Below are positions 1 to 64,000 of a stretch of DNA of 64,000 bases, piece by piece (position 1 is the stretch's first letter; every line of letters starts with the position of its first letter). The stretch spans positions 960,001 to 1,024,000 of the forward strand of contig CAWGHO010000003.1 in assembly GCA_963822445.1 (NCBI GenBank), read 5' to 3'. The position numbers and the translations under genes were made by a program. Source of the DNA: an uncultured Acidobacteriota bacterium. GTDB lineage: Bacteria > Acidobacteriota > Thermoanaerobaculia > Gp7-AA8. The notes under the pieces are model-generated. The model was not told where the DNA came from and searched no databases. It was given only the letters and a program-made list of their open reading frames with translations.

Positions 1-1285
1 GGCCACGAAGGAAGCGGACACGATCATGGCCGGCGAAGTGTGGAAGGTCGACAGCGAGCAGCGCTTCGGCAGCTCTTCCTCCACGAACGACGTCATGGAC
101 ATGGCCGAGCTCTTCCGCCGGTCGGACGTCGTGCTGCACGCGATCGACATCAAGGGACTCCGTGGAGCAGCAACAGACGCGAGCACGGCCAACGCCACGC
201 AGGGCAAATCGGTCGAGTCGCTTCACATGATCACCCGGCCCACCGGCGGAACGGTCTTCAAGAACTCCAACGATCTCGGCGAGACGTTCCAGAAGATGTT
301 GAAGCAGCAGGAGATCATTTATCTCATCGGCTTCCAGGCCCGCGGCACCGGCAAACCGGGCAAGTTTCATTCGCTGAAAGTGAAGGCGAACACCCCTCGC
401 GGCACGCGCGTGGCCCATCGCGTCGGCTACTACGAGCAGAGCGAGCAGATGACGGATCTCGAGCGGAACCTCACCCTCGCCGAGATCCTGATGACCGACG
501 CGCAGATCGAGGACGTCGTTCTCAATCTCGGCGCGACCACGCTGCCCGGGCCGGGAGGAAAGGCGCGGGTTCCGGTGGTGGTGGAGATCCCCGCGAGCGG
601 ATTACTCCAGGAATTGAAGGGCTCGAAGGCGAGTGCGCAGTTGCTGCTTTACGCGTTCAATGAGCACGATCAGGTCGTGGACTTCCTGCAGGAGCGCATC
701 GGCCTCGACCTCGACGTCGCCGGCGACGCCGTTCGCAAGGGCGGCGTCCGCTATTACGGAACGCTGCGGCTGCCTCCGGGCAAACACGCCCTGAAGGCGC
801 TGGTGCGGGTGAACGAGACCGGTCGCATCGGCTACAAGCGCGAAGACGTGGACGTTCCGGCCTTCGACAAGGCCGCGATCATGCCGCCGGTGGTATTCGA
901 GGATCCGGGTCAGTGGGCGATGCTGTTCGGGCCCGCGCGCGGCGACGACTACCCGTACCCGTTCGCCGTCGGCGACGCGAAGTACATCCCCAAGAGCGAG
1001 CCGGAAGTGAAGGCGGGCCAGGAGTACAAGATCGCGCTGTTCCTGAATCGCGTACCGCTCGAGAATCTTTCGGTCCTGCCGACGCTGATCACGAAGGGCG
1101 GAACGCCGCAGCCCGCGAACCTGAAGCTCCTCGGCCGCAGCAGCGCCGACGAGCGCGGCTCGGTGAAGCTGATCTTCAACTTCACGCCGCAGAACATCGC
1201 CGCGGGCAATCACCAGCTTCGCTTCGATGTGAAGACCAGCGACGGAACGGAGACGGCAGTGACCCTGCCGTTCATCGTCCGCTGA
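1..1285 (+). CDS. VWA domain-containing protein (Acidobacterial VWFA-related type), 5'-truncated by window
   Basis: VWA C-terminal signature (VVLHAIDIKGL...TGGTVFKNSNDL...YLIGF...GKFHSLKVK...RVGYY) followed by Ig-like beta-sandwich domains; frame open from window edge. Confidence 0.8.
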   Translation, partial: ATKEADTIMAGEVWKVDSEQRFGSSSSTNDVMDMAELFRRSDVVLHAIDIKGLRGAATDASTANATQGKSVESLHMITRPTGGTVFKNSNDLGETFQKMLKQQEIIYLIGFQARGTGKPGKFHSLKVKANTPRGTRVAHRVGYYEQSEQMTDLERNLTLAEILMTDAQIEDVVLNLGATTLPGPGGKARVPVVVEIPASGLLQELKGSKASAQLLLYAFNEHDQVVDFLQERIGLDLDVAGDAVRKGGVRYYGTLRLPPGKHALKALVRVNETGRIGYKREDVDVPAFDKAAIMPPVVFEDPGQWAMLFGPARGDDYPYPFAVGDAKYIPKSEPEVKAGQEYKIALFLNRVPLENLSVLPTLITKGGTPQPANLKLLGRSSADERGSVKLIFNFTPQNIAAGNHQLRFDVKTSDGTETAVTLPFIVR

Positions 1286-1308
1286 TCGAACCGTATACTT
1301 TGCCTCGC

Positions 1309-2007
1309 GTGGAAAACGGCGTTTCGGAGTTCGAGCAGCGCATCGGTTACACGTTCGTCCGCCGCGATCTCCTGCGGCGCGCGCTCACTCACAAGTCGTA
1401 CTCGCACGAGGCGAAGGACTTCGAGGTCCGCCACAACGAGACCTTCGAGTTTCTCGGCGACTCGGTCCTCGGCTTCGTCATCGGCGACCTGCTCTTCCAG
1501 CACTTTCCGGCAGCTCGATGAAGGCGCGCTTTCGAAGATGAAGGCGTACCTCGTCAGCGCCCCGAGCCTCGCGAAAAAAGCCGCGCGAGTACGGGATGGG
1601 CGACGTGATCCTCCTCGGCGTCGGCGAGGAGAAAACCGGCGGCCGGAAGAAGGACTCGCTGCTCGCGAACCTGTTCGAGGCGGTGATCGCCGCGATCTAC
1701 CTCGACGGCGGCATCGAGCCGGCGCGCAAGGTGATCGAGAGCACGTTCCGCGATGACATCCGCGCGATCGACGAGGAGGACCTTCTCTTTCACGACTACA
1801 AGACCGCGCTGCAGGAAGTCGCGCAGGCGAAGGGGCTTCCGTTGCCGGAGTACAACGTCGTGGCCGAGGTGGGGCCGGATCACGACAAGCGTTTCGTGGT
1901 CGAGGTGAAGCTCGGGCGGCCAGACGTCGCAGGGCGAAGGCTCATCGAAAAAGGAAGCGCAGCAGCAGGCGGCTCGTCATGCATTGCGCGAATTCGCTAA
2001 TCGGTGA
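1309..2007 (+). CDS. rnc: Ribonuclease III (three apparent frameshifts, probably sequencing indels)
   Basis: ALTHKSY..HNETFEFLGDSVLG signature, then LSKMKAYLVS, LANLFEAVIAAIYLDGG and dsRBD DYKTALQE...GPDHDKRF...GEGSSKKEAQQQAA spread over several frames; GTG start 1309, TGA 2005-2007. Confidence 0.92.
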
Positions 2008-3280
2008 GATCAAAAGGGACCGACCGGGGGGCCTCCGGCGGGCCGGCACGGCCGGCAGCGCTGATGTTGGCGTGAACGCGGGTAGCGCAACCAGCGCGGT
2101 CGCGGCAGAAGGCACAACCAGCGCCTGCCGGCCCGTGGCCGGCCCGCCGGAGGCCCCCCGTCGTTCCCTCTTGATCGCAGCCCTGATCGCGATTCTCGCG
2201 GTGACGCCGGCGCACTCCCAGCGCACCGACCTCGATCGCATCCGCACCGACATCTCCAACCTTCGCAAACGCCTCGACAACGTTCGCCGGCAGGCCCAAT
2301 CGGCGGCGCGCGCAGCTGGAGGAAGTCGATCTCGAGCTTGGAATCCGGACGCAATGAGCTCGAGCTCGCGGCGCGCGAGGAGACGCGGATCAACGGGGAG
2401 CGCATCGCGACGCAGACGCAGATCGACGAGCTCATTCCGCGCATCGCCCGGCAGAAAGAAGACCTCCGCAAGCGTCTGGTCGCCCTCTACCGCCTCGGAG
2501 GGCTGAGTTACCTCCGCGTCCTTCTGACGTTGGAGAGCGATCGCAATCCCATCGAAGCCGTCTCCATGCTCAGCTACCTCGTTTCCCGCGATGCGCGTGC
2601 CGTTTCGCGGTTTCAGACGTCGCAAGGAACAACTGGCGGCGCGGCAGGTCGAGCTTGCCGATCGGCTCGCGCAGCTGCAGCAGGTCAAAGTGGTCGTCGA
2701 ACAGCGGCGGCGGGCGGTCGAGGTGGCGTACAAGCAACAACAGGCGGTGGTTGCGCGTCTAAGGACAGAGGAAACCGGTGCGGAACAGCAATTGGCGGTG
2801 CTCGAAGAGAAGGCCAGGCGGCTTCAGCGGCTCGTCGATGCCCTGTCCCAGACCCAGCGGGGCATCGGTCACGCGCTCGACATCCGCAGCGTTCAGGGTG
2901 CGCTCGACTGGCCGGTCAAGGGGAAAGTGTTCGAGCGGTTCGGCAAGCAGCGTAACCCGAAGTTTGCAACCTTCACGATCAATAACGGCCTGAAAATCGA
3001 GGCAGTTGCGGGCACACCCGTGCGGGCCGTGTTCGCTGGAACAGTTCTGTTTTCGCAGTGGTTCAAGGGGTACGGTAACTTGATCATTCTGGACCATGGG
3101 AATCGCGTCTTCTCGCTGTACGGCAACGTGAAGGCGTCGACGGTAGCCGTTGGTGATCGGATCGCCACCGGCCAGCCGATTGCAGGAGTGGGCGAGAGCG
3201 AGGACGCGAGCTCCGGCCATCTCTACTTCGAGATCCGGCAGGACAATCGCCCGGAAGATCCACAGACCTGGCTGCGCTGA
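2004..3280 (+). CDS. EnvC-like coiled-coil plus degenerate M23 (LytM) protein, murein hydrolase activator (frameshifted; start uncertain)
   Basis: Signal peptide LIAALIAILAVTPAHS, long coiled coil, C-terminal WPVKGKV..FG...GYGNLIILDHG...HLYFEIR; Zn ligands missing (NNGLK, YGNV); GTG at 2004 overlaps rnc stop. Confidence 0.82.
2025..2160. repeat. Palindromic REP/MITE-like element (GGCCTCCGGC family)
   Basis: Arms cggggggcctccggcgggccggc... and ...gccggcccgccggaggccccccg are reverse complements over ~40 nt. Confidence 0.85.
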
Positions 3281-4474
3281 TGACGAAAAAACAAATCGCT
3301 TTCCTCTCCCTCTCCGTGGTGCTGATGATGACGCTGCTCGCGGGCGCCCTGTTCGGGCAGGCCACGCAGAAGAGCAACGTCTACCGATACCTGAGCATCT
3401 TCTCCGAGGTGTTCGACCTGGTGAGGAGCAACTACGTCGAGACCGTGACCTCCGAGCAGCTGATGGACGGCGCGTTCTCCGGCGTGACCGACGCCATCGA
3501 CGAGTTCAGCTACTACGTTCCGCCGATCGACATGCCGGCGCATGCGAAGTTCAGCGACATCGATGACAACGGCATCGGCGTCGTCGTCAGCAAGCGCTTC
3601 GGCTACGCGTACGTCGTGTCGGCCGTCGAAGGCTCGCCGGCGGACAAGGCCGGCGTCGAGCGGGGCGACTTCATCGAGAAGATCAACGGCAAGCTCGACC
3701 ACCACGATGCAGGTCTGGCAGATTCGCAATGCCCTGCGCAACAACGGGCCGGTCAAGCTGCAGATCCTGCACGGCGGCGAAACCAAGCGCTCCGAGATCG
3801 CCGTTTCGCCCGCCGAGTTCCATCCGCTCAAAGTCTCCAACGAGACCATCTCCGGCGTCGCGTACGTGAAGATTCCTTACTTCGAGAAAGGCTCCGCGGC
3901 CGAGTTCCGCGCCGCTCTCGACGACGTGCGCAAGCGCAACATCCGCAAGCTGATCGTCGACGTCCGCGGCAATGCCGGCGGCGTCGTCGAGGAAGCAATC
4001 ACCGCTGCCGACGATCTACTGACCAGCGGCGTCATCACCGCGCTCGAAGGCCGCACCGTCGAGGCGAAGAAGTGGCAGGCCGATCGCGAGACCGCGTTCG
4101 ACGGCGAGGTCGAAGTCCTCACCGACATGTCCACCGCGGCCGGCGGCGAGATCTTCGCCGGTGCCATTCGCGGCAACAACCGCGGCAAGGTCATCGGCGT
4201 GACCACGTACGGCAAGGCCATCGTCCAGAAATTCATCCCGCTCTCCAGCGGCGGCGGCGTGCAGATGACCGTCGCGCACTACACCACTCCCGACCTCAAG
4301 GCCATCACCGAGACTGGTGTGAAGCCCGATGTCGTCGTCGATCTCTCCACCCAGGCCCTCGACGATCCCGAGAAGAAGGACAAAGCCGACGAGGTCGATC
4401 TGATTCTCGAGAGAGCGCTCCGCCTCTTCGGCGCGATGCCTCCGGAGAAGGTCGTCGAGAAGAAGGCCGCTTAG
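3280..4474 (+). CDS. S41 (CtpA-like) PDZ protease homolog, one frameshift near 3695
   Basis: N-terminal TM, PDZ (GIGVVV...GSPADKAGVERGDFI), IVDVRGNAGG, TYGKAIVQ, HYTTPD, GVKPDV. Confidence 0.88.
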
Positions 4475-4506
4475 GCACACACTGACGGCATTTCGACGCA
4501 AACCAT

Positions 4507-4530
4507 GACGCCCGGCTCCCGCCGGGCGTT
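4507..4530. terminator. GC hairpin after the S41 gene
   Basis: acgcccggc-tccc-gccgggcgt. Confidence 0.5.
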
Positions 4531-4550
4531 ATACTTATTGCGGTCCAAAA

Positions 4551-5708
4551 ATGCCCCTTCTCTCCATCCGTCTGTTCGGGGAGTTGTCTGCAACCGATTA
4601 CCGCGGAAACGCGCTGTCGATAGGCAACCGCCGCACGCAGGCCCTCGTGGTCTATCTCGCGCTTCGCGGCGGCAGGACGTCCATCGCGGAGATCGGCGAG
4701 CTGCTGTTCGAAGATCCGGGTGCGGAAACGCAGGTGCGCGCGGTCATTCGCGATCTTCAGTACGCGCTTCGCTATCTCTCGCCGGAGATCCTCGTCGACG
4801 ACGGACGGACGGTTCGCTTCAATCGCGACGAGGTGTCGGTCGACGCGCAGGAGTTCAACGACCTCATCTCCGGACCGTCGATCAACACCATCCGCAAGGC
4901 CGTCGAGATCTACCGCGGCAATCTCCTCGATAACTTCAGTACCGGCATCCGCCCTTTCGATGAATGGCTGGCCGAGCGGCGGTTGAACATGTGGCGCGGC
5001 GCGCTGTCGATGTTCGGCACGCTGCTGACCACGCAGATCAGGGCAGGGTGGTGGGAAGAGGCCGTCGAAACGGCCGGACGGCTGCTGTCGCTCGATCCGT
5101 CGCAGGAAGTAGTGCACCGCACGCTGATGCGGCTGCAACTCGAGCAGGGCCGCGCCGATGCAGCCATGCGCCGCTACCAGGAATGCGCGGACGTCCTCCG
5201 CCGCGATTACGGACGCGAGCCGAGCGCGGAGACGGAGCGTCTGCGCCAGGAGATTGCCGTTGCCCTCGAGCGCGAGCCCGCGCCTCGCGAGGTCTCGCCG
5301 TCCTCGCGCAAAAACGGCGGACCGACCCTCGTTCTCGTCGTCGAAGATGACCTGGTCTCCTCCGCGCTCATCGACGCCTTCCTCGTCGAAGCGGGATATG
5401 AAGTGGTCACCGTTGCCGACGGCGCGGACGCGCTGCTCGAGCTCGGCCGGCGCAAGTTCGATCTGCTCATCCTCGACATCAACATCCCTACGCTCAGCGG
5501 CCTGAAGCTCTTCGAGATCATGCTGCAGAAGCAGATCCAAACGCCGGCCCTCTTCATCACCGGCATCAGCGGCGTCGAAGTGGAAACGCGCAGCCTGGAA
5601 ATGGGCGCCGCCGGTTTCCTGCGTAAGCCAATCCGCAAGGAAGTGCTGGTTCCCAAGGTGCGGGGTATCCTGAAGCGCAGCGGCCGTCACGCGGCCGCCG
5701 GCGAATAA
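4551..5708 (+). CDS. SARP-type regulator: wHTH + BTAD + C-terminal receiver domain
   Basis: IRLFGEL...ALVVYLAL; AVEIYRGNLL..FDEWLAERR; LLSLDPSQEVVHRTLMRL; REC VLVVEDD...LLILDINIP...FLRKP. Confidence 0.85.
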   Translation: MPLLSIRLFGELSATDYRGNALSIGNRRTQALVVYLALRGGRTSIAEIGELLFEDPGAETQVRAVIRDLQYALRYLSPEILVDDGRTVRFNRDEVSVDAQEFNDLISGPSINTIRKAVEIYRGNLLDNFSTGIRPFDEWLAERRLNMWRGALSMFGTLLTTQIRAGWWEEAVETAGRLLSLDPSQEVVHRTLMRLQLEQGRADAAMRRYQECADVLRRDYGREPSAETERLRQEIAVALEREPAPREVSPSSRKNGGPTLVLVVEDDLVSSALIDAFLVEAGYEVVTVADGADALLELGRRKFDLLILDINIPTLSGLKLFEIMLQKQIQTPALFITGISGVEVETRSLEMGAAGFLRKPIRKEVLVPKVRGILKRSGRHAAAGE

Positions 5709-5713
5709 GGAAC

Positions 5714-8101
5714 ATGCCCGCTTCCCCCCTCGAACAGAAACCGGAGCCCAGCCGGCGCGACCGCCGTTACCGCCTGGCCGCATACGAGCTGCCGCTGCTG
5801 CGCCTCATCGGCTCCGTTTTTCTGACGTTCGCGGTCTGGCTGAACAACCGCTACCTCGTTCCCACGGCGGACATCGACGCGTGGAAGACAGTCGCGGCGA
5901 TCTTGGCGATTTACGCCGCCGTCTCCTGGCTCGTCCTTATCGCATTCCTCCGCCGGCGCCGCGACCTCACCCCCTGGATCCTCGGCGGCGATCTCCTGGT
6001 CTGGACCGCGGTCCTTTATCTGACGGGCGCCGAGCAGAGCTGGCTGTTTTTCGTGCTCCTTCTTCGCGTTGCCGACCAGACTCAGACCACATTCCGCCGC
6101 GCGATCGCATTCTCGATGTGGGCCACGGCCTGCTACGCGGCGATGCTCGTCTGGGTGCTCGTCGACGGGCGGACGCTCGACGTCGCCGCCGCGATGTCCC
6201 GGCTCGCGTTCATCTTCATCGCCGGTCTTTACATCGCCCTTGCGGCACGGACAGCGGAGGCCCGACGGGTGCGACTGGCCGGTGCGATCCGCACGTCGCG
6301 CAATCTGATCCGCCGATTGGAAGAGCAGTCCATCGAGCTGCGCGAAGCTCATACGCGTGCCGAGGAGGCGAGTGCGGCGAAGAGCGAATTCGTGGCGAAC
6401 ATGTCCCACGAGATGCGCACGCCGTTGCAGGGCGTGCTGGGTGTGCTGCAACTGGCGATCGAAGACGAGCCGTCTGAAGCGAAGGCGCGGCGTCTGGAAA
6501 CGGCGAAGCGCTCGGCCGAAACGCTTCTGTCGATGATCGACGACATCCTCGATTTCTCGCGCATCGAAGCGAGGAAGCTCGAGCTCGAACCGGTCTACTT
6601 CTCTTTGCGCCACATGCTCGCCGAAACGATGAAGGCCCTCGGCGTGATCGCAGCGGGCAAGCGGCTCACCCTTTCATATCTCGTGCAGCCCGACGTCCCG
6701 GAGACGGTGTGGGGCGACCCGCAGCGGCTGCGGCAGGTGCTGGTCAACCTCGTCGGCAACGCCGTGAAGTTCACGCACGAGGGGGAGATCATGGTCACGG
6801 TCAGCCGCGCCCAGGCCAAGGTCCGCTTCGACGTTCGCGACACCGGGATCGGAATCGCACCGTCGGTTCGCGAGCGGATCTTCGAGCCGTTCACGCAGGC
6901 GGATTCGTCGTTCGGACGCCGTCACGGCGGCGCGGGACTCGGCCTTTCGATCGTCGCGCGTCTGCTCGAAGTGATGGGCGGCACTGTCGACGTCTCGAGC
7001 GAGCAGGGCGCGGGCTCGGTGTTCTCGTTCATCGTTCCGCTGACTGCCGATGCCATCGGCGCCGGACCTCATCGGCGTCCATGGGAAGCGACGCTCGCGG
7101 GAAGTTCGGTACTGGTCGTCGAGCCGGCGGAGATGTCGCGAGGAGCGATCGCAGAGATGCTCCGCAGCCGCGGGATTTTCGCCAGCGCGTTCGCATCAGC
7201 TTCGCAGGCGCCGGAAGGCGGCCGCTATCTCTGCGCGGTCACTGCCGATTCGCGAGTGACCGTGCAGCCGCAGGTGCTCATCGCCTCGCCGCTGTCGCCG
7301 CCCGAAGACACGATTCACGTCACCCGTCCGATCGTGGAGCGCGAGCTCATCGACGCCATCGGCGTGGCCCTCGGCCTGGTCACGCACCACGTCGAATACA
7401 GCCTTCCTCTGCGCACGCCGGCCGACAATCCGCAGCGGATTCTCCTCGTCGACGACAACGAAGTGAACCGCGAGGTCCTCGGCGAAATGATCCGCCGCCT
7501 CGGCCATCAGGTCACCCTGGCGTGGGACGGCGAGGAAGCGCTGTCCGCGCTGGCGCGCGAGAAATTCGACCTCGTGTTCATGGACGTGCAGCTTCCCGGC
7601 ATCGACGGGCTGGAGGCGACGCGCCGGTTCCGCGCCGCCGGCGGAACGACGCCGATCGTCGCGCTCACGGCTCACTCGACGCGGGATGACGCGGAGCGAT
7701 GCATCGCCGCGGGAATGCGATCGGTGCTGGTGAAGCCCGTCGATTCCGCGCAACTCGCCGCGATGATCTCCGACACGCCGCACGCATCGGAGTCGCTGCT
7801 CGATGTCGTGGGAGGAAACGCCGATCTCTTCGCCCGCGTGCGCGAGGTGTTCGCACGGCAGACGCCGGAGATCCTCGCCGCGATGCGCGCCGCCGCGGCC
7901 GCGCGCGACAGCGATGCACTCGCGCGTCAAGCTCACAAGCTCAAGGGCTCGCTGAGCAACTTCCCCGGGCAGAGCGGCGTGGCCGTTGCCGCGAACCTCG
8001 AGAACGCCGCCCGCCTCGGCGATCTGGAGCGCGTCGACGCGATGGTCGACGAGCTCGAGGCCGCGGTGGCGCGCCTGAACGCGCAACTGGCGACGGTGTA
8101 G
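5714..8101 (+). CDS. Hybrid sensor histidine kinase (multi-TM, HisKA, HATPase, degenerate REC, REC, HPt)
   Basis: KSEFVANMSHEMRTPL, NLVGNAVKFT, DTGIGI, GAGLGL, FMDVQLP, AHKLKGS. Confidence 0.92.
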   Translation: MPASPLEQKPEPSRRDRRYRLAAYELPLLRLIGSVFLTFAVWLNNRYLVPTADIDAWKTVAAILAIYAAVSWLVLIAFLRRRRDLTPWILGGDLLVWTAVLYLTGAEQSWLFFVLLLRVADQTQTTFRRAIAFSMWATACYAAMLVWVLVDGRTLDVAAAMSRLAFIFIAGLYIALAARTAEARRVRLAGAIRTSRNLIRRLEEQSIELREAHTRAEEASAAKSEFVANMSHEMRTPLQGVLGVLQLAIEDEPSEAKARRLETAKRSAETLLSMIDDILDFSRIEARKLELEPVYFSLRHMLAETMKALGVIAAGKRLTLSYLVQPDVPETVWGDPQRLRQVLVNLVGNAVKFTHEGEIMVTVSRAQAKVRFDVRDTGIGIAPSVRERIFEPFTQADSSFGRRHGGAGLGLSIVARLLEVMGGTVDVSSEQGAGSVFSFIVPLTADAIGAGPHRRPWEATLAGSSVLVVEPAEMSRGAIAEMLRSRGIFASAFASASQAPEGGRYLCAVTADSRVTVQPQVLIASPLSPPEDTIHVTRPIVERELIDAIGVALGLVTHHVEYSLPLRTPADNPQRILLVDDNEVNREVLGEMIRRLGHQVTLAWDGEEALSALAREKFDLVFMDVQLPGIDGLEATRRFRAAGGTTPIVALTAHSTRDDAERCIAAGMRSVLVKPVDSAQLAAMISDTPHASESLLDVVGGNADLFARVREVFARQTPEILAAMRAAAAARDSDALARQAHKLKGSLSNFPGQSGVAVAANLENAARLGDLERVDAMVDELEAAVARLNAQLATV

Positions 8102-8163
8102 TGTGGGCCTCCGGCCTACCTTTTGGCCCCCACCCAAAGGTAGGCCGGAGGCCCACACTACAC
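8096..8163. repeat. 28-bp perfect inverted repeat, REP-like with GTAG; probable bidirectional terminator
   Basis: gtgtagtgtgggcctccggcctaccttt ... aaaggtaggccggaggcccacactacac between convergent genes. Confidence 0.85.
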
Positions 8164-8167
8164 GGAA

Positions 8168-8866
8168 TCAGTCGAGGTGCCGTTTCGTCGCGGGCACGCA
8201 CAACATCCGCGGGGCGATCACCACGTAAGTCTGGCCGCCGAACTGATCGCGCACGTCAACCTTGCGCTTGCGGAACTCCTTCGAGGGCTTCACCTCGTAG
8301 CAGAGGTAGTGATCCAGCTGGTTCTTCGCCGGTTCCACCTTGAAGTACGCCGCGCCGGCGCCGAACGGGCTGGCCACCGCCTTGATCGTCAGCGAGTGCG
8401 GTCCGGGGCCGACCGTGAACGTTCCCTTGCTGACCAGCGGATCGGCGAAGCAGGGATCGGGATCCGGGCCGCAGTCGCCGCTCGTGGCGGGAGCCGAGGT
8501 CACGCCGATCGACGTGCCGAAGTCGAAGACCTCGAAACGATCGCCGCGAAGGAACGCGTCCGTGACGCTGACCGTCGCGCCGCCGGCCGGTGCGGTGAAC
8601 GTCCAGGGCGGATCCCCGGCGAACACGGCGTTGACGCCGGGGCCGGCACATCCGCCGGCGAGACAGCCGGTCGCGAAGCTGCCGGCGCCGCCGAACAGGA
8701 ACTCCTGCCACGGGCCGGCCGTCGGGACGGTCACCGGATCGAAGGCCGTGTCGCGCTGCGGCGGCGTGCCGCGCGTGCCCCTGATGCCGTTCTGTTGCGC
8801 GTTGATGGAGAGGGTGGAGAGAACGACGAGACAAACGAACGTCAGAGACCGGAAGAATTTGGACAT
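8168..8866 (-). CDS. Secreted Cys-containing hypothetical protein
   Basis: Signal peptide; beta domain VTDAFLRGDRFEVFD...; C-terminal DHYLCY...DQFG...LCVPATK module; AGGAG RBS upstream. Confidence 0.75.
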   Translation of the reverse strand: MSKFFRSLTFVCLVVLSTLSINAQQNGIRGTRGTPPQRDTAFDPVTVPTAGPWQEFLFGGAGSFATGCLAGGCAGPGVNAVFAGDPPWTFTAPAGGATVSVTDAFLRGDRFEVFDFGTSIGVTSAPATSGDCGPDPDPCFADPLVSKGTFTVGPGPHSLTIKAVASPFGAGAAYFKVEPAKNQLDHYLCYEVKPSKEFRKRKVDVRDQFGGQTYVVIAPRMLCVPATKRHLD

Positions 8867-8937
8867 ATCGCTACTCCTGTAGTTAGTCGAGGCATTGGAG
8901 CCTCACAGAAGTAGTGACGGAAAGACGGCCGGCGTTA

Positions 8938-8970
8938 CAGCCCTCTCCCCGACGCGCGGGAAGAGGGCTG
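8938..8970. repeat. CCCTCTCCC-type palindrome / terminator downstream of the giant protein gene
   Basis: cagccctctcccc-gacgcgc-gggaagagggctg. Confidence 0.6.
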
Positions 8971-8978
8971 GCAAATCG

Positions 8979-11900
8979 TCATTGGGCGGGCACGTACGTC
9001 GGGTCCTGCGTGCGGTTGTCGATCGCAGAGCCGTATCCGATCACGGCGCCGTTGCCGCCGATGACCCGGATCGAGACCCGGGCATTCGTCGCTCCGTCGA
9101 GGCCGAGGTTGGCCAGGAGGGATCCGTACTGGCGGAACTCGTAGGGGGCCAGGTCGATGGTCATGGAGGACGTCTGACCATCGCCGCCGGTGGCGATCAC
9201 TTCTACCTGGGCGCTGTGTCCCGCGACTTCGGCAACGCCGACATTGCTGCGGAAGCGGGCAGATTGTTCGAGCTGCAGAACATCGATCGCTCTTCCGCCA
9301 AGCCGGGAGGCATCGGCGATGGTCATCGCCGGGATGAACTGGCCGTACGTGCCGCCGGTATCGCGGCGGTCGTAAGTCCGCGCGGTGACAACCAGCTTCG
9401 ATGCCGTCGACGTCGAGACGTGAAGCGCGCCGCCGCTCTGGGTCTTTCCGAACATCTGCTCGATGATGTTGTCGTACGCCTTCACTTCGCGCCCGAAGAG
9501 CGTGACCATGCGCGTCACCGCACCCGCACCCCCCTCGGGATGGAACGTCAACGTGGCGCTGATCGATGCTTCGCCGGCGTTGTAGATCCGCACGTCGCTG
9601 CGCCAGTTGTTTCGCCCGGTCGCGTAGTGCGCGACGCCGGGGACGACATAACGCTGGGCATTGACGGCCGCGGGGACGACACCGGTTACCAGCAGAGGAT
9701 CACTGGTGACGTTGTCGACCAGCGAGGCATACGCGGCAACCGTTCCCTTCGACGAGCTGACCTCGACCTCGAGCCGGGCGTCGTCGATCTTCACGTCGTG
9801 CCGCGCGAGCATCGAGTCGATCTGCTGATGCTCGAATGGTGCGAGGGCGATGGTCTCCTCGGCGAGCTTCTGACCGGTGGCGTTGTAGAAGCGGACGATG
9901 ACGTTGGCGGCGTTGCCGGAACCCTCCACCAGTCCGACGTTCGTGCGATAGGCCGCCGACTGGGCGAGCTGCTGCAGCGAGAGCGTCGTTCCTGTACCGG
10001 CGAAGGCAGACGCGGGGATTGCCGGGATGAACTGACCGTAGGTTCCTGAATCGGTCTGGTTGTACGTGCGGCTGGAGATGACAGCGTTCGATGAGCCGTC
10101 GACCGGCCGTATCTCGAGCGCGCCGGTGGCGCTTTCGCCCATCGCGCCGTAGCCGAAGATCCGGCGGACGACGTCGCCGAGAGCGAGCGTCGCTCCGGCC
10201 TCGATGGTCATGGTCGAGCGGCGTCCTTCCAGCGTGCCGTCGGTGCGCGATGGCGTGAAGAGCAGGTCATAGGCTGCGGCGGTCGCCGACGGGTTGTAGA
10301 TGCGGACGTCGGAGCGCCAGTGCGACCCGATGCCGGCGGCGTGACCGACCGCCGGGATGACGGCCGCCGGCTGCGAGGCTGACTTGCCGCTTTCTTCGAC
10401 CGGCTCCATCGCGTGAACGGTGACGCTGTAAGTGGTGATGAGCGAGTTGTCGGGCGCACGAACGCTGACCGTTCCGGTCGTGCTGCCACTGCGAAGTGTC
10501 GCAGGGTCGGCCGTCAGAGCCAGCACCAGACCGGACGGCGGAATCGTTCCGGATGCCGGTGTGACTTTGAGCCAGGCGGCGTTGCTGACGGCGATGAACG
10601 ATGCATTCGCGCTGATGCCCACGCCTTCTTCGGGAGTGAGGCCAGCAGGTTGCGTGAGCTGATCGGTGGATCCGCGCTCGATGGGGATGTCGAAGTCGTT
10701 CTCAGTGCCGGACGACATCGGCTGTACGACGACGCGCAACGTCCGTGACCATTCGTCGCTGCATCCATCGACTCCCTTGACTCGGAAGTAGTACGCGGTG
10801 GGTGAGGCGACATCGAAACGGAAGAGACGTGACGAGCCGTTGACCTCGAATTGTGTGGCCGACGTGAAATCGGTGCTCGACGACTGCTGGAGCTGATAAC
10901 GCGTGGTGTGAACATCCGACCAGCGGACGTGGAAGCTCGAGCGCGTGCTGGTCTCGGAGACGGCAGAGATGCGCGGCGCGGCGCAAACGTCTTCCTCTTC
11001 CGTCGTGAAGCGCGCGCAGGCGCTCGTGATCACCCCGCAACCGCTGCGGTGCGCGACGACACGCCACTCGTACGTAGTGTTGGGCTGGAGGTTCGAGTAG
11101 GCGAAACGGGGTGCGGTGATGTTGCCGACCAGGGTCGTGCAACCGCTGCCCTGCACGCCGAGGTAGACGTCGAAGCGGGACGCTCCCGGGGCGCTCCAGG
11201 TCAGCTCGCCGGAAGCGGCGCCTCTGGTTACCGGCCGCATGTTCGATACGGTCGGGCAGGCGGCTACGCGCGTGGAGAAGGTGTCGCTATTGTCGGATGG
11301 ATCGGATTCGCCCGAGGATGAGGAGGCGGATGCGGTGATGGTGTACAGGCCGCCTGCGGTGCCGAGCGGTGTGATGAGCCGGAAGTTGATGGTCTGCTGG
11401 GCACCGGCGCCGACAGTGCCGATGTTGCAGGGGAACGACGCGCACGGTGCGGAGGGCTGGAGGATCCAGCCGGCAGGAGGCGTCAGCGAGACCGACGTAT
11501 TCGCGGCGGGGGAGGAACCGTTGTTCCGGATGACGACCGAGTAGTCATCGCCTTCGCCGGCCATCGCGCTCGCCGGACCGTTCACGGACACCGCGAGGTT
11601 GGGCAGGCCGCCGATGATGATCGTGGCGGTGCCGCTTTCGCTTCCGCCGGTGCGGGTTGCGGTGATGGTGAATGAGGAGCCGCCCGTTCCAAAGTTGAGA
11701 CCGTGGCTGGCCAGCAAGCCGTTCGCGAACGTTGCCGTGGTTCCGGCGCCGGCCGAAAGGGTGCCGCTCGAGGAGATGTCGACCGTGTTGCCCGTGCCGT
11801 TGAACGACACGACGACGTTGTTGTGCACATCGAGTGCGCTAATGCGGATGGCGAACGGTGCACCCGCCGTTTGCGGCGGGATCGTGCCGCCGCCGGCCGA

Positions 11901-14900
11901 CTCGATCGCGAAGTGATGCAGCGGTCCGGCGTTGACCGTGAAGGGATTGGACGTGCCGGCGCCGTTCGTGTCCGCGGCGGTGATGGTGCGACCCGCGCCG
12001 GATGCGGTCAGCGTGACGTTGATCGTCTTCACGCCGTTGTCGGAAGCGATGAACGTGACATTGGTCGGCGCGATGTCGCCCACGTCCGTGGTGACGGTCA
12101 ACGTGCCGGTGAAGCCGGTGGCCGTGTTGCCGAAGGTGTCGCGTGCCGTGATGCGGACGGGGAAGGGGATGCCGGCCGTCTGCGGGCCGATGTTGCCGCC
12201 TCCGCCCGCTTCGACGAGGTGGTTCGCTGCGCCGGCCGCACTGACGACGAAGGAGTTGGAGGATCCGCTGTTTCCGCTCGGCGCGTGCGTGGCCGTCACG
12301 GTGGCCGCGGCATTGGCGGCTGTCAGCGTGACGTTGATCGTCTTCACGCCGTTGTCGGCGCCGGCGAACGTGACTGTGAGCGGCGAGACCGTTCCGGCAT
12401 TCGAGCTGAGGTCCAGCGTGCCGCTGAACGCGGTGTGGGTGTTGCCGAACGCATCGCGCGCGGTGATGCGCACCGCGAACGCGACGCCCGCTTGCTGCGG
12501 GGCGATGTTGCCGCCGGCCGGCGCTTCGACCCTGAAGTGATCGAGGGCCGCGTGCTGCACGTCGATCGTCGCCTGGCCGGTAATCGGTCCGTCGGTCACC
12601 GTGATCGTCTGCGTTCCGGCGGTGATGAGGGCGAGACCGGTGAAGGCGTGATCGCCCTGGTCCGATCCGGCGTTGAACGCGTAGCCCGGAGGAAGGGTCG
12701 CCACGGGATCGCTGCTGGTGAAGGAGACAGTGCCCGAGTAGGTCGTCGTGACGTTATCGAACGCGTCGAGTGCCGTCACCGTTGCCGCGAACGGATCGCC
12801 GGCGATCGTCGTCGCCGGAGCGTTGATGGTGAAGTGATCGGTGGCCGCGGCCGCGACCGCGACCTCGGCCGATCCGGTGATCACACCGGACGTGGCCGTG
12901 ATGGTCTGGTTGCCCGACGTGCGGAGGGTGATGCTGTCCAGCCGTGTGCCGCCGGTCAGCGTGCCGTCCGCGGGCAACGTGGCGTCGCCATCGGTCGACG
13001 TCACGATCACCGTGCCGGAGAAGGCCGGCGTGACGTTGTCGTAGGCATCGAGGGCGGTGATGGTGGCGTTGAACGCCACGCCGGCCGTTGCAGTGGGCGG
13101 AGCAGCGACGGTGAAGTGCGTCGTCGCGCCCGGATCGACGGTGAACGGATCGCTGTCATCTGCCGCGCTGACGCCGCCGGTCGCGGTGGCTGTGAGGATC
13201 ACGCCCGATTCGGCCTTCGTGTACGTCACGCCGCTGATGGTCGTTCCGGTGTTGCCGAACGCGATGGCGCCGTTCAGGGTGCCGCCGAGCGGGCCGGTGC
13301 CGGTGTCGAGCGTGAGCGCGATCGGTGTGTTCGCCGGGACGCCGGTCGCGTTGCCGAGCGCATCGACTGCCTGCACGACGACATCGAAGGGTGTGCCGGC
13401 AACCGGGTTGACTCCGCCGTTGACGGACGTGATGGCGATGCCGACCGCTTGCGCGTGCAGCGTGAAGTCGCCGAACGAGGTGATGCCGGCGCCCGACGCG
13501 GTGTGGAGGATCGTGTCGACGGAGGCCGTCGGATATGCCCAGCCACCGCTATGGCGCGCGAGGCGATAAGCGAGCTCATTGCCGACCACGTCGGCCGGGA
13601 GATAGGTGAAGGTCAGATCGGCTGCGGTGACGCCACCCGCGTTGAGAGTCCAGTAGCGCTGCAACGCGTTGGCGGTCGGCGAATTCGGATGCGCGCCTTG
13701 AACCGCGGTGGTTGTAACGGTCGCAGGGAACGTTCCAGTGGTCGCGTTCACGCTCACCGGCGAGTACCCGTTTGCCGTGCCGACGTCGAACGCCTTCGTT
13801 CCGGCGGCCGTGAAGACGCGGGCGAGGTTGCCGATCACATGGCCGCTGGTCCGTGAAACCGATCCGCTGCCGAGGATGGTCAGTGTGTTCGCGCCGGTGT
13901 CGATGTTGCCGAGGGTCAGGGTCAATGTGCCGCCGGCCGTGACCTGGGTCGCGAGCGTGAGCCCGGCGGCATTGTTCATGGTGACGTTGTGCAGCGCGAT
14001 CGGGGAGGTAGTTCCATCGATCGTCTGAGGCGACGTGCCGTTGACGTTGAGATTGCCGGTCGTGCTGAATCCGCCGTTGACGGTCATGTCGCCGTGCAGA
14101 TGAAGGCTGCCGGAGCCGGCGTTGAGCGATCGGCCGCTGTTGATCACCAGCGAGTCGGACACCGGCAGGTTGCCGAGCATGGTCACGTCGGAGTCGATGA
14201 CCAGATTCGAGAAGAAGTTGTTCGGGTTGTAGCTGCCGATGGTCTGGAGCTGGCTGCCGTTGAAGGTAATCGTCGACGTCGGGCTGAGCTCGAGCGTCGA
14301 GCCGGCGGCGAAGTTGCCGGTGATGTTCATCGAGCCCGCGCCGGTGATCTCCAGGATCTGCGTCGGCGGGTTGCCGGGGAAGGTCGCGTTGCCGTCAAGA
14401 TTGACCGTGCCGCCGGCGACGGTGAGGATGGCCTTGCGGTTTCCGGCGCCGTTCATCTCCAGCCCGCCGATGTCGAGCGTGCCGTGGCCGACGTTCATCA
14501 CCGCTTCGATGTTCGCGTTCAGCGGCGCCTCGATCCGGAGCAGGCCCTCGACGCTGAGGGTCACGCCGTTGTTGAGCACCACCGCGGAGCTGATCGTGGC
14601 CGCGTCGAACGTGAGCGTGCCGGCGGATGCGTCGGCGGTCACGGTGACGGTGTGACCTTCAGCGATGACCGCGTCATCGGCGATCGTCGGCACGCAGCCG
14701 CCAACCCAGGTCGAGCCGTCGTTCCAGGTGCCGCTGGCGAGTGTGGTGTACGTGCAGATGCCGATCGCGCTGAAGGACGTCGAGGCCGCGCCGGCGGTGA
14801 CGTTCAAAGTGTTCGCGCCGGCGGTCGGGCCCAGCGTCCAGCTCGTGACGGTCGCGACGCCGGAGCCGTTGGTCGTCTGCGAGCCTCCGGTGACTGAGCC

Positions 14901-17900
14901 GCTGCCCGCCGCCGGCGCGAAGGTCACCGGCTGGCTGGGAATCGCGTTCGTAAACGCGTCTTCGATCCTCACCGACGGATCGGTGGGGAGGGTCGAGCCG
15001 GCGGGCGCCGTCTGATTGTCGCCGGCCAGTTTCACGATCACCGCCGCGGGGCCCGGTGCAACGGTGAAGCTGTTGCTCGTCGCGCCGGTCAGGCCGGGTG
15101 CGCTGATGCTGAGCGTCTTCGCACCGGTCGTGTCGATGCGCAGCCCGCTGTACGTGCCCGCGCCGTTGCCGTTGGCCGTGCCGATGTCGACCGTCGTCGT
15201 TCCCTGCAGCGTGCCGGTGCCGCTCTGCAGGGCGATCGTGACGATCCTGCTTCCGCCGAGGCCTGAGGAAGAGTCGTTCCCGAAGGCGTCGCGCGTCTCG
15301 ATCGCGGGCTGCGTTCCGAACGCAGAACCGGCTGCTGCGCCGCCCGGGTCGGTGGTGAAGAAGAGCGATGTGGCTGGACCGGGATCGACGGTGAAGGCGG
15401 CGCTGGTCGCACCGGTGAGCTGATTGTTCGAGGCGGCCAGCGTCTTGATGCCGGCGGTGTCGATGCGCAGATTGCTGAACGTAGCCGTGCCCGGCGTAGC
15501 GCCGTTGTTCCCGGCGTTGATGTTGCCGCCGCCCTGCAGCGTGCCCGTGCCGCTGGCGATGTCCAGCGCGATGTTGGCGTTGTTGGCCAGGCCGACGATG
15601 GAGTTGTTGCCGAACGCGTCCTGCGTCTTGACCACGGCGGTGAACGTCGACCCCGCGACGGCACCGCCGGGCTGGGTCGTGAAACCGAGCCCGGCCACCG
15701 TCGTAGCGTTGACGGTCATGGTGTTGTTGCCGTTGATGGATGCGGACACCGTGTCGGTCGCAGTCACGCTGCGTGAACCGGCGGTCTTCAGCGTCAACGC
15801 GTTCGTGAATGTGCGCACGCCGTTGTCGCCGCTGACGAAGGTGTAGTTGCCCGGCAGCACGCCCTGCGGGTCATCGGAGCTGAACCCGATGGTGCCGGTA
15901 TAGCCGGTGGCGGTGTTGGTGAACGCGTCTTTCGCCGTAATCGTGGCGCTGAACGCCGTGCCGGCAGTGGAAGTGGCGGGGAGGGCCACGACGAAGTTCG
16001 TGGCTGTGCCGGGCGCGACGCTGATGCTGTTGCTCGCGTCGCTGAATGTGCCGTCGTTGGCGGTGATGGTGCGTGTACCGGACGTCTTCAGCGTCGCGCT
16101 GAACGTGCGCACACCGCTGTCCGCGCCGGTGAATGCGTAGTCCGCCGGAAGAATGGCGATGCCGTCGGTCGAGGTAAATCCGACCGTTTCCGCGTAACCG
16201 GTGGCGATGTTGCCGAAGGCGTCGCGTGCAGTGACGGTGAAGTCGAACGCGTCACCGGCGATCGCGTTCGCCGGAGCCGACGTAGTCAGCGAGGCAGCAG
16301 CGGCGGGCGCGACGTCGATGTTGTCCGTGGCGTCGGTCAGCGTTCCGTCATTCGCGGTGATGGTGTGCGTGCCGGCGTTCTTGAGGGTGACGCTGAAGAC
16401 TCTCTGGCCTGCGTCTCCGCCCGTGAATGGATAGTTCGCGGGGAGTGTCGCCATGACGTCTGTCGAGCTGAACGCGACCGTGCCCGTGTAGCCGGTGGCG
16501 ATGTTGCTGAACGCATCGCGAAGCGTCACGGTGACGTCGAAGGCATCGCCGGCCGTGGTGTTCGCGGGGCCGGTGATGGTCATCGACGTTGCCGCTCCGG
16601 CGACCACCGTGACGTTCTTGTTGCCGGTGATCGTCGCGGTGACGGTGTCGGTGCCGGTGATGCTCTGCACACCGCTCGTGCCGAGGGTGAAGCTGAGGAT
16701 TTTCGCGCCGTTGTCGGCGACGAGGAAGGTGTAGTTTGCCGGCATGGTCGCCTGCGGATCGCCGGACGTGAAGTGCACGGTGCCGGTGTAGCTCGGGGCC
16801 ACGTTGTTGAAGGCGTCCCGCGCCGCGACGGTGACGTTGAATGCGTTGCCTGCCGTTGCGTTCACGGGTGCGGTCAGGGAAAGAGTCAGAGGCGCACCGG
16901 GTGACACGTTCACGTTGTTGCTGGTGCCGTTGATCCCGCCGTCGGTCGCGGTGACGGTCCGGTTGCCGCTCGTCTTCAGCGTGACGTTGAAGCTCTTCAC
17001 GCCGTTGTCGCCGGCGAGGAACGTGTAGTCGCCCGGAAGGACGGCCTGGGCGTCGTTCGATGTGAACTGGACCGTGCCCGTGTAGCCGGTGGCAACGTTG
17101 CCGCCTGAATCGCGCGCGGTCACGCTGACGCTGATGACATCGCCGGCCTGCGCGGATGCGGGAGTGCTGACGTCGAACGAAGCAGCTGGTCCCGCGGCAA
17201 CGGTCACGGAGCCGGAGGTGACACCCGTAAGGCCAATGGATGCGAAATCGACGGCGATCGTCTCGCCGGCCACGTTGTAGCGAAGGTCGTTGAACGTCGC
17301 CAGTCCGCCGACGGCGTCTTCGGACGTGTCGCCCTGCAACGCGGCCGTGCCGCTTCCGCTGTTGCGCGTCGCGGTGATCGTGTTGGTGGCGCTGGTCGGA
17401 TTGCCGAAGGCGTCGAAGATCCGAACCGCGGGCGCAGGGGAGAAGGCAACGCCCGCGGTTGCGTTGGCCGGCAGATCCTGAACCATCGCCAGATGGTCGG
17501 CCGGCCCGGCGGCGACGGTGAATGCGTCGCTCGTTGCGGTGCCGAAGCCGCTCGCACTCAACGTGTGGGCTCCGGCCGTATCGATCCGCAGGTCCAACCC
17601 GGTGATCGTGCCGTTGCCTCCGCCGGTGCCGATGTCATGGAGGGTCGTGCTCGACCCGTGGAAGGTGCCGGGGCCGCTGGCGACGGCGAGCGTGATCGGC
17701 ACACTCGCCGCGAGACCGCCGTTCGAGAGGTTGTCGAACGCGTCGAACGTCTGCAGAACGGGCTGGGTCGAGAATGCCGCGCCGGCCGTTGCGCCGCCGG
17801 GGTGGGTGGTGAACTTGACGGTGCTCGCGTTTGCCGCCGAAACGACGACGTTGTTCGAGGTCGTGCCGGTCAGCCCTGACGAGCTGAAGGCGAGGCTGAT

Positions 17901-18695
17901 CGTCTCGGCTTTGTTGTGCGAAAGGTTGAGAAACGTGGCGATGCCGGCGGAGGCGGTCGCGGAAAGCGTTCCCTGAATCGCCGGGGAGCCGCCGCCATCC
18001 CGGGCGGCGCTGACGCTGGTGGTGTTGTCCGTCGTTCGCAGATTGCCGTGCTGGTCTTCGACGCGAATGGCCGGCTGCGGCGCGAAGGCTACGCCCGCGG
18101 TGGCGGCCGAAGAGGGCTGCGTATCGACGGACAGTTGCTTCGCCGCGCCGAACGTCATCGACAGCGATCCGAAGTTCGTGGCGCCGCTGACGCCGTTGAT
18201 GGTGGAGGTGCTCGCCGCGCCGCGCACGATGTCGCCGGCAGGCGTATTGCCCAGGACACCGTCATTGGGTCGTACCCGCAGACCGCTGACGGTCAGCGTG
18301 TCGGCTGCGGTCGTGTTGTTGATGCGGAACTGGACGGTTGCGGCCGTGGCCGTGACGCCGATGCTTGGTGGATTCTGAAAGTCCGAAGGGCCGCCGTTGC
18401 GGGTGGTACTGCCCTGGCTTGCCTCGAAGCTCCAGCCAGTCGGCGGTTCGAGGACGAGGGTGACGACGCTGCCGCCGCTGTGCGCGAAATCGGTGTTCGC
18501 TCCTTCGACGATGATGATGTTTACCAGCGCCGTGTACGCGGGTGTCGTCGCGTTCGCAGCTTTGTCGGCGCTGATGTTCGTACCGCCGCTTGCCGGTGTC
18601 ACTGTCACCGCTGCCTGAGCGCTGACGGCAAACATCGCCACGAGAGTGACTACGAGCGCGAATCGATTCTGCTTCTTCAATCTATCCTCCGTCAT
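8979..18695 (-). CDS. Giant (~3230 aa) secreted Ig-repeat surface protein/adhesin
   Basis: Signal peptide; many ~95-110 aa Ig-like repeats (TARDAFGNxATGYTGTVxFTSxD); beta-helix-like middle; DUF11-like, Fn3-like and BACON-like domains; C-terminal WRSDVRIYN...RTY...GTYGQFIPA repeats; true start possibly TTG 18680 after GGAGG. Confidence 0.88.
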   Translation of the reverse strand: MTEDRLKKQNRFALVVTLVAMFAVSAQAAVTVTPASGGTNISADKAANATTPAYTALVNIIIVEGANTDFAHSGGSVVTLVLEPPTGWSFEASQGSTTRNGGPSDFQNPPSIGVTATAATVQFRINNTTAADTLTVSGLRVRPNDGVLGNTPAGDIVRGAASTSTINGVSGATNFGSLSMTFGAAKQLSVDTQPSSAATAGVAFAPQPAIRVEDQHGNLRTTDNTTSVSAARDGGGSPAIQGTLSATASAGIATFLNLSHNKAETISLAFSSSGLTGTTSNNVVVSAANASTVKFTTHPGGATAGAAFSTQPVLQTFDAFDNLSNGGLAASVPITLAVASGPGTFHGSSTTLHDIGTGGGNGTITGLDLRIDTAGAHTLSASGFGTATSDAFTVAAGPADHLAMVQDLPANATAGVAFSPAPAVRIFDAFGNPTSATNTITATRNSGSGTAALQGDTSEDAVGGLATFNDLRYNVAGETIAVDFASIGLTGVTSGSVTVAAGPAASFDVSTPASAQAGDVISVSVTARDSGGNVATGYTGTVQFTSNDAQAVLPGDYTFLAGDNGVKSFNVTLKTSGNRTVTATDGGINGTSNNVNVSPGAPLTLSLTAPVNATAGNAFNVTVAARDAFNNVAPSYTGTVHFTSGDPQATMPANYTFLVADNGAKILSFTLGTSGVQSITGTDTVTATITGNKNVTVVAGAATSMTITGPANTTAGDAFDVTVTLRDAFSNIATGYTGTVAFSSTDVMATLPANYPFTGGDAGQRVFSVTLKNAGTHTITANDGTLTDATDNIDVAPAAAASLTTSAPANAIAGDAFDFTVTARDAFGNIATGYAETVGFTSTDGIAILPADYAFTGADSGVRTFSATLKTSGTRTITANDGTFSDASNSISVAPGTATNFVVALPATSTAGTAFSATITAKDAFTNTATGYTGTIGFSSDDPQGVLPGNYTFVSGDNGVRTFTNALTLKTAGSRSVTATDTVSASINGNNTMTVNATTVAGLGFTTQPGGAVAGSTFTAVVKTQDAFGNNSIVGLANNANIALDIASGTGTLQGGGNINAGNNGATPGTATFSNLRIDTAGIKTLAASNNQLTGATSAAFTVDPGPATSLFFTTDPGGAAAGSAFGTQPAIETRDAFGNDSSSGLGGSRIVTIALQSGTGTLQGTTTVDIGTANGNGAGTYSGLRIDTTGAKTLSISAPGLTGATSNSFTVAPGPAAVIVKLAGDNQTAPAGSTLPTDPSVRIEDAFTNAIPSQPVTFAPAAGSGSVTGGSQTTNGSGVATVTSWTLGPTAGANTLNVTAGAASTSFSAIGICTYTTLASGTWNDGSTWVGGCVPTIADDAVIAEGHTVTVTADASAGTLTFDAATISSAVVLNNGVTLSVEGLLRIEAPLNANIEAVMNVGHGTLDIGGLEMNGAGNRKAILTVAGGTVNLDGNATFPGNPPTQILEITGAGSMNITGNFAAGSTLELSPTSTITFNGSQLQTIGSYNPNNFFSNLVIDSDVTMLGNLPVSDSLVINSGRSLNAGSGSLHLHGDMTVNGGFSTTGNLNVNGTSPQTIDGTTSPIALHNVTMNNAAGLTLATQVTAGGTLTLTLGNIDTGANTLTILGSGSVSRTSGHVIGNLARVFTAAGTKAFDVGTANGYSPVSVNATTGTFPATVTTTAVQGAHPNSPTANALQRYWTLNAGGVTAADLTFTYLPADVVGNELAYRLARHSGGWAYPTASVDTILHTASGAGITSFGDFTLHAQAVGIAITSVNGGVNPVAGTPFDVVVQAVDALGNATGVPANTPIALTLDTGTGPLGGTLNGAIAFGNTGTTISGVTYTKAESGVILTATATGGVSAADDSDPFTVDPGATTHFTVAAPPTATAGVAFNATITALDAYDNVTPAFSGTVIVTSTDGDATLPADGTLTGGTRLDSITLRTSGNQTITATSGVITGSAEVAVAAAATDHFTINAPATTIAGDPFAATVTALDAFDNVTTTYSGTVSFTSSDPVATLPPGYAFNAGSDQGDHAFTGLALITAGTQTITVTDGPITGQATIDVQHAALDHFRVEAPAGGNIAPQQAGVAFAVRITARDAFGNTHTAFSGTLDLSSNAGTVSPLTVTFAGADNGVKTINVTLTAANAAATVTATHAPSGNSGSSNSFVVSAAGAANHLVEAGGGGNIGPQTAGIPFPVRITARDTFGNTATGFTGTLTVTTDVGDIAPTNVTFIASDNGVKTINVTLTASGAGRTITAADTNGAGTSNPFTVNAGPLHHFAIESAGGGTIPPQTAGAPFAIRISALDVHNNVVVSFNGTGNTVDISSSGTLSAGAGTTATFANGLLASHGLNFGTGGSSFTITATRTGGSESGTATIIIGGLPNLAVSVNGPASAMAGEGDDYSVVIRNNGSSPAANTSVSLTPPAGWILQPSAPCASFPCNIGTVGAGAQQTINFRLITPLGTAGGLYTITASASSSSGESDPSDNSDTFSTRVAACPTVSNMRPVTRGAASGELTWSAPGASRFDVYLGVQGSGCTTLVGNITAPRFAYSNLQPNTTYEWRVVAHRSGCGVITSACARFTTEEEDVCAAPRISAVSETSTRSSFHVRWSDVHTTRYQLQQSSSTDFTSATQFEVNGSSRLFRFDVASPTAYYFRVKGVDGCSDEWSRTLRVVVQPMSSGTENDFDIPIERGSTDQLTQPAGLTPEEGVGISANASFIAVSNAAWLKVTPASGTIPPSGLVLALTADPATLRSGSTTGTVSVRAPDNSLITTYSVTVHAMEPVEESGKSASQPAAVIPAVGHAAGIGSHWRSDVRIYNPSATAAAYDLLFTPSRTDGTLEGRRSTMTIEAGATLALGDVVRRIFGYGAMGESATGALEIRPVDGSSNAVISSRTYNQTDSGTYGQFIPAIPASAFAGTGTTLSLQQLAQSAAYRTNVGLVEGSGNAANVIVRFYNATGQKLAEETIALAPFEHQQIDSMLARHDVKIDDARLEVEVSSSKGTVAAYASLVDNVTSDPLLVTGVVPAAVNAQRYVVPGVAHYATGRNNWRSDVRIYNAGEASISATLTFHPEGGAGAVTRMVTLFGREVKAYDNIIEQMFGKTQSGGALHVSTSTASKLVVTARTYDRRDTGGTYGQFIPAMTIADASRLGGRAIDVLQLEQSARFRSNVGVAEVAGHSAQVEVIATGGDGQTSSMTIDLAPYEFRQYGSLLANLGLDGATNARVSIRVIGGNGAVIGYGSAIDNRTQDPTYVPAQ

Positions 18696-19017
18696 ACGGC
18701 AGCCGGGTTGCGGCAGGTGTTCCGGGCGACACGTCGGTCAGGACGTGAACTTCAGTGAATTCGACGGCGAGTGCCCAGGCGGCGCGGACCTTGTGCGCGC
18801 GGCGGACGCGCCCCAGGCAATGGAGCCGGGTGGCCATGTCGGGGTCGCTGAACGTGACTTCGATGACCGCGTCGAACGCGTCGCCGGCGGCGAATTTCCT
18901 GGGCGACACGATGAGCGCGCCGCCCATCCCGATGTTTCGCGTGAAACCGCGAGCCTCGCCGATGAAGACCGGCAGGGCGAGGTCGTACCGCGTCACGCCG
19001 CGGCGTTCTGCGCACAT
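18682..19017 (-). CDS. PilZ domain protein
   Basis: ERRGVTRY (RxxxR), RNIGMGGA ([D/N]xSxxG-like), LGRVRR..LAVEF. Confidence 0.75.
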   Translation of the reverse strand: MCAERRGVTRYDLALPVFIGEARGFTRNIGMGGALIVSPRKFAAGDAFDAVIEVTFSDPDMATRLHCLGRVRRAHKVRAAWALAVEFTEVHVLTDVSPGTPAATRLPYDGG

Positions 19018-19102
19018 GAATTGAGCTCCTTGGACTATTGGACCGGGTTGGAGTATCGGCTCGACGCGGGCGCGACGCCATTCATCGGGGGGCGGTAGGA
19101 GG

Positions 19103-19118
19103 TATATCGAAAGTTATA
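19103..19118. promoter_or_regulatory. Putative NarL/LuxR-family operator (6-4-6 palindrome, degenerate copy)
   Basis: TATATC-gaaa-GTTATA in the divergent intergenic region; resembles 21485-21500. Confidence 0.45.
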
Positions 19119-19149
19119 GAGCCCAGGTCGTCGCTTATGCTCTGGCACC

Positions 19150-20862
19150 GTGGAACGGGGTCTTCTCGAGCATGCGCGTGGCGAACGGATCATCGCCACC
19201 GGCCGGGTCATGCTGGCGATATTCACCACTCTGGTCGTCTATGTCGACCCGGATGTGAGTGATTCGCAGCTCCGGCTGCTGCCGATTACGGCCGGTTTCG
19301 CTGTTTATGCCATTCTGGTGGGTCTCGTCGGATGGCGCGCCCCGGTGGTCGCCGTGCGCGCCAGGCTCCTGGTTCACATCGTCGATTTCCTGCTCTTCTC
19401 CACCTTTATCGAGCTAACCCACGCATCGGTCAGCCCGTTTTTCATCTTTTTTCTCTTTTCACTCCTCTCGGCGCTGCTCCGGTTCGGAGTGAGGGGAATG
19501 TTGATCACCGCGGCGGTGTCCATCGCGACGTACGTCGGCCTCGCAACGACCGACGCGATGATCCGCAGCGATCCCGGTTACCTGATCATGAGGGTCACGT
19601 CGCTCAGCGTGGCCACGTTGCTGCTCGCATACGTCGGCGCGTACTACGAGCGGGTCCGGACCGAGCTCACGAAGCTGGCTGCGTGGCCGCCTCTCGTCTC
19701 CGATCAGACCGAGCCGATGATTCGCGAGACGCTGCTCCTCGTCCGTGACCTGATGGCGGCACCAAGGACGCTGCTGGTCTGGGAAGAGGAGGAAGAACCC
19801 TGGACGACCGTGGCCATGCTCGCCGATGGTGAGCTGGAGATGACGCGCGAGGCACCAGGCTTTCTGGAGATGATGGTGAGCGCCGCCGCGCGCGAAGCGA
19901 CGTTCCTCGAGCGCAACGGCCGCGATACGACAGCGCTGCTGGTGACCGACCGCGGAACGCGGCGCGAAGGGACATCGGCACTCACGCCGGAGGGCGCGGC
20001 ACGATTTCGTCCCCAGGCGATGCTCTCCGCGCCGGTGCGGGGACAGACGATCAGCGGCCGGATCTTCTTCTTCGATCGGAACGACGTACAGGTGGACGAT
20101 GTCGTCGTGGTGGAGATCGTGGCCCGGCTCGTGGCGGCACGTCTCGATCAGCTCAACATCGCCCTCCGCACGCGCTTCGCGGCGGTGGCACAGGAGCGCC
20201 TGCGCATGGCCCGCGATCTCCACGACGGGTTTCTGCAGTCCCTGACCGCCGCCTCGCTGCAGCTCGAAATGACGAACCGGCTGATCGAAACCGACCCGGC
20301 TTCGGCGCGCGCCCGGCTGCAGAACGTGCAGGATCTCATCGCCGCCGACCAGTCCGAGTTGCGCTCGCTGATCAACGCCCTCCGCCCCGAGGCGGCATTG
20401 CCCCGAAAGACCCTCGCCGCTCGTCTCGAGGAACTGGCCGAGCGCCTGCGCCGGCAGTGGGACGTGGAGGTGGCAATCACCATCGAGTCCTCGGCGGTGG
20501 GTCTCCCGGACGACCTCGCGTCGGAGATCTACAACATCATCACCGAAGGCGCGGTCAACGCCGCGAAGCACGGACGCGCGTCGCGAATCGGGGTGGAGCT
20601 CTACACGGATGCAGCCGAGATCGCGATGATCGTCGCCGACGACGGTACGGGGTTTTCGTTCACGGGCGCATACACGCTCGAGGAATTGAACATGGATCGC
20701 CGCGGACCGGTGACGCTGAAGGAACGGGTCGCGGCACTCGGCGGCGATCTGATGCTCTACTCCACGCCGAAGGGCTCCCGCGTCGACATCCGCCTGGGCC
20801 GCGGGCTGGCGTCGAGTCCTGCTACTCTCCAACGCGATGCCGATACGAATCGTCCTGGCTGA
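19150..20862 (+). CDS. Membrane sensor histidine kinase (HisKA_3)
   Basis: About 6 TM segments, GAF-like region, ERLRMARDLHDG, EGAVNAAKHG, DDGTGF. Confidence 0.9.
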   Translation: MERGLLEHARGERIIATGRVMLAIFTTLVVYVDPDVSDSQLRLLPITAGFAVYAILVGLVGWRAPVVAVRARLLVHIVDFLLFSTFIELTHASVSPFFIFFLFSLLSALLRFGVRGMLITAAVSIATYVGLATTDAMIRSDPGYLIMRVTSLSVATLLLAYVGAYYERVRTELTKLAAWPPLVSDQTEPMIRETLLLVRDLMAAPRTLLVWEEEEEPWTTVAMLADGELEMTREAPGFLEMMVSAAAREATFLERNGRDTTALLVTDRGTRREGTSALTPEGAARFRPQAMLSAPVRGQTISGRIFFFDRNDVQVDDVVVVEIVARLVAARLDQLNIALRTRFAAVAQERLRMARDLHDGFLQSLTAASLQLEMTNRLIETDPASARARLQNVQDLIAADQSELRSLINALRPEAALPRKTLAARLEELAERLRRQWDVEVAITIESSAVGLPDDLASEIYNIITEGAVNAAKHGRASRIGVELYTDAAEIAMIVADDGTGFSFTGAYTLEELNMDRRGPVTLKERVAALGGDLMLYSTPKGSRVDIRLGRGLASSPATLQRDADTNRPG

Positions 20863-21475
20863 TGACCATCGCATCGTGCTCGATGGACTCGCCCAGCTGC
20901 TGTCGCTGGAGAGCGACTTCGACATCCTGCTGCGATGCACCGACGGCACGGAGGCGCTGGCGGCGGTCGAGCGCGCGCGGCCTGACGTTCTCATCGCCGA
21001 TGTGAAGATGCCCGGGCTCACCGGGCTGGAGCTCCTTCGACGACTTCACGAGAGCGGAAGCGCCACGCGAGTCGTGCTGCTGACGGCCCAGATGACCGAC
21101 AGCCAGGTGGTGGAAGCGGTGCGCATGAATGTCGGCGGGATCGTTCTGAAAGAGTCGGCGTCGCGGACGCTCGTGCAGTGCGTCCGGGTGGTTGCCGGCG
21201 GCGATCGCTGGCTCGATCAGGAGACCATTCACAGCGCGCTCGAGTCGATGCTGCGCCGGGAGGCTGGGATCGCCCGCGCGAGCAAGACCCTCACGAAGCG
21301 CGAGCTCGAGATCGTGCGCATGGTGGCCACGGGACTGCGCAACAAGCAGATCGCCGACAAGCTCACCATCACCGAGGGGACCGTGAAGATGCATCTGCAC
21401 TCGATCTACGAGAAGCTGAACATCTCCGGCCGCGTCGAGCTGAGCAACTACGCGCGCGAGAACGAGCTCGCCTGA
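20837..21475 (+). CDS. NarL/LuxR-family response regulator
   Basis: IVLADDH...DVKMPG; LTKRELEI...GLRNKQIADKLTITEGTVKMHL. Confidence 0.95.
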   Translation: MPIRIVLADDHRIVLDGLAQLLSLESDFDILLRCTDGTEALAAVERARPDVLIADVKMPGLTGLELLRRLHESGSATRVVLLTAQMTDSQVVEAVRMNVGGIVLKESASRTLVQCVRVVAGGDRWLDQETIHSALESMLRREAGIARASKTLTKRELEIVRMVATGLRNKQIADKLTITEGTVKMHLHSIYEKLNISGRVELSNYARENELA

Positions 21476-21484
21476 ACGGAACCG

Positions 21485-21500
21485 TATACCCATCGGTATA
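21485..21500. promoter_or_regulatory. Putative NarL/LuxR-family operator
   Basis: Perfect TATACC-catc-GGTATA upstream of the secreted-protein gene. Confidence 0.55.
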
Positions 21501-21657
21501 TTGCGGTCGCAGCGCGCCGCGCCTATCTTGCGCCTGTCCGGAACACTTCAGCGTCCTGTCCCAACAACTGAGCGAAACGCAGCAAACGCCAGAGAGAGTC
21601 TGGCTTCAGAGAAGAACTACGCCGTCAACGCCCGCACGACCAGAGGAGAGAGATCAC

Positions 21658-22170
21658 ATGAGACACATTCTCGTAGTTTTGGCAGCAATCGCCATCGTCG
21701 CCGTACCCACGTTCGCCGCGGTCACGTTGAACCCGTCCACAATGACCGGCTTCGTCGGCAAAGGCGACGTCCAGCTGGCCTTCGGCTGGAACAACAAACA
21801 GATGCAGCAGAATCAGGACGGGGTCGGCTTCTACTACGAAGCCAGCGCCACGTATCAGCAGAGCTGCATCAAGGAAACGCAGCGCCACACGATCAGGCAC
21901 GTCTACACGAAAAAAGCGGCGATCGCCACGGAGATCAGCCGGGACGCGCGCCAGAAGAACCAGATGGTCGGGTACATCCTGACCGGAGCGGACGTGCAGG
22001 ACGACAGCGGCGCGCCTTTGAACGTCTGCCCGGGCGGCTTCGACGTGGATCTCGACGGTGAATTCCCGGTTCCGACACTGGTCGAAGGGGAGAGCGTCAG
22101 TGGTCTCTACACGACCTACGGCGACTCCAAAGTGCAGCTGACCTGGCCGGTCGTCGTCGTCCTTCCGTAA
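21658..22170 (+). CDS. Secreted hypothetical protein (GFVGKGDVQxAFGWNN motif)
   Basis: GAGGAG RBS, ATG 21658, signal peptide MRHILVVLAAIAIVAVPTFA. Confidence 0.75.
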   Translation: MRHILVVLAAIAIVAVPTFAAVTLNPSTMTGFVGKGDVQLAFGWNNKQMQQNQDGVGFYYEASATYQQSCIKETQRHTIRHVYTKKAAIATEISRDARQKNQMVGYILTGADVQDDSGAPLNVCPGGFDVDLDGEFPVPTLVEGESVSGLYTTYGDSKVQLTWPVVVVLP

Positions 22171-22197
22171 CCTGCGCCGCCAACGCCGTCTCGCATC

Positions 22198-22235
22198 CGC
22201 CTCCTTCGCCATGCGGCGAAGGAGGCGTTTCTGTT
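22198..22235 (+). terminator. Intrinsic terminator between convergent genes
   Basis: cgcctccttcgcc-atgc-ggcgaaggaggcg followed by tttctgtt. Confidence 0.75.
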
Positions 22236-22252
22236 CATGCGGCTGGCCGGCA

Positions 22253-22906
22253 CTACACCACGCCGTCTTCCACGTTCTTGAGGTGGAACGACAGCGATTC
22301 GAGGTTAATGCGGAGGTCGACCGACTTCACTTTGACCGAAGGCCGCAGCTTCAGCTGCACCGGCGCGAAGTTGAGGATGGCGTGCAGGCCGGCATCCGCG
22401 AACGCTTCGTACACGCCCTGCGCAGCTTCCGCGGTCACGGCGATGATCCCGATCTCCACGCGGTTCCTCTTCACCAGCTCGGGCAGGCGATCGGCCGGCA
22501 GGACGGGGATTCCGGCGCGGGACGTGCGGCCGACCTTGGCCGGGTCGCTGTCGATCATGCCGGTGATGTGGAAGCCGTTGCTGTTGAATCCCGCGTAATC
22601 GGCGAGGGCCATGCCCAGATTTCCGGCGCCGGCGATGATTACGTTGCGCGTGCGGTCGATGCCCAGCTCCTGCACGAGCTGCTGCTTGAGGCGGGAGACG
22701 TCGTATCCGACGCCGCGCGTGCCGAACTCGCCGAAGCAGGCCAGGTCCTTCCGGATCTGCGCGGAATTGAGGTGGAAGCGATCGGCCATCTCGTGCGAGG
22801 AGACGGTCTTCTGCCCCTGGACCTCGAGGAAAGTCAGGCAGCGGAGGTAGACGGAGAGCCGTCCGGTGGTGAGCTCCGAAATCGCTTCGCGGTCATTCGT
22901 GGCCAT
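22253..22906 (-). CDS. rex: Redox-sensing transcriptional repressor Rex
   Basis: RLSVYLR...SAQIRKDL..FGEFGTRGVGY; GAGNLG; ILNFAP. Confidence 0.96.
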   Translation of the reverse strand: MATNDREAISELTTGRLSVYLRCLTFLEVQGQKTVSSHEMADRFHLNSAQIRKDLACFGEFGTRGVGYDVSRLKQQLVQELGIDRTRNVIIAGAGNLGMALADYAGFNSNGFHITGMIDSDPAKVGRTSRAGIPVLPADRLPELVKRNRVEIGIIAVTAEAAQGVYEAFADAGLHAILNFAPVQLKLRPSVKVKSVDLRINLESLSFHLKNVEDGVV

Positions 22907-22913
22907 GCACGGT

Positions 22914-24374
22914 TCAATGCTGCAACAGCACCCGCGCCGCGTTGTTCGCGGCCTGGAACAGGGGCGTGGGATAGAGGCCGATGGCCAGGATTCCCACGAT
23001 GGCGATGGTCAATCCACCAGCCGCAAACACTCCACCAACAGGAGTCGCCGCAAACCCCTCGGACGGCTCTTTCATGTAGAGGTAGTAGACGACGCGCAGG
23101 TAGTAGTAGACCGAGACGATGCTGGTGAGGATGCCGATCAGCGCGACCGCGGTGTGGCCGGACTCGATGGCGGTCTTGAAGATGTAGAACTTCGACATGA
23201 ATCCCGCAGTCGGTGGTAGGCCGGACAGCGAGAACATGCAGATGGCCAGCGCGAAGCCGTAGAACTTGCGGCGGAAGCCGAGGCCGGCGATGTCGTCGAG
23301 GGTCTGGGGATCGTTCTGATTCTTCATCAGCAGCGAGACCACGCCGAACGCGCCGATGTTCATCAGGGCGTAGGTGATCGTGTAAACCGCGACCGCGGCG
23401 ACGGAATCTTCGCGCACGGTGAGCATGCCGATGGTCATGTAGCCGACGTGAGCGATGCCTGAGTAGGCGAGCATGCGCTTGAGGTCGCGCTGCACGATGG
23501 CCACGGCATTGCCGACGATCATCGAGAGCACCGCCAGCGCGGCGACCATGGTCATCCAGTTGACGCGCGGCAGGATCGGATTCATCGCGTCGAACAAACG
23601 AACCAGCGCGATGAGCGTCGCGGCTTTCGGCGCGACGGAAAGCCACCCGGCGACAGGCGACGGAGCGCCTTGATAAACGTCCGGAGCCCATGGGTGGAAC
23701 GGAGCGAGGGCGAGCTTGAAACCGAAGCCGGCCATCATCAGCACGAAAGCGACCGTCAACAGCGGCGTCGCTTCATTCGCCGCAAACCAGCCGGCCATCT
23801 TGGTGACGTTCGTCGATGCGGTCGCGCCGTAAAACAGGGCGGTTCCGTAGAGGATAAAGCCCGTCGCGAACGCGCCCATGAGGAAGTACTTGAGGCTGGC
23901 CTCGTTCGAGATCGGGAGCTTCCGGTGATAGCCGAGGAGCACGAAGATGCAGACGGAGAGAATCTCCAGCCCGAGGATCACGATGAGAAGATCGAGGCCC
24001 TTGGCCATCATCATCATCCCCACCGTGCCCCACATCAGCAGCGCGTAGTACTCGCCGCCTTCGATGCCTTCCCGCTCGAGGTACTCGCGCGAGAACAGCA
24101 GGGCCATCATCCCGGCGAGCAGAAAGGTGAGGTCGAAGATCATCGTGATCGCGCTGATCTCGTAAGTCCCGCCGAAGAACGTACCGCCTTGCACGAAGAG
24201 GTTCTCGACCCAGGCCGTGGCGATGAAGATCAGAAGCGCCAGCGGAGCGAGGGCGCCTTTTGCGCGAGGCAGGAAGGCGTCGAAGAGGATCAGCAGCATG
24301 CCGCCGCCGCAGAGAATCAGCTCGGGGAGGATCGCCCACTGCCAGCCCGGTTCGAGGAGAGGCTGCAACGTCAT
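22914..24374 (-). CDS. nuoN: NADH-quinone oxidoreductase subunit N
   Basis: EASLKYF, FKLALAPFHPWAPDVYQGAP, KRMLAYSGIAH, GLPPTAGF. Confidence 0.95.
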   Translation of the reverse strand: MTLQPLLEPGWQWAILPELILCGGGMLLILFDAFLPRAKGALAPLALLIFIATAWVENLFVQGGTFFGGTYEISAITMIFDLTFLLAGMMALLFSREYLEREGIEGGEYYALLMWGTVGMMMMAKGLDLLIVILGLEILSVCIFVLLGYHRKLPISNEASLKYFLMGAFATGFILYGTALFYGATASTNVTKMAGWFAANEATPLLTVAFVLMMAGFGFKLALAPFHPWAPDVYQGAPSPVAGWLSVAPKAATLIALVRLFDAMNPILPRVNWMTMVAALAVLSMIVGNAVAIVQRDLKRMLAYSGIAHVGYMTIGMLTVREDSVAAVAVYTITYALMNIGAFGVVSLLMKNQNDPQTLDDIAGLGFRRKFYGFALAICMFSLSGLPPTAGFMSKFYIFKTAIESGHTAVALIGILTSIVSVYYYLRVVYYLYMKEPSEGFAATPVGGVFAAGGLTIAIVGILAIGLYPTPLFQAANNAARVLLQH

Positions 24375-25918
24375 CGCGCAGCTCCTTGTACGACAGGCAC
24401 GCTTGCCTGTCGTGCGGCGACCATCGTCTGCGGTCCGCCGCTGGGGCTATGCACCGCCGTGAGCAGATGTTTGACGCTCGGCTCCATCTTTTTGAGGAAC
24501 GTATTCGGGTGCACGCCGATCCACACCATGAAGATCACCAGCGGCACGACCGCCGCGATCTCGTTCCAGGCGATCTCGGGGATGTTCTTGTTTTCCTCGT
24601 TCGTGATCGGGCCGAAGAAGACCTTCTGCACGAGCCACAGGAGATAGATCGCCGCGAGGATGACGCCGCTCGTGGCGATGATCGTCGCCACCGGCGCGGT
24701 CTTGAACGAGCCGGACAGAATCAGGAACTCGCCGATGAATCCGTTCAGGCCGGGCAACCCGACCGAGGAGAGCACGGCGATGATGAAGAACGTGGTAAAG
24801 ACCGGCATCGTCCGTCCGATGCCGCCGTAGTCCGCGAGCAGCCGCGTGTGGCGCCGCTCGTAAACGACGCCGACCAGAAGGAAGAGCGCCCCGGTGGACA
24901 GGCCGTGATTGACCATCTGCAGGATCGAGCCTTCGATCGCGGTCTGGTTCATGGCGAAGATGCCCAGCACGCAGAATCCGAGGTGAGAGACCGAAGAGTA
25001 AGCGACGAGCTTCTTCATGTCCGGCTGCACCCAGGCCACGAGCGCGCCGTAGATGATGCCGATCACCGAGAGGGCGATCATCAATCCCGCCCACCGCGCC
25101 GATGATTCGGGGAAGAACGGCAGGACGAAGCGCAGGAAACCGTACGTCCCCATCTTCAGCATGACGCCGGCGAGGATGATCGAGCCGCCGGTCGGCGCTT
25201 CGACGTGCGCGTCGGGAAGCCAGGTGTGCAGCGGGAACAGCGGGACCTTGATCGCGAAGGCGAGCGCGAACGCGAAGAAGAGCAGCATCTGCGCTTTTGG
25301 CAGCAGCTGCGTGCCGTACAGATCGAGGATGTAGAACGTCGGCAAGCCGGTCTGGTGATAGTTCTGGAAGACGAGGTAGATGATCGCCAGCAGCATCAGC
25401 AGCGATCCGGCGATGGTGAAGAGGAAGAACTTCACCGCGGCGTAGATGCGATTCGCGCCGCCCCACACGCCGATGACCAGGTACATCGGCAGGAGCATGA
25501 GCTCGAAGAAGATGTAGAAGAGGAGGAGGTCCGTGGCCAGGAACGCGCCGATCATGGCCGTTTCCATGACCAGGAAGGAGATCAGGTACTCCTTCGGATG
25601 CTTGTGCAGCGAGTTCCAGCCGGCGAGGAAGATCAGCGGCACGAGGAACGTCGTCAGCAGCACGAGCCACAGCGAGATGCCGTCGATGCCCAGGCTGTAG
25701 TTGATGCCCCACTGCGGGATCCAGGGCTTGTTCTCGACGAATTGAAAGCCCGCCTGCGCGTCGTCCCAGCCGCGTAAGACGCCGAGGGAGATGATGAACG
25801 TGGCTACCGACACGGCCAGGGCGAAGCCTTTGACGGCCGTCGCCGCTGCGCGCGGAAAGAACGCGAGGATGATCGCGCCCGCGAGGGGGAGCCAGAGAAA
25901 TGTGCTCAATAAGGGCAT
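24371..25918 (-). CDS. nuoM: NADH-quinone oxidoreductase subunit M
   Basis: IKVPLFPLHTWLPDAHVEAPTGGS, KKLVAYSSVSH, GLPGLNGFIGEF. Confidence 0.96.
   Translation of the reverse strand: MPLLSTFLWLPLAGAIILAFFPRAAATAVKGFALAVSVATFIISLGVLRGWDDAQAGFQFVENKPWIPQWGINYSLGIDGISLWLVLLTTFLVPLIFLAGWNSLHKHPKEYLISFLVMETAMIGAFLATDLLLFYIFFELMLLPMYLVIGVWGGANRIYAAVKFFLFTIAGSLLMLLAIIYLVFQNYHQTGLPTFYILDLYGTQLLPKAQMLLFFAFALAFAIKVPLFPLHTWLPDAHVEAPTGGSIILAGVMLKMGTYGFLRFVLPFFPESSARWAGLMIALSVIGIIYGALVAWVQPDMKKLVAYSSVSHLGFCVLGIFAMNQTAIEGSILQMVNHGLSTGALFLLVGVVYERRHTRLLADYGGIGRTMPVFTTFFIIAVLSSVGLPGLNGFIGEFLILSGSFKTAPVATIIATSGVILAAIYLLWLVQKVFFGPITNEENKNIPEIAWNEIAAVVPLVIFMVWIGVHPNTFLKKMEPSVKHLLTAVHSPSGGPQTMVAARQASVPVVQGAAR
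24388..24415. repeat. GACAGGCA-N4-TGCCTGTC palindrome inside the nuoM 3' end
   Basis: gtacgacaggca-cgct-tgcctgtcgtgc; same core as 49673-49704. Confidence 0.65.
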
Positions 25919-25927
25919 TGATGACCT

Positions 25928-27850
25928 TTAAACAAAAAACACCATGAACACCACCACGCCGACGACGAACATCAGCGCGTAGTTGCGAACGTTGCCGGTC
26001 TGGAAGAAGCGCATCACGTCGCCGAACATCCGCACGCCGAAGCCGAGCATGGCCGCGAGGCCGTCGATCAATGCGTCGACGCCCTTCCAGAAGAAACGGG
26101 AGAGAGCCGCGAGCGGGCGGACGATGATCGCCGCGTACAGCTCGTCGACGTACCACTTGTTCTCGATCGCCCGCGCCAGGCCCGGCGCTTTCTGTTCGAA
26201 CGCGACGTCGGACGCCAGCTGCTTGTCTTTGTAGAGGCTCCTCGCAACCAGCCAGCCAGCAATCGCCACGATCGTCGAAATCAGCGCGATGATCCCCTCG
26301 GTCTTCGGATCGAGGTGAAGCGCATGCCCGACGCCGGGGATGTCCGGGATCACCGGATGCAGCCATGACGAGAGCGACCAGCCGTGCCAGATGAAGTGCG
26401 GAAGCGAGAGCAGGCCGCCGAAGATCGACAGGCCGGCCAGGATCCACAGGGGGATGGTCATCGTGGCCGGCGACTCGTGCAGGTGATGCTCCTGCTCGTG
26501 CGTGCCGCGGAAATCGCCGTGGAACGTGAGGTACACCAGCCGGTACATGTAGAACGCCGTGCAGAACGCGGCGAGGGTTCCTAGAAGCCAGACGAACTTG
26601 CCGATACCGGGGAAGTAAGGCGTCGACCAGGCCGAGACGAGGATCTCGTCCTTCGAGAAGAAGCCCGCGGCCAGCGGCAGGCCGGCAATCGCGTATGTGG
26701 CGATGGCGAAGGTCAGATACGTCTGTTTGATCTTCGACTTCAGACCGCCCATGTTGCGGATGTCCTGCTCGCCGCTCATCGCGTGAATGACCGAGCCTGA
26801 TCCGAGGAAGAGGCAGGCCTTGAAGAAGGCATGGGTGACGAGATGGAACACGCCCGCGCTGAATGCGCCGACGCCGACGCCGATGAACATGAAGCCGAGC
26901 TGGGAGACGGTGGAGTAGGCGAGGACTTTCTTGATGTCGAACTGGCGGAGGCCGATCGTCGCCGCGAACAGCGCCGTCAATCCGCCGACGATCGCCACGA
27001 CGGCCATCGCCGTCGGAGAGAGGCGATAGAGCACGTTCGAGCGGGCGATCATGTAGACGCCCGCGGTGACCATCGTCGCGGCGTGGATCAGAGCGGAAAC
27101 CGGAGTCGGTCCCGCCATCGCGTCCGGAAGCCAGACGTACAGAGGCAATTGCGCTGACTTGCCGCACGCGCCGAGGAAGAGAAGGAGGCAGATCGCGGTG
27201 ACGATGCCTGTCGCTATGCCACCGCCCGCTGCCACCTGCTGCACCTTCGCGTAGTCGACGCTGCCGATGTACGCGAACATCAGGAACATGGCGATGAGGA
27301 AGCCGAAGTCGCCGATGCGGTTGACGACGAAGGCCTTCTTGCCCGCCGCGGGCGCGTAGTCAGTCTGGTAGTAGAAGCCGATCAGCAGGTACGAGCAGAG
27401 GCCTACGCCTTCCCACCCGACGAACATGAACAGGTAGCTGCTCCCGAGAATCAGGATCAGCATCGCCGCGAGGAAGAGGTTGAGGTAGGCGAAGTAGCGC
27501 CAGTAGCCCTCGTCGTCGTGCATGTAGCCGACGGAGTAGACGTGAATGAGGAAGCCGATCCACGTCACCACCATGAGCATGACGATGGAGAGGGGATCGA
27601 GCTGGAAGGCGATGTCGGTCCCGATGCCGCCCGAATTGAACCACTCGTAGACGACGTTCAGGTGCCGCTCGCCGTGATGGTAACGGCCGTTGTACTCAAA
27701 GACCGCCGCGGTGCCGAGGACCGCCGCCGCCAGCGAGGCCAGGATGGCCACGGCGCTGGCGAAGCCCTTGCCGGCGCGTTTGCCGAATAATCCGTTTGCT
27801 AAGAACCCGAGAAAAGGCAGGATCGGGATTAGCCAAAGTTTGTCGAGCAT
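25928..27850 (-). CDS. nuoL: NADH-quinone oxidoreductase subunit L
   Basis: GKSAQLPLYVWLPDAMAGPTPVSALIHAATMV, KKVLAYSTVSQLG. Confidence 0.96.
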   Translation of the reverse strand: MLDKLWLIPILPFLGFLANGLFGKRAGKGFASAVAILASLAAAVLGTAAVFEYNGRYHHGERHLNVVYEWFNSGGIGTDIAFQLDPLSIVMLMVVTWIGFLIHVYSVGYMHDDEGYWRYFAYLNLFLAAMLILILGSSYLFMFVGWEGVGLCSYLLIGFYYQTDYAPAAGKKAFVVNRIGDFGFLIAMFLMFAYIGSVDYAKVQQVAAGGGIATGIVTAICLLLFLGACGKSAQLPLYVWLPDAMAGPTPVSALIHAATMVTAGVYMIARSNVLYRLSPTAMAVVAIVGGLTALFAATIGLRQFDIKKVLAYSTVSQLGFMFIGVGVGAFSAGVFHLVTHAFFKACLFLGSGSVIHAMSGEQDIRNMGGLKSKIKQTYLTFAIATYAIAGLPLAAGFFSKDEILVSAWSTPYFPGIGKFVWLLGTLAAFCTAFYMYRLVYLTFHGDFRGTHEQEHHLHESPATMTIPLWILAGLSIFGGLLSLPHFIWHGWSLSSWLHPVIPDIPGVGHALHLDPKTEGIIALISTIVAIAGWLVARSLYKDKQLASDVAFEQKAPGLARAIENKWYVDELYAAIIVRPLAALSRFFWKGVDALIDGLAAMLGFGVRMFGDVMRFFQTGNVRNYALMFVVGVVVFMVFFV

Positions 27851-27858
27851 GCTTGCGG

Positions 27859-27932
27859 GGTTGTCGGCTTGTCAGGTTGTCAGGTTGCCAGGTGAAAACC
27901 TGACAACCCGATAACCCGACAACCTGACAACC
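27859..27932. repeat. Inverted array of 8-mer tandem repeats (GGTTGTCA)
   Basis: 4x ggttgtca-like, gaaa loop, 4x tgacaacc-like. Confidence 0.85.
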
Positions 27933-27977
27933 AGTCTCCTCACACCGTTTCCGATGCGAGGAGAACCCGCATCGGAA

Positions 27978-28391
27978 CTATCTGTCTTCGTCTCTTACAC
28001 GGTCCCGGTAATCATCCGAAGAGGCCGGATCGAGCTCCCACCGTTTTTTGTCGCGGTCTCGCTCTTTCTCACCGACTTTCAACTCCTCGTTGTCGCTGTA
28101 GGTGACGCCCATCGCCGTGCCGATGTCGTCGACCTGGTTGTTGTCCGGCGTGGTCATGCTGCTGACGGCCGACTCGTCTCCCGAGAACTGCGCGCCTTCC
28201 CACTGGGCATCGACGTCGCCCGCGGTGATCCGTGGATCGGCCAGCGAGTCGTTTTCGAGCCGGTGAGCGAGGCGGGCAGAGCCGGCCGAGACGTCCGGAA
28301 TCGGCGGCTCGATGTCGTCGCTGAGCCCGTTCCGGTTCCGGTCTTCCCGTTCGTTGTCTTCCCAGTCAATGAGCTTTTCCGTCTTGTCCAT
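27978..28391 (-). CDS. Small acidic DUF6335-like protein inserted in the nuo operon
   Basis: ITAGDVDAQWE...GDESAV...TPDNNQVDDIG.AMGV.Y.D.EEL...RDKKRWELDP. Confidence 0.75.
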   Translation of the reverse strand: MDKTEKLIDWEDNEREDRNRNGLSDDIEPPIPDVSAGSARLAHRLENDSLADPRITAGDVDAQWEGAQFSGDESAVSSMTTPDNNQVDDIGTAMGVTYSDNEELKVGEKERDRDKKRWELDPASSDDYRDRVRDEDR

Positions 28392-28417
28392 GTTCAGTGC
28401 TCCTGGGAGCTGAACAT

Positions 28418-28433
28418 TGCGACGGTTGTGCCG
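28418..28433 (-). promoter_or_regulatory. Putative sigma54 (-24/-12) promoter for the DUF6335-like gene
   Basis: Minus strand cGGCACaaccgTcGCA, GG-N10-GC spacing, ~27 nt before the ATG. Confidence 0.55.
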
Positions 28434-28444
28434 TTTGGCACCCT

Positions 28445-28747
28445 CTACCAGTGCATCAGATTCGCTTCATCCACATCGATGGTGTCGCGGTGGTGGAACA
28501 GGGAAATGAAGATGGCCAGCCCCACGGCAGCCTCAGCCGCGGCGACGGCCATGATGAAAAAGACGAACATCAGTCCATGAAGCTGACCGAGCTGTCGCGC
28601 GTAGGCGAGGAACGTCAGATTCACCGCGTTCACCATCAGCTCGATGGACATGAAGATGGTGATGCCGTTCTTGCGGGTCAGCACGCCCATCACCCCGATG
28701 ACGAAGAGGATGGCGCTGAGAATCAGAAAGTAATGCGTCGGGATCAC
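28445..28747 (-). CDS. nuoK: NADH-quinone oxidoreductase subunit K
   Basis: [23 protein letters not shown]. Confidence 0.96.
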
Positions 28748-29265
28748 TGCTGAACCTCCGCACTCTTCGCCCGGCCCCGTCCGCCGCTGAGGACCAGCGC
28801 GCCGACGATCGCCGCCAGAAGAAGAATCGACACCATCTCGAACGGGAAGACGTACTCCTCGAACATGGCGATGCCGATGGCCCGCGCGTCGGCGCGGAAG
28901 CCCGGCGCCGGAAGCGTGTCGAACACGCCGTACTTGAGCAGGTAGTAGACGAGCCCCAGGCCGAGGAACGCGCAGCTGGTGTAGCCGAGGAACTGCTGGA
29001 CGGGACGGGTGTTCGGCTCGGCGACGTGCTGCAGGTTGAGCAGCATGATCACGAAGAGGAACAGGACCATGATCGCCCCGGCGTAGACGATGACCTGCAG
29101 CGCCGCCAGGAACGGCGCCTCGAGCAGCACGTACATCACCGCCAGGGCGAAGAACGACGCCACGAGCGACAACGCGCCGACCACCGGATTGCGGTGCAGC
29201 ACCACGACCAGCGCGAAGACGACGGCCACCGCGGCGAAGAAAAAGAAGATGACGAATTCAGCCAT
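28744..29265 (-). CDS. nuoJ: NADH-quinone oxidoreductase subunit J
   Basis: [30 protein letters not shown]. Confidence 0.95.
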
Positions 29266-29269
29266 GATT

Positions 29270-29326
29270 AGTAGGCAGTGGGCAGTGGGCAGTGGACCGG
29301 GGGCGTGTGGCGGCCCCCTGCCTACT
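29270..29326. repeat. 7-mer tandem repeat (GGCAGTG) with inverted partner at the nuoH-nuoJ junction
   Basis: agtaggcagtg-ggcagtg-ggcagtgg ... ctgcctact. Confidence 0.7.
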
Positions 29327-29331
29327 GATTC

Positions 29332-30432
29332 TCATAACCACCCCGCTGCGATGAACGCAGCTACGAGAACGATATTTACGATGGCCATCGGCAGGAACAA
29401 CTTCCAGCCGATGCGCATGAGGATGTCGTACTTCAGACGGGGAATGGTCCAGCGCACCCAGACGAAGACGAACAGCATGAAGACGACCTTCGCGAGGAAG
29501 AACAGCGCTGTCGCCAGGAACGCCCACCACGTCGCGGGCTCGTTCCAGTACGGGATGTCCCACCCGCCGAAGAACAGCGTGGCGATGAGCGCGGACATCG
29601 TGGCCATGGCCATGTACTCGGCCATGAAGAAGAGCGCGAACTTCATCGACGAATACTCGGTGTGATATCCCGCCACCAGCTCCGCCTCGGCCTCCGCGAA
29701 ATCGAAGGGCAGGCGGTTCGTTTCAGCGAAGGCGGCAACGGTGAAGACGATGAAGCTGAGCCACATCGCCGGCGAGAAAACGTTCCACGCCGGGATCTTG
29801 ATCGTGTCGAAGAGCACGAAGTAACCGGTCTGCTGATGAACGACCTCGGTCAACCGCAGCGAACCGGCCACGAGCAGCGCGCTGACCGCGGCGAGGGTCA
29901 GGGCGAGCTCGTACGAGATCATCTGCGCCGAAGCGCGGATGCCGCCGAACATCGAGTACTTGTTGTTCGAAGACCAGCCGGCGATGACGATGCCGTAGAC
30001 GCCGAGCGACGCCAGCGCGAAGACGATCAGGATGCCGGCGCTGACGTCGGCGATGACCGGCTCGAACCAGCGTCCGCCTTCGACGAACTTCCGTCCGAAC
30101 AACGTGAACTCGGGAATCTCGAAGCCGCGGCCCCAGGGCACGACGGCGATGGTGGTCATCGCCGGGAGCAGTCCGAACGCCGGCGCGAGCGTGTACAGCC
30201 ACTTGTGCGCGCCCGAAGGAATGATGTCTTCCTTCATGATGAATTTGATGGCGTCGGCGAACGACTGCAGGAGGCCCATCGGTCCGACGCGATTCGGGCC
30301 GGGGCGGTCCTGAATGAGCGCGCTGCCGCGCCGCTCGACCCAGACCATGATCGGCGTGACGTTGAGCATCAGGCCGAGGACGATCGCGATCTTGAGTGCG
30401 GAAAGCGCGATGTCGGTCGCGTCGAAGGGCAT
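29332..30432 (-). CDS. nuoH: NADH-quinone oxidoreductase subunit H
   Basis: ERR...QDRPGPNRVGP.GLLQ, SNNKYS, AETNRLPFDFAEAEAELVAGYHTEYS. Confidence 0.96.
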   Translation of the reverse strand: MPFDATDIALSALKIAIVLGLMLNVTPIMVWVERRGSALIQDRPGPNRVGPMGLLQSFADAIKFIMKEDIIPSGAHKWLYTLAPAFGLLPAMTTIAVVPWGRGFEIPEFTLFGRKFVEGGRWFEPVIADVSAGILIVFALASLGVYGIVIAGWSSNNKYSMFGGIRASAQMISYELALTLAAVSALLVAGSLRLTEVVHQQTGYFVLFDTIKIPAWNVFSPAMWLSFIVFTVAAFAETNRLPFDFAEAEAELVAGYHTEYSSMKFALFFMAEYMAMATMSALIATLFFGGWDIPYWNEPATWWAFLATALFFLAKVVFMLFVFVWVRWTIPRLKYDILMRIGWKLFLPMAIVNIVLVAAFIAAGWL

Positions 30433-31976
30433 TACGCGCTGACCTCGGCGAGTGTGGAGACCGTGCCGCGCAGCTCGGCGAAGACGTCCAGCGCGTCGGC
30501 GGTGAGGAACGCCTCGTCAGCAGGGAAGAGCCGCGCGGCCACGCGGCGGAGCGCTTCCAGATCCGTCTCCGCCTGACCCTTCGGGGCCATGGCCTGATGG
30601 ATCCGCTGCACGCGCCCCTGCAGATTCGTGAACGTGCCTTCCTTCTCCGCATGCGTCGCCGACGGAATGAGCACATCCGCAACCTCGGTCAAAGGATGGT
30701 TCGCATCCCAGGCGTGCACAACTAGGAACTTTGCCTTGCGCAGATTGGCCACGACCGCGGGGTCCTTCGCGCGGTCGGTGAACTCGGCGTCGCAGATGTA
30801 GAGGACGTCGATGCCGTCGGCGCCTTTGGTGAGAAGGTCTTCGATCGACGCGCCGGTGCCCACGACCGCGCTGACGCCACGGAAATTCGGCGCGCCCTGC
30901 TCGCCGATCAGCCACTCCGTCCGCGACTTCATCTTGATCGGACCGATCGGATCGACCATCACCCCGATCTTCGCGCCGGCCTTGTCGGCGAAGAGCTTCT
31001 TCGCCAGCCAGGCCTCTTCGTTGGTCATCTGCGCGGAAAGGATCGCGAAGTTGTTCTTCGCGCCGCTGAAGGCTTTCTCGATCGCCTCGAGGGCTTCATC
31101 CCAGGTCGAGATGCCGAGGTAATCGTCCTCGGTGCGGACCTTGGGGACGACCACGCGGTCCGTTTCATACCGCTCGTACGAAAAGCGGCCGTAGTCGCAC
31201 AGCCAGTGATCGTTGACCTCGGGATTCACGCGCGGGCGGTAGCGGAAAATCTGGCCGCTGCGGTGACCGATGAAGATGTTGCAGCCGACGTCGCATCCGT
31301 TGCAGACCGAGTCGGTGGAGTCGAGGTTCCAGACGCGGGACTCGAAGCGAAACTCCCGCGTGGTCAGCGCGCCGGTCGGGCAGATGTCGGTGACGCAGGC
31401 GCTCATCCAGTTGTCGAGCGGCGTTCCGGGGAACACGCCGACTTCCGTCGAAGCGCCGCGCTTGAAGAAAGCCAGCTCGCTCGTGCCGGTGATCTCCGCG
31501 GTGAAGCGGATGCAGCGCGTGCAGTGGATGCAGCGGTTCATGTTCTGCACGACGTGCGGGCCGATGGCCGTGCGATCCATGCCGGGGTACGTGCGTTTGA
31601 ACTCGCCGTAGCGCGACTCCACCGAGCCGTAATTGAAGGAGTAGTCCTGCAGCGGGCATTCGCCGGCCTTGTCGCAGATCGGGCAGTCGAGCGGATGGTT
31701 GATGAGCAGGAACTCCATCTGCCCCTTGCGGGCCTTGTCGACCTTCTCGTTCCAGACGGCGATCTTCATTCCGTCCTTGACCGGCGTCGCGCAGCCGGCC
31801 TGCAGCTTGGGCATGCCTTCGACTTCGACGAGGCACATCCGGCACTGGCCGACGATGCTCAGGGAGGGGTGGTAGCAGAAGTGCGGGACGTGGACGTCGG
31901 CCGCCTTGGCGGCTTCGATGACGTTGATTCCATCCTGAACTTCGACTTCGGTTCCGTCGATGGTGACTTTGGCCAT
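30432..31976 (-). CDS. nuoG: NADH-quinone oxidoreductase subunit G (short, ~514 aa)
   Basis: CYHP...GQCRMCLVE, NHPLDCPICDKAGEC, RCIHCTRC, CNGCDVGC...CDYGRF (N7-type), AEKEGTFTNLQGRVQ; start MAKVTID at 31976. Confidence 0.92.
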   Translation of the reverse strand: MAKVTIDGTEVEVQDGINVIEAAKAADVHVPHFCYHPSLSIVGQCRMCLVEVEGMPKLQAGCATPVKDGMKIAVWNEKVDKARKGQMEFLLINHPLDCPICDKAGECPLQDYSFNYGSVESRYGEFKRTYPGMDRTAIGPHVVQNMNRCIHCTRCIRFTAEITGTSELAFFKRGASTEVGVFPGTPLDNWMSACVTDICPTGALTTREFRFESRVWNLDSTDSVCNGCDVGCNIFIGHRSGQIFRYRPRVNPEVNDHWLCDYGRFSYERYETDRVVVPKVRTEDDYLGISTWDEALEAIEKAFSGAKNNFAILSAQMTNEEAWLAKKLFADKAGAKIGVMVDPIGPIKMKSRTEWLIGEQGAPNFRGVSAVVGTGASIEDLLTKGADGIDVLYICDAEFTDRAKDPAVVANLRKAKFLVVHAWDANHPLTEVADVLIPSATHAEKEGTFTNLQGRVQRIHQAMAPKGQAETDLEALRRVAARLFPADEAFLTADALDVFAELRGTVSTLAEVSA

Positions 31977-32052
31977 AAGTTGCGCGCGACTTGTTGCAGA
32001 ATGGGGGCCCGGCGGGTTGAAGTTGTGAGTCAGCGCAGCCGGCCGTGCCGGC

Positions 32053-32070
32053 CCGTGAAAGATTTCACAA
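32053..32070. promoter_or_regulatory. Rex operator
   Basis: Minus strand TTGTGAA-atct-TTCACgg versus consensus TTGTGAA-N4-TTCACAA; rex ends this operon. Confidence 0.85.
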
Positions 32071-32077
32071 GCGCGGA

Positions 32078-32105
32078 GCATACTGATTCGATCTGAAGGG
32101 GACAA
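32078..32105 (-). promoter_or_regulatory. sigma70 promoter for nuoG...rex
   Basis: TTGTCC-N17-TATGCT on the minus strand, with the Rex box just downstream. Confidence 0.7.
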
Positions 32106-33062
32106 GTGAAAAAAGACGCCGTCATTACTCTCGTTGCCGTGGTTGTCGTTCTCGTTGCCGCATACGTTCTCGCGAGCGTTCGACCCGACCGGCCGGGCAC
32201 GCCCTCGCAGCCTTTCCGCCCCGATGGGAAGGAAGCAAAGAAGAAGGGCGAGGATCCGAACGACAAAGTGATCATGCACGTCAACGGCGAAGCGGTGACG
32301 GAGAGTGAATTCACCTCCCTGATGGCGCAGGCACCCGCCGAGCAGCGCGCGTTCTACGGCAGCGATCAGGGCAAGCGCCTGCTCGCCGACGAGCTGGTGA
32401 AGCTGAAATCTCTCGAGCAGGAAGGCCGCCGCCTCGGCGTCGCCGACGAACCGGAAGTGCGCTCCCAGCTCGAATCGCTCGAAGCGCAGATCGTCGCCGG
32501 CAAGACCCTGGAGAGACTGGTGAAGGAGCAGGTCGACAAGAACATCCAGGCGGAGTTCGCGAAAGAGAAAGCGAGCTCGAAAACGCTGCGGCACATCCTC
32601 CTCGCCTATCAGGGCAGCGCCGTTCCGCCGCGCGCGGGCAAGCCGGTCAGCGCCGAGCAGGCGAAGCAGAAGGCGGCCGCGCTCGTGGCCCGCATCCGCC
32701 GCGGTGAGGAGTTCGGCTCGGTCGCGCGACTCGAGTCCGACGATCAGCAGACCGCTCCCCGCGGAGGAACCCTCGGCGCCGCGCGCCCCGATCAACTACC
32801 GCCGGAGATCGGAAAGGTGGTGGCCGCGCTCAAGCCGGGACAGATCAGCGATCCGGTCCAGACCCAGTTCGGCATCCACATCTTCAACGTCGAAGAGCCG
32901 AAGCTCGAGGACATGCGGGAGATGCTCACCGATCGCATGCAGCGTCAGGCCGTCGAGGAGACGGTGACCCGCCTGCAGAAGGGCGCGAAGGTGGAGCTGG
33001 ACGAGAAGTTCTTCCCGCCTGTTCCCACGCAGCCCGCCGCGCCACCCAAGACCAAGGGTTAG
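32106..33062 (+). CDS. Parvulin-type peptidyl-prolyl isomerase (PrsA/SurA-like)
   Basis: LRHILL, FGSVARLESDD..TAPRGGTLG, LKPGQISDPVQTQFGIHI; N-terminal TM. Confidence 0.9.
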   Translation: MKKDAVITLVAVVVVLVAAYVLASVRPDRPGTPSQPFRPDGKEAKKKGEDPNDKVIMHVNGEAVTESEFTSLMAQAPAEQRAFYGSDQGKRLLADELVKLKSLEQEGRRLGVADEPEVRSQLESLEAQIVAGKTLERLVKEQVDKNIQAEFAKEKASSKTLRHILLAYQGSAVPPRAGKPVSAEQAKQKAAALVARIRRGEEFGSVARLESDDQQTAPRGGTLGAARPDQLPPEIGKVVAALKPGQISDPVQTQFGIHIFNVEEPKLEDMREMLTDRMQRQAVEETVTRLQKGAKVELDEKFFPPVPTQPAAPPKTKG

Positions 33063-33085
33063 GCGTACACTTATCGCCATCCCTC

Positions 33086-33457
33086 ATGAGCGCGCGGAAG
33101 ATTCTCGTCGTCGAAGACAACGACATGAATATGCAGCTGGTCGAATTCCTCCTGGAAGAGGGGGGATACGACATCGTGAAAGCCGCGAGCGGCGAGGAAG
33201 CGCTGGAGATCACCCGCAACACCTCCGGCGCGCCTGACCTGATCCTGATGGACATCCACCTGCCGGGCATGGACGGCCTTTCCGTGGTCCGGGCGATGAA
33301 GACCGACGACCGCACCCGCCGCATCCCCATCCTGGCCCTGACCGCCCACGCCATGCGCGGCGACAAGGACCGTTTCCTCGAAGCCGGCTGCGACGGCTAC
33401 ATCTCCAAGCCGATCGACGTGAAGACGTTCATCTCGTCGATTGAGCAATACTTGTGA
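33086..33457 (+). CDS. Single-domain response regulator (DivK-like)
   Basis: ILVVEDN, LILMDIHLPGMDG, ALTAHAM, GYISKP. Confidence 0.93.
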   Translation: MSARKILVVEDNDMNMQLVEFLLEEGGYDIVKAASGEEALEITRNTSGAPDLILMDIHLPGMDGLSVVRAMKTDDRTRRIPILALTAHAMRGDKDRFLEAGCDGYISKPIDVKTFISSIEQYL

Positions 33458-33461
33458 GACG

Positions 33462-33516
33462 CAAAGGCTCAAAGCGTTTCTCCTTTGAGCCCTTGAGCCT
33501 CTGAGCCTTTGAGCCT
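33462..33516. repeat. 8-mer tandem repeat (CTTTGAGC) with inverted partner
   Basis: aggctcaaag ... ctttgagc ccttgagc ctctgagc ctttgagc. Confidence 0.75.
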
Positions 33517-33536
33517 CGACTACAATCCGCCCCCTT

Positions 33537-34661
33537 ATGCGAATGCTCGTCCTCGGCGCCGGCCGAATGGGTCTCGGCGCGGTCCACGATCTCGTTTCAC
33601 AAACCGACGTCACCGGTGTGACGGTTGCTGATGCCGACGGCGCGAAGGCGCGCGACATCGCCGCGCGGTGCGGCGATCGCGTCACGCCGCAACAGATCGA
33701 CTGCAACGACGACAACGCCGTCGTCGAATTGATGCGCGGTCATGCCTCGGCCATCAGCTGCGTCAACTACTGGCTGAACGAGCGCCTCGCCCGCGCCGCG
33801 ATTGCCGCGGGCACGAACTTCTGCGATCTCGGCGGCAACAATGACGTCGTCGACGCCGAACTGGCTCTCGACGCGCAGGCCCGCGCCGCGGGCGTGAACA
33901 TCATTCCCGACTGCGGACTCGCTCCGGGCATGGTGGCCGTCCTCGTCGCGCATGGCGCGCAGCAGTTCGAGACGCTCGACGAGATCCACATCCGCGTTGG
34001 CGGTCTGCCCCAGAACCCGAAGCCGCCGCTCGACTACCAGCTCGTCTTTTCCGTCGAAGGGCTGATCAACGAATACATCGAGCCGGCGCGCGTCATCCGC
34101 GACGGGAAGATCGTGACCGTCGAATCGATGACCGAGGTGGAGTCGCTGGAGTTCCCGCGGCCGTTCGGGACGATGGAAGCGTTCCAGACATCCGGCGGGA
34201 CCTCGACGCTCGTCGACACGTTCCGCGGCAAGGTTCGCGAGCTCGATTACAAGACCATCCGCTATCCGGGCCACTGCGAGAAGTTCAAGACCATGATCGA
34301 CCTCGGCCTCTGCAGCTCCGAGGCGATCACGGTCGATGGCGTGAGCGTGAAACCGCGGCGCGTTCTCGGCGATCTGCTCGTGAAGAACCTCCCTCACGAC
34401 GAGCCCGACGTGGTGCTCGTGCGTGTCGAGTTCGTAGGCGGCGACCGCCGTCTGACCTACGACATCATCGACCGCTACGATCCGGAGACCGGCCTCAGCG
34501 CGATGATGCGCACGACCGCATTCCCCGCGTCGATCGTGGCGTTGATGATGGCTCGCAACCACACGACGTCGAAGGGAGCGCTGCCGCAGGAACGGTGCAT
34601 TCCGCCGGATTTGTTCATGGAAGAGCTCGCGAAGCGGAAAATCGACGTGCAGGTCGAATAA
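33537..34661 (+). CDS. Saccharopine dehydrogenase / lysine 6-dehydrogenase family protein
   Basis: VLGAGRMG, DLGGN, DCGLAPG, GLINEY, TSGGTST, YKTIRYPGH. Confidence 0.9.
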   Translation: MRMLVLGAGRMGLGAVHDLVSQTDVTGVTVADADGAKARDIAARCGDRVTPQQIDCNDDNAVVELMRGHASAISCVNYWLNERLARAAIAAGTNFCDLGGNNDVVDAELALDAQARAAGVNIIPDCGLAPGMVAVLVAHGAQQFETLDEIHIRVGGLPQNPKPPLDYQLVFSVEGLINEYIEPARVIRDGKIVTVESMTEVESLEFPRPFGTMEAFQTSGGTSTLVDTFRGKVRELDYKTIRYPGHCEKFKTMIDLGLCSSEAITVDGVSVKPRRVLGDLLVKNLPHDEPDVVLVRVEFVGGDRRLTYDIIDRYDPETGLSAMMRTTAFPASIVALMMARNHTTSKGALPQERCIPPDLFMEELAKRKIDVQVE

Positions 34662-34697
34662 CTTTCGGTGCGGCCGGTTAACAATGCGAACCGGTCC

Positions 34698-37256
34698 ATG
34701 CTCCGCACAATCTCCTGGCTAACGCTCGCGCTCGCTCTCCTCGCTGCAGATCCGGCCGAGGCCTACTACCCGTTGTGGAATCGCACCAGTTTTTCGATCG
34801 TGGCGAACATCCGAAACATCTTCGCCGCTGACTTCAACGGTGACGGTCGGCCGGACGTGGTTACGCGCACCAGCACCACCGAAATTCACCTCTTCATCAC
34901 GTATGAAGACGGTACGCTCGGACCGCCGATGTCGGTTCACTCCACCACCGGGCTCAGCGGCCTCGCGGTCGCCGATGTGAATGGTGACGGGAAACTCGAC
35001 CTCATCATCGCCGGCAGTGCCCCCGAAGCGTTGACCGTCCTTCCTTCGAATGGCGACGGAAGTTTCGGTGCCGCGATCACCTCGCCGATTGCTGTCGATC
35101 CGGCGGGGCTTGCGATCGCGGACTTCAACGGCGACGACAAGATCGACGTGGTGGTCCGGAGCCTCAATGATCTGGCCGTCGCTTTGTACACCGGCGACGG
35201 TGCGGGAAACTTTGCACTCCTGCTGAACCGGCCTCTGGCAAGTGCGCCTCAGATCGTCGTCTCCGGCGACATCGATGCTGACGACAAGGCGGATTACGTA
35301 GTGGGGTATGGCGACACGACACCGTACGAGGTTCACTACGGCAACGGCGACGGCACCTTCCAGACCGTATTTCCCCTCTCCTCGCTCGCGGCGGCGGCCA
35401 CCAGGATGTTGATCGAGGACCTGGACGCGGACGGCGACCTGGAGATCATCGCCACGCACTTCGCCGCGAACACATTGACCGTCGTTGCCAACAACGGCAG
35501 CCGGACGTTCGCGTCACCTCTGGTTTATCCGGTTCTGCCTGTGGCGCCGCCCTCGGGAAATCCATTCGACATCGTGGTTGCCGACATGAACGGCGACGGC
35601 GATGCCGACGTCGTCACGACCCTCGCGAACGAAAAGTACATGGCCACCTTCACGGGCAACGGAGACGGCTCGCTGAATTCGCCCGCTTACGTTTACGCGG
35701 GCGGGACGCCATACGGCCAGTATGCGCCGCAATATCTGGCGACCGCCGACTTCACAGGCGATGGGCGCCCGGACATCGCTCTTGCCGGCAGCATCTTCAT
35801 TGCTCTCTACAAGAACCGATCGGGCGAAGTCGACCTGTTGGTGTCTCGCGAGTATCCGACCATCGCCGCCGGGCAGACCGCTACATTCTCAGTGCTGATC
35901 CGGGACGCCCAGTTCGCGCACTTCACTCAGTATCCCCCGCCGGGCGTAACCGGGACGGTGACGCTCAAAGAAGACGGCGTCGAGATCGGCAGCGCGACCG
36001 TCAGCAACAACGCCGCGACGATCGAGCTCCCGTCACTCGCGGTTGGCATGCACGCGATCACCGCGCATTACTCGGGTGACGACTCCTACCGGGCCACTGC
36101 CTCCGCACCGGTCCTGCAAAACGTCAGCGCCGACACCACCTCCGTGACGCTCACCAATTCAGCTTCCGGACCCCTGGAGTACGCGGAGGGCATCACGCTC
36201 ACCGCGACGGTTACCTCCACGAGCAACGAGCCCTTGGACGGACCGTTGTGGATTTACCGCAACGATGACCTGGTCTCGTCATGGCAAGGTCCGACCGCCC
36301 AATACCAAGCGATTCTCGGGCCCGGTACCTACACATATCGTGCAGTGTTCCGTGGAACGGAGACCCTGCCGCCCAGCACCTCCGAGATCGTCACGCAGGT
36401 CGTGATCAAGGGGACGTCGATCACCACGCTCGGCCAGGTCTTCGTTCAGCTCAGCGACCAGACCACGGTCGGGGTCAGCCTCACCGGTAAGTACCGCGGC
36501 AGCCCCGGGGGCAACGTTCGTCTGTACAACGGCTCGACTCTGCTCACCACGGTTTCTGCCGTGGCTCCGTACTGTTGTGACGGTACCTCGGTCCAGATCC
36601 CGCTCTCGCTTCCGGTTGGCGTGCACTACCTTCACGCCGTGTACGAAGGTGACGCGAACTTCGAGCCGTCGACTTCCGGTGTGACGAGGTACGTCGTGGT
36701 GCCCGACCAGGGTTTCGCAATCGAGGCGTGGGTCCAGGAAGGCTCGATCCGCGTTCGCGGACTGTACGACCTTCCGGCTGGCGGTTACTTCAAGATCTAT
36801 AGCCGCCGAGGAACTGTTCCTGGATGGATCATCTATCAGGGACCGGTCGCTTCATGGATCGAGCTCGAACCGGACCCTAATACCCCTTACCTGTTTCGGA
36901 TGGAGGCGTACAACTCGAGCAATCAACTGCTCGCCTCGAGCAACACCGAAATGGCGATGGTCTACGCGTTTGCCGATGACCCTCTCGTGCGCGGCACCGT
37001 CGTCAAGTCACTGCACTTCACCGAGCTCGGGGCTGCCACGAATACGCTGAGAACCGCGGCGAGTCTGGGCGCGATCAGTATCGATACGTCGCCCGGTCAT
37101 GTGATTGAGGCCGCGCACGTCCTGCAGCTTCGAGCGGCCATCAACGAGGCCCGCGTGGCCCTCGGAGCCTCGCCGGTGGCGTACACCGACGCGGTCGCGC
37201 CGGGACTGCCGGTGCGCGCCTCGCACGTCCAGGAATTGCGCGACGCCATCCGCTGA
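34698..37256 (+). CDS. Secreted FG-GAP/VCBS repeat plus Big_3-like Ig protein
   Basis: ADFNGDGRPD repeats; ITAHYSGDDSY and AVYEGDANF Ig domains; C-terminal triple xxAxHxxELR motif. Confidence 0.88.
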   Translation: MLRTISWLTLALALLAADPAEAYYPLWNRTSFSIVANIRNIFAADFNGDGRPDVVTRTSTTEIHLFITYEDGTLGPPMSVHSTTGLSGLAVADVNGDGKLDLIIAGSAPEALTVLPSNGDGSFGAAITSPIAVDPAGLAIADFNGDDKIDVVVRSLNDLAVALYTGDGAGNFALLLNRPLASAPQIVVSGDIDADDKADYVVGYGDTTPYEVHYGNGDGTFQTVFPLSSLAAAATRMLIEDLDADGDLEIIATHFAANTLTVVANNGSRTFASPLVYPVLPVAPPSGNPFDIVVADMNGDGDADVVTTLANEKYMATFTGNGDGSLNSPAYVYAGGTPYGQYAPQYLATADFTGDGRPDIALAGSIFIALYKNRSGEVDLLVSREYPTIAAGQTATFSVLIRDAQFAHFTQYPPPGVTGTVTLKEDGVEIGSATVSNNAATIELPSLAVGMHAITAHYSGDDSYRATASAPVLQNVSADTTSVTLTNSASGPLEYAEGITLTATVTSTSNEPLDGPLWIYRNDDLVSSWQGPTAQYQAILGPGTYTYRAVFRGTETLPPSTSEIVTQVVIKGTSITTLGQVFVQLSDQTTVGVSLTGKYRGSPGGNVRLYNGSTLLTTVSAVAPYCCDGTSVQIPLSLPVGVHYLHAVYEGDANFEPSTSGVTRYVVVPDQGFAIEAWVQEGSIRVRGLYDLPAGGYFKIYSRRGTVPGWIIYQGPVASWIELEPDPNTPYLFRMEAYNSSNQLLASSNTEMAMVYAFADDPLVRGTVVKSLHFTELGAATNTLRTAASLGAISIDTSPGHVIEAAHVLQLRAAINEARVALGASPVAYTDAVAPGLPVRASHVQELRDAIR

Positions 37257-37499
37257 CGCACGTTGTCGCGATAACCCCGACCCACCGGCACGATCGAATC
37301 GTCGTTCAGCACCAGCGCCGCCGCGCGGACGCCGCGCAAGTGATCGAGATTGGCGATGTACGAGCGGTGCACGCGCGCGAAGCTGGCAAGCAGCATCGAT
37401 TCGAGCGACGTGAGCGTCTTCTCGTGCAGGTGCACGTGACGTCGCGCAGGTGCAGCTCGGAGTAATCGTCGGCGCCGCGGATGAAGGTGATGTCGTCGG
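37257..37499 (-). pseudogene. Displaced 3' fragment of a LytTR response regulator; direct repeat of ~54557-54799
   Basis: DDITFIRGADDYSELHL...HLHEKTLTSLESML..FARVHRSYIAN; about 90% nt identity by manual alignment. Confidence 0.9.
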
Positions 37500-37529
37500 A
37501 CCGCCGGACGACCTCGGTCGTCCGGCGGT
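37500..37529. terminator. 14-bp perfect hairpin at the island boundary, downstream of the MCO gene
   Basis: accgccggacgacc-tc-ggtcgtccggcggt. Confidence 0.7.
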
Positions 37530-37538
37530 TTGCATGGG

Positions 37539-40340
37539 CTAGTGGTGCTCGACCGGCAGTTGCTCCTCCGGTCCCACATAGACGCCCGTCATCATGCCCC
37601 GGTCCTCGTGCGCGAGGATGTGGCAGTGGATGACGAAGTGGCCGGAGTAGTCGACGAAGCGGCTGCGCATCTTGAAGTAACCGGGGATCTTCGTCCCGGT
37701 CGACGGTCCCCCCTTGGTATAGAACGTCTGGCCCGACGGGATCGAAAAGACGTCCCACCACTTGCGGCCATCGCCCTCGGGCGGCTCGGTCGGACCGCAT
37801 GGATGCCAACTGCTCTCCATCGCCGGATCGATGTAGCACTGATCCGGATGGCGGTCGCTGACGTCCTTGTTGGTCGTGTAGAGCGGAATGCCAACTGTGT
37901 ACGCGGCGTTGGTGACGCCCTTCGCCTTGGCGGTGCTGAAGGTGAGTGACGTGCCATCCTCGGCGATCGAGACCACGTTCGCCACCGATTCGCCGGCGAT
38001 GGTGATGAAGTCGCCGACCCGGAAGGTGGTGTTGAATCCGGTGCCTTTCACGACGTTCGTGTCCTTGACCGTGCTCACCGTGCCCGGGCCGGTTGCCTTC
38101 GACAGCAGCGCATTCGGCTCGAACTCCTCGGTGATCTGGAACGGGTTGATGTGAATGTGGAACGGATGGGCGATCTTCGGGTTGTAGCTGGCGTTGACGA
38201 TCGTCCACTCCTCGACCTTGTTCAGGTCGACCCTTTGGCTCACTTCACCGTGGAACTGCTTCCCGTTGATGGTGTGTCTGTTGAAGATGGGATTCGGTCT
38301 CGGCGGGTCCGGATTCTTGTCGGTGGCGAAGAGGACGGTGTTGTATCCCTCCACTTTGTCCTTGGTGATGTCTTTCAGGAAGGGAGGGAAGTAGGTATTC
38401 GACCGGTCCATGAACCCCATGTCCCGGGTCCCGTTGGCCGTATCGATGACCACGTTGAAGAGCAACTGCGTGCTCGAGGTGTTGGTGAGCGGATCGGTCG
38501 TGAGCACCGCCTTGACCGGGATCTTTCCCTTGCCGTCGAGCGGTGCCATCACCAGCAGGTCCACGCGATTGCCCGAGACGATCACGAACTCTTTGTTTTC
38601 GCTCTCCACATAGCGCGTGTTGGCGAGCTGCACGCCGTCGACCGCCAGTTGCCGCCATTGCAGACCGTTCGCCGGCGCCGAGAAAATCAGTCCGGAACGG
38701 CTCGACGTGTTGGCGATGCGCCACCACTGCACCTCGCCCGGCTTCATGGTGATGGTCGGCTGCAGCCGGCCGTTCACCGAGTAATACGGCCCCGGGCTCG
38801 GCATATTGCCTCCCTCCCGGTTCGGCGTGACGCCGAGCTGGTTGAGGACCATGAGCTTCTGCTCGATGCCGCCTTTCCTGTCGTACCAGGCATTGATCTC
38901 GTCGTCGTAGACGCCCTCGACGACCATCAGGCCGGTCATGCCGTTCGAGACGTTGATGGTCGTGGAGCCGTGCTTGTGGGCGTGATACCAGTGCGTCCCC
39001 GGCGACTGTCCCATGATCAACGGCGGCGGAGCCATCGCCATCGACGGGTCGTGGTGCCCCTCCGCCGGCATCGCGGGCTTCGGAGGGAAGGTCGCCTCGT
39101 TGTAGACCGGAAGGCGGAAGCAGTAGGGAAACGCGCCGATGTAGTTCTGCGGGAACTTCTTGGCGACGATCGCCGCCTCGTTCTGCTTCCACAGATCCGG
39201 CTGGGCCGTGCGCAGCAGGGCCTCCTGCATGTCGCGATACGTCTTCGGGAAATCCTCCCATCGCGTCGGCCACTGCTGCGGCCGATCGGCGAGATTGAGG
39301 TTCGCTTCGCAGTTGCCGAAGAACTCCCGGAAAGTGTCCTTGAGGACCTTGTCGTCGAAGCCTGGGGGCATGGTCCGGGCGCGCCTCTCGTTGTTGTCCC
39401 GCGTCCACGGCACGATCTCGAGGAAGACGTTGTCGGCGGTCGAGGTCGGGCTGGTGTGCGTGCCGTGATAGTGCACGTTCGTGAACACCGACCCGTGGAA
39501 GCAGTTCGGGTACAGATCGCCGCCTTGCGCGGTTTTCGGGTAGATCTGGCCGGTGTTGTCCTGCACCTCGTTGCATTTTTTGGTATCGGTGCCCGGGAAG
39601 TTGAGCCGGTCGATGAGGTTCAGGAACGTCAGCTCGACCAGGTCTCCGACGCGTGCGCGGATGGTCGGGCCCGGTATCGGCAGCGTCGTCGGGGCGTTGG
39701 GAGCCTGGCTCGCGTCCCCCGGGAGCTGCGGAGCCCCCGTCCGATACGTCCGCACCCACTGCTTGGCGCACGTGATGTTGGCCGTGGTGATCTCTCCCGA
39801 CTGAAACGTCCCTTTGTTGAATGCCATGTACTGATTCTCGCCAGTGGTGAGGAGCGTCCCGACGACCTGGTTCTTGTCCTTGTCCCGGGGAATCTCCGGA
39901 ATCGGAAGCAGCTCCCTCACCCGCGTCGACTTGTCCTTGCTGAGGACCCCGAAGAGATCCTCGCATCCCTGCGCGTGCAGCGAAGGCGCGAAGACGCCGC
40001 CGAGCAGCACCACCATCAGCATGGCCAGCGCCGTCTGGATGGTGATGGTTCCCTTCACGCCCGAAACACTCGAGGTATCCGTGGGCTTGACCGTGTACGT
40101 GTACGAGTACGGCGCCTTCGTGCCTGCCGGCAGCGAGACCTTGAAGGCCGGGCTCGACGAATCCCACGGTGGTGCAACCATGGGCACCACGGTATCGGGC
40201 AGTCCATCGATCGTGATCGTCTGCGAATCGTTCGTCCGATTCGACCAGCTGACCAGATCGCTCGACAGCACATTCTGTGGATCGGGATCGAGGGTGACGC
40301 TTCCCGATGAATCCGAGATGACAATCGACCAATCAGCCAT
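37539..40340 (-). CDS. Multicopper oxidase with N-terminal ligand-less cupredoxin-like domain and internal signal peptide
   Basis: TNVHYHG, WYHAHKHG, HPFHIH, HCHILAHEDRGMM; AGGAG RBS before MADWSIV at 40340. Confidence 0.9.
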   Translation of the reverse strand: MADWSIVISDSSGSVTLDPDPQNVLSSDLVSWSNRTNDSQTITIDGLPDTVVPMVAPPWDSSSPAFKVSLPAGTKAPYSYTYTVKPTDTSSVSGVKGTITIQTALAMLMVVLLGGVFAPSLHAQGCEDLFGVLSKDKSTRVRELLPIPEIPRDKDKNQVVGTLLTTGENQYMAFNKGTFQSGEITTANITCAKQWVRTYRTGAPQLPGDASQAPNAPTTLPIPGPTIRARVGDLVELTFLNLIDRLNFPGTDTKKCNEVQDNTGQIYPKTAQGGDLYPNCFHGSVFTNVHYHGTHTSPTSTADNVFLEIVPWTRDNNERRARTMPPGFDDKVLKDTFREFFGNCEANLNLADRPQQWPTRWEDFPKTYRDMQEALLRTAQPDLWKQNEAAIVAKKFPQNYIGAFPYCFRLPVYNEATFPPKPAMPAEGHHDPSMAMAPPPLIMGQSPGTHWYHAHKHGSTTINVSNGMTGLMVVEGVYDDEINAWYDRKGGIEQKLMVLNQLGVTPNREGGNMPSPGPYYSVNGRLQPTITMKPGEVQWWRIANTSSRSGLIFSAPANGLQWRQLAVDGVQLANTRYVESENKEFVIVSGNRVDLLVMAPLDGKGKIPVKAVLTTDPLTNTSSTQLLFNVVIDTANGTRDMGFMDRSNTYFPPFLKDITKDKVEGYNTVLFATDKNPDPPRPNPIFNRHTINGKQFHGEVSQRVDLNKVEEWTIVNASYNPKIAHPFHIHINPFQITEEFEPNALLSKATGPGTVSTVKDTNVVKGTGFNTTFRVGDFITIAGESVANVVSIAEDGTSLTFSTAKAKGVTNAAYTVGIPLYTTNKDVSDRHPDQCYIDPAMESSWHPCGPTEPPEGDGRKWWDVFSIPSGQTFYTKGGPSTGTKIPGYFKMRSRFVDYSGHFVIHCHILAHEDRGMMTGVYVGPEEQLPVEHH

Positions 40341-40586
40341 GGAATCTTCTCCTTCTGCTCTCTCTGGAGGAGGGACGGAGGACCCCCTCGTCCCTACCCC
40401 GATCATTGACCATGATGAGGCAGAACCGCCGGGTCACGCTCGCCGATGAACGCATGACGGGCAGACGTTCAGCCGTGAAGATGACTGCGAACGGTCCCGC
40501 GGGAGTTCGTCGTTTCGATGATCGCAGCAGCGGAACGCCGGCCACGTCGTTCCATGGAAAGACGTCGGAACGTAAGCTCGCCTTCC

Positions 40587-40622
40587 TTGCCTGAGCTCGC
40601 CGCGAAGAGTACTCTCTTCGCG
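40587..40622 (+). promoter_or_regulatory. sigma70 promoter with palindromic operator over the -10, upstream of the TonB operon
   Basis: TTGCCT-N17-TACTCT; cgcgaagag-tact-ctcttcgcg. Confidence 0.55.
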
Positions 40623-40685
40623 ATCCGTAGCTCCGGCATTCCGTCCAATCCGGTCCACTGAGTAACCTCGACAAGGGAGGCTCGC

Positions 40686-42797
40686 ATGCGCCACGTCCTC
40701 GCGCTGGTTGCGCTCGTTTTCGTGCTTCTTCCGAACGCCTATGCGGAGGAGGAAGAAAAGAAGGCGGACGGCTCCGAATCGAAGGTGGTTGAAAAAATCA
40801 CCGTGACGGCAGCGCGGTTCGAACGGCCGATCGATCTGACACCGCAGTCGATGACCGTTCTCGAATCGGCGGAGCTCGATGCCCGGCCGATGCTGAACGT
40901 GCAGTCGCTGCTCGACGACGTTCCCGGCATCTCCTACTCCCGCAGCGGTGCCCTCGACGGCCAGCTCACCGTTCGCGGTCTCAGCTCGAACGACTCGCGG
41001 ACGGTGTTGTTCATCGACGGCGATCGTTTCCGCGGACGGCCGTCGCTGGAGTACAGCTTCCTCGATCCGAACGAGATCGAGCGCATCGAGATCATCCGCG
41101 GCCCGGCGGCGGCGCTCTACGGCTCCGACGCGATGAACGGCGTGGTCAACGTGATCACGCGGCGTGCGCAGCCCGATCCGGCGTCGCCCGGTTTCTCTCT
41201 CCGTCCGCGGCTCTACGCTCTCGGCTACTCGAGCGCGAACAACTTCGCGGCGACGCGGCTCGAGCTGCAGGGCGCGAGTCAGAAGTTCGACCTCCTGGTC
41301 GGAGCGAACTACCGCGTCGCGAACGACTACGACACGCCGGCGGGCGCCATCCCGAACAGCGACATGGAGACGCGCTCGCTCAACGTCCGCGCCGGCTATG
41401 CGCCGACCGACACCGCGCGTTTCGAGATCGTCACCAAGTTCATGATCATCGAGGCCGGCCGCGCCACCGCTCCCGGCGCTCCGCTGGTCACGACCCGGCA
41501 AACGCCGCTCCGCGAACGCTCCGCGCGGCTGGGGTACACGCAGAGCCAGGTCGCGCGCTGGATGCAGGACCTGGAGGTCTCGGCGTACGCGCGCTACATG
41601 CACACGGTCATCCGCAGCGACACGCGCACCGCCGCCAGCGGAAACGTGGAGCTCCGCGACACGTGGGTGATCGGCCCGACGGTCACGGGCGGCAAGGTGC
41701 TGGGCCGCTCGATCGTCGGCGACAGCGTGCTCGCGTACGGCGTCGACCTCTATCGCGAGGACGTGCCGCCCTTCGACGACGAAGTCCGCGTCTTGAACAG
41801 CGCGGGCGCGCAGGTCTCGCTCAATCCGCGCGCGCCGCGCATCCGCGCCGCCGTGCAGACCAACATCGGCGCGCTGGCGCATTACGACTGGGACCCCACG
41901 CAGCGATGGACGGTGTCCCTCGGAAGCCGCTACGACGTCATCTGGACGGACATCGATTCGAAGCCGGCGCTCGGCGAGAGTCCGGCGCTCTCCGAGGCAT
42001 TCGCGCGGAACCGGTCGTCGCGGGACGACAAGCTCACCGGCAGCGTGGGGCTGATCTTCCGGCCGATGCCGATGCTCCATCTCGTCGCGAACGTCAGCAC
42101 CGCCTTCCGTTCGCCGACCACCTTCGACAAATCGGGATCGGGAACGATCGGCGCGCTGAACACGCTGCCGAACGCGGAGCTGAAGCCTGAATCGAGCGAG
42201 AACTACGAGGCCGGCGCGCGGCTCCGGTTGAAGAGCTGGAACGTCAACCTGACCGCGTTCCGCAGCGACTACGAAGACCTTCTGCAGTTCGTGTTTCCGA
42301 CGCCGTTGACGCGGCAGCGCCAGAACATCGGCCGCGCGCGGGTGCAAGGCTTCGAGGTCGACGGCACGGTCGAGATGACTCCGCGCTGGGCCTGGCGCTT
42401 CAACGCGGCGAACGTGCGCGCGACGAACAAGCTGACGAACGCGCCGCTGCCGTACGTGCCGCCGCTGAACGGGCTGTTGGCGTTGCGGCACACCGCGCCC
42501 GGCGACCTGTGGGTCGAAGCGTCCGGCCGCTGGTCGCGGGACAAGACGCGCATCGATCGCACCCAGGAGCGGCCGAAGGACGGATACCAGGTGTTCGGCC
42601 TCTACGCCGGCGGGGACCTCGCCCGGTTCGGGAAGGCGTTCGCGCCGTACCGGCTCACGATCGGCGTCGACAACATCACCGACAAGCAGTACGTGAATCC
42701 GGTCACGCGCGAGCTGGTCGGCTTTCCGGTGTCGCCCACGAATCCGCTCATCGAGCCGGGGCGGTCGCTGACCATCAATCTCACGGCGGCCTTCTGA
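40686..42797 (+). CDS. TonB-dependent outer membrane receptor
   Basis: TonB box EKITVTA, plug IERIEIIRGPAAALYGSDAMNGVVNVIT, NAELKPE, PGRS...terminal F. Confidence 0.95.
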   Translation: MRHVLALVALVFVLLPNAYAEEEEKKADGSESKVVEKITVTAARFERPIDLTPQSMTVLESAELDARPMLNVQSLLDDVPGISYSRSGALDGQLTVRGLSSNDSRTVLFIDGDRFRGRPSLEYSFLDPNEIERIEIIRGPAAALYGSDAMNGVVNVITRRAQPDPASPGFSLRPRLYALGYSSANNFAATRLELQGASQKFDLLVGANYRVANDYDTPAGAIPNSDMETRSLNVRAGYAPTDTARFEIVTKFMIIEAGRATAPGAPLVTTRQTPLRERSARLGYTQSQVARWMQDLEVSAYARYMHTVIRSDTRTAASGNVELRDTWVIGPTVTGGKVLGRSIVGDSVLAYGVDLYREDVPPFDDEVRVLNSAGAQVSLNPRAPRIRAAVQTNIGALAHYDWDPTQRWTVSLGSRYDVIWTDIDSKPALGESPALSEAFARNRSSRDDKLTGSVGLIFRPMPMLHLVANVSTAFRSPTTFDKSGSGTIGALNTLPNAELKPESSENYEAGARLRLKSWNVNLTAFRSDYEDLLQFVFPTPLTRQRQNIGRARVQGFEVDGTVEMTPRWAWRFNAANVRATNKLTNAPLPYVPPLNGLLALRHTAPGDLWVEASGRWSRDKTRIDRTQERPKDGYQVFGLYAGGDLARFGKAFAPYRLTIGVDNITDKQYVNPVTRELVGFPVSPTNPLIEPGRSLTINLTAAF

Positions 42798-44476
42798 TGA
42801 TTTTCGCGGTCGCCTTGTTCGCAGCGACCGGGTTCGCAGCCGCGGGAATGGTTGCGCCGCTTCGCGTGGCCATCCCGGTGGAAGTCGCGAACGTCACGCC
42901 GTACACCGCCGGCGTGCCGGAGACCTTGCTGGATCTGGTCTACGACAAGCTCGCCGCGCCGTCCCCGTACCTCGGCGACGCCCGGCCCTGGCTGGCCAGC
43001 GCGATCGTTCCGGAGGGCAGCGACGGGCGGACGTGGCGCATCGAATTGAAGGACGGCATTCGCTGGCATGACGGGAAACCGTTCACCGCGGAGGACGTGG
43101 TGTTCACGCTGCGCTACTACCGCGACGGCACGCCGAACCGCTGGACGCATCACGTCAGCGACAATCCGAAGCTGACGGACATCGAGCCGCTCGGACCGCT
43201 GTCGTTGCGCATCCGATGCGAGCTGCCGTGTCCACTCTTCGACAAAGTCACCGCGGCCGATCTGGTGATGCTTCCGGCTCACGTCTGGAAAACGGTGACG
43301 CAGCCGCACCTGCATCACGGTGCGTTGATCGGCACCGGTCCGTATCGGGTGACGCAATTCGCCCCGGGCCGGTTTCTGCGCCTCGATGCCAACCGCGACT
43401 ATTTCGCGGGAGTCCCGCGCGTCGGCAGTCTCCTGGTCTCCTTCATCCGCAATCCCGCGACCGCGTTTGCGGCGTTGCGCGCGAACGAGCTGGACCTCGT
43501 CGCGTCGGCCGTGCCGCCGGAGCTCGTCGAGTCGCTGTCGCGCCGCCCGGGACTCGCGCTCGCGGACGGCGGCGCGCCGTTGTACGCCCTCGAGATGCGC
43601 ATCAATTTCGATCGGCCGCCGTTCACCGCGGCGGCGGTGCGTCGCGCCATCGCGCTCGCGATCGACCCTGCGGAAGTGGTGAAGCGTGTCGCGCTGGGAC
43701 AGGCAATCCCTGGCGACCGCTACCCGGCGCCCGCGAGTCCGTGGACGATGCCCGGGCTGCGGCAGTTGCACGGCGATCGCAAGGCGGCCATGCGCATCCT
43801 CGAACAGCACGGGTTGCGCGGAGCGCCGTTGCGATTGAGCCTCAAGGTCTCGAGCAGCGAGCCGCTGCACCAGCGCGCGGCCCAGGTCGTGGCCCGGCAG
43901 CTCGCGGCGGCCGGGCTGGCGACGCGGATCGAGGTCGTCGATCCCGCGCGCATGCGGGCCCTCTACTCGGCGCGCCAGTTCGACCTGATGATCGCCGAGG
44001 TCACGCCGCACAATCTCGCGGACCCCGATCAGCTCATGCAATCGATCCTCGGCGGGTACCTCTGGCGCGCCGGCCTCCCGAATCCGGAGATGGAGGCTCG
44101 CATCGCGCGGTGGCGGGCGGCGTCCACCGCGGACGCGAGAATGCGCGCGGGATTCGCGCTGCAGGAGCTGCACAGCAGGGAGCCGGCGACGCTGATGCTG
44201 TATTACCCCATTTCGCGCTACGCGTACCGCCCGCGCGCGTACGACGGCTGGCGCGGCGTTCCGGGCATGGGCGTTTTTCACAAGTGGTCGCTGCTTAGGG
44301 AACGACGGGAGGCCTCCGGCGGCCGGGCCGCGGGCCCGGACCCGCTAGTTGGCCTAGCCTCCGCGACACAGCCTCCAATCCTGCGACAGAGTGTCGCGGA
44401 GGCTAGGCCAACCAACGGGGTCCGGGGCCGTTGGCCCCGGCCGCCGGAGGCCCCCGTGGTTCCCCGACATCGATGA
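42797..44476 (+). CDS. Family 5 (peptide/nickel) ABC substrate-binding protein
   Basis: WHDGKPFTAEDVVFT, GTGPY, VRRAIALAID. Confidence 0.9.
   Translation: MIFAVALFAATGFAAAGMVAPLRVAIPVEVANVTPYTAGVPETLLDLVYDKLAAPSPYLGDARPWLASAIVPEGSDGRTWRIELKDGIRWHDGKPFTAEDVVFTLRYYRDGTPNRWTHHVSDNPKLTDIEPLGPLSLRIRCELPCPLFDKVTAADLVMLPAHVWKTVTQPHLHHGALIGTGPYRVTQFAPGRFLRLDANRDYFAGVPRVGSLLVSFIRNPATAFAALRANELDLVASAVPPELVESLSRRPGLALADGGAPLYALEMRINFDRPPFTAAAVRRAIALAIDPAEVVKRVALGQAIPGDRYPAPASPWTMPGLRQLHGDRKAAMRILEQHGLRGAPLRLSLKVSSSEPLHQRAAQVVARQLAAAGLATRIEVVDPARMRALYSARQFDLMIAEVTPHNLADPDQLMQSILGGYLWRAGLPNPEMEARIARWRAASTADARMRAGFALQELHSREPATLMLYYPISRYAYRPRAYDGWRGVPGMGVFHKWSLLRERREASGGRAAGPDPLVGLASATQPPILRQSVAEARPTNGVRGRWPRPPEAPVVPRHR
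44306..44456. repeat. ~150-bp palindromic element (GGCCTCCGGC family) in frame in the SBP C-terminus
   Basis: ggcctccggcggccggg...gttggcctagcctccgcgacac / gtgtcgcggaggctaggccaac...ccggccgccggaggcc. Confidence 0.85.
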
Positions 44477-45441
44477 AGCGCGCGGCACGGTTGTCCGGCT
44501 ACGTGGTCGTGCTGTGGCTCGGTGCGACAGCGAACTTCCTCCTGCCGCGGATGCTCCCGGGCGATCCGGTCGAGTTCCTGATCGGCGAGGAATCGAGCCG
44601 CCTCACCAGCGCGCAGCGCTCGGCGGTCCTGTCCCAGTTCGGACTGGAACGGCCGTTATCGGAGCAATACCTCCGCTACCTCGCCGGCATCGCCCGCCTC
44701 GACCTCGGCACTTCCGTCGGTCACGGCGCGCCGGTGACGCGACTGGTCGCCCAGCGTTTGCCATGGACGCTGCTGCTCGTCGGCAGTGCGATCGTGCTGG
44801 CCTTCGTGACCGGATTCATCCTGGCGGGCCTTTTTCACTGGGTCGGCAGCTCGCGCACGTCGTCGGCGCTGATGACCATCGTCGTGTTCCTCGGCTCGCT
44901 GCCGTCGTTCTGGACCGGCATGGTGGCGATCGCCGTGTTCGCGGTCTCACTCGGATGGCTGCCCAGTCATGGCGCGGCGCCGGTCGGGACTGCAGTCACA
45001 TGGATGAGCGTGTTGCGCCACGCGGTCCTTCCGGTGGCCACGCTCACGCTCGGCTATCTCCCTTCTGTGTTTCTCGTGGCCCGGGCGGCGCTGGAGTCGG
45101 CGCTGGGGGAGGGGTACGTCGCACTGGCCCGCTCGCACGGAGCCACACCGCTGCGCGTGCTCGTCCGGCAGGCGGCGCCGATCGCCGTTCTGCCGCTCGT
45201 CAATCAGTTCGCGATGAGCTTCGGCGTGCTCCTGGGCGGCACGGTCATCGTCGAAAGCGTGTTCGCCTATCCGGGGCTCGGGATGCTGCTGTACGAAGGC
45301 ATCCTCTCGCTCGATTTCCCGCTCGTGCAGGGCGTGTTTCTGCTGATGGTGTTCTCGGTCGTGCTGGCGAATGCCGCCGCGGACCTCGTGCAGCGGCGGC
45401 TCGATCCGAGACTTCGCGGAGGGCTGGACCTCACGTCATGA
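44473..45441 (+). CDS. OppB/NikB-type ABC permease
   Basis: NFLLPRMLPGDP, RLPWTLLL, VESVFAYPGLG. Confidence 0.92.
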   Translation: MKRAARLSGYVVVLWLGATANFLLPRMLPGDPVEFLIGEESSRLTSAQRSAVLSQFGLERPLSEQYLRYLAGIARLDLGTSVGHGAPVTRLVAQRLPWTLLLVGSAIVLAFVTGFILAGLFHWVGSSRTSSALMTIVVFLGSLPSFWTGMVAIAVFAVSLGWLPSHGAAPVGTAVTWMSVLRHAVLPVATLTLGYLPSVFLVARAALESALGEGYVALARSHGATPLRVLVRQAAPIAVLPLVNQFAMSFGVLLGGTVIVESVFAYPGLGMLLYEGILSLDFPLVQGVFLLMVFSVVLANAAADLVQRRLDPRLRGGLDLTS

Positions 45442-47705
45442 GCGTGCGCCGGATCGGAGCGGTTCTCGTCGCGATCATGGCGTCGCTCGCCGTCGCCGGC
45501 CCATGGATCGCTCACTACGAGCCGGATGCATGGATCGCCGCGCCGTTTCAGCCGCCGTCCGCGAGCCACTGGCTCGGGACCGACGACATGGGCCAGGACC
45601 TCTGGAGCGCGTGGCTGCACGGCGCGAGACATTCCGTGGTGATCGCGATGATCGCGGCCGTGGCCGCGACACTCATCGGCACCTTGATCGGAGCGGGCGC
45701 GGGCTATCGGCGAGGGGGATGGGATTTCGCCGCGATGCGTCTGGTGGATTTCTTTCTCACGCTGCCGTCGCTTCCTCTGGTGCTGGTCGTCGCGTTCTAC
45801 GCCGGCCCGAGCACGCCGATGTTGATCGCCGTGCTCATCTTCGGGTCATGGGCGCGTTGTGCGCGCGAGCTTCATCCGGCGGCGGCGGCTCTGCGCGATG
45901 CCGATTTCATCGTCGCCGAGCGCGCGATGGGAGCGACGGCGACCGGCATTCTCCTGCGTCACGTTCTGCCGGTGCTGTCGCCGATGATCTTCGCGCAGTT
46001 CGCGCGGCTCACGTACCACGCAGTGCTGCTCGACAGCGCGCTCGGGTTTCTCGGCCTCGGCGACCGGCGAGTGGTGAGCTGGGGTACTACGTTGTATTAC
46101 GCGAATGCGCGCGCGGCCTTTCTCGGCGAGTCGTGGTTGTGGTGGGTCCTGCCGCCCGGACTGGGCATCGCGCTGCTGGTCACCGGCTTCGCGCTGCTCG
46201 GCGTGGGCCAGCCGCGCGGCGCCGCGCTGCGGGCCGCGATGATCCCGCACGGACCGGCCCCGGATCCCGACCCGTCACAACTGCTCCAGACCGGCGATCT
46301 CCACGTGAGCCAATCGGGAACGCCGATCCTTCGAGGCCTCGACCTGCAGCTGGCGCCCGGCGAAGTGGTCGGCCTGGCCGGACTCTCCGGCGCCGGCAAA
46401 ACCACCCTCGTGCAGACGATCCTCGGACTTCTTCCGCGGGCCGAGATCGCGCGCGGCGGCGTGTGGCTCGCCGGCCAGGAGCTGCTGCGCATGCCCGAGC
46501 GTTTGCGCCGCCGAAAACGCGGGAGCGAGGTCGCATGGATCTCGCAGGCGGCGATGCAATCGCTCAATCCGGTGCGGACCATCGGCTCGCAGCTTCGGGA
46601 GGTCGCGCGTTTCGATCGCCGTAATCTCGATGTCGGCGGCCTGCTCGAACAGGTCGGCTTGTCGCGCGAGCTGAAGGATGCCTATCCGCATCAGCTCTCC
46701 GGCGGGATGCGCCAGCGCGTGGTCATCGCGATGGTTCTTTGCCGCGAGCCGCGCGTGCTTCTCGCCGACGAGCCGACCTCGGGCCTGGACAGCGATCGCG
46801 CGCGGGAGATCGTGGACCTGTTGACGCGCCTCTGCCGGGAGCGGCGCATGGCGTTGCTGCTGGTCTCGCACGATCTCGCATTGATCGAGCGCCATTGCGA
46901 TCGTCTGGCGATTCTCGATGAGGGGCGGATCGTCGAGAGCGGCCCCGCGGCCGCACTGCTCGCCGCACCGCAGAGCGCGGTCGCCCGGACATTGACGGCG
47001 GCGGCGCGGCCGAAGATGCGGCCGGCCGGCAACACCAACGATGGCCAGCCGGTCATTCTCGACATCGCCGCCGTCGATTTCGCGTACGCGACGGAAACCG
47101 TTCTCGAAGATCTCTCGCTGCAGATCCACGGCGGAGAATCGGTCGGGTTGGTCGGTCCGAGCGGCGCCGGAAAAACGACGATCGCGCGGCTTGCGCTGCG
47201 CCTGTTGCGTCCGGCGAGCGGCACGGTGAAGCTCCTCGGGCGCGACCTGGCGACGCTGCACGGCAGCGCCTTGCGCGCGCACCTTCGCCACGCCCATCTC
47301 ATCTTCCAGGATCCGTTCGCCGCGCTGCCCTGGCATCAGCCGGTGAGGACGATCGTCGCCGAGCCGCTGCGGCTCGCGGGCGTGAGCCGCGTCCGTCGCG
47401 CGTCCGCCGTCGCGCGTGCGCTCGCCGAGGCAGGGCTCGCGGAGAGCTACGCGGAGCGCAACGTGGACAGTCTTTCCGGCGGCGAGCGGCAGCGCGTCGC
47501 GCTGGCGCGCGCTCTCGTTGCGGAGCCTCGCCTGATCATTGCGGACGAGCCGACGTCGATGCTCGATGCGCCGATGAAATGGGCCTGGCTGGAACGGCTC
47601 AACACTTTACGCCGCGAGCGCGGCCTGGCCGTGCTGCTGATCACCCACGATCAGGCCCAGGCGGCGGCGTTCTGCGATCGCGTGGTGGCCGTCGAACCTC
47701 GTTGA
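45438..47705 (+). CDS. Fused OppC-type permease plus two ABC ATPase domains
   Basis: HWLGTDDMGQD; GLSGAGKT/LSGGMRQR/LADEPT; GPSGAGKT/LSGGERQR/IADEPT. Confidence 0.9.
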   Translation: MSVRRIGAVLVAIMASLAVAGPWIAHYEPDAWIAAPFQPPSASHWLGTDDMGQDLWSAWLHGARHSVVIAMIAAVAATLIGTLIGAGAGYRRGGWDFAAMRLVDFFLTLPSLPLVLVVAFYAGPSTPMLIAVLIFGSWARCARELHPAAAALRDADFIVAERAMGATATGILLRHVLPVLSPMIFAQFARLTYHAVLLDSALGFLGLGDRRVVSWGTTLYYANARAAFLGESWLWWVLPPGLGIALLVTGFALLGVGQPRGAALRAAMIPHGPAPDPDPSQLLQTGDLHVSQSGTPILRGLDLQLAPGEVVGLAGLSGAGKTTLVQTILGLLPRAEIARGGVWLAGQELLRMPERLRRRKRGSEVAWISQAAMQSLNPVRTIGSQLREVARFDRRNLDVGGLLEQVGLSRELKDAYPHQLSGGMRQRVVIAMVLCREPRVLLADEPTSGLDSDRAREIVDLLTRLCRERRMALLLVSHDLALIERHCDRLAILDEGRIVESGPAAALLAAPQSAVARTLTAAARPKMRPAGNTNDGQPVILDIAAVDFAYATETVLEDLSLQIHGGESVGLVGPSGAGKTTIARLALRLLRPASGTVKLLGRDLATLHGSALRAHLRHAHLIFQDPFAALPWHQPVRTIVAEPLRLAGVSRVRRASAVARALAEAGLAESYAERNVDSLSGGERQRVALARALVAEPRLIIADEPTSMLDAPMKWAWLERLNTLRRERGLAVLLITHDQAQAAAFCDRVVAVEPR

Positions 47706-47769
47706 CGGCAAGACTGATTTCCATCATCATTCGTCCGGGTCCCCACACAACAACCGAACAGGAGGAATC

Positions 47770-49659
47770 ATGCGAGCTTTCCGGCTTTTGCTCCCGGTGT
47801 TTGCGCTCCTCGTCGCCGCGTCGACGTCGTTCGCCCAGACCCTTCCGACGAATCCGCAACCAACCTGCGTCGCTTCGCCACAACTGTTCAACTCGTGGTT
47901 TGCATCGGGATCGGCCAGCCGCGACGGGGTCGTGAACCCGGCCAACAGCATCACCTTCCAGCCGGCGAACAACTGCAACTTTTATCTCTGGTCGCACCAG
48001 ATGCTCCTCTGGCTGCTTTCTCCGGCGCCTTCCAACTACGGCGGTTCAGGCCGCGTCTTCGACTCCGGCGTCTTCTACGACGTCACGACGGTGTTCTCGG
48101 GAAAGCGCTACTTCGTTCAACACACGGTCTTCCCGCCCGACGCGACAGCGGCCGATAAGGCGCGCAGGCTGGTCAGCGTGCGCCCCGCGAAACCGGGTCC
48201 GAACGGCCTGCCGGCCGTGATCGACCGGCAGGGCAACATCATCGAGGTCCTGCCCGCGACGACCGGCCCCAACAACCGGCCGCTTCTGTTCAACCAGGCC
48301 GGCAAACTGGTCGAAGCGATGCGCGTCACGGTCGGCGCCGACAAGAAGGCCGTCTTTCACGACGCGGCGGGGAACGTGATCCCGAAGCCGAAGATCAACA
48401 TCCCGGCGAACCTGAAGGGCGCACGCGTCGGCGTGCGGTTCTTCACCACCGACAACTCGCCGATCATCGTTGATTCGGACGGCGTCGTCTTCGACGTCAG
48501 TCCGGCCCAGGCCGGCGGTTCCGCGGTGCTCCTCGCGCAGAACAGCTCCGTCGTCTACTACACGATCGTGGCGAACGACGTCTACGCCTACTACGCCAGC
48601 CAGATCAACTCGCAGAACCCTGTGCCGACGGCGCTGTTCCCGACGACGCAGGCCGACCTGAACGCGATCCAGCAGTACGCCGGCCAGACGTTCCCGGACG
48701 GCATCGCCCTCGCCGTGGAGGTGAAACTGGCGTGGGTCGACATCTCCGCCGTGCAGAACCCGGGCACCTACATCACCTCACCGGCGTTCGTGCCGACGTA
48801 CGACACGTCGAATCCGAAGAAGTGGGTGCCGACAGGCGAGAAGTTCACCACCCTGGCCCTGGTCGGCGTCCATTTCGTCGGCAGCGTGAACGGGCATCCG
48901 GAGATGGTCTGGTCGACCTTCGAGCACTTCGGCAACTCGCCGGTCGGCCAGTACCAGTACGTCAACACAGCGAACCAGACCGTCACCGTCCCAGCCAACT
49001 CGGCCGGAACGTGGCTGTTCTCGACGAGCAACTCCAGCGGTCCGTTCAACGTGGCGCACGCGAACTACCAGGCCCCGCCGTACATCCAGGGGAGTCCCAT
49101 CCCGAACCAGTCGGGTCAGTTCTTCAACGTGAGCCCGAGCGACACGCAGCTCGTCTATCAGTTCGGTGTGGCCCCGACCGGCGTCCCGAATCAGGAGGAT
49201 GCTACGCCGGCCGCCGCGAACACGGAGGTCCTCTCGAGCGACAACAGCGTGCTGGGCCAGCTCAACACACTGGCCAAAGGCGACGTCCGCGCGAACTACT
49301 ACTTCGTCGGCTCGACCTGGACGTTCGGCGGCTACGCGCCCACCGGGCAGTACAACCCGTCCACCAACAACGGCAACGGTGCCGAGATCGGGACGAACCG
49401 CCTCGCCAACAGCACGATGGAGACGTACCACCAGGCCACCGGCAACTCCGGCTCGAACTGCTTCACCTGCCACTCCGACACGTCGACCGGACACAAGGCA
49501 ACGACGGCCGTCAGCCACATCTTCAGCGAGATGATGCCGCTCGGCAGCGTCCTGGCGGTCTCGCCGACCGACGCGCCGCCTCCGAAAGTCATCCCGACGG
49601 GCACGAAGGCGAGCTCCGCAACGAAGGCGAACAGCCGCGAAACGAAGAAGAAAGACTGA
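47770..49659 (+). CDS. Large secreted mono-heme c protein of unknown function
   Basis: AGGAGG RBS, signal peptide, EVKLAW, LVGVHFVG..HPEMVWSTFEH, LANSTMETY, single CFTCH near the C-terminus. Confidence 0.78.
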   Translation: MRAFRLLLPVFALLVAASTSFAQTLPTNPQPTCVASPQLFNSWFASGSASRDGVVNPANSITFQPANNCNFYLWSHQMLLWLLSPAPSNYGGSGRVFDSGVFYDVTTVFSGKRYFVQHTVFPPDATAADKARRLVSVRPAKPGPNGLPAVIDRQGNIIEVLPATTGPNNRPLLFNQAGKLVEAMRVTVGADKKAVFHDAAGNVIPKPKINIPANLKGARVGVRFFTTDNSPIIVDSDGVVFDVSPAQAGGSAVLLAQNSSVVYYTIVANDVYAYYASQINSQNPVPTALFPTTQADLNAIQQYAGQTFPDGIALAVEVKLAWVDISAVQNPGTYITSPAFVPTYDTSNPKKWVPTGEKFTTLALVGVHFVGSVNGHPEMVWSTFEHFGNSPVGQYQYVNTANQTVTVPANSAGTWLFSTSNSSGPFNVAHANYQAPPYIQGSPIPNQSGQFFNVSPSDTQLVYQFGVAPTGVPNQEDATPAAANTEVLSSDNSVLGQLNTLAKGDVRANYYFVGSTWTFGGYAPTGQYNPSTNNGNGAEIGTNRLANSTMETYHQATGNSGSNCFTCHSDTSTGHKATTAVSHIFSEMMPLGSVLAVSPTDAPPPKVIPTGTKASSATKANSRETKKKD

Positions 49660-49672
49660 TCGAATTTCGGCT

Positions 49673-49704
49673 GTGGAGGACAGGCAATCCTGCCTGTCCT
49701 CCAC
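49673..49704. repeat. GACAGGCA-N4-TGCCTGTC REP-like palindrome between convergent genes
   Basis: gtggaggacaggca-atcc-tgcctgtcctccac. Confidence 0.8.
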
Positions 49705-51948
49705 CTAGTTACCGTTGTTGACGCCAGCGCCTACCTGGAGATGCCAGAAGGCCGCATACACGCCGTTTTTCGCGAGCAGGGTCTCGTGGTCTCCGCGCTC
49801 GCATACCGTGCCGTCCTTCAACACCACGATCTCGCCGGCATTGCGGACCGTGGAGAGGCGATGGGCGATGACGAGCTTCGTGCGGCCCGGCGTGGCGATC
49901 GCGAGCGCGTCGAGCAACGCCGCCTCGGTCCGGCTGTCGATCGCCGACGTCGCCTCGTCGAGGACGAGGATCGGGGCGTCTTTCAACACCGCCCGCGCGA
50001 TGGCGACGCGTTGGCGCTCGCCTCCCGATAACCGAATCCCGCGCTCTCCCACCAGCGTGTCGTACCCATCGGGCATGGCCATGATGAAGTCGTGAGCGAG
50101 GGCCACGCGAGCCGCGGCGACGATGTCGTCGATCGTCGCGTCGTGCCGTCCGACGGCGATGTTGTCGCGGATCGTGCCGTCGAAAAGATACGCGTCCTGC
50201 GTGACCAGGCTGATCGCGCCGCGCAGCGACTCGAGCGCGAGATCGCGAATGTCGATGCCGTCGATCGAGATGCGGCCCGCGTTCGGGTCGTAGAAGCGCA
50301 GCAACAATTTGGCGATGGTGGTCTTCCCCGCGCCGGTCGGGCCGACGATCGCCAGCGTTTCTCCCGCGCCGGCGCGGAACGCGACATCCGAGATCGCTCC
50401 CGCCGCGCCGGGGTATTCGAATGCGACGCAGTCGAACACGATCTCGGCGCCGCGGCCGGAAGAGGGGGGTACTTCGCTGCCGCCGATGATGGTGGCTCGC
50501 GTATCCAGGAGCGCCTGGATGCGCGTCAGCGCGGCCTGCGCGTGCGTGAGCTCGTCGAAGAGATCGCCGAGGCGCGTCAACGGGTACCAGGTCCGGAAAC
50601 TGGCGTAGACCAGCGCCGAGAACATGCCGATGGACAGCGGCGTCTTCGAGGCGAAGAGTCCGAACGTGAGCAGCACGAGGTCGAAGCCGAGTGCGACCCA
50701 CATGCGCATGACCGGGTTGAATGCGGCCGAGAGTCGGCTCGCCGAGTCGGTGCGGAGCCGGTAGACGTCGCTCGTTTCCGCGAGCTGCGCGGCCACGCGC
50801 TCTTCGGCGGTGAAGCTCCTGATGGTGACCAACCCGTTGAGGCTCGTCGACAGCTCGAGCGCCAGACGGTCCGAGGCCGTGCGCACGTCGTCGTACGCCG
50901 GCCCGAGGCGCTCCTGAAACCAGCGCGAACTGATGATGGTGAGCGGGATCGGCACGAAGAGCAGCAGCGCGATCCACGGCGGCAGGAAGATCAGCGCCAC
51001 CAGCGGAATGAGGAGCACGGTCAGCGCCGAGACCGCCTCCATCGCCCGGTAGTCGAAGAACCGGCTGACCCTGTCGACGTCGTCGAGCAGGAGGTTGAGC
51101 AGCTCGCCGGAGCTCTTGCCCTCGATGTACGCCAGATCGAGCGTCTGGACGTGGCCATAGACCTCCAGGCGCATGTCCATGCGGATCCGCTGTCCAAGAC
51201 GGCGCCAGAGCAGCCACTGGACATATTCGAACAGGGAGCTGAGCGCCGCGCCGATCATGAGGAGGATGGAGACGAAGACGATCTGCCCGCCGACGGTGGT
51301 GATCCCGATGGCGGCAATCCACGCCGAAGCGCCGTTGGCGAGGATGTCGACGGCGAGGCCGATGCAGAACGGCAGGGCGAGGTCGGCAAAGCGCATGAGC
51401 AGGACCGCCACGCTCGGCGCGATCATGCCTTTGCCGTAACGCCGCCACAGGGCGGAGACCGGGTCGCGAGAGACCGCGCCGGCCGGCTCCTCGCGCAACT
51501 CGCGTCTGGCCCGTTTGACGCCGCCGACGATCGCCGCGGCTGCACCCACGCCGAGGGCGATCGAGCCGAGCGTGCTGGAAGCCCACGAGAGGATGGCGAA
51601 ACCGGCGGTCGCGACCAGGGCGTTGCGCACCCAGCGTCCGTCAAAGTCGGGAAGGACCGGCTCGTGAATGCGGGGCTCGCGTGGGGTGACCTCGGGACGA
51701 GGGTCGCGCGCCGCCAGCAACCGCACGCGGACTGCGACCTCCGCGACGACGCTTTCGGTCGGGCGATGTTCGTGAAACTGCACGAGGACGCCGCCGGTCG
51801 TCGCGTTCGCCGTCACCGCGGTGACGTCATCGAGGCCACGCAGATCGTCAGCCAGCTCCTCGGCGAGAGCCGGAGTGTCGCGGATCAACGGCACGCGCAG
51901 GCGAATTCTCCCCGGCAGGATGGAAACCGCCTCGAGCTGACTGCTCAT
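49705..51948 (-). CDS. ABC exporter (TMD+NBD) with N-terminal HMA2-like domain
   Basis: ILPGRIRLRVP...VTANATTGGVLVQF; GPTGAGKT, LSGGERQR, LDEATSAID, IAHRLST. Confidence 0.88.
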   Translation of the reverse strand: MSSQLEAVSILPGRIRLRVPLIRDTPALAEELADDLRGLDDVTAVTANATTGGVLVQFHEHRPTESVVAEVAVRVRLLAARDPRPEVTPREPRIHEPVLPDFDGRWVRNALVATAGFAILSWASSTLGSIALGVGAAAAIVGGVKRARRELREEPAGAVSRDPVSALWRRYGKGMIAPSVAVLLMRFADLALPFCIGLAVDILANGASAWIAAIGITTVGGQIVFVSILLMIGAALSSLFEYVQWLLWRRLGQRIRMDMRLEVYGHVQTLDLAYIEGKSSGELLNLLLDDVDRVSRFFDYRAMEAVSALTVLLIPLVALIFLPPWIALLLFVPIPLTIISSRWFQERLGPAYDDVRTASDRLALELSTSLNGLVTIRSFTAEERVAAQLAETSDVYRLRTDSASRLSAAFNPVMRMWVALGFDLVLLTFGLFASKTPLSIGMFSALVYASFRTWYPLTRLGDLFDELTHAQAALTRIQALLDTRATIIGGSEVPPSSGRGAEIVFDCVAFEYPGAAGAISDVAFRAGAGETLAIVGPTGAGKTTIAKLLLRFYDPNAGRISIDGIDIRDLALESLRGAISLVTQDAYLFDGTIRDNIAVGRHDATIDDIVAAARVALAHDFIMAMPDGYDTLVGERGIRLSGGERQRVAIARAVLKDAPILVLDEATSAIDSRTEAALLDALAIATPGRTKLVIAHRLSTVRNAGEIVVLKDGTVCERGDHETLLAKNGVYAAFWHLQVGAGVNNGN

Positions 51949-51991
51949 GCTTTCTCATCTCCCCGGGGACAATGACGCGGCGATACGCCGT

Positions 51992-52216
51992 CTAGACAAC
52001 CGGGCGCGGCACGGACTCTTCGCGCTCGACTTCCTGCCGGGCGTCCTCGAGGTCCTCGCGAATCTCGGCGGTCATCCGCTCGAAGTTGCGATTCATGCGG
52101 GCGATGCCTTTGTAGACGCCCTTCACCACCGGCCTCGCTCCGTCTTTGCCGACCAGCCCTTTGACGACGAGGGCGGTGGCGCCGCCGATTGCCGCGTATA
52201 GCAGTTTGTGCAACAT
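51992..52216 (-). CDS. Small PacL/FezA-like (DUF1490/DUF5132-type) membrane protein
   Basis: 74 aa: Gly-rich hydrophobic N-terminus, RPVVKGVYKG, acidic helix AEIREDLEDARQE; AAGGGAG RBS. Confidence 0.7.
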   Translation of the reverse strand: MLHKLLYAAIGGATALVVKGLVGKDGARPVVKGVYKGIARMNRNFERMTAEIREDLEDARQEVEREESVPRPVV

Positions 52217-52248
52217 GGGTGCTCCCTTTCTTCCGGGGACGGCTCTCT

Positions 52249-54453
52249 CTATCGCGATGGGGATCCGGAAAGAATATATGAGTTGGCGGTCTCGATGTCG
52301 ATTCCCTCGTCGGACGGGGGCCGATATCGGATGAGCCGGCTCGAGTTCGCGACCACCGCGATCGCGCCGGCGTTGTGAAGGATCGCGGCGATGAGCGGGT
52401 TGACGAGACCGAGGAGCGCGGCGATCACGCCGACGCCATTGAGGGCGAAGGAGAGTCCGTAGTTCTGTCGGATCACGCGCACGGTCTCGCGGCTGAGCCG
52501 GATCGCCGAGGCGACATCCCGGAGATCGTTGGACGCGAGGGTGAGACCGGCCGCGTCGATGGCGATGTCCGACCCTCCGGTGGCCATGGCGATCCCGAGG
52601 TCGGCGGCTGCCAGCGACGGAGCGTCGTTGATGCCGTCGCCGATCATTGCCACCCGGCGGCCGGACGCGCGGAGCTCCCGGATGAGCGCATATTTCTCCT
52701 CGGGCGACTGCGCGGCACGCCACTCGCTGATCCCCAGGTGGTCCGCGACATGCCCGGCGGCCTCGGCGCGATCGCCTGTCAGCATGATGAAGTCCGGAAC
52801 GAGACGACGCAGAGCGCCGATGGCCGCCGCGGCTTCGGCACGAAGCGGATTCGCGACCGTGATCGCGCCAGCCACTGAACCGGCGACAGCGACATAGACC
52901 ACCGATTCCGCGCGATGCAATTCAACGTGCGGTACCGTCACACCGGACCGCTCGAGGAGCCGCGCACTGCCGACGAGGACGGTTCCGGCGCCCAGGTTCG
53001 CCATCACACCCTCGCCCGGGTACTCCGTGAAGTCTCCCAGCCCGCCGCTGGTGATGCCGTAGTTGCGCGCGTGATCGACGATGGCGCGGCTGAGCGGATG
53101 GTGGGAGCGGTTGATCGCGCGGGCCGCGACCGTGATCAGCTCGACCTCGGTCATGCCGGCGGCGAACACGATCGTGCGGGCCACAACCGGCTTGCCGAGC
53201 GTCAGCGTGCCGGTCTTGTCGAAGACGACAACATCGATGGACGCTGCCGCCTCGACGTTCGGGCCGCCTTTGATCAGGATGCCCCGCCGGGCCGCGTTGC
53301 CGATGGCGGCGCTCACCGGCGACGGCGTCGCCAGACCGATCGCGCAGGGGCAGGCCATCAGCAGGATGGAGACGGCGCTGGCGACATTGCCGGTGAGGAG
53401 CAGCACGCCGAGTGCGAGCAGCACGGCGGACGGCACGAACACGCCGGCGAACCGTTCGCCGACCAGCTCGATCGGCGCATGCAGCGATTCGGCTTCCTCG
53501 ACGCGAAGAATCAGGCGGCCCATCACGGTGTCGGCGCCGAGGTGCTCGACGCGCAGAAGAAAGCCGCTCGCGGAGACGACGGTCGTGCCGGCCTTCACGT
53601 GATCTCCCGGCTGTCGCAGGACGGGGAGGCTCTCGCCGGTGATCGACGACTCGTCGATCGAGGCTTCGCCGCCGGTCACGTCGCCGTCGGCGGGCACGCG
53701 CTCGCCGGCGTAAACCGCGATCACATCGCCCGGTTTCAGCGCGGAGATCGGGCGGCGCACGTCGCCGGCGTCGGTCCGCAGCCAGGCGTAGCCGTCGTCG
53801 GCGGAGAGGAGGTTGCGGATGGCGGTGCGGGTGCGGCGCAGGGTCGAGGCATGGGCGTACTCGCCGATGTTGAGCAGCCAGACGATCGAGAGGGAAGTCA
53901 GGGTCTCGCCGGTCACGAGCGCGCTCACGACGCCCGCGCTGACCAGCGTGTCGGTGCTGACCTTCCGCTCGCGCAGCTCTTCCAGCGCGCCGCGGAAATA
54001 CCGCTTCGCCGTGAACAGCGCGACGAGCGTGGCCACGACTCCGCCGGTCGTTGAGACAGCGAGGGGGACGAGCGCCCACCGCGCCGCGAGCGACCAGGCC
54101 AGCGCCGCGCCGCCGAGGACCAGGTCACGGCGCAGCGCTCGCGGCGAGGCCGTGTGCTCGTGATGACCGTGATGATGGTGATGACCCGGACGCTTCGGGA
54201 GCGCGCGGACGATGACCTCTTCCACCTGCCGCAGATCGGTGGTCCCGACGAACGTGACCAGCACGCTGCCGGTGAGCGTGTTCACCTCGACGCCGGTCAC
54301 GCCCTCCCTGGAGCGAAGCGACAGGGACACGGCCTCGGCCTGAGCGCCGGAGCGCAGTGCCCGCGACCGCCACCGCGCCCGGCCGGGAGCACGCGAGGAG
54401 AGGACCAGAGACTCCCGGAGTCTCGAGGCAGCGTCATGGTCTGGTAGCGACAT
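52249..54453 (-). CDS. P1B-type heavy-metal ATPase, CtpC-like, with HMA2 domain and His-rich linker
   Basis: PGRARWR..VNTLTGSVLV, GHHHHHGHHEH, TGES, ACPC, DKTGT, GDGIND, AAILHNAGAIAVVANSSRL. Confidence 0.92.
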   Translation of the reverse strand: MSLPDHDAASRLRESLVLSSRAPGRARWRSRALRSGAQAEAVSLSLRSREGVTGVEVNTLTGSVLVTFVGTTDLRQVEEVIVRALPKRPGHHHHHGHHEHTASPRALRRDLVLGGAALAWSLAARWALVPLAVSTTGGVVATLVALFTAKRYFRGALEELRERKVSTDTLVSAGVVSALVTGETLTSLSIVWLLNIGEYAHASTLRRTRTAIRNLLSADDGYAWLRTDAGDVRRPISALKPGDVIAVYAGERVPADGDVTGGEASIDESSITGESLPVLRQPGDHVKAGTTVVSASGFLLRVEHLGADTVMGRLILRVEEAESLHAPIELVGERFAGVFVPSAVLLALGVLLLTGNVASAVSILLMACPCAIGLATPSPVSAAIGNAARRGILIKGGPNVEAAASIDVVVFDKTGTLTLGKPVVARTIVFAAGMTEVELITVAARAINRSHHPLSRAIVDHARNYGITSGGLGDFTEYPGEGVMANLGAGTVLVGSARLLERSGVTVPHVELHRAESVVYVAVAGSVAGAITVANPLRAEAAAAIGALRRLVPDFIMLTGDRAEAAGHVADHLGISEWRAAQSPEEKYALIRELRASGRRVAMIGDGINDAPSLAAADLGIAMATGGSDIAIDAAGLTLASNDLRDVASAIRLSRETVRVIRQNYGLSFALNGVGVIAALLGLVNPLIAAILHNAGAIAVVANSSRLIRYRPPSDEGIDIETANSYILSGSPSR

Positions 54454-54537
54454 GGCAGCCGTTGTTGCAACTCGCGTGAACGGTTCGCCAGCGATTCTAG
54501 TCCGATCGCGTTCAGACCGCCTCGAAGGGCGCGCTGC

Positions 54538-55212
54538 TCAAACGCCTAGCCGCTCGCGGACGTTGTCGCGATAAACCCGTCCGACCCGCACGATCGAATC
54601 ATCGTTCAGCACCAGCGCGGCCGAGCGGACTCCGCGCACGTGGTCGAAATTCGCGATGTACGAGCGGTGAACGCGCGCGAAGCACGCCGGCAGCATCGAC
54701 TCGAGCGACGTGAGCGTCTTCTCGTGCAGGTGCACGTTGCCGTCGCGCAGATGGAGCTCGGAGTAATCGTCGGCGCCGCGGATGAAGGTGATGTCGTCGA
54801 CGCGGATCGTGCGCAGCTCGCGGCCCTTGCGGACGACCAGGCATCGCGCGCGGCCGGGTGACGTGCGGTCGGTTGCACGCTCGACGGCGACGCGCAGCCG
54901 TTCCGCCGTCCAGGGTTTTGCGACGAAATCGGCGACGCCGTAGTCGAACGCGCGAACGGCCTGCTCGTGATGCGCGGAGACGACCACCGTCTGAAAGGGC
55001 GAAGCGGATGCTTCTTCCAGCAGTTTGAAGCCATCGCTACCGTTCAGATTCAGATCGAGAAAGAGAAGGTCGAACCGGCGCGTCATCAGCGTCCGCGCGG
55101 CGGAAAGGGAAGGCGCGAGGTCGATCGTGGCGTCGACACCAACGATGTCCCGCACCATCCTCTCGAGCCTGCGCGCGACGATGGCTTCATCTTCGACGAT
55201 GGCGATCTTCAC
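54538..55212 (-). CDS. LytTR-family response regulator
   Basis: IVEDE, LFLDLNL, FVAKP, FARVHRSYIAN; GTG start overlaps the kinase stop. Confidence 0.92.
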   Translation of the reverse strand: MKIAIVEDEAIVARRLERMVRDIVGVDATIDLAPSLSAARTLMTRRFDLLFLDLNLNGSDGFKLLEEASASPFQTVVVSAHHEQAVRAFDYGVADFVAKPWTAERLRVAVERATDRTSPGRARCLVVRKGRELRTIRVDDITFIRGADDYSELHLRDGNVHLHEKTLTSLESMLPACFARVHRSYIANFDHVRGVRSAALVLNDDSIVRVGRVYRDNVRERLGV

Positions 55213-56879
55213 GCCGGCACCTCCAGCTCGGCGCGCCAAAGCGAGCCGGCGCGTCCCTGGCGGAAGGTCCAGGCCTCGCCCCACGCCTCGCGCAGACGCG
55301 CTTCGATGTACTTCGTGCCGGTTCCGTTCGCGCCGTTGCTCTCGTCGCCAGCGGGCGCTTCGAACACGTACCGCACGCGCGATCCCGATTGCGACGCCGA
55401 CAAGCGCAACGTGACTTTCGGTGACGCCGCGCCATGCGTTACGGCGTTCTCCACGAGCGTGTGAAAAACGGCCGGTGGCACGCGATGCGATCCGTCGATG
55501 CCTTCGACTTCGAGGTCGTACGCCACATCCTTGCGAAGGCTCATGTTCGCGAGATGGCTCCGGCAGAGCCGCAGTTCATCGTCCGCGCTGACCAGCGTCG
55601 CCGTCGACATCTCGCCGAGGATGCGCAGCTCGTCGGCCAGGGCGTCGATCATCCGCACGGCGGTTCGCGGTTCCTGCTCGATCCATTCGGAAAGCGCGGT
55701 GAGCGTGTTCATCAGAAAGTGCGGCTGCAGATGCCGCTTGAGCATCTCCACTTCCAGCCGCGCCGATCGCACGACCGCCTCGGTCTTCTGCTGCTGCTCG
55801 CGCCGCACTTCGAGCGCGTGCGAGCAGAGAAGGCAGACGAACAGGAAGATCGAGCGCGAAGTACAGCCGGCTGTCGACCCAGGCCCAGGGGTTCTGCCAG
55901 AACGCTGCGGTCGCACCACCGACGCCGATGAACGCGAGCACGCTGCCGTTCATCCGCCTGATGGCCGCCCACGTCGTCCACGCCGCGGCGACGCTGAGGC
56001 AGAGCGCGAAGATATAGCCGGACTTCGGATCCCAGCCCGCGCGGAAAGATCGGGATGATCGCGGCGATCAACGCCGTGAGTCCGAGCAGCGCACGCCCGA
56101 ACCTGCCCGGGAATCGCGTCACCACCAAGCGCCACGAGCAGCACGCCGGTCAGCCACGACAGCCCGACCACGCATCGCAGCCGCACGATGTGCCAGTCAT
56201 ACGTGTACCCGAACAGCGGCCGCCACGCCTCGGCGGCGAGCAACCCGCCCGCAGCGAGACAGAGGACGCCGAGGAGGAGGAAGGAAGCGGTCTCGGCGGG
56301 TGAGCCAGAACATCGCGAATGCGAAGACCGTGGTGAGGACGATGCCGCTCAGCGCCGCGAGGGCGATTGCGCGGTGCGCGTCCGCATCGCGATGATCCGG
56401 TCGTAATTGCCGAGCTGGATGCCCCAGTAGCCGTGCACCGGCGAAAAGCCGCGATGAAACACCGACATGCGGATTGCCACGGTGTGCATGCCCGGCGCGA
56501 TCAGACGATCGGGGACGTGGTAGTGCGCCTCGATCGGGCCCGGAACCTCGCTCGCTTTCGTGCGGCCGACGACACCTCCGCCGCCGATCTTCTCGCCGTC
56601 CCACCAGATCTCGTGCGAGGCCATGCCGCCGAAGTAGATGCCGAACGGGTGACCCGGCTTCACTTTGAATTCGGTCAGATCGAGTTTCAGGCGAACCCAC
56701 AGCGAATCGTCGGGTTGCGGCAACTTGTCGAACGACGCCTCGATCCACTGCGATTCATCGAGCGACCGCGCGGACCACGACGGATCGTGACCGACGCGAT
56801 AGCGCAGCGTTCCGTCCCACGCACGAGGCGGCTCGGCGGCGGCCGTCGTCGCCGCAAGAACGAGCGCGAGAAGGAGCAT
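55209..56879 (-). CDS. LytS/YehU-family sensor histidine kinase (multiple frameshifts)
   Basis: LKRHLQPHFLMNTL, TLVENAVTHG; periplasmic domain and TM segments in shifting frames. Confidence 0.82.
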
Positions 56880-56990
56880 GACCGGCACGGTAGCAGCGCG
56901 CGAGTGACGCTCACCGACGCGCGGCGTCGTTCGCCGATGCGCGCGCATCCGCGGTCGTGGGTCTGCGTACGTTCGTGTCGGAGGCAATGA

Positions 56991-58710
56991 ATGCTCATAC
57001 GAATGGCAGTACTGACAGTTGCGATCGCAGCAAGCGCCGCGGCCGCGCCGGCCCCTGCTAAAGCCACGTTCACACCGATGACGTTTGAAGCGCAGGACGG
57101 ACAGAAAGTCGCCGCGGAGAAAGGGGAGTTCACCGTCCCCGAGAACCGAAACAAACCCGGATCGCGGAACATCGCCATCCGCTTCGTCCGCTTCAAATCG
57201 ACCGCGGCGAATCCCGGGCCATCCCATCGTTTATCTGGCCGGCGGACCGGGAGGTTCAGGGATCGGCGCCGCGATGTCGACGCGCTTTCCGCTCTTCATG
57301 TCATTCCGCGAGCACGCCGACGTGATCGCCTACGACCAGCGCGGGACCAACGAGTCGGGCGGCGCGGATTTGCGGTGCTCCGAGGAGTACGTGATTGCAC
57401 CGAATCAACCGCTGGATCGGGTGCAAAGGCGGCGCGGCCATGGCCGCGCCATGCGCAAATGCGCCGAGCGGCTGACCGCGGCGGGAGTGGACCTCGCCGG
57501 CTACAACACGCGCGAGAGCGCCGCCGATCTCGAGGATCTCCGCAAAGCCCTCGGCGCGGAGAAGCTCGTGCTCTGGGGCATCAGCTACGGGACGCACCTG
57601 GCCGCGGCCGATGCTGCGCTATCACCCGCGATCCGTCGAGCGCGTGATCCTCGCGGGGATCGAAGGGCCCGACGACACGTACAAGCTTCCCAGCGATCAG
57701 CAGACGTTGATGGAGGAGATCGCGCGTCTCGCGGCGCGCGACGGAAAGCATCCCGATCTCCTCGGCGCAATCGGAAAGCTCATGCGCCGAGCTCGAGGCG
57801 CGCCCGAAGTCGCGTGTCGCTCACGCATCCGCTGAACGATCAGACGGCGACGTTCGTCTTCGGCAAGCTCGACCTGCAGAGGGCGCTCGCCGACATGCTC
57901 TTCGCGCCGGATTCATTCGCGGCGATGCCCGATCTCGTCGCGCGACTCGAGCGAGGGCGACTGGACCGCCCTCGGACTGGCCGCCGGCCGCCGGCGCGAT
58001 TCGGACCCGGCGCCTCGGGCGATGTCTGTGGCCATGGACTGCGCGTCAGGCATCAGCGACGCGCGCAGACAACGCATCGCCGAGGAGGCGAAGCGGACGC
58101 TGCTCGGCGACGCGATCAACATGCCCTTTCCCGAGATCTGCGCGGCGGTGAATGTCCCCGACGCGGGCGACGCGTTTCGCGGCGCCGGTCGTGAGCGACG
58201 TTCCGGCGCTCCTGATCAGCGGAACGCTGGATGGCCGCACGCGGCCGCGGCAGGCCGAGGAGCTGCGGTTGACGATGCCGAACGCGCGAGCAACTGGTCA
58301 TCGAGGGCGCGGGACACAGCGACCCGCTCTTTCTCTCCTCGCCGAAGATCCTCGAGGCCATGAAAGCGTTCCTGCGCGGCGAGCCGTTGCGCGAGCGCTA
58401 TCTGACCGCGCCGCCGGCGACGTTCCTCGCCGCGCGCAAGGTCGCCGCAGTCGGCGACGACGTGCTCGGACGCTACGTGGGCACTTACCGGATCGACGAG
58501 AAGAACGCCCGCCGGGTGATCAAGGCCGGCTCGGTGCTGTACACCCTTCGCGAAGGCAGCCAGCCCTTCGCGATCCGGCCGGCATCGGAGACCGAGTTCT
58601 TCTACGAGGCCACGCCGAGCACGATCCGTTTCGAGGTGAAGGAAGGAAAGGTCGTGGCGATGGTTTTTCGCGGACCGGACGGGGTGGAGCAGCGGGCGGT
58701 GAGGGAGTAG
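56991..58710 (+). CDS. Secreted alpha/beta hydrolase (TAP-like peptidase) with DUF3471-like C-terminus (multiple frameshifts)
   Basis: VPENR, YLAGGPGGSG, DQRGT, DLEDLRKALG, WGISYGT, GTLDGRT, GAGH; YVGTY C-terminal domain. Confidence 0.82.
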
Positions 58711-58728
58711 GGAAGTAGAATCCAGCGC

Positions 58729-59082
58729 ATGGCCCTCGTCATCCGCTGGATTCTCAACACCCTGGCCCTGTTCCTCGTCGTCACGGTCGTCCCCGGCTTC
58801 CACTACCGCTCGTGGATTTCGCTGGTAATTGCCGCCGCTGTGCTAGGGCTGCTGAACACGATCGTCCGGCCGATTCTCTTCTTCCTCACGCTGCCGCTCA
58901 CGGTCATCACCCTGGGCCTGTTTCTGCTGATTCTGAACGGGATCATGCTCGAGCTGACGGCCTGGCTCGTCCCGGGATTCGACATCGACTCCTTCTGGTG
59001 GGCCATCGTCGGCGCGCTCGTTCTGGCCATCGTTTCGCTGGTCACGAATCGCATCGGTCCGCAGCGGGATGAGCGGCGCTGA
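58729..59082 (+). CDS. YvlD-like 4-TM membrane protein (phage_holin_4_2 family)
   Basis: GLLNTIVRPILFFLTLPLTVITLGLFLLILNG. Confidence 0.88.
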   Translation: MALVIRWILNTLALFLVVTVVPGFHYRSWISLVIAAAVLGLLNTIVRPILFFLTLPLTVITLGLFLLILNGIMLELTAWLVPGFDIDSFWWAIVGALVLAIVSLVTNRIGPQRDERR

Positions 59083-59188
59083 TGACTAAATGCCCCGCGA
59101 GGACGAAGCGACTGGCGATCCGCACGTGCGTCAGCGCAGCAACCAGCGCAACCGGCCGTGCCGGTCTGGTACTATTCGGCCCGTCCGT

Positions 59189-59539
59189 ATGAACATCATC
59201 AAAAACAGGGTGAATGACGTCACCGTTCTCGACATTCAGGGCGTGATCAAGCTCGGCGAGAGCGCCCGCGAGTTCTCCAGCTACCTGGAGAAGGTCCTCA
59301 ACGACGAGACCGGGCCGGTGATGATCAATTTCGAGGCGATCAACTACATGGACTCGACCGGTCTCGGCGAGTTGATCGGCTACCTGCAGAAGTTCGAGGA
59401 CAGGCAGCGCAAGATGGCCCTGGTCAAGCCCTCCCACCGCATCCTGGCCCTGCTGAAGATCACCAAGCTGGACACGGTGTTCAAGATCTTCGACTCGCGC
59501 GAAACGGCCATGCAGTACCTGACCGAGAGCGCGGCGTAA
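59189..59539 (+). CDS. STAS-domain anti-sigma factor antagonist
   Basis: VLDIQG, INYMDSTGLGELI, LKITKLDTVF. Confidence 0.9.
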   Translation: MNIIKNRVNDVTVLDIQGVIKLGESAREFSSYLEKVLNDETGPVMINFEAINYMDSTGLGELIGYLQKFEDRQRKMALVKPSHRILALLKITKLDTVFKIFDSRETAMQYLTESAA

Positions 59540-59600
59540 CCCTTCCGGCCGCGAAGTTGCTTCCCCCCGTATCGCGCGACTAGTATTCGCCCGCCTTTTT

Positions 59601-59978
59601 ATGACGAACAGTTACATCCCCATCCTGATCATGCTCATCATCGCCGCGGGCATGGGCGCGCTCTTCCTGAGCCTGAACTGGTTCCTCGGAAAGCATCAGC
59701 GGAATCCGTCGAAGCTGGCCCCGTACGAGAGCGGCGTGCCCCTCCTCGACGAGAGCCGGAAGCGGGTCAACGTCCGCTTCTACCAGATCGCGATGCTGTT
59801 CATCCTGTTCGACATCGAGGCCGCGTTCCTCTATCCCTGGGCGGTCATCTATCGCGACGCAACGCGCGGCCCGAGCGGCCTGTCCTGGTTCATCTTCGGC
59901 GAGATGCTGCTCTTCATCCTTCTCCTCGGCGTGGGCTACGTCTACGTCTGGAAGAAGAAGACTTTTGACTGGAAGTAA
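59601..59978 (+). CDS. nuoA: NADH-quinone oxidoreductase subunit A
   Basis: KLAPYESG, FYQIAMLFILFDIE..FLYPW. Confidence 0.95.
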   Translation: MTNSYIPILIMLIIAAGMGALFLSLNWFLGKHQRNPSKLAPYESGVPLLDESRKRVNVRFYQIAMLFILFDIEAAFLYPWAVIYRDATRGPSGLSWFIFGEMLLFILLLGVGYVYVWKKKTFDWK

Positions 59979-59986
59979 CGTCCGAC

Positions 59987-60517
59987 ATGGCCGATCTCCA
60001 ACCCGACAATCCCTACGCCAGAGAGCGTTTCCCCGAGCTCGAAAAAACCGTCGAGTTTCCCGAAGAGGCGAAGAAGCGCTTCGAGTACATCCTCACGCGC
60101 TACCCGACGAAGGAAGCCGCGCTGCTGCCGACGTTGCATCTCGTGCAGGAGCTGTGGGGCTATATCTCGCCCGAGGCGGTGCACTACGTCGGCGAGCTGC
60201 TCGATCTGTCGCCGGCGACCGTCTTCGGCGTCGTCTCGTTCTACGACATGTACGACCAGAAACCGGTCGGCAAGTACCGCCTGCGTGTCTGCACGAACCT
60301 GAGCTGCATGGTCTCGAACGCGTACGACATCTACGAGCATCTCTGCGACCGGCTGAAGGTCAACCCGCACGAGACCACGAAGGACGGCCTGTACACCGTC
60401 CTCGAAGTGGAGTGCCTCGGATCCTGCGGCACCGCGCCGGTCGTGCAGGTCAACAACGACTACCACGAGAACATGAACGTCGAGAAGATGGACGCTCTGC
60501 TGGAGCGCCTGAAATGA
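59987..60517 (+). CDS. nuoE: NADH-quinone oxidoreductase subunit E
   Basis: VCTNLSC, ECLGSCGTAP. Confidence 0.95.
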   Translation: MADLQPDNPYARERFPELEKTVEFPEEAKKRFEYILTRYPTKEAALLPTLHLVQELWGYISPEAVHYVGELLDLSPATVFGVVSFYDMYDQKPVGKYRLRVCTNLSCMVSNAYDIYEHLCDRLKVNPHETTKDGLYTVLEVECLGSCGTAPVVQVNNDYHENMNVEKMDALLERLK

Positions 60518-61827
60518 CGGAACCGATCCGGGTCCTGACTGCAAACATCGACAAGCCGAACTCCACGTCGATCGACACCTACGTCCAGGGCGGTGGCTAC
60601 GAGGCCGCGCGCAAAGCGCTGGGGATGAAGTGGGAAGAAGTCATCCAGCTGGTGAAGGATTCCGAGCTCCGCGGACGCGGCGGCGCGGGATTCCCCACGG
60701 GGATGAAGTGGTCTTTCGTGCCGCGCAATGCGCCGCTGCCGACGTACCTCCTGGCGAACGCCGACGAAGCCGAGCCGGGCACGTTCAAGGACCGGGTCAT
60801 CATCGAGAAGGATCCCCATCTCCTCATCGAGGGGATGATCATCTCCGCGTATGCCATCGGCTCGAATCCGATGGCCTACATCTACATCCGCGGCGAGTTC
60901 CATTACGGCGCGACCGTGCTGGTGAAAGCGCTCGAGGAAGCGCGCGCCAAAGGCTTCCTCGGCAAGAACATCTTCGGCAGCGGCTTCGACTTCGACATCA
61001 CCGTCCACCGCGGCGCCGGTGCATACATCTGCGGCGAGGAAACGGGCCTGATCGAATCGGTGGAAGGGCATCGCGGCCAGCCGCGCGTCAAGCCGCCGTT
61101 CCCCGCGGTCGTCGGCGTGTTCGGCGGTCCGACCGTCGTGCAGAACGTGGAGACCCTGGCCTGCGTGCCGTTGATCGTGAAGAACGGCGCGGACTGGTTC
61201 AAATCATTCGGAAGCCCGAAGAACACCGGGCCGAAGCTCTACTGCGTTTCCGGAAAAGTGAAGAAGCCGGGCGTGTACGAGTTCCCGATGGGCATGAACC
61301 TCAAGGAACTGATTTACGACCACTGCGGCGGCATCGTTGGCGACAAGAAACTCAAAGCCGTCATCCCCGGCGGTGCGTCCGCGCCGATGCTCCTTCCCGA
61401 CGAGATCGACCTGCCGCTGAACTTCGACGCGGTGATGAAAGCCGGGTCGATGCTCGGATCGGCGGGGATCATCGTTCTCGACGAAACGGTGTGCATCGTC
61501 GACGCGGTCTGGCGTCTGGCGAAGTTCTTCGCCCACGAGTCCTGCGGCCAGTGCACGCCCTGCCGCGAGGGAACGAACTGGATGGAGTCGATCCTCGATC
61601 GTCTGGAGCGCGGTGAAGGGCGGAAACAGGACGCCGATCTGCTCCTGGACATGTCCGACAACATCGGCGGCAAGTCCCTCTGCGCCCTCGGCGACGCGGC
61701 CATCGGCCCGGTCATCTCGTCGGTGAAGAAGTTCCGCGACGAGTACCTGCACCACGTCGAGCACAAGAGCTGTCTCCCCGGCACGAAGCGGTATCGCCGG
61801 CTGGACATGCCCGTCGGCGCGCACTGA
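60514..61827 (+). CDS. nuoF: NADH-quinone oxidoreductase subunit F
   Basis: LRGRGGAGFPTGMKW, GAGAYICGEETG, ESCGQCTPCREG. Confidence 0.96.
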   Translation: MTEPIRVLTANIDKPNSTSIDTYVQGGGYEAARKALGMKWEEVIQLVKDSELRGRGGAGFPTGMKWSFVPRNAPLPTYLLANADEAEPGTFKDRVIIEKDPHLLIEGMIISAYAIGSNPMAYIYIRGEFHYGATVLVKALEEARAKGFLGKNIFGSGFDFDITVHRGAGAYICGEETGLIESVEGHRGQPRVKPPFPAVVGVFGGPTVVQNVETLACVPLIVKNGADWFKSFGSPKNTGPKLYCVSGKVKKPGVYEFPMGMNLKELIYDHCGGIVGDKKLKAVIPGGASAPMLLPDEIDLPLNFDAVMKAGSMLGSAGIIVLDETVCIVDAVWRLAKFFAHESCGQCTPCREGTNWMESILDRLERGEGRKQDADLLLDMSDNIGGKSLCALGDAAIGPVISSVKKFRDEYLHHVEHKSCLPGTKRYRRLDMPVGAH

Positions 61828-61912
61828 CGAAAGTCACCTTTTTCCGCTGACACCCGTGACTGCTTCCGTAGCCTCCCGGGCGCTACATTGCGTCCTGTAA
61901 GGAGGCAGTTCA

Positions 61913-62431
61913 ATGAAGTTCATGCGTGTGTTGCTGATGTTCGCCCTGGCGTTCCCGGTCTTCGCGGCCGATGAGATGAAGAAGCTCGATTTCCTGATCG
62001 GCGAATGGAAAGGGGAGGCCTGGTGGCAGATGGGAGGGCCGAACGCGAAGCGCGAGTACGCCCTTCAGCACGAGAAGGTCACCCCCCGCGCCGGCGGTAA
62101 CGCCCTGCTGGTCGAAGGAATCGGCCGTACGAAAAAAGAGGACGGCTCCGCCGGTGAGATCGTCCACGACGCCCTGGCCCTGCTCCGCTGGGACGACGCC
62201 GCGAAGCAGTACCGCTTCTCCACCGCCGTCGCCGGCCGTGGCACCGCCGAGCCGACCTTCGAGGTAACCGGCCCGAACAAAGCGGTCTGGAGCATGGATC
62301 TCCCCCAGGGAAAGATGCGCTACACCATCACCCTCAACGAGAAAGGGGAGTGGTTCGAAGTGGGCGAGTACTCCCGCGACGGCGAGAAGTGGTCGAAGTT
62401 CCTGGAGATGACGCTGGTGAAGGTGAAGTAG
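61913..62431 (+). CDS. Secreted DUF1579-like beta-barrel protein
   Basis: Signal peptide, MKKLDFLIGEWKG, SRDGEKW. Confidence 0.7.
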   Translation: MKFMRVLLMFALAFPVFAADEMKKLDFLIGEWKGEAWWQMGGPNAKREYALQHEKVTPRAGGNALLVEGIGRTKKEDGSAGEIVHDALALLRWDDAAKQYRFSTAVAGRGTAEPTFEVTGPNKAVWSMDLPQGKMRYTITLNEKGEWFEVGEYSRDGEKWSKFLEMTLVKVK

Positions 62432-62438
62432 GTAAATA

Positions 62439-62490
62439 GGTTGCGGGGTTTCGGGGTTGCGAGGTTCTGACCCCGTAACCCCGCAACCCC
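62439..62490. repeat. Inverted 8-mer tandem repeats (GGTTGCGG)
   Basis: ggttgcgg ggtttcgg ggttgcga ... ccgtaacc ccgcaacc. Confidence 0.75.
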
Positions 62491-62493
62491 ATT

Positions 62494-62520
62494 TGCAATC
62501 GATCCCCGAAATCCTGCGTA
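62494..62520 (+). promoter_or_regulatory. Putative ECF autoregulatory promoter
   Basis: TGCAAT...CGTA, 12 nt upstream of the ECF sigma start. Confidence 0.5.
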
Positions 62521-62532
62521 TATAGCCCCAGG

Positions 62533-63075
62533 ATGACGGCGATCTTGACCGAACCGATCGACTTTCCGACCGCGCTGAAACGAGCGCAGGGCGGCGATCA
62601 CGACGCCTTCGCGGAACTGGTCGAGCAGCACGAGGCCATGGTCTACAGCCTCGGCTACCACTTCTTCTCCGACCGCGGCCGCGCCGAGGAGATCGCGCAG
62701 GACGTCTTCCTGCAGCTCTATCGGAACCTCGGCACCATCGAATCCGAATCCCACCTTCTCTTCTGGCTGCGCCAGGTCACGACCCGCCGCTGCATCGACC
62801 AGACCCGCCGATTCCGCATGAAAGCGGTCCGCCTCGAAGACGCCGGCGAGCTTCGCGCCGCCGATCGCCACACCGACTTCCTGCGCGACAAGAAGCTCCG
62901 CGAGCTCATCGCCGAGCTGCCCGATCTTCAACGCGCCGTCGTCACCCTCCGCTACCAGGAAGACCTCGATCCGTCGGAGATCTGCCAGATCGTCGACATG
63001 CCCGTCAACACCGTCAAAAGCCATCTGCACCGCGCACTGCAGTCGCTGCGTAGAAAGCTGGAGAAACACCTATGA
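62533..63075 (+). CDS. ECF RNA polymerase sigma factor
   Basis: AEEIAQDVF, WLRQV, region 4 EICQIVDMPVNTVKSHLHRA. Confidence 0.93.
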   Translation: MTAILTEPIDFPTALKRAQGGDHDAFAELVEQHEAMVYSLGYHFFSDRGRAEEIAQDVFLQLYRNLGTIESESHLLFWLRQVTTRRCIDQTRRFRMKAVRLEDAGELRAADRHTDFLRDKKLRELIAELPDLQRAVVTLRYQEDLDPSEICQIVDMPVNTVKSHLHRALQSLRRKLEKHL

Positions 63076-63371
63076 ACCTCGAACATGATCTGAAACGCGC
63101 ACTTCGACGCGAGTCGCCGGCTCCCGGCTTCGCGGGACGGGTGCTGTCGCGAATCGAACAACCGGAAGTCCGCAAGCGTCCCGTCTGGTGGCGCGCCGCC
63201 GCGGCCTCGGTCACCCTGGCGACCCTTCTCGGCGGATACGGCGCGCACAAAGTCGCCGAGCGCCGCGAACAGGAAAAGGCCGCCGAGCAGGTCATCCTGG
63301 CGATGCAGATCGCCGGCGAGAAAGTTCGCTACGCGCAGCAGGAAGTCCGCGCTATCGGATCCCACAACTGA
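63072..63371 (+). CDS. Putative membrane anti-sigma factor
   Basis: PAPGFAGRVL, single TM, overlaps the sigma stop. Confidence 0.7.
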   Translation: MNLEHDLKRALRRESPAPGFAGRVLSRIEQPEVRKRPVWWRAAAASVTLATLLGGYGAHKVAERREQEKAAEQVILAMQIAGEKVRYAQQEVRAIGSHN

Positions 63372-63386
63372 ATCAAGGAGATCACC

Positions 63387-63926
63387 ATGCGTAAATTCAT
63401 CGTCTCGCTCGCACTCTTGCTCGTCGTCGCCATTCCCGCGTCGGCGCAACGGATCAACCTCGACTTCCTGGCCGACCTCGAAGAGCGCGCCGACGAAGTG
63501 GTCGACGTGACTCTCGACGCGAACATGCTCCGGATGGCCGCGAAGATCTTCAACGGACGCGACCACGATCAACGCGCCATCGGCGACATGGTCCGCGGCC
63601 TCGAAGGCATCTACGTCCGAAGCTACGAGTTCGCCGATGACGGGCAGTACGACCGCAAGCTCCTCGACCGCGTGAAGAGCCAGCTCGGCAACACCTGGAA
63701 GCCGCTGGTCACCGTCCGCAGCAAGAAGAAAGAGAACGTGAACATCTGGGCGGACATGCGGGGCGAGCGCGTGGTCGGACTGGTCATCGTCGCTGCCGAG
63801 CCGCGCGAGCTGACGGTCGTCAACATCGTCGGACCGATCGACATCGAGCGGCTCGCCGACCTCGAAGGTGAGTTCGGCATCCCCAACTTCAGCAACGGCA
63901 AGAGCAAGGACCACGACAATGACTAA
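63387..63926 (+). CDS. DUF4252-like periplasmic protein
   Basis: VVDVTLD..ML, GIYVRSYEF, ELTVVNIVGPID. Confidence 0.8.
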   Translation: MRKFIVSLALLLVVAIPASAQRINLDFLADLEERADEVVDVTLDANMLRMAAKIFNGRDHDQRAIGDMVRGLEGIYVRSYEFADDGQYDRKLLDRVKSQLGNTWKPLVTVRSKKKENVNIWADMRGERVVGLVIVAAEPRELTVVNIVGPIDIERLADLEGEFGIPNFSNGKSKDHDND

Positions 63927-64000
63927 GCGTCTGTTCTCGGCGCTGCTTCTCGTCGCGGTCACACTTCCTCTGCATGCCGACTTCGCCGAGGTTGCGCGGG
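63919..64000 (+). CDS. Secreted protein, 3'-truncated by window
   Basis: MTKRLFSALLLVAVTLPLHA signal peptide overlapping the previous stop. Confidence 0.6.
   Translation, partial: MTKRLFSALLLVAVTLPLHADFAEVAR

Follow-up and report, generated by a model that had tools for sequence, protein, structure and literature searches.

The locus of interest lies in a 64,000-nucleotide stretch of DNA (hereafter, the window) from a soil acidobacterium. It consists of a compact set of three minus-strand genes, separated by gaps of 32 and 43 nt, that encode (i) a P1B-type ATPase, (ii) a 74-residue small protein, and (iii) an ABC exporter. The three co-oriented genes described in the first-pass annotation are present, as are all of the motifs quoted there: ACPC, HNAGAIAVVANSSRL, HHHHHGHHEH and PGRARWR...VNTLTGSVLV in the ATPase, and PGRIRLR...ANATTGGVLV in the ABC exporter. 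The features referred to below are as follows (positions in the window).

52249..54453, minus strand: heavy-metal P1B-ATPase, CtpC-type ('P1B6-like'), 734 aa
54208..54408, minus strand: N-terminal CoBaHMA/HMA_2-like domain of the ATPase, residues 16-82
54154..54183, minus strand: His-rich linker HHHHHGHHEH of the ATPase, residues 91-100 (read from sequence; immediately precedes the first membrane helix)
51992..52216, minus strand: small protein, divergent DUF5132-family member, 74 aa
49705..51948, minus strand: ABCB-type (type IV) half-transporter exporter with a CoBaHMA N-terminal extension, 747 aa
51733..51942, minus strand: CoBaHMA/HMA_2 domain of the ABC exporter, residues 3-72 (HMA_2 profile match)
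51514..51627, minus strand: extra hydrophobic stretch of the ABC exporter, residues 108-145 (hydropathy scan)
47770..49659, plus strand: secreted protein 'X', 629 aa, with signal peptide and C-terminal CxxCH
37539..40406, minus strand: multicopper-oxidase-like protein (MCO), 955 aa (Pfam Cu-oxidase_2 and Cu-oxidase_3)
54538..55284, minus strand: LytTR response regulator (Pfam), upstream of the ATPase gene
55209..55919, minus strand: His_kinase-domain protein (Pfam), upstream of the ATPase gene

Conservation of the triad of ATPase, small protein and ABC exporter does not extend beyond close relatives within the Thermoanaerobaculia. Across seven metagenome loci, the ATPase gene precedes the small gene in all six that include upstream DNA, and the ABC exporter gene lies downstream in four of the five with at least 300 nt of downstream sequence. 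Locus L026 holds the complete triad. In L035, which is more distantly related (60% identity), the ATPase and small genes occur without the ABC exporter, which is therefore dispensable for the ATPase and small-gene pair. The linkage of the LytTR and His_kinase genes to the triad is not conserved; the response regulator upstream of the ATPase has no match in L026, L032 or L034.

The ATPase matches TIGR01525 at 497 bits (cut-off 346) together with Pfam E1-E2_ATPase and Hydrolase, and carries MACPCAIGL in TM4 and HNAGAIAVVANSSRL in TM6. Boudehen et al. term CtpC 'P1B6-like' for its CPC plus HN. The protein in the window shares 42% identity over 392 aa with the PacL-linked ATPase of the actinobacterium Mycolicibacterium frederiksbergense, as against 31–33% with FezB-type ATPases. 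The earlier reading of a CtpC-like ATPase holds on both motifs and relatedness, and the protein is a CtpC-type pump, not the ferrosome pump FezB. As such, it would pump out a divalent transition metal, the reported ions of CtpC being Zn2+ and Mn2+. The HH[ED]H core of the His-rich linker is retained in all four aligned clade members (P0001, P0069, L026 and P0078), and the linker is probably metal-binding.

The N-termini of the ATPase and the ABC exporter are alike. Pairwise alignment gives 45% identity over 47 residues (E 2e-8), and no cysteine occurs in either domain. Against its 30-bit cut-off, Pfam HMA_2 (PF19991) gives 39.4 bits for the ABC N-terminus and a sub-threshold 23.2 bits for that of the ATPase; the N-terminus of a PacL-linked ATPase reaches 29.9 bits. 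These two N-termini are the only HMA_2 matches in the whole 6.0-Mb genome. An AlphaFold2 model of the ABC domain follows the order beta0-beta1-alpha1-beta2-beta3-alpha2 (pLDDT 92.5), and residues G13, R14 and R16 of this domain are invariant among 21 fused ABCs. The ABC N-terminus is thus HMA2-like and akin to that of the pump, as first proposed; the domain itself is not new, being the published HMA_2/CoBaHMA. Gaschignard's 2024 work is said to mention architectures including 'membrane proteins involved in transport'. Giant HMA_2-bearing P2-type ATPases also exist.

Such domains invite a second reading of the cluster, also raised in the first-pass annotation: that it specifies an organelle of the ferrosome kind, in which metal is stored within a lipid boundary. 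Fez clusters characteristically feature CoBaHMA/R-rich domains together with small hydrophobic proteins, and other CoBaHMA clusters of the same phylum carry FezB-type pumps (L019, P0068). The ATPase of the window, however, reads MACPCA rather than D[Y/F]SCA; Pfam and NCBIfam scans returned no stand-alone FezC-like, DUF4405, FeoA or ferritin-like neighbour gene; and the genome has just the two HMA_2 domains. With neither the FezB motif nor other fez-type genes nearby, we regard a ferrosome-like system as highly improbable.

The small protein has a single hydrophobic segment (residues 5-23), followed by a basic stretch (24-43; net +5) and an acidic tail (44-74; net -5). Its AlphaFold2 model (pLDDT 76.7) consists of a helix at 2-22 and a long helix at 28-68. 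A total of 28 close homologs were found. DUF5132 is matched weakly by 11 of the 21 aligned family members, and the family profile recovers the true DUF5132 proteins P0048 and P0050; the window's protein alone gives no match to DUF5132. From these profile matches, we assign it to DUF5132 as a divergent member. None of the 21 members matches DUF1490 or DUF6110 at E<=10, and profile-profile comparison with five PacL homologs (hhalign) returns a probability of 6%. The best profile alignment at that probability places family residues R43, E46, R53, D58 and E62 on the R52, E55, R62, D67 and E71 that are invariant in the five PacL homologs; the published 3EA variants carry mutations at sites that include E55 and E71. 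Given the 6% probability, this correspondence could be chance between two charged helices. Hence, of the earlier suggestion of a PacL/FezA-like protein, the PacL-like build and gene position stand, and membership of DUF1490 is not supported.

DUF5132-like genes recur beside CoBaHMA carriers. In genome G209, one lies directly 3' of a CoBaHMA-ABC gene (E 1.4e-4), and a second copy lies distant from any HMA_2 match. In two Comamonadaceae MAGs, one lies ~4 kb from the CoBaHMA-ABC gene (E ~1e-5; Pfam DUF5132 17-19 bits), and in Geothrix one stands immediately ahead of a CoBaHMA-ATPase gene. Three Burkholderiales genomes, left out of profile building, also carry such genes beside CoBaHMA carriers: a true DUF5132 (L037; 50.9 bits), a DUF6110 (L040; 31.3 bits) and an 18-bit match (L047).

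This recurrence bears on the possibility that the CoBaHMA head reads lipids or has a regulatory role and works without a protein adaptor, its basic face binding anionic lipids and tuning its own transporter. The small protein would then act separately, for example by assisting the ATPase alone as a chaperone-like or membrane-curving helper. Anionic lipids, not protein, are the published proposal for the CoBaHMA partner (Gaschignard et al. 2024, as quoted by others), and the L035 pair without an ABC exporter is compatible with a helper of this kind. However, DUF5132-like genes also lie beside CoBaHMA-ABC genes that are the sole HMA_2 gene of their genome, with no P-type ATPase nearby; in such ABC-only genomes, a small protein serving ATPases alone is hard to explain. 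For PacL proteins, binding to the N-terminal domain of the cognate pump is documented. Taken together, we consider a lipid-reading head without adaptor rather unlikely.

The ABC exporter matches Pfam ABC_membrane and ABC_tran, and reaches no equivalog cut-off in NCBIfam. The extra hydrophobic stretch between its CoBaHMA and ABC membrane domains is probably a helical hairpin, since the ABC core would be turned around in the membrane if the chain crossed only once. Ten CoBaHMA-ABC cores from three lineages form one clade (support 99/98, with an outgroup of five own-genome paralogs only), which contradicts the idea that an ABC exporter acquired its docking domain locally. In the two lineages other than that of the window, the CoBaHMA-ABC genes are accompanied by a DUF5132-like gene, lack a P-type ATPase and lie inside biosynthetic clusters, of NRPS type in G209 and a type III PKS/P450 island in Acidovorax. 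These clusters are what would be expected if the ABC exporter were functionally unrelated to the pump, exporting a metabolite like its relatives and standing next to it incidentally in this lineage. Against such incidental adjacency, the ATPase-small-ABC order and the short gaps are held by all close relatives with sufficient DNA, and no biosynthetic genes adjoin the triad in the window; we judge it unlikely.

Two further genes of the window lie near the triad. Protein X has no family match in Pfam or NCBIfam. In L032 and L034, the gene immediately before that of the ATPase, on the same strand, encodes a homolog (69-71% identity), and the motif reads C-x2-C-H or C-x3-C-H in all four homologs examined. 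The MCO shows 77% identity to the first gene of a collinear MCO-X-ATPase-small-ABC row in L034, and L032 carries X-ATPase-small-ABC in the same collinear order. The set could accordingly serve the maturation or feeding of an extracytoplasmic oxidase, in which the pump would supply periplasmic metal to the MCO and the CxxCH protein, as cofactor or substrate (e.g., Mn(II), Fe(II)), and the ABC exporter would add a second component. These one-strand rows, and the nearness of X and MCO in the window, favour such a role, and we count for it that CtpC was reportedly tied to metallation of secreted proteins by Padilla-Benavides in 2013. Conversely, neither MCO nor X lies within 7 kb upstream of the L026 triad, X stands without the other genes of the set in G259, and the TM motifs of the ATPase are not what we take to be those of Cu(I) pumps. 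An oxidase-feeding role is thus possible but doubtful.

The reading that we prefer, and to which we give an even chance, is an operon-like set on the PacL-CtpC principle, with two different transporters and the small protein as their common adaptor. The N-terminal helix of the small protein would anchor it in the inner membrane, and its long, putatively cytoplasmic helix would present a conserved acidic stripe (E51, E54, D58, E62, E66). Both the ATPase and the ABC exporter are predicted to expose a cytoplasmic CoBaHMA domain with the invariant basic strand G-R-x-R. We infer this basic face to be the docking site of the acidic helix in both transporters; one small protein would then stabilise, cluster or co-regulate the two. 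Against this reading count the 6% PacL probability, the L035 pair that lacks an ABC exporter, the second DUF5132-like copy of G209 and the published lipid proposal for CoBaHMA. Since the older CoBaHMA clade to which the ABC exporter belongs serves secondary-metabolite clusters elsewhere, the exporter's substrate is most likely organic, perhaps a chelator or a metal complex, rather than a free ion. In the closest relatives, a large MCO and a secreted CxxCH protein are encoded in line with the set, so the exported species may supply or shield a metal-oxidising system outside the cytoplasm.

Three known systems resemble parts of this arrangement. Firstly, ferrosome (fez) clusters comprise the P1B-6 ATPase FezB, FezA and FezC (Grant et al. 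10.1101/2020.01.10.902569). Like the set in the window, they show HN in TM6 of the pump, an R-rich motif at the N-terminus of both the pump and further proteins of the cluster, and a small hydrophobic partner. They differ in TM4 (D[Y/F]SCA against CPC) and in partners, no FezC, DUF4405, FeoA or ferritin-like partner being found in the window; an ABC exporter is no described fez member in that main text, where ABC transporters appear only among flanking iron-uptake genes. Secondly, in Microcystis two DUF5132 and two CoBaHMA genes lie beside ccyA (Benzerara 2022 PMC8890360; Bruley 10.1101/2024.07.07.602159). The window has the same juxtaposition, along with PF19991, the extra beta0 strand, the basic signature and the lack of CxxC, but no calcyanin, and the beta0 histidine is Ser in both of its domains. 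Thirdly, PacL1-CtpC of mycobacteria forms 'metal efflux platforms / effluxosomes' (Boudehen et al. 2021 10.1101/2021.10.01.462712; EMBO J 2026 PMC13043812). Both systems combine a pump with CPC in TM4, HN in TM6 and an N-terminal HMA_2-like domain with an adjacent small gene, whose product has one membrane helix with small residues and a cytoplasmic acidic helix. In the window, however, the small protein resembles DUF5132 rather than DUF1490 and lacks the C-terminal His motif, a His-rich motif lying on the pump instead; the small gene follows the pump, rather than preceding it as in one PacL locus (L177); the host is a Gram-negative acidobacterium, whereas DUF1490 is reported only from Actinobacteria; and a second, unrelated transporter, the ABC exporter, bears the same head domain as the pump.

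The three co-oriented genes picked out by the first-pass annotation lie close together on the minus strand of the window, separated by intergenic gaps of 32 and 43 nt:

52249–54453, minus strand: P1B-type ATPase, 734 aa (TIGR01525)
51992–52216, minus strand: small protein, 74 aa (divergent DUF5132-like)
49705–51948, minus strand: ABC exporter, 747 aa (ABC_membrane + ABC_tran)

All of the motifs cited for these genes were found in the encoded proteins, confirming the triad as observed. By the names attached to its close relatives, the window organism belongs to Thermoanaerobaculia (Acidobacteriota). The parts of the triad and their linkage are matters of direct observation. A complete triad, at 70–81% identity, is encoded by a Thermoanaerobaculia MAG (locus L026), and the small gene occurs in seven metagenome loci. 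The ATPase gene lies upstream in all six of these with upstream DNA (the seventh locus is truncated), while an ABC exporter gene lies 3' of the small gene in four of the five whose downstream DNA reaches 300 nt or more. In the fifth, L035, a lipoprotein gene takes the place of the ABC exporter; the L035 small protein is the most divergent (60% identity) among the loci with downstream DNA. Because L035 keeps the pump and small genes without the exporter, this pair is the core of the arrangement, to which a sub-clade has added the ABC exporter. A promoter and terminator scan gave no signal above shuffled sequences.

The two transporters share an N-terminal domain (hereafter, the head). Residues 3–72 of the ABC exporter match HMA_2 (PF19991) at 39.4 bits, above the cut-off of 30, and residues 16–82 of the ATPase match at 23.2 bits, under the same cut-off. 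Over an alignment of 47 residues the two heads share 45% identity (E 2e-8), and neither contains a single cysteine; the exporter N-terminus is indeed HMA2-like, and CxxC is absent from both heads, as had been noticed. PF19991 has been equated with the CoBaHMA domain (Bruley preprint, 10.1101/2024.07.07.602159), which is recognized by a ferredoxin-like core, an additional N-terminal beta0 strand carrying a conserved histidine, conserved basic residues that form a signature on beta1, and loss of CxxC (Benzerara et al. 2022, PMC8890360). An AlphaFold2 model of exporter residues 1–80, built on a nine-row alignment, has the order beta0-beta1-alpha1-beta2-beta3-alpha2 (pLDDT 92.5), and a G-R-x-R signature is invariant in the aligned CoBaHMA heads. 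The window heads thus share beta0, the basic signature and the lack of CxxC with published CoBaHMA domains, but differ in that serine replaces the beta0 histidine in both (the histidine is kept in 5/9 aligned domains). Judged by these features, the shared head is the already published CoBaHMA domain.

Foldseek comparison of the exporter-head model with solved structures gave nothing at E<=1e-3 (the top row is the KipI-like YbgJK, and weaker rows include the HMA domains of CzcP, ZiaA and MerP), a cluster search with the N-terminus gave HMA_2 clusters at 0.76–0.83, which we treat as leads only, and a locus search with the single N-terminus sequence gave one locus. HMA_2 is patchily distributed in the phylum: it was detected at E<=0.001 in 9 of 301 sampled genomes, and in none of the five genomes from the window organism's family.

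Two published pump types are relevant to the ATPase. In Boudehen et al. (10.1101/2021.10.01.462712), CtpC is termed "P1B6-like", joining CPC in TM4 with HN in TM6. For the ferrosome pump FezB (P1B-6), the ferrosome preprint (10.1101/2020.01.10.902569) gives D[Y/F]SCA in TM4 and HNxxT in TM6, and places an R-rich N-terminal motif in CtpC too. The window ATPase scores 497 bits against TIGR01525 (heavy-metal P1B; cut-off 346.25), and matches PF00122 (E1-E2) and PF00702 (HAD). It combines MACPCAIGL in TM4 with the motif LHNAGAIAVVANSSRL, and therefore has the CPC and HN of a CtpC-type pump; MACPCAIGL and HNAGAIAVVANSSRL are shared by the window pump with the three pumps nearest to it. Eight other aligned HMA_2-bearing pumps carry DYSCG or DFSCA together with HNATT or HNGTT, and by these motifs are FezB-type. 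In the remaining two (P0113 and P0133), TM4 lacks both the CPC and the SC motif. The aligned members of the window pump clade (4/4) all retain an HH[ED]H core ahead of their first membrane helix; the His-rich linker is suggestive, at most, of Zn2+ or Mn2+ transport.

A scan of the collection with the back-translated motif HNx4AVVxNSSRL matched at least 120 loci, and 68 of the 80 titled loci are assigned to Actinomycetota by locus title. In each of five genomes searched, a DUF1490 (PacL) gene lies no more than ~2.5 kb from the match, on the pump-start side; at L177, the sole locus in which the pump ORF was read, the pump lies directly 3' of the PacL gene. Over 392 aa, one of these PacL-linked pumps shares 42% identity with that of the window, and its N-terminus scores 29.9 bits against HMA_2. 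On account of the TM motifs, the Actinomycetota motif matches beside PacL, and the similarity to a PacL-linked pump, we classify the window ATPase as CtpC-type rather than as a ferrosome pump. The description of the ATPase as CtpC-like is therefore upheld.

The accompanying proposal of a ferrosome-like system does not survive. Firstly, the window pump has MACPCA in TM4 and HNAGA in TM6, in contrast to the DYSCG/DFSCA and HNATT of the true P1B-6 relatives in the alignment. Secondly, Pfam and NCBIfam scans of the neighbouring genes across 37.5–61.8 kb found no FezC-like HMA+2TM, DUF4405, FeoA-domain or ferritin-like gene. Thirdly, the 6.0-Mb genome of the window organism has no HMA_2 match other than the two heads. 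On the TM4 motif and the absence of partner genes among the scanned neighbours, a ferrosome (fez) cluster is rejected, and the idea can be set aside for the window locus.

At L019 (G007:C13) and L021 (G127, Geothrix), FezB-type pumps with DYSCG or DFSCA are accompanied by two or three more HMA_2 proteins, and one of these proteins matches the entire 154-position profile (143 bits); both loci resemble genuine fez-type clusters, here in Acidobacteriota. In the Geothrix cluster, the gene immediately 5' of the pump is DUF5132-like. At L018 (G090:C74), a CoBaHMA-bearing P-type ATPase gene adjoins a Na_Ca_ex (CAX-type) exchanger gene, an arrangement reminiscent of Microcystis, where ccyA has cax as a neighbour.

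For the ABC exporter, none of the 25 NCBIfam equivalogs listed reaches its cut-off (the best, MsbA_lipidA, scores 375 bits against 602), the closest solved structures are generic ABCB exporters, and a cluster search with the whole protein returned generic ABC clusters only. Its head is shared more widely: a nine-head CoBaHMA profile gave 198 matches among longer proteins, and ABC domains are present in 18 of the 120 listed (14 belong to the window's clade and four do not). The other listed matches are mostly P-type ATPases, giant P2-type enzymes among them. The first-pass annotation had the exporter acquiring a docking domain. The CoBaHMA head is real, but local borrowing from the adjoining ATPase can be rejected on two counts. 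In a maximum-likelihood tree of ABC cores, limited by an outgroup consisting of five paralogs from the window genome only, the 10 fused ABCs join in one clade at 99/98 support. Further, the exporter head is no closer to that of the neighbouring ATPase (45% identity) than it is to those borne by the other fused ABCs (42–47%).

The surroundings of fused ABCs from elsewhere are also informative. In the acidobacterium G209, the fused gene lies among thioesterase, MbtH, cupin and glycosyltransferase genes, with a gene for a 71-aa DUF5132-like protein directly 3' (E 1.4e-4) and no ATPase gene within ~7 kb. In an Acidovorax MAG, it has genes for type III PKS, FAD-monooxygenase, methyltransferase and P450 as neighbours; both here and in a Pseudorhodoferax MAG, a DUF5132-like gene is found ~4 kb 3' of the fused ABC, no ATPase gene is found within 10 kb, and the fused ABC is the sole HMA_2 gene in the genome. 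A biosynthetic cluster and a DUF5132-like gene are thus the usual company of a CoBaHMA-ABC. Given these contexts and the fused-ABC clade, the sequences indicate that the fusion is old and mobile, and is not derived from a neighbour's domain. The expected co-occurrence of HMA2-ABC fusions with a small gene and a P1B-ATPase holds in part: in these three genomes the DUF5132-like gene recurs, but no ATPase gene lies within the distances given. No paper in the literature searched places an ABC exporter in a system of the PacL or fez type; such fusions may be named in two sources beyond that search, Gaschignard et al. 2024 and the supplements on fez.

The small protein has 28 close homologs of 70–78 aa. 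Against Pfam it matches no family, DUF5132 included; among 21 aligned relatives, 11 match DUF5132 (PF17195) under the cut-off (best E 1.8e-4), and none matches DUF1490 (PF07371) or DUF6110 at E<=10, in a library whose DUF1490 profile gives 140 bits for a genuine PacL homolog. A Pfam DUF5132 scan of 301 genomes found nothing above cut-off and missed the window's own gene; the Pfam model is too short for genome scans. A profile of the small-protein family matched six of 1.84 billion representatives at E<=0.001; among the three inspected, P0048 and P0050 are true DUF5132 proteins (45.6 and 41.5 bits; cut-off 25). In P0047 (locus L036; 313 aa), the first 47 residues correspond to the small protein and the remainder is phytase-like, so that it is either a fused gene or a join made during assembly.

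The small-protein model consists of a helix at residues 2–22 and a long helix at 28–68 (pLDDT 76.7, pTM 0.35), in agreement with the membrane helix and long soluble helix published for DUF5132 (Bruley preprint, 10.1101/2024.07.07.602159). Net charge is +5 at residues 24–43 and -5 at residues 44–74, and E51, E54, D58, E62 and E66 are invariant or near-invariant, even in divergent members. An hhalign comparison of the family with five PacL homologs, from shallow alignments (17 and five rows), gave 6% probability and E 0.0062 over 29 cytoplasmic-helix columns. At that same 6% probability, R43, E46, R53, D58 and E62 are paired with the invariant PacL residues R52, E55, R62, D67 and E71. The glutamates replaced in the 3EA variants of PacL include E55 and E71, according to the PacL1-CtpC papers (10.1101/2021.10.01.462712; PMC13043812), and the residue correspondence may be regarded as suggestive only. 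The C-termini differ: the five PacL homologs end in HxHxH, whereas the window protein ends ...EREESVPRPVV, without histidine. A protein beside an HMA_2 pump at L040 matches DUF6110 (31.3 bits; cut-off 26), DUF5132 (15.6 bits) and the small-protein profile; DUF6110 is described as related to DUF1490 by Boudehen et al. (10.1101/2021.10.01.462712).

Pairing of CoBaHMA with DUF5132 is also seen in other lineages. HMA_2-type matches were found in 16 of 251 sampled Burkholderiales genomes; in three genomes of this order, none of which contributed to building the small-protein profile, that profile matches genes beside an HMA_2 gene, at loci of ~3 kb each. One of the three matches is a true DUF5132 protein (50.9 bits). 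The Microcystis ccyA neighbourhood contains two DUF5132 and two CoBaHMA genes (Bruley preprint, 10.1101/2024.07.07.602159). Against the pairing, a second DUF5132-like gene in G209 sits far from any HMA_2 match. No HMA_2 match lies near L029:7970–8574 (G209:C8), where two adjoining small DUF5132-like genes are found next to an integrase-like ORF.

The triad is flanked by the following features:

37539–40406, minus strand: multicopper-oxidase-like protein, 955 aa, with an N-terminal extension of ~390 aa
40686–47705, plus strand: TonB-dependent receptor, NikA-like family-5 binding protein, permease and NikD/NikE-like ATPases, between the oxidase and protein X
47770–49659, plus strand: protein X, secreted, 629 aa, with a signal peptide; downstream of the triad and convergent with the ABC gene
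54538–55919, minus strand: LytTR response regulator and His_kinase-domain protein (Pfam), upstream of the pump

Protein X, which matches no Pfam or NCBIfam family, has homologs at L034:1832–3751, L032:7–1488 and L182 (G259); a C-terminal C-x2-C-H or C-x3-C-H is kept in 4/4 homologs examined. L034 encodes, on one strand, the oxidase (77% identity), X (71%), pump, small protein and ABC exporter, and in L032 X lies directly 5' of the pump on the same strand. Near the L026 triad both oxidase and X are absent, and in the acidobacterium G259 the X homolog stands alone. The 955-aa oxidase has three more paralogs in the window genome (29–43% identity). The set at 40686–47705 looks like a nickel- or metallophore-type importer; its NikD/NikE-like ATPases score just below their NCBIfam cut-offs.

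The LytTR pair was considered as a dedicated regulator and rejected, none being found upstream of the pump in L026, L032 or L034. The LytTR gene overlaps the His_kinase-domain ORF (236 aa, without a sensor region) by 76 nt. The next ORF upstream (56349–57227, minus strand, 292 aa) has no family. A LytS-type kinase that is split, or whose start is misplaced, may account for this region. Elsewhere in the window, 8979–18695 (minus strand) is a single 3238-aa ORF with coding-like GC3.

We propose that the small protein would use its acidic helix to dock on the CoBaHMA domains of both transporters, at their basic face. The type of pump points to a divalent metal as its probable substrate, the ABC exporter would, judging by its relatives, probably move an organic molecule, and the oxidase link points to a role in an extracytoplasmic metal-oxidising or metal-dependent process. 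A far-reaching version of this proposal, which we put forward tentatively and consider rather doubtful, is that (i) DUF5132, DUF6110 and DUF1490 make up one class of membrane-anchored adaptors, in which an acidic helix reads the basic CoBaHMA face, (ii) tag and adaptor form a general system gathering unrelated transporters (P1B and P2 ATPases, ABC exporters) in shared membrane platforms, and (iii) here, the metal pump and ABC exporter jointly serve an extracytoplasmic multicopper-oxidase system.

The closest known parallel is PacL. The PacL1-CtpC papers (10.1101/2021.10.01.462712; PMC13043812) report binding between PacL proteins and the N-terminal domain of the cognate pump, to which the docking proposed for the small protein is comparable. 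PacL-organised efflux platforms have so far been described for P-type ATPases of Actinobacteria only; the window locus and the other loci described here suggest a small protein with an acidic helix as the missing partner of CoBaHMA, a widespread domain, and suggest that the same tag has been placed on an ABC exporter too. If so, bacteria would own a portable means of recruiting different transporters to one place, and the CoBaHMA domains of ferrosome and calcium-carbonate biomineralisation clusters would gain a concrete ligand.
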